Part shown: in pieces, positions 1-64,000 of the stretch
How positions within the stretch are numbered: the first letter of the stretch is position 1
Layout of the letters: every line of letters begins with the position of its first letter
NCBI RefSeq assembly: GCF_032444005.1
Contig: NC_091284.1
Span: forward strand, 803,954,001-804,018,000
Reading direction: 5' to 3'
Source: Ranitomeya imitator
Taxonomy: Eukaryota
DNA: 64,000 nt
Notes under the pieces: generated by a model
Told to the model about the DNA's origin: nothing
Seen by the model: the letters and a program-made list of their open reading frames with translations, nothing else
Databases searched by the model: none
Translations under genes and position numbers: made by a program

Positions 1-2470
1 CGACCTGTGGGCACTGTGCCGCCATATGGTGCCTCTATGATACCTCTGTAATATAGCATGAGATGGAGATGACAGTCCCTATGGTTCCATATCATAGACC
101 TGTGGGCACTGTGCCGCCATATGGTGCCTCTATGATACCTCCGTAATATAGCATGAGATGGAGATGACAGTCCCTATGGTTCCATATCACCGACCTGTGG
201 GCACTGTGCCGCCATATGGTGCCTCTATGTTGTCTCTGTAATATAGTGTGAAATATTGATAACCATAATCTAAAAAGACCCTGTACAACATCAACTGTAG
301 TCCCTATGGTTCCATATCACCGACCTGTCGGCACTGTGCCGCCATATGGTGCCTCCATGATGTCTCTGTAGTATAGCCTGAGATGGAGAAAACTGTAATC
401 TAAAAGGACCCTGTACAGCACCAAATAGAGTCCCTATGGTTCCATGTCACCGACCTGTGGGCACTATGCCGCCACATGGTGCCTCCATGATACCTTTGTA
501 TTATATTCTGAGATGGAGATAACAGTATTGCACAAGGAACCTGTATAGACACCAAGAGAGTGACTATGGTTCTATATTACAGACTCATAGTAACTGTGCC
601 GCCATATAGTGCCTTGATGATACTGCTCTAATATAGCATGAAATATACATAACAGTAATGTGCAGGAAGATTCTCCAGTAACCAACAGAGTAGCGATGCG
701 TCCATATTAGGCTACTTTCACACTAGCGTCGGGTTCGGCCCGTCGCAGTGCGTCGGGCCGAGGTTACCGACGCTAGCAGTGAATGCATCCGCTGCCCCAT
801 TGAGAGGTACGGGGAGGTGGGGGCGGAGTAACATGTAACGTTTTTTGCTCCTGGCGGACCGCCACAACACGGCGCAACCGTCGCACGACGGCTGCAACGT
901 GTGTCAATGCGTCGCTAATGTTAGTCTATGGGGCAAAAATGCATCCTGCAGACAACTTTGCAGGATGCGTTTTTTCCCCTAAACGACGCATTGCGACGTA
1001 TTGAAAAAAACGCCAGTGTGAAAGTAGCCATGGTCACTATCCCGCCATACTGTGCTTTCATGATACTGCTGTAATATAGTATGGCATGGAGATATCAGTA
1101 AAGCAATCTGCAGGAACCCTACACAATAGCAAAAATAGTCCCAATTGATTCATTTTATGAATGGATTGACACTATACCGCCATATGGTGCCTTTATGATA
1201 CTTCTGTAATATATTGCAAGATAGAAATAACAGTAAAGCAGGAACGATGTCAGCACCGAACATTTACCCTATGCCTCCACATTACAGACCTGTAGACACT
1301 GTGCCACCCTATAATCCCTTCATGATACCTATGTGCCATAGCGTGAGAATGAGAGCAGCAAAGCAATGTGAAGGGACCCTGTACAGCACCGACCACATGC
1401 CCTATGCCTCCATATTACTGACCCATGTTCTCTGTGCTGCCATAACCTCTGTAATACAGCACGGCATGGAGGTCACAGTACAGCAATGTGCAGGGACCCT
1501 GTACAGCAACCAACAGAGTGACCATGTTTCCATGTTACAGACCCATCAGCACTATGCCGCCATACTGTGCTTTCATGATACCTCTGTATCCTCTACAGCA
1601 CAACATAAAAATAGCAGAAAAGCAATGTGCAGGGCCCTCAGGCATCAAACACAGTCCCTATCCTTCCATACCACAGACCGATGGGAATATGCTGCCATAT
1701 GGTGTCTTGGCGATACCTCTGTAATATAGCAGAAGGTGGAGATAACAGTAAAGCAAAGTGCAAGGACCCTGCACAGTAGCAAAAAGAGTCCCTTTGGTTT
1801 CATATTACGGACCCATGGTCACCAGACGCACTAAAGCAATGTACACAGATCCTGTACAGCATCAAACACAGTCCCTATCCTTCCATATTACTGACTGCTG
1901 GACACTATGTCGCCATATGGTGCTTATAGGATACCTCTGTAATACAGCGCAAGAGAAAGATCGCACTAAAGCAATGTACAGGCATTCTGTACAACATCAA
2001 ACACAGTCCCTATGCTTCCATACTACAGACTGCTGGACACTATGCTGCCATATGGTGCCTATATGACACTTCTGTAATACAAAGCAATATAAAGATGGCA
2101 CTAAAGCAATGTACAGAGACCCTGTAAAGCATCAAACACGGTCCCTATCCTTCCATAATACAGACCAGTGGGCACTATGCCGCTATATGGTGTCTCTGCG
2201 ATACCTCTGTAATATAGCACCAGGTTGAGATAACAGTAAAGCAAAGTGCAGGCACCTTACACGGTAGCAAAGAGAGTCCCTAATGTTTCATATTATGCAT
2301 CAGTTGGCACTATGCCGCCATATGGTGCCTATATGATACCTCTGTAATACAGCGCAAGATAAAGATAGCAGTAAAGCAATATACAGGGACCCTGCACAGC
2401 ATCAAACACAGTCGCTATGCTTCCATGGTACAGACCAGTGGGCATTGTGCCGCCATATGGTGCCTTCTTG
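1..2470. repeat. Degenerate tandem satellite, about 130-bp monomer (two 95-bp deletion variants at the left edge); runs off the window start
   Basis: The motif GACCTGTGGGCACTGTGCCGCCATATGGTGCC recurs at 2, 97, 192, 322, 452 and 582 (spacings 95, 95, 130, 130, 130), then in diverged form to about 2470. Confidence 0.9.
710..1029. mobile_element. PIF/Harbinger-type MITE inserted in the 130-bp satellite
   Basis: TIRs GGCTACTTTCACACTAGCG / CGCCAGTGTGAAAGTAGCC (18/19 match). TTA precedes it; no matching 3' TSD is visible. The family call comes from TIR style. Confidence 0.8.
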
Positions 2471-2497
2471 ATACATCTCTATAGTGGCAGTTTTTGC

Positions 2498-2960
2498 ACT
2501 ACAAGGACTGTAGTTTCGTGGGACAATCTCACACGATAGACTTAGATACACCAGTCCTGATAATTTCGGCATCGCCTATGACCAGTCGTGTCCATACACT
2601 GCCTCTTCGCGACAACTTATTCTTCCAGTATAACAAAGGTAGAATATATAACCCGAAGGGGAGCGTGTGAGAGGGAAGCCACACAGGGGATCGCTCCGTC
2701 ACATAAGCGCCATGTGGACGCGCCACTTCACTTCCTACGCAATTAATGACAGCATCTGATGGACGGCCGGGGCAGCGCTGACAGGGAAATGCTCGGCGTA
2801 CGTCTTCTGGCCGGGGCTCGGATTACTCAGGCGATTATATATTTTCGTTCAGAAAAGGGTAAATTACTGTTTTCAGAAATGACATGGTTGAGTTACCGAC
2901 TCAGACGAGGTCTGAAGTGACGAGTGACAGCCGGAGATCGCACGTTACCGTCTCGCCTGA
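2498..2960. promoter_or_regulatory. CpG-rich, promoter-like patch inside a FAT3 intron
   Basis: 26 CpGs counted in 2651-2960. Inverted ACTACA/TGTAGT at 2498-2514 (ZNF143/THAP11-like half sites), GCGCCATGT at 2707-2715 (YY1-like) and CACTTCCT at 2729-2736 (ETS-like). Motif matches only, with no functional evidence. Confidence 0.3.
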
Positions 2961-3291
2961 TACACTAGAACTGAATGACCAGACCCCAAGAAGGCAGATT
3001 AAAGGGGCACTCCGGGGGTTTGTCAAGTTTGGACTGTCATGACATAAACCAAAATTTGGATGAAAGTGTCCACTGAATACCAAAGATGATCATCCTTCCT
3101 TGTATAGAGCCAACATATCCCCGGCCCCTTCCTCCTCTTTTTGGCTCATTATTAGACAATGTGTTTTCAGGTGGGCGAGCAGAGGAGTTAAATCTTGAAA
3201 AGTTGTGGCTGTCACTTATGGGGGTTGTGATTATTGTAAACTCACTGTCTCTGGTATCGGGACTTGCGGTTATTACCTTTATGGCAGTCCA

Positions 3292-6200
3292 GTGGCTGGC
3301 ACTGTTACTGGGAGCTCTTTGGCTGGCACTGTTACTGGGAGCTCTTTGGCTGGCACTGTTACTGGGAGCTCTTTGGTTGGCACTGTTACTGGGAGCTCTT
3401 TGGCTGGCACTGTTACTGGGAGCTCTTGGGCTGGACCGGTTACTGGGAGCTCTTTGGCTGGCACTGTTACTGGGAGCACTTTGGCTGGCACTGTTACTGG
3501 GAGCACTTTGGTTGGCACTGTTACTGGGTGCTCTTTGGCTGGCACTGTTACTGGGAGCACTTTGGTTGGCACTGTTACTGGGAGCTCTTTGGCTGGCACT
3601 GTTACTAGAAGCTCTTTGGCTGGTACTGTTACTCGGAGCTCTTTGGCTGGACCTGTTACTGGGAACTCTTTGGCTGGACCTGTTACTGGGAGCTCTTTGG
3701 CTGGACCTGTTACTGGGAGCTCTTTGGTTGGCACTGTTACTGTGAGCTCTTTGGTTGCACTGTTACTGGGAGCTCTGTGGCTGGCATTGTTACTGGGAGC
3801 TCTGTGGCTGGCACTGTTACTGGGAGCTCTTTGGCTGGCACTGTTACTAGAAGCTCTTTGGCTGGTACTGTTACTCGGAGCTCTTTGGCTGGACCTGTTA
3901 CTGGGAACTCTTTGGCTGGACCTGTTACTGGGAGCTCTTTGGCTGGACCTGTTACTGGGAGCTCTTTGGTTGGCACTGTTACTGTGAGCTCTTTGGTTGC
4001 ACTGTTACTGGGAGCTCTGTGGCTGGCATTGTTACTGGGAGCTCTGTGGCTGGCACTGTTACTGGGAGCTCTTTGGCTGGCACTGTTACTAGAAGCTCTT
4101 TGGCTGGTACTGTTACTCGGAGCTCTTTGGCTGGACCTGTTACTGGGAACTCTTTGGCTGGACCTGTTACTGGGAGCTCTTTGGCTGGACCTGTTACTGG
4201 GAGCTCTTTGGTTGGCACTGTTACTGGGAGCTCTTTGGTTGCACTGTTACTGGGAGCTCTGTGGCTGGCATTGTTACTGGGAGCTCTGTGGCTGGCACTG
4301 TTACTGGGAGCTCTTTGGTTGGCACTGTTACTGGGAGCTCTGTGGCTGGCACTGTTACTGGGAGCTCTTGGGCTGGCACTGTTACTGGGAGCACTTTGGT
4401 TGGCACTGTTACTGGGAGCTCTTTGGCTGGCACTGTTACTGGGAGCTCTTGGGCTGGCACTGTTACTGGGAGCTCTTTGGCTGGCACTGTTACTGGGAGC
4501 TCTTTGGCTGACACTGTTACTGGGAGCTCTTTGGCTTGCACTGTTAACTGGAGCTCTTTGGCTGGCACTGTTACTGGTAGCTCTGTGACTGGCACTGTTA
4601 CTGGGAGCTCTGTGGTTGGCACTGTTACTGGGAACTCTTTGGCTGGCACTGTTACTGGGAGCTCTTTGGCTGGCACTGTTACTGGGAGCTCTTTGGCTGG
4701 CACTGCTACTGGGAGCTCTTTGGTTGGCATTGTTACTGGGAGCTCTTTGGCTGGCGCTGTTACTGGGAGCTCTGTGGTTGGCACTGTTACTGGGAGCTCT
4801 TTGGCTGGCACTGTTACTGGGAACTCTTTGGCTGGCACTGTTACTGGGAGCTCTGTGGTTGGCACTGTTACTGGGAACTCTTTGGCTGGCACTGTTATTG
4901 GGAGCTCTTTGGCTGGCACTGTTACTGGGAGCTCTTTGGCTGGCACTGTTACTGGGAGCTATTTGGTTGGCATTGTTACTGGGAGCTCTTTGGCTTGCGC
5001 TGTTACCTGGAGCTCTTTGGCTGGCACTGTTACTGGGAGCTCTTTGGCTGGCACTGTTACTGGGAGCTCTTTGGCTGGCACTGTTACTGGGAGCTCTTTG
5101 GTTGCACTGTTACTGGGAGCTCTGTGGCTGGCACTGTTACTGGGAGCTCTGTGGCTGGCACTGTTACTGGGAGCTCTTTGGCTGGCACTGTTACTGGGAG
5201 CTCTTTGGCTGGCACTGTTACTGGGAGCTCTTTGGTTGGCACTGTTACTGGAAGCTCTTTGGTTGCACTGTTACTGGGAGCTCTGTGGCTGGCACTGTTA
5301 CTGGGAGCTCTGTGGCTGGCACTGTTACTGGGTGCTCTTTGGCTGGCACTGTTACTGGGAGCTCTTTGGCTTGCACTGTTACTGGGTGCTCTTTGGCTGG
5401 CACTGTTACTGGGTGCTCTTTGGCTGGCACTGTTACTGGGAGCTCTTTGGCTGGCACTGTTACTGGGAGCTCTTTGGCTGGCACTGTTACTGGGAGCTCT
5501 TTGGCTGGCACTGTTACTGGGAGCTCTTTGGCTGGCACTGTTACTGGGAGCTCTTTGACTGGCACTGTTACTGGGAGCTCTTTGGTTGGCACTGTTACTG
5601 GGAGCTCTGTGGCTGGCGCTGTTACCTGGAGCTCTTTGGCTGGCACTGTTACTGGAAGCTCTTTGGTTGCACTGTTACTGGGAGCTCTGTGGCTGGCACT
5701 GTTACTGGGAACTCTTTGGCTGGCACTGTTACTGGTAGCTCTGGTTGGCACTGTTACTGGTAGCTCTGTGACTGGCACTGTTACTGGGAGCTCTTTGGCT
5801 GGCACTGTTACTGGGAGCTCTGTGGTTGGCACTGTTACTGTGAGCTCTTTGGCTGGCACTGTTACCTGGAGCTCTTTGGCTGGACCTGTTACTGGGAGCT
5901 CTTTGGCTGGCACTGTTACTGGGAGCTCTGTGGTTGGCACTGTTACTGGGAGCTCTGTGACTGGCACTGTTACTGGGAGCTCTTTGGCTGGACCTGTTAC
6001 TGGGAGCACTTTGGCTGGCACTGTTACTGGGAGCTCTTTGGTTGGCACTGTTACTGGGAGCTCTTTGGCTGGACCTGTTACTGGGAGCACTTTGGCTGGA
6101 CCTGTTACTGGGAGCTCTTTGGCTGGACCTGTTACTGGGAGCTCTTTGGTTGGCACTGTTACTGTGAGCTCTTTGGTTGGCACTGTTACTGGGAGCTCTT

Positions 6201-9200
6201 TGGCTGGACCTGTTACTGGGAGCTCTTTGGCTGGCACTGTTACTGGGAGCTCTTTGGTTGGCACTGTTACTGTGAGCTCTTTGGTTGGCACTGTTACTGG
6301 GAGCTCTGTGGCTGGCACTGTTACTGGGAGCTCTTGGGCTGGCACTGTTACTGGGAGCACTTTGGTTGGCACTGTTACTGGGAGCTCTTTGGCTGGCACT
6401 GTTACTGGGAGCTCTTTGGCTGGCACTGTTACTGGGAGCTCTTGGGCTGGCACTGTTACTGGGAGCTCTTTGGCTGGCACTGTTACTGGGAGCTCTTTGG
6501 CTGGCACTGTTACTGGGAGCTCTTGGGCTGGCACTGTTACTGGGAGCACTTTGGTTGGCACTGTTACTGGGAGCTCTTTGGCTGGCACTGTTACTGGGAG
6601 CTCTTTGGCTGGCACTGTTACTGGGAGCTCTTGGGCTGGCACTGTTACTGGGAGCTCTTTGGCTGGCACTGTTACTGGGAGCTCTTTGGCTGGCACTGTT
6701 ACTGGGAGCTCTTTGGCTGGCACTGTTACTGGGAGCTCTTTGGCTGCCACTGTTACTGGTAGCTCTGTGACTGGCACTGTTACTGGGAGCTCTGTGGTTG
6801 GCACTGTTACTGGGAACTCTTTGGCTGGCACTGTTACTGGGAGCTCTTTGGCTGGCACCGCTACTGGGAGCTCTTTGGTTGGCATTGTTACTGGGAGCTC
6901 TTTGGCTGGCGCTGTTACTGGGAGCTCTGTGGTTGGCACTGTTACTGGGAACTCTTTGGCTGGCACTGTTACTGGGAGCTCTTTGGCTGGCACTGTTACT
7001 GGGAACTCTTTGGCTGGCACTCTTACTGGGAGCTCTTTGGTTGGCACTGTTACTGGGAGCTCTTTGGTTGGCACTGTTACTGGGAGCTCTGTGGTTGGCA
7101 CTGTTACTGGGAACTCTTTGGCTGGCACTGTTACTGGGAGCTCTTTGGCTGGCACTGTTACTGGGAACTCTGGCTGGCACTGTTACTGGGAGCTCTTTGG
7201 TTGGCACTGTTACTGGGAGCTCTTTGGTTGGCATTGTTACTGGGAGCTCTTTGGCTGGCGCTGTTACCTGGAGCTCTTTGGCTGGCACTGTTACTGGGAA
7301 CTCTGTGGCTGGCACTGTTACTGGGAGCTCTTTGGTTGGCACTGTTACTGGAAGATCTTTGGTTGCACTGTTACTGGGAGCTCTGTGGCTGGCACTGTTA
7401 CTGGGAGCTCTGTGGCTGGCACTGTTACTGGGTGCTCTTTGGCTGGCACTGTTACTGGGAGCTCTTTGGCTTGCACTGTTACTGGGAGCTCTTTGGCTGA
7501 CACTGTTACTGGGAGCTCTTTGGCTGGCACTGTTACTGGGAGCTCTTTGGTTGGCACTGTTACTGGGAGCTCTGTGGCTGGCACTGTTACTGGTAGCTCT
7601 GGTTGGCACTGTTAATGGTAGCTCTGTGGCTGGCACTGTTACTGGGAGCTCTTTGGCTGGCACTGTTACTGGGAGCATTTTGGTTGGCACTGTTACTGGG
7701 ATCTCTGTGGCTGGCACTGTTACTGGTAGCTCTGGTTGGCACTGTTAATGGTAGCTCTGTGGCTGGCACTGTTACTGGGAGCTCTTTGGCTGGCACTGTT
7801 ACTGGGAGCATTTTGGTTGGCACTGTTACTGGGATCTCTGTGGCTGGCACTGTTACTGGGAGCTCTGTGGCTGGCACTGTTACTGGGAGCTCTTTGGCTG
7901 GACCTGTTACTGGGAGCTCTTTGGTTGCACTGTTACTGGGAGCTCTGTGGCTGGCACTGTTACTGGTAGCTCTGGTTGGCACTGTTACTGGTAGCTCTGT
8001 GACTGGCACTTTTACTGGGAACTCTTTGGCTGGCACTGTTACTGGGAGCTCTGTGGTTGGCACTGTTACTGTGAGCTCTTTGGCTGGCACTGTTACTGGG
8101 AACTCTTTGGCTGGCACTGTTACTGGTAGCTCTGGTTGGCACTGTTACTGGTAGCTCTGTGACTGGCACTGTTACTGGGAGCTCTTTGGCTGGCACTGTT
8201 ACTGGGAGCTCTGTGGTTGGCACTGTTACTGTGAGCTCTTTGGCTTGCACTGTTACCTGGAGCTCTTTGGCTGGCACTGTTACTGGGAGCTCTGTGGCTG
8301 GCACTGTTACTGGTAGCTCTGTGACTGGCACTGTTACTGGGAGCTCTGTGGTTGGCACTGTTACTGGGAACTCTGGCTGGCACTGTTACTGGGAGCTCTT
8401 TGGCTGGCACTGTTACTGGGAGCTCTTTGGCTTGCACTGTTACTGGGAGCTCTTTGGCTGGCACTGTTACTGGGTGCTCTTTGGCTGGCACTGTTACTGG
8501 GAGCTCTTTGGCTTGCACTGTTACTGGGAGCTCTTTGGCTGGCACTGTTACTGGGAGCTGTTTGGCTGGCACTGTTACTGGGAGCTCTGTGGCTGGCACT
8601 GTTACTGGGAGCTCTTTGGCTGGCACTGTTACTGGGAGCTCTTTGGCTGGCACTGTTACTGGGAGCTCTTTGGCTGGCACTGTTACTGGGAGCTCTGTGG
8701 TTGGCACTGTTACTGTGAGCTCTTTGGCTGGCACTGTTACTGGGAGCTCTTTGGCTGGACCTGTTACTGGGAGCTCTTTGGCTGGCACTGTTACCTGGAG
8801 CTCTTTGGCTGGACCTGTTACTGGGAGCTCTTTGGCTGGCACTGTTACTGGGAGCTCTGTGGCTGGCACTGTTACTGGTAGCTCTGTGACTGGCACTGTT
8901 ACTGGGAGCTCTGTGGTTGGCACTGTTACTGGGAACTCTTTGGCTGGCACTGTTACTGGGAGCTCTTTGGCTGGCACTGTTACTGGGAGCTCTTTGGCTG
9001 GCACTGTTACTGGGAGCTCTTTGGCTGGCACTGTTACTGGGAGCTCTGTGGCTGGCACTGTTACTGGGAGCTCTGTGGCTGGCACTGTTACTGGGAGCTC
9101 TTTGGCTGGCACTGTTACTGGGAGCTCTTTGGCTGGCACTGTTACTGGGAGCTCTGTGGCTGGCACTGTTACTGGTAGCTCTGTGACTGGCACTGTTACT

Positions 9201-12200
9201 GGGAGCTCTGTGGTTGGCACTGTTACTGGGAACTCTGGCTGGCACTGTTACTGGGAGCTCTTTGGCTGGCACTGTTACTGGGAGCTCTTTGGCTTGCACT
9301 GTTACTGGGAGCTCTTTGGCTGGCACTGTTACTGGGTGCTCTTTGGCTGGCACTGTTACTGGGAGCTCTTTGGCTTGCACTGTTACTGGGAGCTCTTTGG
9401 CTGGCACTGTTACTGGGAGCTCTTTGGCTGGCACTGTTACTGGGAGCTCTTTGGCTGGCACTGTTACTGGGAGCTCTTTGGCTGGCACTGTTACTGGGAG
9501 CTCTTTGGCTGGCACTGTTACTGGGAGCTCTGTGGTTGGCACTGTTACTGTGAGCTCTTTGGCTGGCACTGTTACTGGGAGCTCTTTGGCTGGACCTGTT
9601 ACTGGGAGCTCTTTGGCTGGCACTGTTACCTGGAGCTCTTTGGCTGGACCTGTTACTGGGAGCTCTTTGGCTGGCACTGTTACTGGGAGCTCTGTGGCTG
9701 GCACTGTTACTGGTAGCTCTGTGACTGGCACTGTTACTGGGAGCTCTGTGGTTGGCACTGTTACTGGGAACTCTTTGGCTGGCACTGTTACTGGGAGCTC
9801 TTTGGCTGGCACTGTTACTGGGAGCTCTTTGGCTGGCACTGTTACTGGGAGCTCTTTGGCTGGCACTGTTACTGGGAGCTCTGTGGCTGGCACTGTTACT
9901 GGGAGCTCTTTGGCTGGCACTGTTACTGGGAGCTCTTTGGCTGGCACTGTTACTGGGAGCTCTTTGGTTGGCACTGTTACTGGAAGCTCTTTGGTTGCAC
10001 TGTTACTGGGAGCTCTTTGGCTGGCACTGTTACTGGAGCTCTGTGGCTGGCACTGTTACTGGGTGCTCTTTGGCTGGCACTGTTACTGGGAGCTTTTTGG
10101 CTGGCACTGTTACTGGGAGCTCTTTGGCTGGCACTGTTACTGGGAGCTCTTTGGCTGGCACTGTTACTGGGAGCTCTTTGGCTGGCACTGTTACTGGGTG
10201 CTCTTTGGCTGGCACTGTTACTGGGAGCTCTTTGGTTGGCACTGTTACTGGGAGCTCTTTGGCTGGCGCTGTTACCTGGAGCTCTTTGGCTGGCACTGTT
10301 ACTGGGAGCTCTGTGGCTGGCACTGTTACTGGGAGCTCTGTGGCTGGCACTGTTACTGGGAGCTCTTTGGCTGGCACTGTTACTGGGAACTCTTTGGCTG
10401 GCACTGTTACTGGGAGCTCTTTGGTTGGCATTGTTACTGGGAGCACTTTGGCTGGCACTGTTACTGGGAGCACTTTGGCTGGCACTGTTACTGGGAGCTC
10501 TTTGGTTGGCATTGTTACTGGGAGCACTTTGGCTGGCACTGTTACTGGGAGCACTTTGGCTGGCACTGTTACTGGGAGCTCTTTGGTTGGCATTGTTACT
10601 GGGAGCACTTTGGCTGGTACTGTCACTGGGAGCACTTTGGCTGGCACTGTTACTGGGAGCACTTTGGCTGGCACTGTTACTGGGAGCTCTTTGGCTGGCA
10701 CTGTTACTGGGAGCTCTTTGGCTGGCATTGTTACTGGGAGCTCTTTGGTTGGCATTGTCACTGGGAGCACTTTGGCTGGCACTGTTACTGGGAGCACTTT
10801 GGCTGGCACTGTTACTGGGAGCTCTTTGGCTGGCACTGTTAATGGGAGCTTTTTGGTTGGTACTGTCACTGGGAGCACTTTGGCTGGCACTGTTACTGGG
10901 AGCTCTTTGGCTGGCACTGTTACTGGGAGCTCTTTGGTTGGCATTGTTACTGGGAGCACTTTGGCTGGCACTGTTACTGGGAGCTCTTTGGCTGGCACTG
11001 TTACTGGGAACTCTTTGGCTGGCACTGTTACTGGGAGCTCTGTGGCTGGCACTGTTACTGGGAGCTCTTTGGCTGGCACTGTTACTGGGAGCACTTTGGT
11101 TGGCATTGTTACTGGGAGCACTTTGGCTGGCACTGTTACTGGGAGCTCTTTGGCTGGCACTGTTACTGGGAGCTCTTTGGTTGGCATTGTTACTGGGAGC
11201 ACTTTGGCTGGCACTGTTACTGGGAGCTCTTTGGCTGGCACTGTTAATGGGAGCTTTTTGGTTGGTACTGTCACTGGGAGCACTTTGGCTGGCACTGTTA
11301 CTGGGAGCACTTTGGCTGGCACTGTTACTGGGAGGTCTTTGGCTGGCACTGTTACTGGGAGCTCTTTGGTTGGCATTGTTACTGGGAGCACTTTGGCTGG
11401 CACTGTTAATGAGAGCTCTTTGGTTGGTACTGTCACTGGGAGCACTTTGGCTGGCACTGTTACTGGGAGCACTTTGGCTGGCACTGTTACTGGGAGCACT
11501 TTGGCTGGCACTGTTACTGGGAGCTCTTTGGTTGGCATTGTTACTGGGAGCTCTTTGGCTGGCACTGTTACTGGGAGCTCTTTGGTTGGCATTGTTACTG
11601 GGAGCTCTTTGGCTGGCACTGTTAATGGGAGCTCTTTGGTTGGTACTGTCACTGGGAGCACTTTGGCTGGCACTGTTAATGGGAGCTCTTTGGTTGGTAC
11701 TGTTACTGGGAGCACTTTGGCTGGCACTGTTACTGGGAGCACTTTGGCTGGCACTGTTACTGGGAGCACTTTGGCTGGCACTGTTACTGGGAGCTCTTTG
11801 GTTGGCATTGTTACTGGGAGCTCTTTGGCTGGCACTGTTACTGGGAGCTCTTTGGTTGGCATTGTTACTGGGAGCTCTTTGGCTGGCACTGTTAATGGGA
11901 GCTCTTTGGTTGGCACTGTTACTGGGAGCTCTTTGGCTGGCACTGTTACTGGGAGCTCTTTGGCTGGCACTGTTACTGGGAGCTCTTTGGCTGGCACTGT
12001 TACTGGGAGCACTTTGGCTGGCACTGTTACTGGATTATGTGGCTGGCACTGTTAATGGGAACTCTTTGGCTGGCATTGTCACTGGGAGCACTTTGGCTGG
12101 CACTGTTACTGGGAGCTCTTTGGCTGGCACTGTTACTGGATTATGTGGCTGACACTCAGCGGATTCCTCTGCTGTCACACTATAATGGTACTGTGGCTGG

Positions 12201-12225
12201 CACTGTTATTGGATTATGTGGCTGA
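3292..12225. repeat. 27-bp minisatellite (GGCTGGCACTGTTACTGGGAGCTCTTT)n, about 8.9 kb, with 25/26-bp variants and higher-order blocks
   Basis: Directly visible. It generates the 9-aa periodic ORFs (AGTVTGSSL, WLALLLGAL, GWHCYWELF, PVTVPAKEL, RAPSNSASQ). Degenerate copies continue to about 12500. Confidence 0.98.
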
Positions 12226-13804
12226 CCCACAAATAGTATTCCATGTCTGACATACCATGGTGGTCCTGTGGACACTCGTTTGGTGATTTGTGGCGGACAC
12301 AGCCGTAGTGGCCCTGTGTCTGGTCCTCTTATGTGGGTCATGCAGTCGTCACTGGGACAGGCAGTATTCTGGTGGTGTACATGGCTGGCTCTGTTATGCA
12401 GATTTTGTGGGTTCAATGCCATGTTGGGCCTGTGGTTTATATAGTTGGCATATCTATAGGGGTCTTGTGGTTGGCCCATTCCTATATATGTATGTGAACA
12501 GTAATGGCGCCAGTATTGTCTATTTTTACGCACGTGTCACTTAATTCTGCATCCTCAAACTCCCAAAAGATATTCAGCAAATGTCAACCTATGTTTATTC
12601 ATGTCGCCGCTCCTTCACTCCAGCGACGCATCTGAGAAGTATTAATGCCGGAGAATTTTGCATTTCATAAAACATTGAGATCCGATGAAAACAAACTCAT
12701 TTTGATGTTTTTAAACATGTCGGATTTGGGATTTCTATACTTTCCCACCCCTGAGATTTTCATAAAAAGTGCTAGCCGTACGCGCCACTGTAATGCTGAA
12801 TGGATTAAAGGGGAAGTCTCCCGGGCCCTTGTGCCTAAGAGGGGGGAAGACCTCTCCTCCAGAAGCACATGGGAGGTGAAGGCCTGTTACAGATTTTGTA
12901 TTGGGGCCCAGGAGCTTCCATCTGGATCTGGAGACCTTATCTAGAGACCATATGGACCTAGAGGCCTATATTAACCTGAACTCCCAATATTTTAACCTCA
13001 AATCATGTTACATTTTAAGACCCTCTTGCTCAGACCTCCAAAAGTTGGAAAACCCATTTTTATTCATCACATTAGGAAATTCCGATTTAATAGAGGGGGC
13101 TCTTTCATTCAAGATCTGGAGTGGCGAATGACCACAAAGTGCGGCTCTCTGGAGGACTGTATTGTGTAATGCTTCATTTCTCCTGTGGTGGCACTGTAGG
13201 GAAATTGATCAGTTACAGCCAGGATTACGCAGCGATCACTGATGATCAATGAGATTTGTGTTATTAGTATTATATCAAGGCAGCTGTCTAACAAGAAGGC
13301 ATTGTCCAAAGTTGAGAACCCCTTAAATTTAACTTACTAACTTAAAACTAATCCTACTTTTACATAATAGTAAAATTAGAGTAATTTTTATGTTGGTAAT
13401 TACCAACCTGATTTCAGCCATTGTAACAGGGTGGAAAATCAGAGCTGATCTAATATAAACTTCCTCTGGCCCTTTGCAATCATTTTTATAAACCTTCTCC
13501 TCCATAGTCTTACTCCTGTATTCGGGAGGAGTTATTTATTAGAAATTCAGATTTTAAAGGATTTTGTGGATTCATTTGTCTCAATGCTGGGTGACAAACT
13601 ACACTGGTTCATCCTTCAAGAGATCGGCCCAAGGTACTCAGCGCCAGATGTACCCTGAAACTTTAATGTGTGACAGATGTAAGGTTGTGTCCTTTACCAT
13701 ATGGGCCCCGCAACCAGACATGGCGGCAGGGGAACACAGAAAATCTGCATGTAATATACACTCATTCATTATCTATTATGTACCTGTGCTTTACTGAGAT
13801 GCAT

Positions 13805-16640
13805 CATGTGACCATAGCATATGACAATGCCCATGTGGTCAGGATCATAGGTTATAACAATGCCCATGTGGTCAAGATTAAAGTGTATGACTATGCCCAT
13901 GTGGTCAGGATCATAGGTTCTGACAATGCCCATGTGGGCAGGATTAAAGTGTATGACAATGCCCATGTGGTCAGGATCATAGGTTCTGACAATGCCCATG
14001 TGGGCAGGATTAAAGTGTATGACAATGCCCATGTGGTAAGGCTCCCAGTGTATGACAATGCTCATGTGGTCAGGATCATAGGATATGACAATGCCCATTT
14101 GGTCAGGATCATAGGGTATGGCAATGCCCATGTGGTCAGGATCATAGGGTATGGCAATGCCTATGTGGTCAGTATGAATGTGTATGACAACATCCATGTG
14201 TTGAGGATTAACGTGTATGACAATGCTCATGTGGTCGGGATTGACGTGTATGACAATGCCCATGTGGTAAGGATCATAGGGTATGACAATGCCCATGTGG
14301 TCAGAATCATAGTGTATGACAATGCCCATGTGGTCAGGATCATAGGTTAAACCAAAGCCCATGTGGTCAAGATTATAGTGTATGACTATGCCCATGTGGT
14401 CAGGATCATAGGTTCTGACAATGCCCATGTGTGCAGGATTAAAGTGTATGACAATGCCCATGTGGTAAGGCTCCCAGTGTATGACAATGCTCATGTGGTC
14501 AGGATCATAGGATATAGCAATGCCCATTTGGTCAGGATCATAGGGTATGACAATGCCTATGTGGTCAGTATGAATGTGTATGACAACATCCATGTGTTGA
14601 GGATTAACGTGTATGACAATGCTCATGTGGTCGGGATTGACGTGTATGACAATGCCCATGTGGTAAGGATCATAGTGTATGACAATGCCCATGTGGTCAG
14701 AATCATAGTGTATGACAATGCCCATGTGGTCAGGATCATAGTGTATGACAATGCCCATGTGGTCAGGATTATAGTGTATGACAATGCCCATGTGGTCAGG
14801 ATCATAGCATATAACATTGCCCATGTGGTCAGGACCTTAGGGTATGACAATGCCCATGTGGTCAAGATTATAATGTATGGAAATGATAATGTCATCAGGA
14901 TCATAGTGTCTGACTCAGGGCCGGACTGGCCATCTGGCAATTCTGGCAAATGCCAGATGGGCTGTTCCAGTCATGGGTTGCATTGTCTGCTATGCTGTTA
15001 ACAGTATCAGTGTCCTCAGATTGCAATTGATACGGTGACCAGGGGAAGGAACAACGTGGTCCTATGTGCTTTCAATTGCCAGGGCTGAATTTCACTCTCA
15101 GTCCGTTCCTGGTCTGACTTGACAATGCCCATGTGGTCAGGATCATAGGGTATGACTATGCCCATGTAGTCAGGATCATAGGGTATGACAATGCCCATGT
15201 AGTCAGGATCATAGGGTATAACAATGCCCATGTGGTCAGGATCATAGGATATAACAATGCCCATGTGGTCAGGATCATAGGGTATGACAATGCCCATGTA
15301 GTCAGGATCATAGGGTATAACAATGCCCATGTGGTCAGGATCATAGGGTATGACAATGCCCATGTGGTCAGGATCATAGGGTATAACAATGCCCATGTGG
15401 TCAGGATCATAGGGTATAACAATGCCCATGTGGTCAGGATCATAGGGTATGACAATGCCCATGTGGTCAGGATCATAGGGTATAACAATGCCCATGTGGT
15501 CAGGATCATAGGGTATAACAATGCCCATGTGGTCAGGATCATAGGATATAACAATGCCCATGTGGTCAGGATCATAGGGTATGACAATGCCCATGTAGTC
15601 AGGATCATAGGGTATAACAATGCCCATGTGGTCAGGATCATAGGATATAACAATGCCCATGTGGTCAGGATCATAGGGTATAACAATGCCCATGTGGTCA
15701 GGATCATAGGATATAACAATGCCCATGTGGTCAGGATCATAGGGTATGACAATGCCCATGTAGTCAGGATCATAGGGTATAACAATGCCTATGTGGTCAG
15801 GATCATAGGATATAACAATGCCCATGTGGTCAGGATCAAAGGGTATGACAATGCCCATGTAGTCAGGATCATAGGGTATGACAATGCCCATGTAGTCAGG
15901 ATCATAGGGTATAACAATGCCCATGTAGTCAGGATCATAGGGTATGACAATGCCCATGTAGTCAGGATCATAGGGTATAACAATGCCCATGTGGTCAGGA
16001 TCATAGGGTATGACAATGCCCATGTGGTCAGGATCATAGGGTATGACAATGCCCATGTAGTCAGGATCATAGGGTATAACATTGCCCATGTAGTCAGGAT
16101 CATAGGGTATAACAATGCCCATGTGGTCAGGATCATAGCGTATGACAATGCCCATGTGGTCAGGATCATAGGGTATGACAATGCCCATGTGGTCAGGATC
16201 ATAGGGTATGACAATGCCCATGTGGTCAGGATCATAGGGTATGACAATGCCCATGTGGTCAGGATCATAGCGTATGACAATGCCCATGTGGTCAGGATCA
16301 TAGGGTATGACAATGCCCATGTGGTCAGGATCATAGGGTATAACATTGCCCATGTGGTCAGGATCATAGGGTATGACAATGCCCATGTAGTCAGGATCAT
16401 AGGATATAACATTGCCCATGTAGTCAGGATCATAGGGTATAACAATGCCCATGTGGTCAGGATCATAGGATATAACATTGCCCATGTGGGCAGCATTATA
16501 ATCTATGGAAATGATAATGTCGTCAGGATCAAAGTGTCTGAGTTGACAATGGCCATGTGGCTAACATCAAAGCTTATGCTAACCTCCATGTAGTCAGGAG
16601 AATGCATGCGTGGTCAGATCATAACGTGTTACAATGCTCA
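13805..16640. repeat. 33-bp minisatellite (GACAATGCCCATGTGGTCAGGATCATAGGGTAT)n, split by a hAT MITE
   Basis: The 11-aa periodic ORFs (DNAHVVRIIGY, YDPDHMGIVIP) follow from it. The left half is diverged, with a 429-bp (13 x 33) duplication marked by GGCTCCCAGTG near 14040 and 14469. The right half is homogeneous. Confidence 0.97.
14916..15111. mobile_element. hAT-family MITE, 196 bp
   Basis: Perfect 8-bp TSD GTCTGACT (14908-14915 and 15112-15119). Termini CAG...CTG with imperfect TIRs CAGGGCCGGACTGG / CAGGAACGGACTGA (11/14). Confidence 0.88.
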
Positions 16641-18296
16641 CGAGGTCATCTATGACAACCAAAATAACAAAGTAGGGCACCACAAAGAAGTAAAACCATT
16701 CCTTAGAACATAATACATAACACATAGAAATAAAACCATTCCTTAGAATATATTACAGAAGTAAAACATTAATAACATCTTCCGATGCTAATGCATATTC
16801 TGGTACTTTGGAAGATGAATATTTGTCCTTCCTTGCCATCTTGCCTCAACATATTTTAGGATAAATGGAGGGAAATGGCACTGACTATGCTCCATGTGTC
16901 TATATGCAGACACCCAGTGGTTGGGATGCGGGTAGAAGCCTGTCGGGAAATTTAATAGAAAATTGAATACGTGTTCCAATCTCAAATCTGCAGAAATATC
17001 GAGGTGGACACATCTGTAATTTACATTTTGAGTATCCGTCTATATCTAGGGACAGTTGTGAGTCTTGGCGGCTATTTCGCAGACTATAGAATATTGCATT
17101 TTTAGAATATTCTCACTCAGTCAACAAAATTTATACTATTCACCTCCCAGTCTTGATGTTTCCCAACCTTGTGTATGTTTTCTCATAGATATTTCCTCAG
17201 CGCTAAAAGCCTACTCTTAGTCACAACCATAAGGTGTAAGAAGCTTGGCTTACTTTTTTTTAGACATCTTTGTGGTTTATTTTGTCCCCTTATGCTCCAT
17301 TTTGATACCTTACCTTCCTTTGCAAGGAAAAATAACACAATGATCTTTGGGGAAATTCTTCCTTGCCATTTTTGCTCAATCCAATGTACCTATGGGGAGG
17401 GATATGCTAAGTCCCGCCCCCGAGGAACGTGTAGATTTAACATAAGCAGGAGCCTGGTTTCCAATGGGCCCGATGGTTGTCTTATGGCACATAAATACAT
17501 CTACGGGTAGCTGTGTACACTGTCTATGATTTGGGTCTGCAAGCATAGATTAGCATTAGGGATGGTACAGAGCAATACCACACTACAATATTCATGCTAT
17601 CTAAAGTCACCATGGAGCGTGGGCTTGTCCGGCCTTACACTGGAAACTCGTTCCCGTACAGAAGAGAGCTCTGCCGTATTGCAGCCGCTTGGAAAAGACT
17701 GATTTCAGCCACATTCCTCTACGTTCAGCACCATATGGCATTCATCAACTCAATATGTTCTAGATTACGGCTAATTTAAATGTTCATGTGTCTTCACTAA
17801 ACCTGATTATAAGATGCAAGGCGGTGGGATTAAAGAACACTGCCGAGCATCCATTTTTTACGAGGGTGACCCCCGTGCTTATATTTACCGTCGCTAGGTT
17901 GGTTACACTTTCACATCTGCTTTTAAATTACTCAAGAAATGTATGTGGGGAGCAGGTGCCGTCGGTGCGCCGTCAGTGTTCCGTCGGTGCGCCGTCGCTG
18001 TCTATACACCACTTCACTTTATTTTTCTAGAATTTAACCCCCAGATCTTTTTCATATGGTGCATTTTAATCTGGGAGTATAACATACATGGCCTGTTTGT
18101 GTTGAACTTTCCCAAACTATGAGCAGAACTGTTGACTTTGAGCATTTTTTTTGATTTGTGGCTGCTGCTCTATCGTGTTCCTTCATTGTTTATCTGGTAG
18201 TCATGTAATACTACATTTGACCTGCAGGGTAAAAATGTCTGACTGGCTGCAGCTTCAAGTGACAGCCAGAAAGCAAATTTTTGATTATCCCGGCAA

Positions 18297-18725
18297 ATTG
18301 AATCTGTCAGCAGATTTTTGCTTTGTAATCTGAGAGCAGCACAATGTGGGGGCTGAGAGCCTGATTCCAGTGATGTATCACTTATTGGACTTCTTGGTGC
18401 AGTGTTGATAGAATCCCTGTTTTATCTCCTGTAGATCTAGCAGTGCTCGTAATGCTGAGCTCTGTATAACTCCACCCACTTCCCTGATTGGCAGTTTCTT
18501 GTGCACACTGTCAGCAAGCTGCCAATCAGTTGTGGGGGCGGGGTTATACAGATTAGCTGGACTGCTTGGCATGAGACACCTAGTCCCCTGCTGAAAAAAA
18601 ACCACTGATAGTAGTGAAACTACAGGAAGCTGCAAAGAAAGTGACGCATCCCTGGAATCAGGCTCTCTGCCCATGAATTATGCGGCTCTCGGATTAAATA
18701 GCAAAAATCTGCTGACAGGTTAGCT
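18297..18725. mobile_element. T2/Kolobok-type MITE (left end degenerate)
   Basis: Inverted arms AATCTGTCAGCAGATTTTTGCT...CCTGATTCCAG vs CTGGAATCAGG...AGCAAAAATCTGCTGACAGGTT, followed by TTAA at 18726-18729. A right-end copy of the same family lies at about 44845-44929. Confidence 0.7.
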
Positions 18726-18785
18726 TTAAAGCATTTTTTTTTAAAGAATTGCAAAACAGGGAGACAGGACTAAAATAACTCCTAA

Positions 18786-18962
18786 GGTGCGTTCAGACGT
18801 CTGTACAAATCGGTCCGAGGTCAGACCGCAATGCACGGACTGGCCGTGGGACAGCTTCATATATTTCTATGAAGCTGTCACGTACGGGTCGGGAGAACCG
18901 AATCCAGTCCTTGCACTGCGGTCCGGTTTCGGATTGATTTGTAAGGACGCATGAATGTGCCC
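18786..18962. mobile_element. Palindromic PIF/Harbinger-type MITE
   Basis: Flanked by TAA and TTA. Imperfect TIRs GGTGCGTTCAG / ATGAATGTGCCC. Central palindrome GACAGCTTCAT-ATATTTCT-ATGAAGCTGTC. Confidence 0.65.
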
Positions 18963-19931
18963 TTAGTCTGGGGTTCACATTGTATCAGTGTATGGGATTT
19001 CGTCTGAAGCCCTGAAAAAGCGCGATTCATGCGAAACGGCCGACAGGAGCGTTGAATTCACCTTGTGATCTTTCCCACCTCCTTCTTGGCATATTTCATA
19101 TAAGTTTGTCATGGACGAAACAAAAAAAAAAAATTCAGCTGCGTTGAACAAAATGTTCGGATGATCGCAGGTACAGGTCTTCGACTACGAAAACTGAGCC
19201 TCACTATTATATTTTGTGTTATCTTTTATAATTTACAAAGGCGGGAAATGAAAAGGAAACGTTTCATCCTGTGATAAAACCATTAGGATTCCATTAATGA
19301 CCTCGTTACATTCGAGAGGGGGAAAATGCCTGAAAGGGAGGAGGGGAAGTAAAGCCGTGAATGTCACGGGGTTGGGAATTAATACATTCAGGAATTTTTC
19401 AGCAATTACACTATGTCATAATAATATGACAGGAATCTGAAAATCTTCCATGTTGCGGCACACAAACCCCGGAAGGCTCCTAACGAGGGAGCGCACGCAG
19501 AAGGCTTCAGTTTTTTTAATTTGTGGCCACAAGAAAACGATTGTTTCGGTAAGTGCTATAAATACCAGGTTGGCAGCGCTGGCGTCCATTAACAGTAGTG
19601 AACCTATGTTTAGGCTCTCGGGCCGTTCAAGAGGGGATCGTCCGTGTTCTTCAATCCTGAAGAATGACGAAACAATATCCCCAGCTGTCCCTCTGCTATT
19701 ACTTCTCTTGGTTAGACCTAAGGCTTACTGGAAGTATATAATTAGACGGAGACGGCTACCGCCGATTGACGGTGATTTTCTAAAAATACTAAACCCTACA
19801 ATCATTCTCGGCAAGGAGCGGAGGAGCTAATATATTGGTTTCTTAGATTTCTGCTTGTTGAAGCATTTTTGGCCATGAGTCATTAGGCCCAAAGACATCA
19901 TATCAACACTTAAGATGCCTGTCTGTATTAA

Positions 19932-20348
19932 AGGGTTGGCCCATTATTATTATTTTTTAATTCTCAAAATAGGTCCATGTTAATTTTAAATAAAATAATA
20001 AAAAAAAGAAATTAAACTACCATACACCCCTTCTCCACATCGTTCCTCCGTCCTGCTGCCAGCATTGCCCCGTGGGTCTCCTCACTTCCTCTTCCGGTGG
20101 ATGATGTCACATGACCAATGCAGTCAATCAGCAGCCACTGCTTGGAAAGAAGTCTGGCGATTGGCTGCAGTGGTCAAATCACATTTCGCACCAGAAGAGG
20201 AAGTGAACAGGCTGGTAGGACACAGAGGGGCAGCAGTGCTGAGTAATTACAGGGGTCTAATAGGCGAGTATCTGGTTTCTGCTTCTTTGTTCTTTTAACC
20301 ATGATTAGCCTTCGCTCAAGGTGAAAAAATATATATAGGACAATCCCT
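19932..20348. mobile_element. T2/Kolobok-type MITE
   Basis: TTAA-AGGGTTGGCC ... GGACAATCCCT-TTAA, with TTAA at 19928-19931 and 20349-20352. Confidence 0.75.
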
Positions 20349-20448
20349 TTAAAGTGTTAAGACGTCTTAAGTTGCCTTAAATGAGTTGACCAGTCTTGTG
20401 ATAAATGTCTGCAATAACTCTATGTGAATGCAGAATTTGGAATCTTAA

Positions 20449-21571
20449 AAGTGCACAAACAACACACTGTCAGGAGTCCCTGGTGTTAAGGCCGGTAGTG
20501 GGCGCTCATGTGACTGCAAGTATACGATTTGCATAGTTCCGGCTACATTCCGACTAGACATGCCCAGCCTCATTCAATACACTTGTATTGAGCAAGGCTG
20601 TGTACGTCTATTCGGCATGTGACCGCATGTATACGATGCATACTTCCGGCCACATTCCAACTAAACATGTCCTAACTCATTCAATACACTACTGAGCGAG
20701 GCTGTGTTCGTCTATTCGGCATGTGGCCGCATGTATACGATGCATACTTCCGGCCACATTCCAACTAAACATGTCCTAACTCATTCAATACACTACTGAG
20801 CGAGGCTGTGTTCGTCTATTCGGCATGTGGCCGCATGTATACGATGCATACTTCCAGCCACATTCCAACTAAACATGTCCTAACTCATTCAATACACTAC
20901 TGAGCGAGGCTGTGTTCATCTATTCGGCATGTGGCCGCATGTATACGATGCATACTTCCAGCCACATTCCAACTAAACATGTCCTAACTCATTCAATACA
21001 CTACTGAGCGAGGCTGTGTTCGTCTATTCGGCATGTGGCCGCATGTATACGATGCATACTTCCAGCCACATTCCAACTAAACATGTCCTAACTCATTCAA
21101 TACACTACTGAGCGAGGCTGTGTTCGTCTATTCGGCATGTGGCCGCATGTATACGATGCATACTTCCAGCCACATTCCAACTAAACATGTCCTAACTCAT
21201 TCAATACACTACTGAGCGAGGCTGTGTTCGTCTATTCGGCATGTGGCCGCATGTATACGATTTGCATACTTCCGGCCACATTCCAACTAAACATGTCCTA
21301 ACTCATTCAATACACTACTGAGCGAGGCTGTGTTCGTCTATTCGGCATGTGGCCGCATGTATACGATGCATACTTCCAGCCACATTCCAACTAGACATGT
21401 CCACCTTGTGCAATACATTTGTATTGAGTAAGGCTGCGTATGTCTAGTTGACATGTGACCGGATGTCTATGATTTGAATACTTCTGGCCACATTCCAACT
21501 AGATATGTCCTGCGTACGTCAAGGCGATGCCTCATCACTGAAGAATCCTGACAGCATGCGTTGCATGCACT
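20449..21571. mobile_element. T2/Kolobok-type MITE whose internal hairpin has expanded into a 104-bp tandem array
   Basis: Left end TTAA-AAGTGCAC...CTGTCAGGAGTCC...AAGGC mirrors right end GCCTCA...GAATCCTGACAG...TGCACT-GTAA. The array lies between them. Confidence 0.7.
20520..21505. repeat. 104-bp tandem repeat, about 9 copies, with a quasi-palindromic monomer
   Basis: TACTTCC recurs at 20641, 20745, 20849 and onward (period 104). Edge copies keep the hairpin centre CAATACACTTGTATTG. Confidence 0.93.
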
Positions 21572-22328
21572 GTAAGGATTCAGAAATCGGAATTCACACA
21601 GTATCACAAGACTGGAGAACCCCTTTAAAGCATGAGATAGCAAACTTATGGCAGATGTCAAAGCGTCACATAAAGTCTCAATTCACCCAGAACTGTGTAC
21701 AGGGCCAGTCTTATGTAGAACGATGCTCTGTTCGGTACACATAACCACGCCATAGAGTTGCCAATTAAAAGCGATATACAGTTCATTCTAGCACCCAAAT
21801 AACAGTACCCGTTATCCAACTCTACATTGGCAAATTATCACTTACATAATTGCCTATTTAACAAGAGGCCATAATTAAAGTTCCAACAGGGAGTAAATTA
21901 TGGACCTGTCACAATCTATCACCTGCGACCCCCAGCAACAATGGGCAATTTATTAAAAGCAGTGCCCAAAAAAGAGAGGTTTGTGCTACACAATTAATCA
22001 AAAAGTAGATCTAAATATGTCCCTACTACCAACATTGCCGGAGAAGTCTCTGGTCATGTCCTCAACACAGCAATAAAGTGCTGGACCTGACCTTACAGGT
22101 GTGCTATACACAAACGAGACCTTCCTTATTTTTCCTCTTGGTTCGACATTATCTTTTAGATCAGTGGCTCAAGAAAACTTTCACAAAAAACAAAAACCCA
22201 ATTTTTGCGATACTCTGTGAGGAGATGATCATTCTATTTATGCCTTTAGGTAGCCAACTAGTGGTTATGAGATGAACAGATTAAATAAAAAATTCCCTAC
22301 CCGTATAAACCAGGGCGCCATTACTCAC

Positions 22329-23127
22329 CATTGCATATACAGCGCACGTTCCTATAAAAGCGGGGGCATACGAAACTGATTCTGGCTGTGCTGTAGGTCA
22401 TTAGTGAGTGGGAATCTATCGACAACGTCTGTTCACAATGTTGTTCCTGACAATCCAATCCCGAGCAATTCTTTTCCAGGATTGTTGATATCCGAATCAC
22501 ATTTTCCAAATGTCTCCTTGCATTTGAGAGCTTCTGAATCAAGTACGCCGGCTTGTAGAAACCCCCGCTTTGCATTTGTACGGCGAACAGCATGTCCAGC
22601 TGGTTTGTGCCTGCCACCGGCTGGATGCTAATTATATACAGGCTGTCCTCTTTCTGGGTGAGAACCGCGTTCCGGAGGGTACGTCGAAAGCCGTGCAAAT
22701 GAAGCCCCACAAAATCCTCGGGAGAGATGTTCTCGAAACGTATGGTGACGGCATTGTACAACATATCCTGGATCAACTGCTCAACGTGGACCGTCACATC
22801 GACCGATACCTGGTAGCGGCCATCACTAACCGATATGTTCAAGTTGTATTTGCCCCCGTCAAGACCTCCAAGGGCGATAACCTTTCCGTCGTGATTGTTC
22901 ACTTTGAACAAGCTCTTCTGCTCTGATTTGAGGGCGTAGGAGAGGACATCGTAGACATCCTGATCGGTGGCGTGAATCTTGCCAATGACTCCTCCCGGGA
23001 AGTCATCTTCCATGGTGACGATGTATATCTCCAGTGGGGTGGCAGAAGGTTTGTGGATACTCTCTTCGATAACTCTTACATGTACATAGGTTTGAGAGGT
23101 CATCGGTGGTTTACCTGAGTCTTTCAC
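22329..23127 (-). CDS. FAT3: FAT3 coding exon, 799 bp (phase 0 to 1): end of cadherin repeats and linker to EGF1
   Basis: [57 protein letters not shown]...[18 protein letters not shown], recognisably FAT3 rather than FAT1. Acceptor CAG at 23130-23128; donor GTGAGT from 22328. Confidence 0.97.
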
Positions 23128-23474
23128 CTGTTCGGAGAAAAGAAAAATTAAGTCAATTTTGTGAAAAACAAAAGGACCAAAGGTTGGGGTTGTCAAGAAA
23201 ACTTAATTATGTCTTATAAGTTTTTGGCAATCTCTTTTGTTGAATCTACTTCTTCACTATCATGGATTTCAGCCTTTCTTCCTCATTTAAATTCATACAG
23301 AAATCTTGTCCCTCTTGCCCACTAAAAACATTGATAAATTGGTGACATCATGGTTGGGAAAATTGTGTAGGGGCCATTTTGCTAGAAGCTATGATCATAA
23401 GTGTTCTAATAGGGGGGTCTGATGTAATATGACAATTGACATAGAGACTGAAGTCATAGATATATTTATTCCTC

Positions 23475-26400
23475 TGCAGGGTCCTCTCTCCTGTAGAGTG
23501 TCAGCTCTTATGTGCAGGGTCCTCTCTCCTGTAGAGTGTCAGCTCTTATGTGCAGGATCCTCTCTCCTGTAGAGTGTCAGCTCTTATGGGCAGGGTCCTC
23601 TCTTCTGTAGAGTGTCAGCTCTTATGGGCAGGGTCCTCTCTCCTGTAGAGTGTCAGCTCTTATGGGCAGGGTCCTCTCTCCTGTACAGTGTCAGCTCTTA
23701 TGGGCAGGGTCCTCTCTCCTGTAGAGTGTCAGCTCTTATGTGCAGGGTCCTCTCTCCTGTAGAGTGTCAGCTCTTATGTGCAGGGTCCTCTCTCCTGTAG
23801 AGTGTCAGCTCTTATGTGCAGGGTCCTCTCTCCTGTACAGTGTCAGCTCTTATGTGCAGGGTCCTCTCTCCTGTAGAGTGACAGCTCTTATGGGCAGGGT
23901 CCTCTCTCCTGTAGAGTGTCAGCTCTTATGTGCAGGGTCCTCTCTCCTGTACAGTGTCAGCTCTTATGGGCAGGGTCCTCTCTCCTGTACAGTGTCAGCT
24001 CTTATGGGCAGTGTCCTCTCTCTTGTAGAGTGTCAGCTCTTATGGGCGGGATCCTCTCTCCTGTAGAGTGTCAGCTCTTATGGGCAGGGTCCTCTCTCCT
24101 GTAGAGTATCAGCTCTTATGGGCAGGGTCCTCTCTCCTGTACAGTGTCAGCTCTTATGTGCAGGGTCCCCTCTCCTGTAGAATGTCAGCTCTTATGTGCA
24201 GGGTCCTCTCACCTGTAGAGTGTCAGCTCTTATGGGCAGGGTCCTCTCTCCTGTAGAGTGTCAGCTCTTATGTGCAAGGTCCTCTCTCCTGTAGAGTGTC
24301 AGCTCTTATGGGCAGGGTCCTCTCTCCTGTAGAGTGTCAGCTCTTATGGGCAGGGTCCTCTCTCCTGTAGAGTGTCAGCTCTTATGCGCACGGTCCTCTC
24401 TCCTGTAGAGTGTCAGCTCTTATGGGCAGGGTCCTCTCTCCTGTAGAGTGTCAGCTCTTATGGGCAGGGTCCTCTCTCCTGTAGAGTGTCAGCTCTTATG
24501 TGCAGGGTTCTCTCTCCTGTAGAGTGTCAGCTCTTATGTGCAGGGTCCTCTCTCCTGTAGAGTATCAGCTCTTATGGGCAGGGTCCTCTCTCCTGTAGAG
24601 TGTCAGCTCTTATGGGCAGGGTCCTCTCTCCTGTAGAGTGTCAGCTCTTATGGGCAGGGTCCTCTCTCCTGTAGAGTGTCAGCTCTTATGGGCAGGGTCC
24701 TCTCTCCTGTAGAGTGTCAGCTCTTATGTGCAGGGTTCTCTCTCCTGTAGAGTGTCAGCTCTTATGTGCAGGGTCCTCTCTCCTGTAGAGTATCAGCTCT
24801 TATGTGCAGGGTCCTCTCTCCTGTAGAGTGTCAGCTCTTATGTGCAGGGTCCTCTCTCCTGTAGAGTGTCAGCTCTTATGGGCAGGGTCCTCTCTCCTGT
24901 AGAGTGTCAGCTCTTATGGGCAGAGTCCTTCCTCCTGTAGAGTGTCAGCTCTTATGTGCAGGGTCCTCTCGCCTGTAGAGTGTCAGCTCTTATGGGCAGA
25001 GTCCTCTCTCCTGTAGAGCGTCACCTCTTATGTGCAGGGTCCTGTCTCCTGTAGAGTGTCAGCTCTTATGTGCAGGGTCCTCTCTCCTGTAGAGTGTCAG
25101 CTCTTATGGGCAGGGTCCTCTCTCCTGTAGAGTGTCAGCTCTTATGTGCAGGGTCCTCTCTCCTGTAGAGTGTCAGCTCTTATGGGCAGGGTCCTCTCTC
25201 CTGTAGAGTGTCAGCTCTTATGGGCAGGGTCCTCTCTCCTGTAGAGTGTCAGCTCTTATGGGCAGGGTCTTCTCTCCTGTATAGTGTCGGCTCTTATGTG
25301 CAGGGTCCTCTCTCCTGTAGAGTGTCAGCTCTTATGGGCAGGGTCCTCTCTCCTGTAGAGTGTCAGCTCTTATGCGCAGGGTCCTCTCTCCTGTAGAGTG
25401 TCAGCTCTTATGTGCAGGGTCCTCTCTCCTGTACAGTGTCAGCTCTTATGTGCAGGGTCCTCTCTCCTGTAGAGTGTCAGCTCTTATGTGCAGGATCCTC
25501 TCTCCTGTAGAGTGTCAGCTCTTATGTGCAGGGTCCTCTCTCCTGTAGAGTGTCAGCTCTTATGCGCACGGTCCTCTCTCCTGTAGAGTGTCAGCTCTTA
25601 TGGGCAGGGTCCTCTCTCCTGTAGAGTGTCAGCTCTTATGGGCAGGGTCCTCTCTCCTGTAGAGTGTCAGCTCTTATGTGCAGGGTTCTCTCTCCTGTAG
25701 AGTGTCAGCTCTTATGTGCAGGGTCCTCTCTCCTGTAGAGTATCAGCTCTTATGTGCAGGGTCCTCTCTCCTGTAGAGTGTCAGCTCTTATGGGCAGGGT
25801 CCTCTCTCCTGTAGAGTGTCAGCTCTTATGTGCAGGGTCCTCTCTCCTGTAGAGTGTCAGCTCTTATGGGCAGGGTCCTCTCTCCTGTAGAGTGTCAGCT
25901 CTTATGGGCAGGGTCCTCTCTCCTGTAGAGTGTCAGCTCTTATGGGCAGGGTCTTCTCTCCTGTATAGTGTCGGCTCTTATGTGCAGGGTCCTCTCTCCT
26001 GTAGAGTGTCGGCTCTTATGGGCAGGGTCCTCTCTCCTGTAGAGTGTCAGCTCTTATGCGCAGGGTCCTCTCTCCTGTAGAGTGTCAGCTCTTATGTGCA
26101 GGGTCCTCTCTCCTGTACAGTGTCAGCTCTTATGTGCAGGGTCCTCTCTCCTGTAGAGTGTCAGCTCTTATGTGCAGGGTCCTCTCTCCTGTACAGTGTC
26201 AGCTCTTATGTGCAGGGTCCTCTCTTCTGTATAGTGTCAGCTCTTATGTGCAGGATCCTCTCTCCTGTAGAGTGTCAGGTCTTATGTGCAGGGTCCTCTC
26301 TCCTGTAGAGTGTCAGCTCTTATGGGCAGGGTCTTCTCTCCTGTATAGTGTCGGCTCTTATGTGCAGGGTCCTCTCGCCTGTAGAGTGTCAGCTCTTATG

Positions 26401-27017
26401 CGCAGGGTCCTCTCTCCTGTAGAGTGTCAGCTCTTATGTGCAGGGTCCTCTCTCCTGTACAGTGTCAGCTCTTATGTGCAGGGTCCTCTCTCCTGTAGAG
26501 TGTCAGCTCTTATGTGCAGGATCCTCTCTCCTGTAGAGTGTCAGCTCTTATGTGCAGGGTCCTCTCTCCTGTACAGTGTCAGCTCTTATGTGCAGGGTCC
26601 TCTCTTCTGTATAGTGTCAGCTCTTATGTGCAGGATCCTCTCTCCTGTAGAGTGTCAGCTCTTATGTGCAGGGTCCTCTCTTCTGTATAGTGTCAGCTCT
26701 TATGTGCAGGATCCTCTCTCCTGTAGAGTGTCAGCTCTTATGTGCAGGGTCCTCTCTTCTGTATAGTGTCAGCTCTTATGTGCAGGGTCCCCTCTCCTGT
26801 AGAGTGTCAGCTCTTATGTGCAGGGTCCTCTCTTCTGTATAGTGTCAGCTCTTATGTGCAGGGTTCTCTCTCCTGTAGAGTGTCAGCTCTTATGTGCAGG
26901 GTTCTCTCTCCTGTAGAGTGTCAGCTCTTATGTGCAGGGTCCCCTCTTCTGTATAGTGTCAGCTCTTATGTGCAGGGTCCTCTCTCCTGTAGAGTGTCGG
27001 CTCTTTTAGTCAGGGTC
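23475..27017. repeat. 38-bp minisatellite (TGCAGGGTCCTCTCTCCTGTAGAGTGTCAGCTCTTATG)n, about 93 copies
   Basis: Directly visible. It fills about 3.5 kb of a 4003-bp FAT3 intron. Confidence 0.98.
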
Positions 27018-27130
27018 ATTTATCCTTTAAGGTTTTACATGCAATGACCTCTCGCTTATAGAATATAAACTCTTAAGGACAGTGTCTTCTCTGTATCTCG
27101 TCTACCTCAACAAGTTAGACCTTGAAATAC

Positions 27131-27328
27131 CTGTATGTTCAGGAGATGCTCATTCGCGATCGTGTGTTGAAAAACGACAGCAGAACGTAAAACCCCCGAC
27201 TGATCCAGAACGAACCGGCCGCCTTCATTTCCACTTATTATGGTGAATGTAAATGGTGGTCCATTATGGTACGAGTCTTTGTCGGTGACTACGAGCTGGA
27301 GGATACTAGTCCCGGTAGGTTTGTTCTC
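27131..27328 (-). CDS. FAT3: FAT3 coding exon, 198 bp (phase 0-0), cadherin repeat; not in the ORF track
   Basis: [66 protein letters not shown], with tttcag acceptor and GTATTT donor. Confidence 0.96.
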
Positions 27329-27818
27329 CTGAAAGATAAAGCAATGAGTTGTGTAGCATAAAATAAAGGAACTTGTTTTCTAGTCAAATCCCAAAAACTT
27401 TTACGTTAGGTTACACCAAGAGTAGGTCTGTCACCAAAATGTCCAATAATATATTTAGATTATTCTACTAGTTAACATGAAGATATAAATGATTTTCTAA
27501 GTTGACATGGTTAATATATTAATTCAGGAAGGCATCCGGCATGTCTTGGTCTGCACAAACTACATGACCTAGATAAAGGCTTCGGCATCTCATCAATTCT
27601 TTAGCTTTTGATGCAGAAGAAGAATTTCCAGAATTTCAGTACTGAGCTTCACAAACCTTTTATGAAACCCCCCTTTAAGGAAGCTTTTTGTCATTACATG
27701 TCCAGTGACATATCCCGATCTACAAAGATGGGTTTGATCATATGCTGTATGTTGATAAATGAAATTTACAATATAATATGGTACTACACCACCTCCGTGT
27801 TATGTCATAGAGGCTTAA

Positions 27819-29710
27819 TTGGATGTCATACCCTCGAAAACAAAAGCTTGGTTTCTGGGGGAGAATACTTCTATTGGGTTTATTACATTTTAGAGATCTG
27901 GAGGTACAATAATGCAGCAATGCACCCCTACAAAGTCCTGTTATGTGGAGTTAAGCAGAAATGATTTGCAGGACCTTGGTCCAGCAGCCTCATCCGTAGT
28001 CTACCGAAGTAGAGCCTCCTAAACCTTTTCCTATCTACTTAATTGTATGACATACCCTTGGTAGTAAAAGCTTTGTTCCTGGGGGAGAATACCTTTATTG
28101 GGTTTATGAAGTATTAGATATCCAGAGGTACATTAATGCTGCCATGCCCTCCTACAAAGCCCTGTTATGTGTAGTCGAGCAAAAATCATTTGCAGGACTT
28201 AAGTCCAGCAGCTACATCGGTAGTCCACCAATCTAGGGCTCCGAAAACCTTTTGCTATCTCCTTCATTGGATGTCATACCCTTGGAAGTAAAAGCTTTGT
28301 TTCTGAGGGAGAATACCTCTATTGGGTTTATGAAATTTTAGAGTTCCAGAGGTAAATTAATGCTGCCATGCACCCATACAAAGCCCTGTTATATGGAGTT
28401 GAGCAAAAATGATTTGCAGGACCGTAGTCCACCAAAGTAGAGCTCTGCAAACCTTCTCCTATCTCCTTAATTGGATGTCATAACCTCAGAAGTAAAAGCT
28501 TTGTTTCTGAGGGAGAATACCTCTATTGGGTTTATGAAATTTTAGAGATCCAGAGGTACATTAATGCTGCCATGCACCCCTACAAAGCCCTGTTATGTGG
28601 AGTTGAGCAAAAATGATTTGCAGGACCGTAGTCCACCAAAGTAGAGCTCTGCAAACCTTCTCCTATCTCCTTAATTGGATGTTATAACCTCAGAAGTAAA
28701 AGCTTTGTTTCTGGGGGAGAATACCTCTATTGGGTTTATGAAATTTTAGAGATCCAGAGGTAAATTAATGCTGCCATGCACCCCTACAAAGCCCTGTTAT
28801 ATGGAGTTGAGCAAAAATGATTTGCAGGACCGTAGTCCACCAAAGTAGAGCTCTGCAAACCTTCTCCTATCTCCTTAATTGGATGTCATAACCTCAGAAG
28901 TAAAGCTTTGTTTCTGAGGGAGAATACCTCTATTGGGTTTATGAAATTTTAGAGATCCAGAGGTACATTAATGCTGCCATGCACCCCTACAAAGCCCTGT
29001 TATGTGGAGTTGAGCAAAAATGATTTGCAGGACCGTAGTTCACCAAAGTAGAGCTCTGCAAACCTTCTCCTATCTCCTTAATTGGATGTTATAACCTCAG
29101 AAGTAAAAGCTTTGTTTCTGGGGGAGAATACCTCTATTGGGTTTATGAAATTTTAGAGATCCAGAGGTAAATTAATACTGCCATGCACCCCTACAAAGCC
29201 CTGTTATGTGGAGTTGAGCAAAAATGATTTGCAGGACCGTAGTCCACCAAAGTAGAGCTCTGCAAACCTTCTCCTATCTCCTTAATTGGATGTCATAACC
29301 TCAGAAGTAAAAGCTTTGTTTCTGGGGGAGAATACCTCTATTGGGTTATTGAAATTTTAGAGATCCAAAGGTACATTAATGCTGCCATGCACCTCTACAA
29401 AGCCCTGTTATGTGGAGTTGAGCAAAAATGATTTACAGGATTGTAGTCCACCAAAGTAGAGCTCTGCAAACCTTCTCCTATCTCCTTAATTGGATGTCAT
29501 AATCTTAGAAATTAAAGCTTTGTTTCTGGGGGAAGATGCTTTTACTGGGTTTATGAAATTTTAGAGATCCGGAGGTACAGTAATGCCGCCATGCACCCCT
29601 ACAAAGCCCTGTTATGTGGAGTCAAGCAAAAATGATTTGCAGGACCCTGGTCCAGCAGCCACATTGGTAGTCCACTGGAGTAGAGCCCTGCAAACCTTCT
29701 CCTATCTACC
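27819..29710. repeat. Tandem satellite of 9 units: 224-bp edge units and 204-bp core units
   Basis: TTG(G/T)AT anchors at 27819, 28043, 28267, 28471, 28675, 28879, 29082, 29286 and 29490. Confidence 0.93.
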
Positions 29711-30789
29711 AGACTACTTCTGATTGGTAGGCATACTAAGACTATAGTAGGCTCATCATTGGGGCATAACACATGTACAACAACATGCCGGGATGACTAA
29801 TAAGAAGAAGCACCAGAGATGCTGGCGGTTCGGTTTTACTCTAGTAGGATGGTCACAGGGTAACGACGTGGCTGCTTTGTCAAGGTCCTACAAATTGTTT
29901 TGCCCGACTCTATTAATATGGATATACCCTAATAATGAACCCACATCTTATCCATATTTTACATTGTATTGGCCGAGTTCGGTCTTGGTGGTTGATTTTA
30001 GTGCCAAAACGCCTTGCCCGACCATCGATTATGCTGAATATTCTCTTCTTAGCTCAAATAAACATATCAGTGAGTTCCTCTTGTTCATATCTCCAGATTT
30101 ATATTTAAAAGTCCATTAATCAATATCCGAGGCCTGGCAGCGTGACGTATAAGCCGGGCTCATTCATTACAGTCCAGTAATGAAGCTCTCGGCTAGGGAC
30201 CCACAGAAGTGATTCGTAAGGCACAAGTCACATTTAATCCTGGGTCAAGAGATTAGTGGATACCTCGGCTTGTTTACAAGACTAACCCGCCCGTGACCTG
30301 CACTACGTATTAAACATCTTCTTCTTAGCTTCACATATATTGGGCAAAGTGGATCATTCTCAGCAGACGGTTAGAAAAGTGATTCTGTTACCGATAATGC
30401 ATAAAGGGAAGGCATTCATCTATTTATTTCACCCAGAATAGAAAGGCAGGAGTTTTCGAGAACTTGGTTTGTCATGGAGGCGTCTTACTTTAGTGCATGC
30501 CTCTTGTTTTCAACTGTTTTATTTAGAATTAATTAGACTTTCTGGGATTAGAAGAAAAAAAAATGTGTTTTTATTTCCACAGACACAGCTCCCCTCTAAT
30601 CTTCAAGCTCTAGGTGGTATTGCAACTTAAAAGCAATGGACAATTTTGACATGGAGGAAATGATTTTTACATATGTTTGTGCAATTTTATTAACTTGTAA
30701 TAGCTACTAAGTTTTAGTCAGTAATCTTCATTCTTTTTCAGATCCTCTGATATGCAGTTTTCAAGTTTTGTATTTTTTCATTGTGGGAG

Positions 30790-31620
30790 CGGTTTTCCAG
30801 TAATATAGGCTGGATGTGGGCTCTGTCTGTATCCAGGTTGCTGTTGCTTCAGTAACACATGTATCAGCACAGCTTCTATCCTGAACTTATTTTCTCTCCA
30901 TGTTTCCCTTCTTTTCTTTTTTTAAAGCCTGTTTTCTCTGCCCTCTCTGAAACTGTAGATACTTTCTCTCTTGTAGAGATCTCTGTATAGTCCCCTTTCC
31001 CTCCCTGCTGTTATCTCAAATACTGAAGGAAGGCAGGGATGATCAAAGCCATCCACAACTGCACTCATCACGAGAAAAGACTTACAGACTTTCTCCCAGT
31101 AATATAAGTTACATGTGAGCTTTGTGTGTATCCAGGTTGCTGTTGTCTTTAGTAATACATATATCAGCACAGCTTCTATCCTGCGCTTATTTTCTTAATG
31201 CATTTTCCTCCTCTCCTAAGGCCTGTTTTATCTCCCCTCTTTGAGACTGTAGATGCTTTCTCTATTGAACACATAGTAGGGATCTATGTATAACCCATGT
31301 TATCTCCAATATTGATGGAAGGGAGCAATGAGTAGAGCTGTCCAGACCTGCCCTCAGCACAAGAAAAGACTTGCAGACTTTATCCCCGTAATAAAGGCTA
31401 GATGCGAGCATTGTGTGTATCCAGGTTGCTGTTGTCTTTAGTAAAACATATATCAGCACAGCTTCTATCCTGCGCTTATTTTCTTAATGTGTTTTCCTCC
31501 TTTCCTAAAGCTTTTCTCTGCCGTCTCTGAAACTGTAGATGCTTTCTCTCTTGTTCATACAGTGAAGATCTACGTGCAATTCTCTTTCCTTCCCTGCTGT
31601 TATCTCTAACACTGAAGGAA
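30790..31620. repeat. Diverged triplication, unit about 290-300 bp
   Basis: ATCCAGGTTGCTGTTG...ATCAGCACAGCTTCTATCCTG occurs at 30831, 31130 and 31419. Confidence 0.85.
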
Positions 31621-32176
31621 GGAAGGAATGAGCAGAGAGAGTGTTGAGAATTGCACAAACGAAAACGTTTCAGACAGTCGCTTGCCTTAGGAGTTAGGAA
31701 AGCAAGTGAACAACAAAAAGACTGTCGCAAAGGAATAGCCTTTAAAGGGGTATTCCGGATGCTAACACTTGCTGGGTATGATGCATCAAGAATGGCGTAG
31801 CACAGGCTCGCACTGAGAAAGTCTTGATGGAGTGGAAGAGGAGCCCAATTTATTAAAAGGCACAAGCCACTTAATTAATTTGGTGCCTCCATGGGCCAAA
31901 TCAGGGTGTTTGGTGGAGCTGATCCTGATTTTTGCACCAAAATTCTTGAGTTTTTTTCAAAGCTTTTACTCCACATTTGTGGCATTAAACTTTCACAGAT
32001 TGTCCCCATTACCTATACACAGGATAGATGAAAACTAGCAGATCAGCGTTGAACCCCAATTGATTTATTAATTATCTGGTGGACAGTTTAATTGCAGTAC
32101 CAGGAGCAGCCTGAGAACAATGGGGGTGCTAGTGATAATATGGTCATAATAAGCAATTCAGATCACTGTAGCCTAC

Positions 32177-32320
32177 CTGTATGACGGCGCTGTAGTTGGC
32201 CGGTGAAAACTGGGGGCTGTTATCATTCACATCTGAAATATCGATATTTACTGTCACGGTGGATGAGAGCGGTGGAAAACCACTATCTCTGGCTTGAATC
32301 AAAAGCGAATAACCAGATAC
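32177..32320 (-). CDS. FAT3: FAT3 coding exon, 144 bp (phase 0-0); not in the ORF track
   Basis: [48 protein letters not shown], with a DXNDN calcium motif. Acceptor tttcaag, donor GTAGGC. Confidence 0.96.
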
Positions 32321-32963
32321 CTTGAAATAAAAGAAAGAAAAAAGAAAAGTAATAAAACATTTCTATTGGTAATGAAATGATGACAGCAGCGGGAGAAGAG
32401 TGAGCTGAACTTGTAGGAGACAGTGACCTGTCTATATGTGTGATTTTAAGGACATAACTAGGCACCTGGGCACTGATGTTTGAGGGGCCTCAAAGGGGTA
32501 GTAATGCTACATATGATAAACAAATAGACTTTTCGTAGGTCCTATGAACTTCACGCTATGCCTCGCCTATAGGAATATTTATAGTTGTAAGGTATTACAT
32601 ATTATATGTATATTATTGTGATTACAGCATTTCGATACAAAACTTGATAAAGCACAGTCCAAAAATGTATATAAGTGTAGCTCAGAATCACAGGACTATC
32701 AACTGCTTGGCTGGGAAATATAATCCTGGGCCATGGACCTCCTGGGAACATATGATGAATTGATCTGACGGTGTGAAGAGTCATCCTTCTCAGCTTCCAG
32801 GGGACTCGTCACTTCACACAAGGCTTCCTCTAGTGACTGCGTCGTAATTCTATTTGGTTCCCGGAGATGTGTTACTAGAAATCATCACGGTTACTTGCAG
32901 CTGCATCTCCAAATGTTATTTATCTAGAACATTAGAGGGTGATATAGAATTTTTAGAACTTAA

Positions 32964-33316
32964 AGGGAACCCGTGAGGTCGATTTTACTACTGAATCTAG
33001 TGGTATGGCTGTATAGATCCTCGTTCAACAATATAAATGACACTTCGCTTGTATTAATCCGACGTACCGGCACTGAGAAATCAAGCTTTGAAGCATCAAG
33101 TCAATTAATCAGGAAGTGCATTTGTGGGCGTGTCTATGTACTCCGAGTGTATGGACACGCCCCCAGACTAATTTACACGTGAATTCAACGTTCGATTTCT
33201 CAGCGCCAGTACATCCGATTACTACAAGACAGGTCTCATTTTTATTGTTGTACTAGGACCAAAACTAGGAACCATACCACTGGTTTAAGTAGTAACATCG
33301 TCCTGACAGGTTGGAT
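32964..33316. mobile_element. T2/Kolobok-type MITE
   Basis: TTAA-AGGGAACCCGTGAGGTCGATTTTACTACTGAATCTAGTGGTATGG mirrors TACCACTGGTTTAAGTAGTAACATCGTCCTGACAGGTTGGAT-TTAA. Confidence 0.7.
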
Positions 33317-33475
33317 TTAATTGCTGCAAGATTAAAGGATATTCCACTTTCAGCTTGTTAGCATGTTTTCTAATATACTTTGTACAGTATATTCTACTAT
33401 GCAAAAGCATAAGGCAAGTCTGGAAAAAATGCAAGAAAGTAAGAATGATTTAAAAAAACAGATACGGTAGTTTAA

Positions 33476-33983
33476 AGGGAATCTATTACCAGGTTCTCCC
33501 AACATAAACTACGGCCATCACCTTTAATGCCTCCTTTAAAAACAGTCCAGCAACCTGCACATAAGTCTCCAATCTCCTCTGCATATCCCCAAAAGTACGT
33601 TTTATAATCCCTCCCCCGTACGGTGCAGTCCAGTCCAATGACCGTTGCTGGCCTTGCTCGGCGCCTCCTCTATTCCCGCAATCGCCGTCCTTCTACCCTG
33701 CTTGATATGGATAAGTCATCCACACAGCGCCCCCAACGCATGAGCCAGTTTAATTTCCCGGGTCATCGGCGCTCTTTGTCTTCTCACTGTACATGCGCAT
33801 TACAGTTCTTTGCTCTGCCTACAGCATGGAAGCAGAAGCATGCCTGTGCATGAGCGAGATTGGGGAAGCTGGGTGGATGACATAAGATGCGTCATCCACA
33901 CAATGCAGGGCAGGAGGATGGTCGATGGCGAGGATAGTAGAGGCACCGAGCAAGACCAGTGACGCCCATCATACAGGATCCCT
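33476..33983. mobile_element. T2/Kolobok-type MITE nested in the left Tc1 TIR
   Basis: TTAA-AGGGAATCT ... CAGGATCCCT-TTAG, with internal inverted segments (CCTTGCTCGGCGCCTCC / GAGGCACCGAGCAAGACC; GGATAAGTCATCCACA / GTGGATGAC...TCATCCAC). Confidence 0.7.
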
Positions 33984-34746
33984 TTAGTGAAGTCAGGCGG
34001 CCATATAACCTGAACGAGGATCACAACGCAATGCTCGGACTGGCCGCCGACTCTCCCGACCTGGGCGTGATAACTGCATAGAAATACATGCAGTTGGGAG
34101 AGACGTCGGCCGTCCAAGCATTGAGTTGCGATCCTTGTCCGAGTTATACAGCCATCTAACACATCCCTTAATTTTATCAATAAATAAAATAAACAATTTA
34201 ATAAAATGAAAAGTGAATGAACAGAAGCGACATCTCCATCAAATCAATATTTATTGTGACTGCCCTTTGCCTTCATCAATTCTCCTAGGTACACTTGTCT
34301 CTCGCATACAGTTTTTGAAGGAACTTTGTAGGGAATTTGTTCTAAACATCTTGGAGGAATAACCACAGATCTTAGTGCACATACAGCCAATGTCATTAAG
34401 AACTATTCTCAGCATAATGATGGACAAGGAGTCCTGAAAATGATGATCCGGCCCCCACAGAGCCCTGACCTCACATCATCGAGTCGGTTTGGGAGCACAA
34501 GAAGAGACAGAAGGATCCACACAAGCCTCTTACACAGAAGATCTGGGGACAGTTCGCCAAGGTGTTTGGAACAACCTCCTGCCGAGTTCCTTCAAAAACT
34601 GTGTGCAAGTACAAGTACCTAGAGGAATTGATGAAGGCAAAGGATGGTTATCAAATATTGATCTGATTGGATTTCTCTTTTTCTTCATTGAATTAGCATT
34701 TTGCTAATTAATAAAGAATAAACTTTTAACACTTCTATTTTTTAAA

Positions 34747-35167
34747 AGGGTTGTTCACTACTAGGACAACCCCTTCTCATTCCACACGCTTGGCAACAAT
34801 AAATAAAAAAGCCTATACTCACCTCCTGTGCCAGCGCTGTTCCAGCGGTGTCGGTACTCGCGGTCCCAGGGCGATTGTGATGACACCAGAGCATGGCGCA
34901 CAATCAGCGATGGAGTCACTTGTCGAACTGAACATGAAGAGAGAGTCAGATTTCGGCCTCTGCACTGACTTCCTCCTCATGTTTGATTTGTCCAACAGTG
35001 ACACCAGGGCTGATTGGGTGCTGGGCACCACGTGTAGTACAACTGCACAAGAGCACCGGGAACGCGAGCGCCAACACTGCTGGAACAGCGCCGGAATGGG
35101 AGGTGAGTATAGGCTTTTTTTTTTTATTAGGGCAGAAGAAGGGGTTGTCCTAGTATTGGACAACCCC
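34747..35167. mobile_element. T2/Kolobok-type MITE nested in the right Tc1 TIR
   Basis: About 31-bp TIRs AGGGTTGTTCACTACTAGGACAACCCCTTCT / AGAAGGGGTTGTCCTAGTATTGGACAACCCC. TTAA on the left. Confidence 0.82.
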
Positions 35168-35605
35168 GCTAATCATTATTACTTTGCGGCATTTTTCCAC
35201 AACCTGCCTAAAATTTTTGCACAGTAGTGTAGATCTCTGCTTGCTTTAGTGAATTGACTACTAATTTTTTTACAATCGAGTTGATGGGTCTATCGGCGTC
35301 CTATGAATTTGGTCCGAGAGCATGTGCCTGTATGAGATTAGACTTAGCTTATTGGGAGAGAGAATGATGCAAGTGATGACAATCTCTGTACAACGCTGAC
35401 ATAAGTGTTGGCGCTATATACGGTATGTAACATAAATAATGGATAATGTGATGAACACATCAGTGAACACAGACGCTCCAACTGTCTCACGAATCAACCC
35501 GAAAAATAGGAGTGGAGTGTTGCAACCCCACACCCATATGATAGCATTCTGGTTTTGAATGCTGTGAGAGCAGGGATTAAATGTCTAGATTTTTTTCATT
35601 TGTGA

Positions 35606-35792
35606 GACCATGTTCACACTAGCAGTATTTGGTCAGTTTTTTACATCAGTATTTGTAAAACAAGACCAGTAGGGGAAAAGAATAATAGAAACAGAAACAA
35701 GTCACAACTTCTGTATTTATCACCCACTCCTGGTTTTGGCTACAAATACTGAGGTAAAATACTGACCAAACACTGAACGTGTGAACAAGGCC
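35606..35792. mobile_element. PIF/Harbinger-type MITE, same family as 45169-45349
   Basis: GACCATGTTCACAC ... GTGTGAACAAGGCC-TAA. Shares the core ACTTCTGTATTTATCACCCACTCCTGGTTT with the 45-kb copy. Confidence 0.75.
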
Positions 35793-36361
35793 TAATGGTA
35801 AGTATGTGAACCACTCATGGCTGTACTTTAATGAGCAGGACAGATGTTTACATGCTGATTTTCTCACAAATTTTCCACAGATTATACCGCTGACATGGGT
35901 AAAATTGGTGTTGTGATAATCCACAGCAACTGCGTGTGGATAATCCACAGCCTGTCCTGTAAGAGTGGAAAAATCCACTAGGCCGAATTTATCAAAAACT
36001 GTGCTAAAAGAAAACCGCCTGTGTTGCTCATAGCAACCAATCACAGCGCAGCTTTCATTTTACCAAAGCAGTTTAAGAAATGAAAGCTGAACTCTGATTG
36101 GTTGCTATAGACAACATGGTCATTATTTCCTTTTAGGCAGTGATAAATAAGGGTCCAATTATGCAAAATATGAAACTGGCCTAAAGGTTTCAGGCATATA
36201 ACATTTTTGGAAACCATAATGAATACCTTAAAATGGTAGAAGGGACCGGCTTTCGTTACATTTTCCCTATAGTGGCAAAAGTAGCGTTCCATAGCTGACA
36301 TTTATATGCCGACCAGGGAATGAACAGACAGCGCAGCAAAATAAACAATATGTCCCCGTAC

Positions 36362-36499
36362 CCGCTCCCGGTCCAACTTGTCCTTGACTTTTATCAGTCC
36401 TATGACCGGATCCACCATGAACTGTTTATCTTGGTCCCCGTTAACAATAGAGAAAGTTATGTATCCATTTGATGGGCTGTCCAGGTCTTCAGCAAAGAC
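36362..36499 (-). CDS. FAT3: FAT3 coding exon, 138 bp (phase 0-0); not in the ORF track
   Basis: [46 protein letters not shown], with DXD and LDRE motifs. Acceptor cgtag, donor GTACGG. Confidence 0.96.
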
Positions 36500-37133
36500 C
36501 TACGATTAAAAATGATGTGGCAATTAGTAATAATACAAATATTAAAATGGATTTACATAGGACTGCAAGTAAACCTCCTGTATAACCTGTAAAGAGCTTC
36601 ATGTAAAGAAACATATGAAAATTTATCATAGACTTTGTGCCCGGTTCATCACTTGCAAGGTTTGTTTAAGTCACTTTTTTGTTGGGCATCTGTTTTAGCC
36701 AAAAATGTCCAACGTTTTAGATTTTTTTTTTTATAACTCTTACCACTGTTCAAAAAAGCGCATGCGGCTTAGCAAATAGGGGTCGAGGCCAGAACTGTCA
36801 CACGGGTTTACGGTCATTTATGCCAGAAATTATCAGAGATTATACCAGTAACGTACACCAGCTCATACAGATATAGCAAGTGCTGACAATACCTCTACAT
36901 CATGTTACTGCCAATGTGCACTGTCATGGTGCAGCTGCGCAAAGTGTGCAGGGAGGCCGCTTGGTCACTTTATATTGGAGCTACACTGAGGGTTTATTTA
37001 TAAATCACTATATCTGTACTAGAATGGATTATACCTTGTGATGCAACACTTTCCATCTTTATAAAGAGCTGCGCAACCCTTAATTTGGCGAATAATACTC
37101 CAGAAGATTTCTTTTTAATACTGGGGTCATTAA

Positions 37134-37574
37134 CGGGTTATTCCCATCTTCCTTTAATCGGTATATCGTCAGATATTGATTGTAATACAAGCAATTTACT
37201 TAATATTAAAATTTCAAACGTCCTTAAGATATTAACACTTTTCTTTTGTTTACAGCTTGTTGCCTCGGAGACCGACCACTGCTGCTAGACAACAGATAAA
37301 GAGCAGCGTTTACAAGCTGTTTTATTGAGCTTGTAAGTGCTGTTTAGAAGCTGTCTAGGATTGCTGGAGCGCCCTGTTTCCTCCTAGTCCCGGCCAGGTT
37401 CAGCATAGTGCTTGCAAATTAGACAGCAGTGGTAGACGGTTTCCTAGGCAACGAGCTGTAAACGGAACAAAACTTTCAATATCTCAATAACAGATGCAAA
37501 TTTTTATGATCAGCAAAGTGCAAAAGTGCTTGTATTTACAATATCTATCTATCTATGAAGATGGGAATGACCCT
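37134..37574. mobile_element. T2/Kolobok-type MITE
   Basis: TTAA-CGGGTTATTCCCATCTT ... AAGATGGGAATGACCCT-TTAA. Confidence 0.72.
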
Positions 37575-38338
37575 TTAAATAACTCCTCCCCCCCCAAAAA
37601 AAAAATAATTGGAAAGTTGCCAACAATTTTATTATATAGTGATGAACTGGGTGAGAACCAGAATGGCCATCATTTTAGATCTCACAAGAGTTGTCACCCA
37701 GCTTTCCTGAATAGAGATTCTGTCTGGCTGTAGAGTAACACAGTGCATCGCTGCACAGATTGGCGGATTTACCATTCAGGAGTCTAAAAAAGCTGAGTGA
37801 GAATCCTCTATGAAAGCTCTAACAGCAGCAAAAATTGGTTGTCACTCAAATTTTCCGCTGTTAAACGTATCTAATATAACGCCGGACACAAAGTTGGACA
37901 GAAAAGGACAAATCAAGGTCTTCATTGGAGATTATTTTTATTGGGAAGGGGGGTGTCAAATAAAAATAGCAAATACAGTCCAAGAGGAAATGACTTTGCC
38001 CGGTGTACGGCTTGTGTTTATCTTGCTGCCGCCCCATAAATGTAATTAGGTTTTATAAAGGCTCTCTAGACGCGTTTCTTATGGCCAACGCATTTCAGTA
38101 CAAGCTATAATGTTTGCTTACAAGAAGCGGACATGTTTACTCACTCAGTCAGTAAAATTCTTATTACATTTTATTAGACCATTGTAACCGGCGTGTTGAT
38201 ATTTATTTTATACCGTGACCTTGGGTAGGACACGAGTCGATCAGGTAAGCAGGAAATCATAAAATCCCGAGCAATAAACACTCAGCGAAATAAGGGTTTT
38301 AATAGGTTCTTAAGTAAAGTTCTAACCCTGACACTTAC

Positions 38339-38553
38339 CATAATGACAGAATCGCCGATAGTGGCGTCTTCGCTGATGACAGCGCTGTAAACCTCCTGGC
38401 TGAAAGTCGGGGGATTGTCATTCACATCCGTCAAGTTGATGTTTACTGTCGCCACTGCGCTAAGTGGAGGGCTGCCGCCATCTTTAGCCTCCACCACAAG
38501 AAAAAAGTTTTTACAGCCTTCATAGTCCAGAGGATTGATGACTACAATCGCTC
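38339..38553 (-). CDS. FAT3: FAT3 coding exon, 215 bp (phase 1 to 0)
   Basis: (G)[71 protein letters not shown]. Acceptor ttttccag, donor GTAAGT. Confidence 0.97.
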
Positions 38554-38750
38554 CTGGAAAAGAAAATAAGTTAGATGGAATTTTTTTTTTTTGATTCTAG
38601 ATTAAAAAAAATAAAAAGTTGGTGCTGACCATTATGGCCACCTTTTACTAGTGCGATAAGGGATGATATTAAGCTTTTCCAAAACCATTATGGATCATAA
38701 TGTCACCAATCACTACTCTGCTCCCTCCATGTCATTCTAAGATGACTAAG

Positions 38751-38854
38751 CAGGGCTGTGGAGTCGAAGTCGTGGAGTCAGAGTCCATTTTGGTGGAGTC
38801 GGAGTCATGGAAATTGAGGAGTCGCAGGTTTGGCTTACCGACTCCACAGCCCTG
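38751..38854. mobile_element. hAT-family MITE, 104 bp, in a 391-bp intron
   Basis: Perfect 16-bp TIR CAGGGCTGTGGAGTCG / CGACTCCACAGCCCTG. 8-bp TSD TGACTAAG / TGAATAAG (7/8). Confidence 0.9.
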
Positions 38855-38944
38855 TGAATAAGGCATCTCTAGTGTTAGGGGCCTCACTCAACATGATCAA
38901 AACTCACCAAAGAGTCTTGGAAATTGATAATTACTGCCTTTTAC

Positions 38945-39334
38945 CTGTCTTGGGATTGATCTTGAACTTCCCATGTTCATTTCCGGTCCTGAAGCTGTAC
39001 ATTATTTCTGCATTTGAGCCAATATCCTTGCTGGCGGCAAATATGAACATCACTTGGGAACCAATGGCTGTGTCTTCGGGAACCGTGACCAGGTAATCTC
39101 TCCTTTCAAATACTGGAGGGTTATCATTGACATCCAGGACCGTGATTGTAACAACTGCAAATGAAGATAACGGCTGGAGGGGGCTCCGGTCTGAGGCTTT
39201 CACGGTTATATTATAGGAGGACTGGACTTCCCGGTCTAGTGGCTGCTCCAGGACAATGATGCCGGATTGCTCATCCATAGTGAAATGTCCATCTGCTGAG
39301 CCAACCAGGGAGTAGATCACCTTCCGGTTTATGC
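38945..39334 (-). CDS. FAT3: FAT3 coding exon, 390 bp (phase 1-1)
   Basis: (G)[48 protein letters not shown]...[21 protein letters not shown]...GKFKINPKT(G). Acceptor ttctag, donor GTAAAA. Confidence 0.97.
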
Positions 39335-39394
39335 CTAGAATATACAAAAGCAAGATGGGGATTAAATAGCTGTGTGTTAAAAATGACATTTAAG

Positions 39395-40445
39395 AAAAGA
39401 AGGAAAAGGGAGATAAGGGGAAAAAGACAAATAATGGGAGATAAAGAGGTAAATTAAAGGAAGACTGTAAAAGAGAAATAGAAGAGAAGTAAAGGGAATT
39501 GAAGCAGAAGATGGGAGATTGGGAAAATAGATATGAAAAAAGGAGAAGGAAAGCATAATGGAGATAGGAAAAAAGGTGAAAATGAAGGCACTGAATGAAA
39601 AAGGAAAGAGGGGGAAGAAAGGCAGAGGAGAGAAGTGCAAAGAGGAAAAAAAGAAAGGAGAGAAAGGAAAAAGAAAGATGTGAACAAGAGGCTGGAAGTA
39701 GAAAACATGACGGCAGAAGACAGAAAAAATTCAATGTGGAAGGGAAATTGGGAAATGAGAGGAGAGGGTAAGAAAGTATTGGACAGGAAGAAGAAAAAGG
39801 AAGATGAAAGTGGAGAGGAGAAAGAGAATGAAAGGAAGGAATGGCGAGGAAGAGAGAAGAAAAGGAAGGCGGCGAAAGAAAGAAGGTAAGGGAAACGTGG
39901 TGAGGAGAGAAGGTAAGAAACGAGAGGAGTGAAAGACAGAAGAAAAGGATCAGAGAGAAGAGAAAGGAAAAGAATATATGGTATATACGAAAGGACAGGA
40001 GAGGAGAGAAGGATAAGAGAAGAGAATAAAGGAAGGAGATGAGTGAAAGAAAGAAGAATTTGAAGGGAGGGGAGAGAAGAGAAAGGGAAACAGGAAAGGT
40101 GAAATGGAAAAGAAGAAGAAAAAAGAAGGATAAGAGGAGAGAAGAAAGGGAAAGAAGGAGAGGAGTGAAAGAAAGAAGAAAAGGAGAAGGAAGGTTTAAA
40201 GAAGAGAGAAGAAAGGGAAGAAAATCAGGAGAAGTAACAAAGGAGAGAAGAGAGGGAGTGATGAGATAAGGGCAGAGTAGGGACTGAAGAAGAGGAAGGA
40301 GACACAGGTAAGAAGAGAGGGAAGATGAACAGTGAGGATGGCAAGAGAAGGAATCAGAAGAGGGACGATACGTGATGAGGGAAAAGAAAGAAAATAGGGA
40401 GAAAAGGAGGAAATTAGAAGAGGAGACAAAAAAAGGGAAGGAGAC
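39395..40445. repeat. About 1.05-kb purine-rich low-complexity tract (pyrimidine-rich on the FAT3 sense strand)
   Basis: Mostly A/G on the plus strand, with no fixed period. Confidence 0.92.
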
Positions 40446-41305
40446 CACGGAATGGGTAGTTAGGCAGAAAAAAAGGGTAAAGTCAGAACAAGCAGTTTAT
40501 TTCAAAAGAAGTTAGAAAGTAATTTATCAGGCTTAAATGCCTTTCTTTATCATTTCTTGCTGTATAGAAGCGTAATAGACAATATTGTAGCCTTGTTGTT
40601 GTTTTGTGACACCATTATTTTTCATTGCTGCTGTCAGCTAGATATCGGCCTTCGTGATCAGAGAAGTTCCCCACCAACCTATAATCTGCATTCTTATGAC
40701 TGGCCGCCTACATGCAGACAGCAGGTGCACATTTATAATACAATATCATGCTGCAAAGCCTGTGCAGACACCATCGAAACATAGGTCATGCAAAATGGAA
40801 GCCAAATGGACAGCTTTATCCTTCTGCCCAACAGTACTGACAGATGGTAGCACAAGGCTTCACTTACTGATTGCACACAAACAGCACAGTTATCAGAGAT
40901 GATTTCCTAAAAGATACAACATAGATATAGCGCACAATTATGTCCCTCAAATGCTAAATCTGTTACTTGTCTTTTCAGATGGAGCGGCATGTTTGCTGTT
41001 ATCTGGCTTATGTTAACAAGGTAACTCATTATTAGTTATTGCCCATGTTTGTCGTGGGACACCCGTATATGAAGCTGCTCTCACTACATTCTTAGCTTCA
41101 TGTAGTACCACATCTCTCCTGTAGTGGGCACTGCAGAGGGAATGCACAGCTGGCTGCAACTGATCGCTGGAGGTCTCCAAAGCTAAACTTGCCGCAATCA
41201 ACTAGTCGCTGCCCCAGCATCAATTGAATATATGATTATCTTAATTCACAGCCTTTAAAGCGATACTCAAGGACATACACATTAATGTGTACTGCCCCTA
41301 AAAGG

Positions 41306-41307
<2 letters not shown>

Positions 41308-41355
<48 letters not shown>
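41308..41355. repeat. (AT)24 microsatellite
   Basis: Directly visible. Confidence 0.97.
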
Positions 41356-41359
<4 letters not shown>

Positions 41360-41639
41360 CTAATATTCTCATCATCTCGATTTGTTTAATTGCTGTTCTC
41401 CATCCTCTCTTGCTTGGGGTCATCCATAGCATTGAAGCTTCACTTGAAAGTGGAGGCCACTCACAGCTTTGTGCAATCCATAGTGACAGCCTTGACAATC
41501 AAGTGATTCATCTTTGGTATGGCCCATCATCACCATCTCCGAGATAAAGGGAACCCGTCATGTCCCCTTATGATATTAGCATGCAGATATAGGGTTAATC
41601 AGCTGGTAAATAGAGTTTCACTGTAGTCCGGTTGCCATA

Positions 41640-41948
41640 GGGTATGTTTCCACATTCAGGAAATGCTGCGTGTTTGACGCTGCGTAGAGCCGCAGCGTCA
41701 AACACGCAGCGTCCAGATGTTACAGCATAGTGGAGGGGATTTCATGAAATAGATGAATAGACATGCTGCAGTCTGGAAAGACGCGCCGCATGTCCGTCTC
41801 TGGAGGGAAGCCGGAAGTGTCCATGCACGCATAGTGGAGATGGGATTTCATGAAATCCCATCCACTATGCTATAACATCTGGCTGCTGCTGGTTGGACGC
41901 TGTGGATGTACACAGCGTCCAACTAGCAGCGTTTACTGAAACGTACCC
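41640..41948. mobile_element. PIF/Harbinger-type MITE nested in the T2-MITE
   Basis: GGGTATGTTTC ... AAACGTACCC-TTA. Internal hairpins GCTGCGTGTTTGACGCTGCG/CGCAGCGTCAAACACGCAGC and GTTGGACGCTGTG/CACAGCGTCCAAC. Confidence 0.7.
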
Positions 41949-42483
41949 TTACTGAAAGCCCAGCTACCGGGAGAAAATTAACTTTTTCCTTCCTGGCAGC
42001 CGACAACTTTCAGTCAGAGGTGCCACCATCGAAGCTACAGTCATCGCTCTGTGAGTAGAGGCTCTAAGCACATCCAGCACATTTTTGCCAGATCACACTG
42101 CAGCGCATCTTTTCAGAATGAGCTGTCAATCAAAGTGTCGGTCATGCTGACAGTCGCTGCTCATTGTGTACTGTGTAGAGCATCTGTGCACAGTGAGCTG
42201 AGCTGAAAAATCAAAGTGTCGGGCGTGCTGACAGCCGCTGCTCACTGTCTACTGTGAAGCACATCTGTACACATTGAGCTGTCAATCAAAGTGTCGGGGT
42301 GTGCTGACAGCCGCCGCTCATGGTGTACTGTGTAGCGCATCTGTGCACAGGGAGCTGTCAATCAAAGTGTCAGGGTGTGCTGACAGTTGCCACTCGAAAT
42401 GTTGTGGGCGATGTCTGTAGCAGCTCCAGGCACGTGTCTAAGACTGAAAGCTGATGGCTCCCGGGAGGAATTAAGTTAATTTT

Positions 42484-42800
42484 TAGAGATCAGCGAATCC
42501 GAACCTAAATGTTCAGTGTTCATACCGGACAGTTAGAACACGGAACTCTCCCAGACGTCCATTTCAATGTCCGGAGTTCCGGGGGAAGTCTGAGAGGAGA
42601 CAGTTGTAACGCAAGTTCCGAAGTTCTGGAAGGCAGTTGTGGGAATCGTACAGAGGAGGCGGAGAGAAAGTTTGGGTCTCCATTGTTTTCAATGGGGTTG
42701 GGGTCCAAGTTCGAGTACAGTTCTGGTACCTGAACAAGACTTTTGCATAAGTTCGGGTGGGATACCAGAACCTGAAATTCCACAGGTCCGCTCTTCCCCA
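42484..42800. mobile_element. Diverged MITE with TAGAGAT(G/C)AGCG-type termini (probably hAT)
   Basis: TAGAGATCAGCGAATCCGAACC ... GTCCGCTCTTCCCCA. It splits the host motif AAGTTAATTTTCTCCCGG. TSD is degenerate. Confidence 0.5.
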
Positions 42801-43724
42801 TTCATTTTCTCCCGGTAGCCACAGTGTCAGTAAGATGGCCGGACAGAATTGAGATGCTGCTCACCTGCAGATTAACCCTATATCTGCACGTTAATATCAT
42901 TTGGGGACACAGTAGGTTCCTTTAAGCAGGCAGTACCGGGGGAATTCTGCAGCGTGTGACTACGCCCCCATTTATCTGTGTGTGGATTCCCCTCTGTATC
43001 ATAAGGTTGCATTCGGCGGTGCCACATCTCTCCGAATCTGGGCCAAGCTCTTCCCACTTAGCATTGATTTTGCTGAGCTGGCTCCTGACAACCTATGGCT
43101 TTGTGCTGCACATCTGCATTCGGAGCCCGTCTGCGCTAATGAGATCTGAAGGGAAGCAACATGCTTGCTTGCTTCGTCCGCTCAAGCAGAGTCATTTTAG
43201 AGCTAATTAAGAACAGAATGCAGAAGCCGCCGCACACCCAGCCGATAATTTATTCTGTGTCTCGGTAGCCGGGGTGTTGCTGGTTTAGGGAATATTTATA
43301 AAGCGCCACATTCCAACGCATCCGCAGCTTAGAGGCGCAAGAATAACAATTAACATCAGGTCTAATAGAGGCGCTGACTCCTGCACATTCCGCCAAGGGG
43401 ACGGGACCTGGCATACAGCTATGCGCGGGAGAAACTGGCGTTTATGGTGAAACATAGTATTACGCTAAGTGTTTATTATACACTATAAAGTACTAAGGGC
43501 CGTACATAACACCACACACACTGTCAGGTATACGAATCCCTGATCGAAGCTGGTCATGAGGAAATAATGAGGAAACGGAAGCGTCATGGCAGCCATGGAT
43601 TGTATGATGTGAAAAAAAGTCTGCCACACCTGAAGCCTCCAGACATTGTGTTGCCAGACACCTTTAATCTTCACCTCCCTTCCTCTCCGTGAAAATGATG
43701 TGGACACAGATATTAGTTTGCTCC

Positions 43725-44820
43725 TCTCTCGCCTAAAAATGATGTGGCACAGATAGTACTGTGGTCCTCTTTCATCTGAAAATGATGCATACACAGATAG
43801 TACTGTGTCCCTCTTTCTCCTGAAAATGATGCAGACACAGATAGTACTGTGTCCCTCTTTCTCCTGAAAATGATGAAGACACAGATAGTACTGTGTCCCT
43901 CTTTCCCTTGAAAATGATGCAGATACAGATAGTACTGTGGTCCTCTTTCTCCTGAAAATGATGAAGACACAGATAGTACTGTGTCCCTCTTTCTCCTGAA
44001 AATGATGCAGACACAGATAGTACTGTGGTCCTCTTTCATCTGAAAATGATGCAGATACAGATAGTACTGTGTTCCTCTTTCTCCTGAAAATGATGCAGAC
44101 ACAGATAGTACTGTGTCCCTCTTTCTCCTGAAAATGATGCAGACACAGATAGTACTGTGTCCCTCTTTCTCCTGAAAATGATGCAGACACAGATAGTACT
44201 GTGTCCCTCTTTCCCTTGAAAATGATGCAGACACAGATAGTACTGTGTCCCTCTTTCCCTTGAAAATGATGAAGACACAGATAGTACTGCGTCCCTCTTT
44301 CTCCTGAAAATGATGCAGACACAGATAGTACTGTGGTCCTCTTTCTCCTGAAAATGATGCAGACACAGATAGTACTGTGTCCCTCTTTCCCTTGAAAATG
44401 ATGCAGACACAGATAGTACTGCGTCCCTCTTTCTCCTGAAAATGATGCAGACACAGATAGTACTGTGTCCCTCTTTCCCTTGAAAATGATGCAGACACAG
44501 ATAGTACTGTGTCCCTCTTTCCCTTGAAAATGATGAAGACACAGATAGTACTGTGTCCTTCTTTCCCTTGAAAATGATGCAGACACAGATAGTACTGTGT
44601 CCCTCTTTCTCCTGAAAATGATGAAGACACAGATAGTACTGTGTTCCTCTTTCTCCTGAAAATGATGAAGACACAGATAGTACTGTGTTCCTCTTTCTCC
44701 TGATAATGTTGCAGACACAGATAGTACTGTGTCTCTCTCTCTCCCTGAAAATAATCTAGACGCAGGTAGTACTGTGTTCGTCTCTTGCATGAAAATATTA
44801 TGGACACAGATAGCACTGTA
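43725..44820. repeat. 44-bp minisatellite (GAAAATGATGCAGACACAGATAGTACTGTGTCCCTCTTTCTCCT)n, about 25 copies
   Basis: TACTGT at 43801 and 43845 (period 44). Source of the repetitive minus-strand ORFs at 43483-44832. Confidence 0.96.
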
Positions 44821-45168
44821 TCGAATCAGCAAAACTCAGCCTAGTAAGTGACACATCACTGGAATCATGCTCTCTGCCCCTACATGCTTCTCTCAGATTA
44901 CATAGCAAAATCCTGCTGACAGATTCCCTTTAAGGAGCTTTTACACAACAACCATTAAACTCAGTGCAGTTATCTGCCACCACTGAATTTTCATCGATTA
45001 TCAATGTAAAATCCCACAATGTAAAACATTATCTGGAGGATCTGTCAGTGGATCTATCAGTTTGTCTTTGTCTGGATTAAGGGCAAAGGTTTGGTGAGAA
45101 CTTCTTTCTTTTTTTAAATCAATATTCCTATGTTCAGCTTATAAACCTGTGCAATTTTATATACCTAA

Positions 45169-45349
45169 GGTCACTTTCACACGGTCAGTATTTGGTCAAT
45201 ATTTATAAGCAATAACCGGGAGTGGAACAAATAGAGGAAAAGTATCATAGAAACACGTCACCACTTCTGTATTTATCACCCACTCCTGGTTTGGGCTTAC
45301 ACATACTGATGTAAAATACTGACCAAATACTGACCGTGTGAACAAGGCC
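45169..45349. mobile_element. PIF/Harbinger-type MITE, 181 bp
   Basis: TAA TSD on both sides (45166-45168 and 45350-45352). TIR/subTIR GGTCACTTTCACACGGTCAGTATTTGGTCA / TGACCAAATACTGACCGTGTGAACAAGGCC. Confidence 0.85.
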
Positions 45350-46301
45350 TAAGGGTCATTCTCAGGACCCTTCTCTATGTAGATATCGTCACTGGCTCTG
45401 GCAGACCGGCTCACCCATGACTTACATGTAGGCACCCATTTAAATATAATTTAATACCACTTTCCCCCTGTAGTGGCCGCTGCAGGGAAAATGAATGGTC
45501 AGACACAACCATTCCTGGCAGTAATAGCTTCTTCATGTGGGTTTCAGAGGATTCTGAGGTTTTCAACAGTCTGGGATTTTTAGCTAATGGCTCAGCTGAA
45601 TTCATTGGCAAACGTTAACCTCTTTAAGAGCTATTCCTTAAATAGTCAGTTACCCCCATCCATAAAAATAGCCGAGCACCGTGTTTGGCTCTTTCCCATT
45701 GTCCTATAGTCAATGAACGGAGCGGTGGTTGGGCATGTGCAACTACACTCCATTCAGGATGGTGCTCTGCAGAGGACCATCCAGGGTTCCAGAGCCCTGT
45801 TCTCAGGATTGATGGGAATCCCAGTGGTCAGACCACCAGCGATCAGTAAGATATCCTATGTACAGTAGATAGGGAATAGCTTCCCATCTTAGGAATAACC
45901 CGTTAAGACGAAATTAATGCCTAATTACCTATTTAATGGTATTGTTAGCAATGCTCCCATTCAGACAACAGTAAAGTAGATTTGACTGGTTTAGGACAGA
46001 CTGTAATCTGGAATCCAGACAAAGACTAGACAAGAAAACCCTGGCTAAATGGAGGGACCCACATTAATTTAGGGGACCCATATTGATTTGAGCAGGGGTA
46101 GACATAGACAGCAGATGACCCCTCTGCAAAACACTACATACTCTTCAACAGCTCATCCTAAAACACCCCTTGCAAGTTACCCCGGTAGGACGATAGCTAA
46201 TAGATGATGGGATGCTGCTTTTAAGATGGCAGTGGGTCGCCCTAACCCTCTGGGTACAAATATTGTATCAACCAATTCTCAAAGAAAACCGCAGAAAGAA
46301 T

Positions 46302-46451
46302 GGCGGCAGGTTAAGGCGAGGAATGACGAGAGTGGACGACGGCCATTTCGCGCCGGCTGCGCTTCAATGCCTGGACCCATTGAAGCGCAGCCGGAGCGAA
46401 ACGGCCGTCGTCCACTCTCGTCATCCCGCAGCCTTGCCTTAACCTGCCGCC
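46302..46451. repeat. 150-bp GC/CpG-rich imperfect palindrome, probably a MITE core
   Basis: GGCGGCAGGTTAAGGCGAGG...CCGGCTGCGCTTCAATG-cctggacc-CATTGAAGCGCAGCCGG...CCTTGCCTTAACCTGCCGCC. Termini of the parent element were not resolved. Confidence 0.75.
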
Positions 46452-46771
46452 TCTGTTTAATGTCCTCAACCCATGGATGGTAAAATAAAGGACTACTGAA
46501 TACAACACTACAGGGTGAGTGCCACATCTTTCTACAAATATTGTATCTCTGCCACTGGATCTGGGTAAAAACACTCTACGGAAGACAGGCGGCCCAATGA
46601 GAGCTAGTCTAGAACAGATGGCTGCCATGAACAGCACCTAGTAGACTTAGATCTATTAAATCTATAAAAAACAGATAGTAGATCTATAAAAACACCTTGA
46701 TGATTTTGGGTCCTCACAGCAGATCCGCGCCCATGCTGCTAATGGGGGAGGGTACTAAGAATACTGTTTAA

Positions 46772-47144
46772 AGGGGTCTTCCATTGGAAACAAGTTATCA
46801 CCTATTTAGAGGATAGACGATAACTTACTAATTGGTTGGGGTTCGAATGCCGGGACCTGCACGGATTGGCAAAATGGGAACTTTGCTCGCCGATGGGGGC
46901 ACTTTAATCCCCACTATAATCCCTGTATTAGCAGGTCGGATGTGCTGCACTCGGCTTTTTCAGGCAGGCCCATAGAAAATAAATGGAGTGTTGGTCAGAC
47001 ATGAACACTGCGGCTCTATTCCGAGGATAAAAGGGCCCTGTTTTTCTGTTCAGTGAGGGTCCTAACGGTTGGACCCCCAAGATCAGTGAGTTATTATACC
47101 TATCCTGTGGATAGGTGATTATTTGTTTTCACCGGACAATACTT
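46772..47144. mobile_element. T2/Kolobok-type MITE
   Basis: TTAA-AGGGGTCTTCC...AAACAAGTTATCACCTAT vs ATAGGTGATTATTTGTTT...GGACAATACT-TTAA. Confidence 0.7.
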
Positions 47145-49232
47145 TTAAGTAATTTAAGATTGGTTATTTCTATCTTTCCAGTCGTTTTATCTAACGGAAA
47201 CGTGAAACTTTTTTTTATTATTTTAATAAAATCTGGACCGAATTTAATAACGGTTTACTGTGAAAGTTCCCGAAAAGTTTTACAGAACCTCAGGATTAGA
47301 GTATGAAGCAATTAAGGTGCGTATTCTAGACTTTTGGTGGCCTTTAAACCTCTGTCAGATCCAGCAAGTCTCGCCTTTGAACTATACATCACTTTGTAAA
47401 AAACAAATCTTCTAAAAAATGGAAAGTCTACAAAAATGTCATTTTAAGAGCATCAGTAAGACTATATCGTGATGATACAGCCTTCTTTTTGATTAAATTG
47501 CTAACACAAAAAGTTCAGGCTGAGGCGACTGGCAAGAAAAGAGAGGAAGAAAAAATAAAATGTTCTAGCTCCGGGGTACAGGTTCTCTGCTACATCAGGA
47601 TGAACCGGAGAATGGCTTTGTTTTTTAGAACAATTACTTGCAGATATTCGCTTTATGCCCCTGATCTGATCTACGACTCTGATAACCACTACTGTCAGCT
47701 ATACCCAAGAAATCCATTAATGTTCAAGATAAAACTCCGACTCGGGAGCTGAAGGATGCTGTTAATAGCCAGGAAAATACAACATGTGCTTACATCAGAG
47801 ACATCTAGTGTCCCCCGGACAAAGGGGACACCTCTTGGACTTCAGCAGAACCCAAACCTAAACCTAAACTTTCTGATGTTCGAAAAGCATGGAACTAAAG
47901 TTTGGTACACGGCATTCGGATCACGAATATAACCTTCTGCCTGGCAAATACAGAACACAGACCACCTCTAGTCACATACAGACAATACAGAAGACCACCG
48001 AAACTGAGATGGAGAGTAGATATTAATTATAGGTACAAAGTTCAAACAAGACCCACCATCTATACAGAACCCAGGCCAGACCCACCCTCTATACAGACCC
48101 CAGGCAAACCCACCTTCTATAAAGACCCCAGGCCAGACCCACCTTCCATACAGAAGCCAAGCCAAACCCACTCTCTATACAGAACCCAAGCCAGATCCAC
48201 CCTTTATACAGCACCCAAGCCAAACCCACCTTCTATATAGACTCCAGGCCTGACCCACCCTCTATACAGACCCCAGGCAAACCCACCTTCTATACAGATC
48301 CCACGCCAGGGCCACCCTCTATAGAGACCCCAGACCAGACTCACGTTCTATACAGACCCCAGACCAGATCCACCCTCTATAGAGACCCCAGGCCAGGGCC
48401 ACCTTCTATACAGACACCAGGCCAGACCCACCTTCTATACAGAAGCCAAGCCAAACCCACTCTCTATACAGACCCCAGGCCAGGGCCACCCTCTATACAG
48501 ACCCCAGACCAGATCCACCCTCTATACAGACCCCAGACCAGACCCACCTTCTATACAGACCCCAGGCCAGACCCACCTTCTATACAGAAGCCAAGCCAAA
48601 CCCACTCTCTATACAGAACCCAAGCCAGATCCACCCTTTATACAGCACCCAAGCCAAACCCACCTTCCATATAGACCTCAGGCCTGACCCACCCTCTATA
48701 CAGACCCCAGGCAAACCCACCTTCTATACAGACCCCAGGCCAGACCCACCTTCTATACAGAAGCCAAGCCAAACCCACTCTCTATACAGAACCCAAGCCA
48801 GATCCACCCTTTATACAGCACCCAAGCCAAACCCACCTTCCATATAGACCCCAGGCCTGACCCACCCTCTATACAGACCCCAGGCAAACCCACCTTCTAT
48901 ACAGACCCCAGGCCAGGCCCACCCTCTATATAGACCCCAGGCCAAACTCACCCTCTATATAGACCCCAGGTCAGACCCACCTTCTATACAGACCCCAGGC
49001 CAGACCCACCCTCTATACAGACCTCAGGCCAGATCCACCCTCTATACAGACCCCAGGCAAACCCACCTTCTATACAGACCCCAGGCCAGGCCCACCCTCT
49101 ATATAGACCCCAGGCAAACCCACCTTCTATACAGACCCCAGACCAGATCCACCCTCTATACAGTTAGTAAATAACTTGGCACTCAACTTAGTGGATCGTG
49201 ATAATAAAGAAAAATAATTTTATTACTTGAAT

Positions 49233-49292
49233 AGCAGCCCAGCATAAACGTTTCGGTCAAACATTTAGACCTTCTTCAGTAAACCGACTGCT
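49233..49292 (-). ncRNA. Minimal type-I hammerhead ribozyme motif, sense to FAT3 pre-mRNA
   Basis: Exact reverse complement of 49999-50058. Confidence 0.75.
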
Positions 49293-49998
49293 GGTATAAT
49301 GGAGAGTATAGGGCACTGATATATGTAGATAGGGTCCTATGGTGGAGTTTTTGCAAGACCTCTAAGATTGAAGCAATTATCCAAGTAAATAGAACGTGTG
49401 CGTATTTCCGTTCCAAATAGGCTTGAAAGATAAAAGCTAGTATAAATAACTTAAGAGGTACTGGAATACTGCCAAGAAGCACGGGATATGGAGAAATGTC
49501 CAACTGAATGGCCTGGAGTTATATAATCCTGGCCAAAAGGGTGGTACATATAGGCACAGAGTACCGGAGACGCGGTGAAAATCTAATGCACAGGGCTTTG
49601 TAAGAAGGCTTCAAAAGGCAAGTCTCATAGGGAAGGTGCGCTGAGGATCTGTTCCGGTATAAGATAGGTAGGAGGTGAACATCAACGCGGTGTCCGCCGC
49701 TAGTTGAATGTTATTTTATACTCCGGTACTCTGTGCCTATATGTACCACCCTTTTGGCCAGGATTATATAACTCCAGGCCATTCAGTTGGACATTTCTTC
49801 ATATCCCGTGCTTCTTGGCAGTATTCCAGTACCTCTTAAGTTATTTATACTAGCTTATTATCTTTCAAGCCTATTTGGAACGGAAATACGCACACGTTCT
49901 ATTTACTTGGATAATTGCTTCAATCTTAGAGGTCCTGCAAAAACTCCACCATAGGACCCTATCTACATATATCAGTGCCCTATACTCTCCATTATACC

Positions 49999-50058
49999 AG
50001 CAGTCGGTTTACTGAAGAAGGTCTAAATGTTTGACCGAAACGTTTATGCTGGGCTGCT
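49999..50058 (+). ncRNA. Minimal type-I hammerhead ribozyme motif
   Basis: C3UGAAGA9 at 50012-50018, extra A, stem II GGUC/GACC (50020-50023 / 50033-50036), GAAA at 50037-50040, palindromic ACGU stem III, GUU triplet (predicted cut after 50044). Stem I AGCAGU-CGGU-U-UA pairs with UA-U-GCUG-G-GCUGCU. Paired by hand. Confidence 0.78.
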
Positions 50059-51160
50059 ATTCAAGTAATAAAATTATTTTTCTTTATTATCACGATCCAC
50101 TAAGTTGAGTGCCAAGTTATTTACTAACTATATGATTGCTGGTGTGGGAAACCTTTCTTGAGCACCGACACAGCTGTGCCACGATATACTTCACTATCCA
50201 CCCTCTATACAGACCCTAGGCCAGGGCCACCTACTATACAGACCCCAGGTCAGACACACCCTCTATACAGACCCCAGACCAGATCCACCCTCTATACAGA
50301 CCCCAGGCAAACCCACCTTCTATACAGACCCCAGGCCAGACCCACCCTCTATACAGACCTCAGGCTAGATCCACCCTCTATACAGACCCCAGGCAAGGTC
50401 CCCCCTCTATATAGACCCCAGGCCAGACCGACGCTCTATACAGACCCCAGGTCAGACGCACCCTCTATACAGACCCCAGACCAGATCCACCCTCTATACA
50501 GACCCCAGGCCAGTCCCACCCTCTATATAGACCCCAGGCCAGTCCCACCCTATATACAAACCACAGACCAGACCTACCTTCTATACAGACCCCAGGCCAG
50601 ACCCACCCTCTATACAGAAGCCAAGCCAAACTCACTCTGTATACCGACCCCAGGCTAACCCACCTTCTATACAGACCCCTCACCAAACCCAACCTCTATA
50701 TAGACCCCAGACCAGACCCACCTTCGATGCAGACCTCAGGCCAGATGTACCCTCTATTCAGAATCCAAGCCAACCCCCCTCTATACAAACCCCAAGCCAG
50801 AATCAACCTCTTTATAGACCCCAGGTCAGACACACGTTCTATACAGACCCCAGGCCAGACCCACTCTCTATACAGAACCCAAGTCAACCAAACCCTCTAT
50901 ACAGACCGCAGGCCAAACCCACCCTCTATACAGACCGCAGGCCAGACCCACCCTCTATACAGAACCCAAGCCAAATCCACCCTTTATACAGCACCCAAGC
51001 CAAACCCACCTTCTATATAGACCGCAGGCCAGACCCACCCTCTATACAGACCTCAGGCCAGATCCACCCTATACAGACCTCAGGCCAGATCCACCCTATA
51101 CAGACCACAGGCCAGACCCACACTCAATACAGATCCGAAGCCAGACCCACCCTCTATACA

Positions 51161-51476
51161 AATTCAAACTGAAGAAAAGGACAGCGCCACACCGGATAGT
51201 GAAAAGCAGCTCACATATTTATTCTGCCTCCTGTGGCAACGTTTCGGTCCAAAGACTTTTGTCAAGCTTGACAAAGGTCTTCGGACCGAAACGTTGCCGC
51301 AGGAGGCAGAATAAATATGTGAGCTGCTTTTCACTATCCGGTGTGGCGCTGTCCTTTTCTTCAGTTTGGATTTGGATGTTCTGTCTGGGATGGACCCCCT
51401 GGTGAGGACGTGCGCCCCGATGTCCATAGAGACTATATAATTATAGGGTGCGGCTTTACTGCTTTCTTTGAAACTT
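51161..51476 (+). mobile_element. Second Penelope-like fragment with a spacer-less fold-back palindrome (2 x 108 bp)
   Basis: The palindrome at 51159-51374 is centred on AAG|CTT (51266/51267), with 4 mismatches. It contains TTGACAAAGGTCTTCGGACCGAAACGTT and AATAAA (51310-51315); a unique tail runs to 51476. Confidence 0.75.
51266..51297 (+). ncRNA. Variant hammerhead core (U3-A8 covariation, cUUCGg stem II); stem I truncated
   Basis: U3UGACAA9 at 51268-51274, extra A, GGUC-UUCG-GACC, GAAA at 51288-51291, CGUU. Only 2 bp of stem I (GC/GC) remain, because the inversion point lies 2 nt upstream. Confidence 0.55.
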
Positions 51477-52545
51477 CCAACCTCTATACAGACCTCAGGC
51501 CAGACTCACCCTCTATACAGACCACAGGCCAGACCCACACTCAATACAGATCCGAAGCCAGACCCACCCTCTATACAGACCTCAGGCAAGATCCATCTTC
51601 TATAAAGACACCAGGCTAGACCCACCCTCAATACAGATCCCAGGTCAGTACCTCCTGAATACTGAACCCACACCAGACTTCCTAGTATACAGACCCTATG
51701 TGACACCAACCCATCTAAAGAAACCAGAACTGACCCCAATTGATCAACTAAGGTTTGCAAATGAATATAAATGTTGCGGTCTAGAAAACACAGAAATAAC
51801 TGTACATGCCTTTGGTAGAATGCATATTTGGATCATTTTGGGATGTGGCATTAATATTAAAGGGATGGGCAAAGATCTGAATACTGGCCCTTTTGCATTC
51901 ATGACAAATTCTCCTTGAGGAACGTTCTATAATATAGGCATGTACAATGTACATCTTACCTGCTATTAATTTGGTTCTACAATGAAGGTGTAGATACCAT
52001 CATTGACTGCAGCTTGGCTACACTGTCTATTGGAGTCTTTGGTAGTCTAAAATCTTTCTCCAGTCTCTTGAGGCTTATGAGTTTGCTCTACATCTCCTTC
52101 GGCTGGCCTTTACCTGTCCCACCCCTGCTTTAACTTCATTTTCAAAAAATACATAGTATGTTGCTGACATTAAAACTCCTCAAGGTAATTTATACAGAAT
52201 AGGTCTTGCCATGTTATAGTCGGAGCGACTGAAAGTCCCTAAGCTTGGCACTATGGATTTCACTAAGATGTCCTTTAAACTGTGTTTCCTTGTCATTTGC
52301 TTGCTGTTTCCCAACCATGATTCAGGGGGTTTCTCAAAATATAGTCAAAACTTCTTTGGACGATCACATTGAAGGAAAGCTACAAGATGTTTGACATATG
52401 AGTCGGAAAGTGTAGAAATTAGAAAGTAATGTTTTGGTGTCCCCTCATCTAGTATCTTTGAGTTAGAGGTTGGAACGAAGGATTCAAAGTTTCCCCAGTG
52501 GAGATGAACTTAAGAACGTGCATGACCTTAATTAGGTTCACTCAC

Positions 52546-52779
52546 CAACATCGGGGTCATTAGCCTGCACTCTCGTCAGCAAAGCTTTGGTGACCGTATT
52601 CTCGTAGACACTGGCAGTGTAATAATCAGCCGAGAAGACTGGAGGGTTATCATTGACATCTTCCAGAATTAAACGGATTTCAGACTGGCAAAACCTTCCT
52701 CCCCCATCCGTGGCTCGAGCAATTAAATTGTATACTGGAATCTTCTCGCGGTCCAAGGGGGCCAAGGTCTTCAGCTCAC
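52546..52779 (-). CDS. FAT3: FAT3 coding exon, 234 bp (phase 1-1)
   Basis: (G)[77 protein letters not shown](G). Acceptor ttgcag, donor GTGAGT. Confidence 0.97.
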
Positions 52780-53199
52780 CTGCAATTGTTTGGAAAAATA
52801 AAAGATGACAGCTCAGCTTGTAGCATATGTCCCGTTCCATCTCTCCTGTGGCTGCCACCAGCAACGCACACAATTTTCATTCTAGGTCTTCGCGAAGAGG
52901 AAGCCAATTAAGCCCGGACTGGAAAGGGACAACGTGTTTTCAGAATCAGACCCAAAAGATTTTGATAGTTTTGTAAGATTATTCTCTGACTCTCACCGGC
53001 TTTATCTTCTCAGCATTTAATTAAAAAACATGAGATCAGCCAAATGCAAAAGACAGAGGTTGGTTAACAGCTCCTTAAAATCCCAGAAGTTAAAAAAAAT
53101 ATGGGCAGACTGCCAGGCTCGTAAATGTGCGTTTTTTTTGTTTTATTTTTTTATACTTTGATCACTCACTCAAATTTGTTCACCAAGCAAAACAATTTG

Positions 53200-54000
53200 C
53201 CCCTTTTAGTGACCGGGCAACATTTTACAAATCAGACGTGTCATTTTATTTGGCAATACCTCTGTAATGTTTTAACATTTCCCACTGAGTCTGAAACTAT
53301 TTTTTCATGACACGTTCTACTTTATGTTCACGGTAAACGTAAGCTGACAAGTTTTGTGTTTTTTTGTGAAAATATCAGAAATTTTCACGAAAATGTCGAA
53401 AAATTAGCGATTTTCACATTTTTAATATTTACACCCTTACCCAACCAGATCGTTATACCACAAGAAATAATGAATACATATAATTTGCCATGTGCTTACT
53501 TATGCCGCCATCATTTTTCAAATGCCCATTGATTTTGTTAGGATGTCTCGCAGCAATTTTTAATTTTTCATGGAAATTTACAAAACTTATATATATATTT
53601 TTAGAGACCTATTCAGTTTTAAAGTGACTTTGAGACACCATTTTAAAAATAACACCCCTATAAGTAATCAAAACTGCTGTCCGGTAGATTGCTAACCCTT
53701 CAGGTGCCTCACAAAAAGGGGAATGAATGGAATGAAAAATTATATATTTTTTTCCACTAAAATGTTGTCAACATCCTAAAAGGCTACCATAGTTCATAGA
53801 CCCTGAGGCCATTACCTGGCGACCATCGAGACCATACAATTGCGACCTCGTGGTGCCATTGGAGGTAACGAGGAAGCCCCCTCACTCTGTTGACCCCCTA
53901 AATGCCGCTGTCACTATAGACTGCAGCATATAGGGGTTTATACCACCATGATCAGTTTCATCACCGTCCATGGCCAATGCAGCAGGGCATCAACTATCGT
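53200..54000 (+). mobile_element. Diverged non-autonomous DNA transposon fragment (piggyBac-like CCC terminus)
   Basis: It starts CCCCTTTTAGTGACCGGGCAACATTTTACAAATC, which resembles from memory an abundant anuran repeat. The right end was not identified and a Dfam/Repbase search is needed. Confidence 0.4.
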
Positions 54001-54672
54001 ATAAATATGGCACCTAATATCTATTGGTAATCCATGATTAAGACTCTTGAGTTGGAACGCGTCAGATTTTTTACCACCCACTGCCTGTAATATGTTCTTT
54101 TAACAAAAGTAATAAAGGAATAATTTTTAGACTTACCTTCCTGCCTGAGATCGCTACTGTGCATTTGGCCTACTATATATTCACCCATCGGGGCACGCTA
54201 TTCTTTTATTTCTCAGGTCAATAAAAAGGCATATTGGTGGACATTAAATAGCTAAAGGGGTGTTCTCCAGGCATTTTCTTTATTATTTTTATATTTTATT
54301 ATGTTTTTAAATAGCTACAACCAGCTTCATACCCCATGAACAAGATTATGGACTGGCTTTAAATATCTGACTCTAATTGGAATTTCAAGAAAAATTTACA
54401 TTTTTACAAAAAAAAAAAAAAAAAAAGAATTTGCATTATTGGCCTCTCCTCAAGATCGTCAATCAATGTGTGATCGGTGGAAGTGTGACCACAGCAGGCT
54501 AAATAGAGAAGAGTATCCGGGTCCATCAGTGGTCCCGTTAGGTGCCCCATGGTGACGAAGCCCACACTAATAGGCCACCAGTGAGGTCACGTCCTCAGCA
54601 TACGTTCTTGGGGGAAAAAAACCCTTTACAAATATTTGGACACTTTCCTGCCCCGCTAGTATCTATACTTAC

Positions 54673-54826
54673 CACTTTCAGAATCTAAATAAAAGTTATC
54701 AGCACCAGCTCCGTGCAGAGAATAGCGGATCTCAGAGTTGATCCCAATGTCGGCATCTTTAGCACTGATTTTTAGAAGCATCTTATTGGGAGGAATGTCT
54801 TCCGGAAAGGAGGCTGCATTTACAAC
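54673..54826 (-). CDS. FAT3: FAT3 coding exon, 154 bp (phase 0 to 1); most 5' exon in the window, not in the ORF track
   Basis: [51 protein letters not shown](G). Acceptor tctccatag, donor GTAAGT. It joins in frame to GELKT. Confidence 0.95.
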
Positions 54827-54949
54827 CTATGGAGAGAAATGATACCATAAAATCACAATGGTGCACGGTCACAGTCTGTACGGAGGATCCTCCATGTAAT
54901 GCTGCTTATTTTGTGTAGCATATTCCGTGTAGCCACGCTTTTCTATTCC

Positions 54950-57900
54950 AGTCTATATAGAGCATGCTCTCAATAGCTCTGCCTGTTTAGTGTCTCTATA
55001 GACCATGCTCCCTGTAGTCCTGCATGTTCAGTGTCTCTATAGAGCATGCTCCCTGTAGTCCTGCATGTTCAGTGTCTCTACAGAGCATGCTCCCTGTAGT
55101 CCTGCATGTTCAGTGTCTCTACAGAGCATGCTCCCTGTAGTCCTGCATGTTCAGTGTCTCTATAGAGCATGCTCCCTGTAGTCCTGCATGTTCAGTGTCT
55201 CTACAGAGCATGCTCCCTGTAGTCCTGCATGTTCAGTGTCTCTACAGAGCATGCTCTCTGTAGTCCTGCATGTTCAGTGTCTCTACAGAGCATGCTCCCT
55301 GTAGTCCTGCATGTTCAGTGTCCCTACAGAGCATGCTCCCTGTAGTCCTGCATGTTCAGTGTCTCTACAGAGCATGCTCTCTGTAGTCCTGCATGTTCAG
55401 TGTCTCTACAGAGCATGCTCCCTGTAGTCCTGCATGTTCAGTGTCTCTAGAGAGCATGCTCCCTGTAGCCCTGCATGTTCAGTGTCTCTATAGAGCATGC
55501 TCCCTGTAGTCCTGCATGTTCAGTGTCTCTACAGAGCATGCTCCCTGTAGTCCTGCATGTTCAGTGTCTCTATAGAGCATGCTCCCTGTAGTCCTGCATG
55601 TTCAGTGTCTCTATAGAGCATGCTCCCTGTAGTCCTGCATGTTCAGTGTCTCTACAGAGCATGCTCCCTGTAGTCCTGCATGTTTAGTGTCTCTACAGAG
55701 CATGCTCCCTGTAGTCCTGCATGTTTAGTGTCTCTACAGAGCATGCTCCCTGTAGTCCTGCATGTTTAGTGTCTCTACAGAGCATGCTCTCTGTAGTCCT
55801 GCATGTTTAGTGTCTCTACAGAGCATGCTCTCTGTAGTCCTGCATGTTCAGTGTCTCTACAGAACATGCTCCCTGTAGTCCTGCATGTTTAGTGTCTCTA
55901 CAGAACATGCTCCCTGTAGCCCTGCATGTTCAGTGTCTCTACAGAACATGCTCCCTGTAGCCCTGCATGTTCAGTGTCTCTACAGAGCATGCTCCCTGTA
56001 GTCCTGCATGTTCAGTGTCTCTACAGAACATGCTCCCTGTAGCCCTGCATGTTCAGTGTCTCTACAGAGCATGCTCCCTGTAGTCCTGCATGTTTAGTGT
56101 CTCTATAGACCATGCTCTCTGTAGCCCTGCATGTTCAGTGTCTCTACAGAGCATGCTCTCTGTAGCCCTGCATGTTCAGTGTCTCTATAGAGCATGCTCC
56201 CTGTAGCCCTGCATGTTCAGTGTCTCTACAGAGCATGGTCTCTGTAGCCCTGCATGTTCAGTGTCTCTACAGAGCATGCTCCCTGTAGTCCTGCATGTTC
56301 AGTGTCTCTACAGAGCATGCTCCCTATAGTCCTGCATGTTCAGTGTCTCTACAGAGCATGCTCCCTGTAGTCCTGCATGTTCAGTGTCTCTACAGAGCAT
56401 GCTCCCTGTAGTCCTGCATGTTCAGTGTCTCTATAGAGCATGCTCCCTGTAGTCCTGCATGTTCAGTGTCTCTACAGAACATGCTCCCTGTAGCCCTGCA
56501 TGTTCAGTGTCTCTACAGAGCATGCTCCCTGTAGTCCTGCATGTTTAGTGTCTCTACAGAGCATGCTCCCTGTAGTCCTGCATGTTCAGTGTCTCTACAG
56601 AACATGCTCCCTGTAGCCCTGCATGTTCAGTGTCTCTACAGAGCATGCTCCCTGTAGTCCTGCATGTTTAGTGTCTCTACAGAGCATGCTCCCTGTAGTC
56701 CTGCATGTTCAGTGTCTCTACAGAGCATGCTCCCTGTAGTCCTGCATGTTTAGCGTCTCTATAGACCATGCTCTCTGTAGCCCTGCATGTTCAGTGTCTC
56801 TACAGAGCATGGTCTCTGTAGCCCTGCATGTTCAGTGTCTCTACAGAGCATGCTCCCTGTAGTCCTGCATGTTCAGTGTCTCTACAGAGCATGCTCCTTG
56901 TAGTCCTGCATGTTCAGTGTCTCTACAGAGCATGCTCCCTGTAGTCCTGCATGTTCAGTATCTCTACAGAGCATGCTCCCTGTAGTCCTGCATGTTCAGT
57001 GTCTCTATAGAGCATGCTCCCTGTAGTCCTGCATGTTCAGTGTCTCTACAGAGCATGCTCCCTGTAGTCCTGCATGTTCAGTGTCTCTACAGAGCATGCT
57101 CCCTGTAGTCCTGCATGTTCAGTATCTCTACAGAGCATGCTCCCTGTAGTCCTGCATGTTCAGTGTCTCTACAGAGCATGCTCAGTGTAACCCTGCATGT
57201 TCAGTGTCTCTACAGAGCATGCTCCCTGTAGTCCTGCATGTTCAGTGTCTCTACAGAGCATGCTCCCTGTAGTCCTGCATGTTCAGTGTCTCTACAGAGC
57301 ATGCTCCCTGTAGTCCTGCATGTTTAGTGTCTCTACAGAGCATGCTCCCTGTAGTCCTGCATGTTCAGTATCTCTACAGAGCATGCTCTCTGTAGTCCTG
57401 CATGTTCAGTGTCTCTACAGAGCATGCTCCCTGTAGTCCTGCATGTTCAGTGTCTCTATAGAGCATGCTCCCTGTAGCCCTGCATGTTCAGTGTCTCTAC
57501 AGAGCATGCTCTCTGTAGCCCTGCATGCTCAGTGTCTCTACAGAGCATGCTCCCTGTAGTCCTGCATGTTCAGTGTCTCTATAGAGCATGCTCCCTGTAG
57601 CCCTGCATGTTCAGTGTCTCTACAGAGCATGCTCCCTGTAGCCCTGCATGTTCAGTGTCTCTACAGAGCATGCTCCCTGTAGTCCTGCATGTTCAGTGTC
57701 TCTATAGAGCATGCTCCCTGTAGTCCTGCATGTTCAGTGTCTCTACAGAGCATGCTCCCTGTAGCCCTGCATGTTCAGTGTCTCTACAGAGCATGCTCCC
57801 TGTAGCCCTGCATGTTCAGTGTCTCTACAGAGCATGCTCCCTGTAGTCCTGCATGTTTAGTGTCTCTACAGAGCATGCTCCCTGTAGTCCTGCATGTTTA

Positions 57901-60900
57901 GTGTCTCTACAGAGCATGCTCCCTGTAGTCCTGCATGTTTAGTGTCTCTACAGAGCATGCTCTCTGTAGTCCTGCATGTTTAGTGTCTCTACAGAGCATG
58001 CTCCCTGTAGTCCTGCATGTTCAGTGTCTCTACAGAGCATGCTCTCTGTAGTCCTGCATGTTCAGTGTCTCTACAGAGCATGCTCCCTGTAGTCTTGCAT
58101 GTTTAGTGTCTCTACAGAGCATGCTCTCTGTAGTCCTGCATGTTTAGTGTCTCTACAGAGCATGCTCCCTGTAGTCCTGCATGTTTAGTGTCTCTACAGA
58201 GCATGCTCTCTGTAGTCCTGCATGTTCAGTGTCTCTACAGAGCATGCTCCCTGTAGTCCTGCATGTTCAGTGTCTCTACAGAGCATGCTCCCTGTAGTCC
58301 TGCATGTTCAGTGTCTCTACAGAGCATGCTCCCTGTAGTCCTGCATGTTTAGTGTCTCTACAGAGCATGCTCCCTGTAATCCTGCATGTTCAGTGTCTCT
58401 ACAGAGCATGCTCCCTGTAGTCCTGCATGTTCAGTGTCTCTACAGAGCATGCTCCCTGTAGTCCTGCATGTTTAGTGTCTCTACAGAGCATGCTCCCTGT
58501 AGTCCTGCATGTTCAGTGTCTCTACAGAGCATGCTCTCTGTAGTCCTGCATGTTTAGTGTCTCTACAGAGCATGCTCCCTGTAATCCTGCATGTTCAGTG
58601 TCTCTACAGAGCATGCTCTCTGTAGTCCTGCATGTTCAGTGTCTCTACAGAGCATGCTCCCTGTAGTCCTGCATGTTCAGTGTCTCTACAGAGCATGCTC
58701 CCTGTAGTCCTGCATGTTCAGTGTCTCTACAGAGCATGCTCCCTGTAGTCCTGCATGTTCAGTGTCTCTACAGAGCATGCTCCCTGTAGTCCTGCATGTT
58801 TAGTGTCTCTACAGAGCATGCTCCCTATAGTCCTGCATGTTCAGTGGCTCTACAGAGCATGCTCCCTGTAGTCCTGCATGTTTAGTGTCTCTACAGAGCA
58901 TGCTCCCTGTAGTCCTGAATGTTTAGTGTCTCTACAGAGCATGCTCCCTGTAGTCCTGCATGTTTAGTGTCTCTACAGAGCATGCTCCCTGTAGTCCTGC
59001 ATGTTTAGTGTCTCTACAGAGCATGCTCTCTGTAGTCCTGCATGTTCAGTGTCCCTACAGAGCATGCTCCCTGTAGTCCTGCATGTTTAGTGTCTCTACA
59101 GAGCATGCTCTCTGTAGTCCTGCATGTTTAGTGTCTCTACAGAGCATGCTCCCTGTAGTCCTGCATGTTCAGTGTTTCTACAGAGCATGCTCAGTGTAAC
59201 CCTGCATGTTCAGTGTCTCTACAGAACATGCTCCCTGTAGTCCTGCATGTTCAGTGTCTCTACAGAGCATGCTCCCTGTAGTCCTGCATGTTCAGTATCT
59301 CTACAGAGCATGCTCCCTGTAGTCCTGCATGTTCAGTGTCTCTACAGAGCATGCTCTCTGTAGTCCTGCATGTTCAGTGTCTCTACAGAGCATGCGCCCT
59401 GTAGTCCTGCATGTTCAGTATCTCTACAGAGCATGCTCCCTGTAGTCCTGCATGTTCAGTGTCTCTACAGAGCATGCTCCCTGTAGTCCTGCATGTTCAG
59501 TGTCTCTACAGAGCATGCTCCCTGTAGTCCTGCATGTTCAGTATCTCTACAGAGCATGCTCCCTGTAGTCCTGCATGTTCAGTGACTCTACAGAGCATGC
59601 TCCCTGTAGTCCTGCATGTTCAGTATCTCTACAGAGCATGCTCTCTGTAGTCCTGCATGTTTAGTGCAGCACGGTGGCGCAGTGGTTAGCACAGCAGCCT
59701 TGCAGCGCTGGGGTCGTGGGTTCTAATCCCACCCAGGACAACATCTACAAAGAGTTTGTATGTTCTCTCCGTGTTTGCGTGGGTTTCCTCCGGGTACTCC
59801 GGTTTCCTCCCACATTTCAAAAAGACATACTGATAGGGATTCTAGATTGTGAGCCCCAATGGGGACAGTGATGATAATGTGTGCAAAACTGTAAAGCGCT
59901 GCGGAATATGTTAGCGCTATATAAAAATAAAGATTATTATTATTAGTGTCTCTACAGAGCATGCTCAGTGTAACCCTGCATGTTCAGTGTCTCTACAGAG
60001 CATGCTCAGTGTAACCCTGCATGTTCAGTGTCTCTACAGAGCATGCTCCCTGTAGTCATGCATGTTCAGTATCTCTACAGAGCATGCTCCCTGTAGTCCT
60101 GCATGTTCAGTATCTCTACAGAGCATGCTCCCTGTAGTCCTGCATGTTCAGTGTCTCTACAGAGCATGCTCCCTGTAGCCCTGCATGTTCAGTATCTCTA
60201 CAGAGCATGCTCCCTGTAGTCCTGCATGTTCAGTGTCTCTACAGAGCATGCTCAGTGTAACCCTGCATGTTCAGTGTCTCTACAGAACATGCTCCCTGTA
60301 GTCCTGCATGTTCAGTATCTCTACAGAGCATGCTCCCTGTAGTCCTGCATGTTCAGTATCTCTTCAAAGCATGCTCCCTGTAGTCCTGCATGTTCAGTGT
60401 CTCTACAGAGCATGCTCCCTGTAGCCATGCATGTTCAGTGTCTCTACAGAGCATGCTCCCTGTAGTCCTGCATGTTCAGTATCTCTACAGAGCATGCTCC
60501 CTGTAGTCCTGCATGTTTAGTGTCTCTACAGAGCATGCTCAGTGTAACCCTGCATGTTCAGTGTCTCTACAGAGCATGCTCCCTGTAGTCCTGCATGTTC
60601 AGTGTCTCTACAGAGCATGCTCCCTGTAGTCCTGCATGTTCAGTGTCTCTACAGAGCATTCTCCCTACAGTCCTGCATGTTCAGTATCTCTACAGAGCAT
60701 GCTCCCTGTAGTCCTGCATGTTCAGTGTCTCTACAGAGCATGCTCCCTGTAGTCCTGCATGTTCAGTGTCTCTACAGAGCATGCTCCCTGTAGTCCTGCA
60801 TGTTTAGTGTCTCTATAGACCATGCTCTCTGTAGTCCTGCATGTTCAGTGTCTCTACAGAGCATGCTCCCTGTAGTCCTGCATGTTTAGTGTCTCTACAG

Positions 60901-63900
60901 AGCATGCTCCCTGTAGTCCTGCATGTTCAGTGTCTCTACAGAGCATGCTCCCTGTAGTCCTGCATGTTCAGTGTCTCTACAGAGCATGCTCCCTGTAGTC
61001 CTGCATGTTCAGTGTCTCTACAGAGCATGCTCCCTGTAGTCCTGCATGTTCAGTGTCTCTACAGAGCATGCTCCCTGTAGTCCTGCATGTTCAGTGTCTC
61101 TACAGAGCATGCTCCCTGTAGTCCTGCATGTTCAGTGTCTCTATAGAGCATGCTCCCTGTAGTCCTGCATGTTCAGTGTCTCTACAGAACATGCTCCCTG
61201 TAGCCCTGCATGTTCAGTGTCTCTACAGAGCATGCTCCCTGTAGTCCTGCATGTTTAGTGTCTCTACAGAGCATGCTCCCTGTAGTCCTGCATGTTCAGT
61301 GTCTCTACAGAGCATGCTCCCTGTAGTCCTGCATGTTTAGTGTCTCTATAGACCATGCTCTCTGTAGCCCTGCATGTTCAGTATCTCTACAGAGCATGCT
61401 CTCTGTAGCCCTGCATGTTCAGTGTCTCTATAGAGCATGCTCCCTGTAGCCCTGCATGTTCAGTGTCTCTACAGAGCATGGTCTCTGTAGCCCTGCATGT
61501 TCAGTGTCTCTACAGAGCATGCTCCCTGTAGTCCTGCATGTTCAGTGTCTCTATAGAGCATGCTCCCTGTAGTCCTGCATGTTCAGTGTCTCTATAGAGC
61601 ATGCTCCCTGTAGCCCTGCATGTTCAGTGTCTCTACAGAGCATGGTCTCTGTAGCCCTGCATGTTCAGTGTCTCTACAGAGCATGCTCCCTGTAGTCCTG
61701 CATGTTCAGTGTCTCTACAGAGCATGCTCCCTGTAGTCCTGCATGTTCAGTGTCTCTACAGAGCATGCTCCCTGTAGTCCTGCATGTTCAGTATCTCTAC
61801 AGAGCATGCTCCCTGTAGTCCTGCATGTTCAGTGTCTCTATAGAGCATGCTCCCTGTAGTCCTGCATGTTCAGTGTCTCTACAGAGCATGCTCCCTGTAG
61901 TCCTGCATGTTCAGTGTCTCTACAGAGCATGCTCCCTGTAGTCCTGCATGTTCAGTATCTCTACAGAGCATGCTCCCTGTAGTCCTGCATGTTCAGTGTC
62001 TCTACAGAGCATGCTCAGTGTAACCCTGCATGTTCAGTGTCTCTACAGAGCATGCTCCCTGTAGTCCTGCATGTTCAGTGTCTCTACAGAGCATGCTCCC
62101 TGTAGTCCTGCATGTTCAGTGTCTCTACAAAGCATGCTCCCTGTAGTCCTGCATGTTTAGTGTCTCTACAGAGCATGCTCCCTGTAGTCCTGCATGTTCA
62201 GTATCTCTACAGAGCATGCTCTCTGTAGTCCTGCATGTTCAGTGTCTCTACAGAGCATGCTCCCTGTAGTCCTGCATGTTCAGTGTCTCTATAGAGCATG
62301 CTCCCTGTAGCCCTGCATGTTCAGTGTCTCTACAGAGCATGCTCTCTGTAGCCCTGCATGCTCAGTGTCTCTACAGAGCATGCTCCCTGTAGTCCTGCAT
62401 GTTCAGTGTCTCTATAGAGCATGCTCCCTGTAGCCCTGCATGTTCAGTGTCTCTACAGAGCATGCTCCCTGTAGCCCTGCATGTTCAGTGTCTCTACAGA
62501 GCATGCTCCCTGTAGTCCTGCATGTTCAGTGTCTCTATAGAGCATGCTCCCTGTAGTCCTGCATGTTCAGTGTCTCTACAGAGCATGCTCCCTGTAGCCC
62601 TGCATGTTCAGTGTCTCTACAGAGCATGCTCCCTGTAGCCCTGCATGTTCAGTGTCTCTACAGAGCATGCTCCCTGTAGTCCTGCATGTTCAGTGTCTCT
62701 ACAGAGCATGCTCCCTGTAGTCCTGCATGTTTAGTGTCTCTACAGAGCATGCTCCCTGTAGTCCTGCATGTTTAGTGTCTCTACAGAGCATGCTCCCTGT
62801 AGTCCTGCATGTTTAGTGTCTCTACAGAGCATGCTCCCTGTAGTCCTGCATGTTTAGTGTCTCTACAGAGCATGCTCTCTGTAGTCCTGCATGTTTAGTG
62901 TCTCTACAGAGCATGCTCCCTGTAGTCCTGCATGTTCAGTGTCTCTACAGAGCATGCTCTCTGTAGTCCTGCATGTTCAGTGTCTCTACAGAGCATGCTC
63001 CCTGTAGTCCTGCATGTTTAGTGTCTCTACAGAGCATGCTCTCTGTAGTCCTGCATGTTTAGTGTCTCTACAGAGCATGCTCCCTGTAGTCCTGCATGTT
63101 TAGTGTCTCTACAGAGCATGCTCCCTGTAGTCCTGCATGTTCAGTGTCTCTACAGAGCATGCTCTCTGTAGTCCTGCATGTTCAGTTTCTCTACAGAGCA
63201 TGCTCTCTGTAGTCCTGCATGTTTAGTGTCACTACAGAGCATGCTCCCTGTAGTCCTGCATGTTCAGTGTCTCTACAGAGCATGCTCTCTGTAGTCCTGC
63301 ATGTTTAGTGTCTCTACAGAGCATGCTCCCTGTAATCCTGCATGTTCAGTGTCTCTACAGAGCATGCTCTCTGTAGTCCTGCATGTTCAGTGTCTCTACA
63401 GAGCATGCTCCCTGTAGTCCTGCATGTTCAGTGTCTCTACAGAGCATGCTCCCTGTAGTCCTGCATGTTCAGTGTCTCTACAGAGCATGCTCCCTGTAGT
63501 CCTGCATGTTCAGTGTCTCTACAGAGCATGCTCCCTGTAGTCCTGCATGATTAGTGTCTCTACAGAGCATGCTCCCTGTAGTCCTGCATGTTCAGTGGCT
63601 CTACAGAGCATGCTCCCTGTAGTCCTGCATGTTTAGTGTCTCTACAGAGCATGCTCCCTGTAGTCCTGCATGTTTAGTGTCTCTACAGAGCATGCTCCCT
63701 GTAGTCCTGCATGTTTAGTGTCTCTACAGAGCATGCTCCCTGTAGTCCTGCATGTTTAGTGTCTCTACAGAGCATGCTCTCTGTAGTCCTGCATGTTCAG
63801 TGTCCCTACAGAGCATGCTCCCTGTAGTCCTGCATGTTTAGTGTCTCTACAGAGCATGCTCTCTGTAGTCCTGCATGTTTAGTGTCTCTACAGAGCATGC

Positions 63901-64000
63901 TCCCTGTAGTCCTGCATGTTCAGTGTTTCTACAGAGCATGCTCAGTGTAACCCTGCATGTTCAGTGTCTCTACAGAACATGCTCCCTGTAGTCCTGCATG
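54950..64000. repeat. 41-bp minisatellite (CAGTGTCTCTACAGAGCATGCTCCCTGTAGTCCTGCATGTT)n, over 9 kb, runs off the window end
   Basis: CATGTTCAGTG at 55023 and 55064 (period 41). The monomer contains the hairpin CTACAGAG-CATGCT-C(C/T)CTGTAG. Confidence 0.98.
59667..59942 (+). mobile_element. Full-length tRNA-derived V-SINE (276 bp) with an L2-type tail
   Basis: A box TGGCGCAGTGG (59675-59685), B box GGTTCTAATCCC (59719-59730), V-domain GAGTTTGTATGTTCTCTCCGTGTTTGCGTGGGTTTCCTCCGGGTACTCCGGTTTCCTCCCACA, and tail ending AATAAAG(ATT)n. TSD TTAGTG at 59661-59666 and 59943-59948. Confidence 0.92.

What the first reader, a model, noticed from the sequence alone, without database searches (positions are those of the whole stretch)
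49162..50195. Inverted pair of intact hammerhead ribozymes forming a 408-bp dsRNA stem in FAT3 pre-mRNA
Seen: about 99%-identical inverted arms, each with a complete hammerhead core (CUGAAGA, extra A, 4-bp stem II, GAAA, palindromic ACGU, GUU, extended stem I) and a downstream AATAAA. Established: Penelope-like elements carry minimal type-I hammerheads that are thought to cleave as dimers through a palindromic stem III. An extra A between A9 and G10.1 occurs in active natural hammerheads (e.g. CChMVd), and intronic hammerheads have been retained in amniotes (e.g. RECK). Inference: on either strand the antisense arm is transcribed first, so the ribozyme would be trapped in a long duplex as it emerges. 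This self-locking layout could protect the 13-kb intron from cleavage or a sense-oriented poly(A) signal, while creating an ADAR/Dicer substrate. The near identity of the arms implies a young insertion.
Basis: partly seen in the sequence, partly recalled or inferred. Interest (0 to 1): 0.8.

Follow-up and report, generated by a model that had tools for sequence, protein, structure and literature searches.

The report
Penelope-type retroelement inserted as mirror twins
The inverted pair of hammerhead motifs is real, but it is one fairly young insertion of a Penelope-like jumping gene laid down as two mirror-image, front-truncated copies, which is the usual layout for this class, so it is a clean example and not a new regulatory device.

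Summary
Arms 49164-49569 (-) and 49721-50133 (+) differ by 2 substitutions and 1 indel. Each carries a complete minimal type-I hammerhead motif, and the hairpin lies in a roughly 13-kb intron of a minus-strand FAT3-like cadherin gene.

The motif fits the published Penelope-like element (PLE) min-hammerhead on every descriptor feature. It does not occur in shuffled sequence. In 69 relatives from animal-associated metagenome contigs its helix I covaries strongly. In several of those contigs the same motif class sits between ORFs that end in a GIY-YIG endonuclease.

The layout is the standard PLE insertion signature: two 5'-truncated copies head to head, a 3' "tail" (50134-50197) on one side only, a 15-bp target duplication, and a minisatellite target. 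All 17 inverted hammerhead pairs found in other PLE loci were head to head. A second, older insertion 1 kb away (51160-51476) has the same build.

Published biochemistry explains it: the Anolis PLE protein nicks and extends both DNA strands and starts reverse transcription at two internal sites. The "self-locking" protective role is therefore unnecessary and unsupported. PLE min-hammerheads are essentially inactive as lone monomers.

The scan's own unchecked notes list about 20 similar inverted hammerhead inserts elsewhere in this genome. Rfam finds nothing here, but it also misses control PLE hammerheads.

The parts
49149..49163 (.). Left copy of the 15-bp target-site duplication (ccaccctctatacag) within the 29-bp minisatellite
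   Evidence: Read from sequence. The same 15-mer restarts at 50198-50212. Because the target is periodic, a 15-bp duplication cannot be told from a 14-bp deletion.
49164..49569 (-). Left arm: the PLE 3' region in minus-strand sense, without the tail. This is the copy in sense orientation in the host pre-mRNA.
   Evidence: The outer 2-6 nt (49158-49163) are ambiguous microhomology with the target.
49247..49279 (-). Minimal type-I hammerhead motif of the left copy (cut site between 49247 and 49246 on the minus strand)
49219..49224 (-). AATAAA of the left copy
   Evidence: Read from sequence
49570..49712 (-). Further 5' sequence of the left copy, making up most of the 'spacer'. The left copy is simply less 5'-truncated than the right one.
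   Evidence: Contigs of other copies (X3 record 16, 0 mismatches; X4 record 24) read rc(49710/49655..49570) directly into the arm sequence.
49713..49720 (.). 8-nt filler at the head-to-head junction of the two copies
   Evidence: Other copies diverge from the window beyond about 49712.
49721..50133 (+). Right arm: the PLE 3' region in plus-strand sense, 5'-truncated at 49721
50012..50044 (+). Minimal type-I hammerhead motif of the right copy. Helix I strands are 49999-50011 and 50045-50058. The cut site is after 50044.
50067..50072 (+). AATAAA of the right copy
   Evidence: Read from sequence
50134..50197 (+). One-sided 3' 'tail' of about 64 nt. It is the true 3' terminus of the family and is present only on the right copy.
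   Evidence: absent from the left arm.: contigs of other copies run colinearly through it (X3 record 20, X11 record 14, X4 record 24), end at 50195-50197 with unrelated flanks, and show very high summed depth.
50198..50212 (.). Right copy of the 15-bp target-site duplication
   Evidence: Read from sequence
48024..51640 (.). 29-bp minisatellite array that served as the target
   Evidence: families D1/D2, spacing 29

Best explanation
This is one retrotransposition event of a Penelope-like element family, either a truncated autonomous element or a non-coding derivative. It landed in a 29-bp minisatellite inside an intron of a FAT3-like gene.

Proposed mechanism (steps marked as shown or inferred):
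1. The PLE endonuclease made staggered nicks about 15 bp apart (inferred from the target duplication).
2. Both exposed 3' ends primed reverse transcription of element RNA (shown in vitro for an Anolis PLE, inferred here).
3. The bottom-strand primer started at the distal RNA start site. This gave the plus-strand copy with its 64-nt tail (49721-50197).
4. The top-strand primer started at the proximal site, about 85 nt 3' of the hammerhead cut site. This gave the tail-less minus-strand copy (49164-49712).
5. Both cDNAs stopped early, giving 5' truncation, and were joined head to head through an 8-nt filler. Each served as template for the other's second strand (inferred).

The result is a dead, non-coding insert. 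Its two pseudo-LTR hammerhead motifs face outward on opposite strands. The 406-bp hairpin in the host pre-mRNA is a by-product of this integration chemistry and not a selected device. The hammerhead belongs to the PLE life cycle. As a lone monomer in the host transcript it is expected to be essentially inactive. Divergence of 0.5% between the arms dates the event as fairly recent.
For: - The anatomy of arms, spacer, tail and target duplication comes.
- The motif meets every min-hammerhead descriptor feature of PMC4209133. It occurs twice in the window and 0 times in 100 shuffles, and it folds as helix I plus helix II.
- The same motif class (CUGANGA-A-GGUC..GACC-GAAACGUU) was found in at least 120 metagenome contigs, where I estimated fewer than 1 by chance.
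- In L011, L017 and L036 it lies between long ORFs with C-terminal GIY-YIG domains. L027 shows a weak RVT_1 match.
- Helix I was unconstrained in that search and still covaries. 83% of cells pair against 27-51% when the partner is slid, and the 1.1-2.1 pair reads AU31/CG13/GC13/UG4/UA3/GU2.
- 17 of 81 such hammerheads have an inverted partner. All 17 are heads-in and none tails-in.
- Craig et al. 2021 describe exactly this pattern: an inverted 5'-truncated copy, a tail at one end, and a microsatellite bias.
- Frangieh et al. 2024 report four relevant things. The protein cleaves and extends both strands. There are two internal RT start sites whose interval is the tail. The start lies 85-92 nt after the hammerhead cut site, against 83-89 nt here. 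The hammerhead cleaves only with protein.
- The family is high-copy. Other copies end at 50195-50197, and the 3' end and hammerhead are the most abundant parts. A cDNA-like contig shows sense transcription.
- A second insertion at 51160-51476 has the same architecture.
- No ORF is present in either copy.
Against: - No RT/GIY-YIG ORF of this particular family was seen. The link to PLEs rests on the motif class, the architecture and the literature, not on a full-length partner from this genome.
- Rfam hammerhead models give no hit even at E<=10. They also miss control PLE hammerheads.
- The tail is 64 nt, longer than the 30-40 bp usually quoted.
- The target duplication is ambiguous in a periodic target.
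- Self-cleavage was not tested.
- The inversion was not checked against raw reads. No listed contig bridges the 49712-49721 junction.
Confidence: 0.85

Rival explanations
1. The family is not a truncated autonomous PLE. It is a short, protein-free, PLE-mobilised element (retrozyme-like or SINE-like) that carries only the pseudo-LTR, hammerhead and tail module. The integration mechanism and architecture would be the same as in the main explanation. Only the identity of the source RNA differs.
For: All three frames of both copies are closed. A cDNA-like contig begins with what I recognise from memory as a SMART template-switch oligo, at the equivalent of 49655. It runs 562 nt in sense through the hammerhead to 50196, which would fit a short transcript unit. 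A 2026 preprint argues that animal retrozymes are non-autonomous PLE derivatives. Unchecked scan notes report non-coding hammerhead units in this genome.
Against: DNA copies extend at least 57 nt beyond that putative start, and a loose end adds 116 nt more. The unit is therefore longer than what is seen here and could run into an ORF. There is no tandem head-to-tail array here, which defines non-LTR retrozymes. The hammerhead lacks the short helix III and loop of classical amphibian retrozyme hammerheads.
Confidence: 0.3
2. One reading: the inverted layout is retained because it is functional. The antisense arm traps the sense hammerhead and the sense AAUAAA in a long duplex. This protects the FAT3 intron from cleavage or premature polyadenylation, and the duplex feeds ADAR or Dicer.
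For: The geometry is correct. In the minus-strand pre-mRNA the antisense arm is made first, and the hairpin is overwhelmingly stable at -851 kcal/mol. The sense copy carries AAUAAA.
Against: Heads-in pairs arise from the integration mechanism everywhere. All 17 inverted pairs in other animals' PLE loci were heads-in, a second one lies 1 kb away, and the layout is in the literature. Monomeric min-hammerheads show no detectable cleavage, and the Anolis one needs PLE protein. There is no orthologous conservation or expression evidence, and no RNA reads were available.
Confidence: 0.05
3. It is an assembly artefact, such as a fold-back chimeric long read, or a fold-back/MITE-type DNA transposon with long terminal inverted repeats.
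For: Near-perfect long inverted repeats are typical of both. Craig et al. note that PLE structures cause assembly problems. No listed contig bridges the inner junction.
Against: - The minisatellite continues in the same orientation on both sides with a 15-bp duplication.
- The arms differ by 2 substitutions and an indel.
- The tail is on one side only, and the two copies are truncated at different points.
- Other copies exist as single-orientation units with the tail.
- The arms carry a directional hammerhead module linked to GIY-YIG ORFs elsewhere.
Confidence: 0.04

Closest known systems
Canonical EN+ Penelope-like element insertions (Penelope/Poseidon/Neptune): pseudo-LTR with hammerhead, inverted 5'-truncated copy, one-sided tail (Craig et al. 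2021, PMC8557442; Frangieh et al. 2024, PMC11167929)
   Same: - Head-to-head inverted 5'-truncated copies
- A tail at one end only
- A target-site duplication
- Insertion into a simple repeat
- The hammerhead in the 3'/pseudo-LTR region
- A proximal 3' end about 85 nt after the hammerhead cut site, as in Anolis PAc
   Different: No RT/GIY-YIG ORF is present in this copy. The tail is about 64 nt against the quoted 30-40 bp. No ORF starts inside the hammerhead as it does in PAc; the AUG in loop II opens only 13 codons. There is partial (5 of 6 nt) microhomology between the nicked target end and the internal start site, whereas PAc start sites were reported as non-homologous.
Minimal hammerheads (min-HHR) of metazoan PLEs (Cervera & de la Pena 2014, PMC4209133)
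   Same: - Core CUGANGA / GAAA / UH
[quoted passage not shown]
- A G10.1-C11.1 pair
- No helix III, only a palindromic 15.2-16.2 (ACGU), implying action as a dimer
- An extended helix II
- That paper already reports dual motifs 100-700 bp apart on opposite strands, and about 9,000 min-HHRs in Xenopus tropicalis
   Different: The cleavage triplet is GUU, where GUC/GUA are more common. Some other copies of the family have C at that position. Helix I is long, about 12 pairs with one mismatch and one bulge.
Non-LTR retrozymes of amphibians and other animals (Cervera & de la Pena 2020, PMC7229834; 2026 preprint 10.64898/2026.07.22.740005)
   Same: Non-coding type-I hammerhead repeats related to PLE pseudo-LTRs. 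They are abundant and transcribed.
   Different: Retrozymes are head-to-tail tandem arrays of short units whose hammerheads have a short helix III. Here there is no tandem array, one hammerhead per copy of at least 550 nt, and an inverted layout.
L1 twin priming (inversion with 5' truncation) - from my own knowledge, not checked here
   Same: The second DNA strand at the target also primes reverse transcription, giving an inverted segment inside one target duplication.
   Different: L1 twin priming inverts an upstream part of one RNA and makes no long inverted duplication. Here both copies start from the 3' module, so the same 406 nt is present twice.
Conserved intronic hammerheads of amniotes (HH9 in RECK, HH10) - from my own knowledge
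   Same: A type-I hammerhead inside an intron of a host gene.
   Different: Those are canonical, monomer-active motifs recognised by Rfam models and conserved at orthologous positions. This one is a recent transposon copy that Rfam does not recognise.

Membership tests
Hammerhead ribozyme, minimal type I (PLE min-HHR) | Catalytic core C3U4G5A6N7G8A9 ... G12A13A14 ... A15.1-U16.1, H17 | tested here: met
   CUGAAGA, GAAA and A..U-U are read at 50012-50044 and are identical in both arms.
Hammerhead ribozyme, minimal type I (PLE min-HHR) | Unpaired nucleotide between A9 and G10.1, a G10.1-C11.1 pair, and helix II of at least 4 bp | tested here: met
   The extra A is at 50019. Helix II is GGUC/GACC and can extend by a U.U mismatch plus two A-U pairs. 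These features are listed in PMC4209133.
Hammerhead ribozyme, minimal type I (PLE min-HHR) | No helix III loop, with palindromic 15.2-16.2 so that two copies can form helix III in trans | tested here: met
   A-CG-U forms the palindrome ACGU. Only one sense copy exists per transcript here, so no intramolecular dimer is possible.
Hammerhead ribozyme, minimal type I (PLE min-HHR) | Helix I formed by the flanks and supported by compensatory changes among relatives | tested here: met
   Across 69 sequences, 6 of 6 helix I pairs show double changes. 83% of cells pair against 27-51% in slid controls, and 0 of 500 shuffles reach the score. The window copy pairs 49999-50011 with 50045-50058.
Hammerhead ribozyme, minimal type I (PLE min-HHR) | Self-cleavage at the predicted site | not testable with these tools
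   This needs in vitro transcription. Published min-HHRs are inactive as monomers and weak as dimers. The Anolis PAc hammerhead needs protein.
Rfam hammerhead families (Hammerhead_1, _3, HH9, HH10, II) | Covariance-model score at or above the gathering threshold | tested here: not met
   There is no hit at gathering or at E<=10. In the control, the same models miss hammerheads lying between GIY-YIG ORFs in L011, L017 and L063. The test is therefore insensitive for this class.
Penelope-like element (EN+) | ORF with a telomerase-like RT and a GIY-YIG endonuclease | tested here: not met
   All frames of both copies are closed and no other family copy is in the window. This is expected for a 5'-truncated or non-autonomous copy. 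The motif class is flanked by GIY-YIG ORFs in L011, L017 and L036.
Penelope-like element (EN+) | Insertion architecture: 5' truncation, adjacent inverted 5'-truncated copy, tail at one end only, target duplication | tested here: met
   Orientation rule: 17 heads-in and 0 tails-in in other loci.
Penelope-like element (EN+) | Full-length autonomous partner of the same family in the same genome | not testable with these tools
   The genome outside the window is not searchable. Unchecked scan notes report intact RT-GIY-YIG PLEs in this genome.
Non-LTR retrozyme | Head-to-tail tandem repeats of a short unit, each with a hammerhead | tested here: not met
   Only an inverted pair is present. There is no direct repeat of the unit.
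Fold-back / MITE DNA transposon | Symmetric terminal inverted repeats as the mobile unit | tested here: not met
   The ends are asymmetric, with a 64-nt tail on one side and different truncation points. Other copies are single-orientation units.

The most novel reading that the evidence does not exclude
Heads-in twin insertion acts as a selective filter. PLE 3' modules would persist in sense orientation inside introns mainly when the inverted twin hides their hammerhead and AAUAAA in a duplex. If so, sense-oriented solo copies should be depleted from introns relative to twinned ones, and the hairpins should be edited or diced.
Probability: 0.05. Interest if true: 0.55.

Novelty: already known. 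Interest (0 to 1): 0.15.

Why it matters
As a single locus it matters little. It is a textbook-quality example of how Penelope-like elements integrate.

Its modest value is as in vivo support for recent in vitro biochemistry. One insertion shows both target strands used as primers. It also shows two alternative reverse-transcription start sites (tail against no tail) within the same event. The proximal start lies about 85 nt after the hammerhead cut site, as in the Anolis element.

Two independent insertions of different families sit in the same register and orientation of a 29-bp minisatellite. This hints at sequence preference of the endonuclease.

For annotation, it warns that Rfam models miss this whole class of hammerhead. 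It also warns that long intronic hairpins in PLE-rich genomes are usually integration by-products.

Tried and rejected
- **Rfam.** Searches at gathering threshold on the whole window and at E<=10 on the locus found no hammerhead. A control on PLE loci shows the models do not see this class, so I set the negative aside.
- **Six-frame translation of both copies.** No ORF, so there is no direct RT/GIY-YIG link.
- **BLAST of the element against the window.** No further copies.
- **Sequencing runs.** No run on record as RNA and no raw reads. Editing, small RNAs, transcript ends and read-level support for the inversion could not be tested. Read laying gave contigs only, and I laid only 49540-50230 to avoid sending a long repeat.
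- **RNAcofold of two motifs.** It did not return the hammerhead dimer as the minimum-energy structure. This is uninformative, because a 4-bp trans helix III is weak.
- **The search of earlier findings by sequence.** Blank.
- **Rejected readings.** I rejected a DNA fold-back transposon, an assembly artefact and a retrozyme tandem array; the reasons are given under the rival explanations and the membership tests.
- **Fixed spacing idea.** I considered a universal fixed distance from the hammerhead cut site to the tail-less end. It holds for the two window elements and PAc (77-92 nt) but not for invertebrate loci (30-61 nt).
Full report
**1. Observation**

The inverted repeat is present as described. 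The repeat finder reports arms 49158-49433/49858-50133 and 49434-49569/49721-49856, each 99% complementary. The split is caused by one 1-nt indel. The alignment shows 2 substitutions and that indel over about 406 nt.

The 33-nt hammerhead core occurs exactly twice in the window, at 50012-50044 (+) and 49247-49279 (-). None is expected by chance. Read from the sequence, it consists of:
- CUGAAGA
- an extra A
- GGUC-loop-GACC
- GAAA
- CG
- U16.1 and U17, with the cut after 50044
- AATAAA 22 nt further on

A script implementing the published min-hammerhead descriptor finds only these two sites and none in 100 dinucleotide shuffles. The isolated 67-nt motif folds into helix I plus helix II around an open core. 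The 1161-nt minus-strand RNA folds into one hairpin of -851 kcal/mol.

Cadherin-domain exons lie on the minus strand at about 52.5-52.9 kb, 38.9-39.4 kb and 22.3-23.2 kb. The nearest Atlas cluster for the last one is 'FAT3 protein (Fragment)'. The element therefore sits in a roughly 13-kb intron. The left copy is the sense one in the pre-mRNA and is transcribed after its antisense twin.

**2. What the motif is**

Rfam gives no hit at gathering or at E<=10. The motif nevertheless matches every feature that Cervera and de la Pena (PMC4209133) list for the minimal hammerheads of metazoan Penelope-like elements:
- the conserved boxes
- a G10.1-C11.1 pair
- no helix III, but a palindromic 15.2-16.2

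To test the class independently, I scanned metagenome contigs for CUGANGA-A-GGUC-N4-9-GACC-GAAACGUU. At least 120 loci matched, against my estimate of fewer than 1 by chance. They are evidently host DNA in animal-associated samples.

The flanks were not part of the pattern, yet they form helix I with abundant compensatory change. All six pairs show double changes. 83% of cells pair against 27-51% with slid partners, and the innermost pair reads AU31/CG13/GC13/UG4/UA3/GU2.

In L011, L017 and L036 the motif lies between long ORFs whose C-termini carry a GIY-YIG domain. L027 has a weak RVT_1 match. That is the canonical ORF-pseudoLTR(hammerhead)-ORF tandem of endonuclease-positive PLEs. Rfam also misses these control hammerheads, so its silence on the window is uninformative.

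**3. Anatomy of the insertion**

The two copies are not symmetric.
- The right (+) copy runs 49721-50197. It includes a 64-nt extension (50134-50197) that the left copy lacks.
- Contigs of other genomic copies run through this extension without mismatch. They stop at 50195-50197 with unrelated flanks (X3 record 20, X11 record 14, X4 record 24, loose ends). The extension is therefore the true 3' end of the family, which the PLE literature calls the 'tail'.
- Most of the 151-nt spacer is the continuation of the left (-) copy. Contigs from two runs read rc(49710 or 49655..49570) straight into the arm (X3 record 16 with 0 mismatches, X4 record 24).
- The left copy is thus 49164-49712, and 8 nt of filler (49713-49720) join the two 5'-truncated heads.
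- The 15-mer ccaccctctatacag flanks the whole unit, at 49149-49163 and 50198-50212. In a 29-bp periodic target this equals a 14-bp deletion, so the duplication is likely but not provable.
- Neither copy has an open frame.

**4. Mechanism**

Craig et al. 2021 state that PLE insertions are highly 5'-truncated and often have an inverted 5'-truncated copy adjacent. They also carry a 30-40-bp tail at one end only and favour microsatellites.

Frangieh et al. 2024 showed several relevant things for the Anolis PLE protein:
- It cleaves and extends both target strands.
- It starts reverse transcription at two adjacent internal RNA sites, and the interval between them is the tail.
- The start lies 111-118 nt into an ORF whose hammerhead cut site is at +26, so 85-92 nt after the cut.
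- The hammerhead cleaves only when the protein is present and is dispensable for insertion in vitro.

Here the tail-less end lies 83-89 nt after the cut site.

I infer the following. The bottom-strand nick primed at the distal site and gave the + copy with its tail. The top-strand nick primed at the proximal site and gave the - copy without a tail. Both cDNAs ended early and each templated the other's second strand after an end-to-end jump. Nicking and extension of both strands is published biochemistry. The rest is inference from the anatomy.

**5. Generality**

- Among 81 hammerheads in the metagenome loci with at least 300 nt on both sides, 17 (in 15 loci) have an inverted partner. All 17 are heads-in and none tails-in. 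Several are spacer-less palindromes.
- One kilobase away in this window, a second and older insertion (51160-51476) has the same build. Its arms are 111 nt long and 95.5% identical, with no spacer. It carries a 99-nt one-sided tail on the same side. Its hammerhead is the published U3-A8 variant, with the same GGUC/GACC helix II and the same GAAACGUU. It sits in the same register of the minisatellite.
- Cervera and de la Pena already noted dual min-hammerheads 100-700 bp apart on opposite strands.
- The scan's own unchecked notes list about 20 inverted hammerhead/PLE inserts in this genome, which one follow-up calls a frog. They include a 6.4-kb head-to-head PLE and intact RT-GIY-YIG elements.

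**6. The family**

Runs from several species labels hold the sequence. Summed contig depth is 10-50 times higher over 49996-50190 than over the body. Many related copies diverge just upstream of 50007-50009 and just after 50043-50047. The roughly 40-nt hammerhead is therefore the most widely shared block.

One 641-nt contig starts with letters whose reverse complement matches, from my memory, a SMART template-switch oligo. It then runs in sense from the equivalent of 49655 to 50196 with 5 mismatches. This is evidence that some copy of the family is transcribed, though not this locus.

Whether the family is a truncated autonomous PLE or a non-coding derivative remains open. I put the odds at 0.3 for the non-coding derivative.

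**7.

The geometry is right, and a 400-bp intronic duplex would be a plausible ADAR or Dicer substrate. Nothing indicates selection for 'self-locking', for three reasons:
- The layout is what the integration chemistry produces everywhere.
- A monomeric min-hammerhead shows no detectable cleavage in vitro.
- Only one sense copy exists per transcript, so the dimer needed for helix III cannot form in cis.

The 0.5% divergence between the arms supports a recent event. Under my assumed neutral rate of 1-2 x 10^-9 per site per year this is roughly 1-2.5 million years. That rate is an assumption and not a tool result. Gene conversion between arms could make the insertion look younger than it is.

**8. 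Verdict**

It is a known kind of object with a known layout, and interest is low. What remains untested is cleavage activity, RNA editing or small RNAs, read-level support for the inversion, and the autonomous partner.

Noticed in passing
window 51160-51476: This is a second, older PLE-type insertion. It is a spacer-less 111-nt palindrome (arms 51156-51266 and 51267-51377, 95.5% identical) with a 99-nt one-sided tail (51378-51476). Its hammerhead is the published U3-A8 variant (UUGACAA) with a UUCG loop. It shares GGUC/GACC and GAAACGUU with the first element. It sits in the same register (ccaccctctataca) and the same orientation of the 29-bp minisatellite. The unit's only AT-rich patch is at that register, which may explain the coincidence through the endonuclease's reported AT preference.
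   Followed up: partly
window 49679-49710: A 32-nt block inside the 5' part of the left copy has 5-30 times the summed contig depth of its surroundings, in both a DNA run and a cDNA-like run. It also occurs on short contigs with unrelated flanks. There is no Rfam hit, and it is unexplained.
   Followed up: no
window 49570-50197 (family level): Contigs identical or 99% identical to this element occur in runs labelled as at least four different organisms, some of them tiny data sets. The family is therefore high-copy and shared between species, through either close relatives or horizontal spread.
   Followed up: no
window 49655 (minus-strand sense): One contig of run X4 begins with what looks like a template-switch oligo directly before the equivalent of 49655. 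This suggests a transcription start inside the pseudo-LTR about 377 nt upstream of the hammerhead. It rests on a single contig, and I recognised the oligo from memory.
   Followed up: no
window 49540-50230 against other copies: Differences between this copy and other copies are dominated by T>C on the + strand in all four runs laid (table 1). Some copies have C at position 17 of the hammerhead (50044), giving the canonical GUC triplet.
   Followed up: no
loci L006, L010, L011, L013, L069, L099: AATAAA directly 3' of helix I recurs in several unrelated PLE families, as it does in the window element. This holds even where the next ORF follows it (L011, L063).
   Followed up: no
window 3000-12100, 13700-16600, 26000-26800, 43500-44800, 48024-51640: The window is packed with long minisatellite arrays. 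Their six-frame 'ORFs' of hundreds of codons are repeat artefacts.
   Followed up: no
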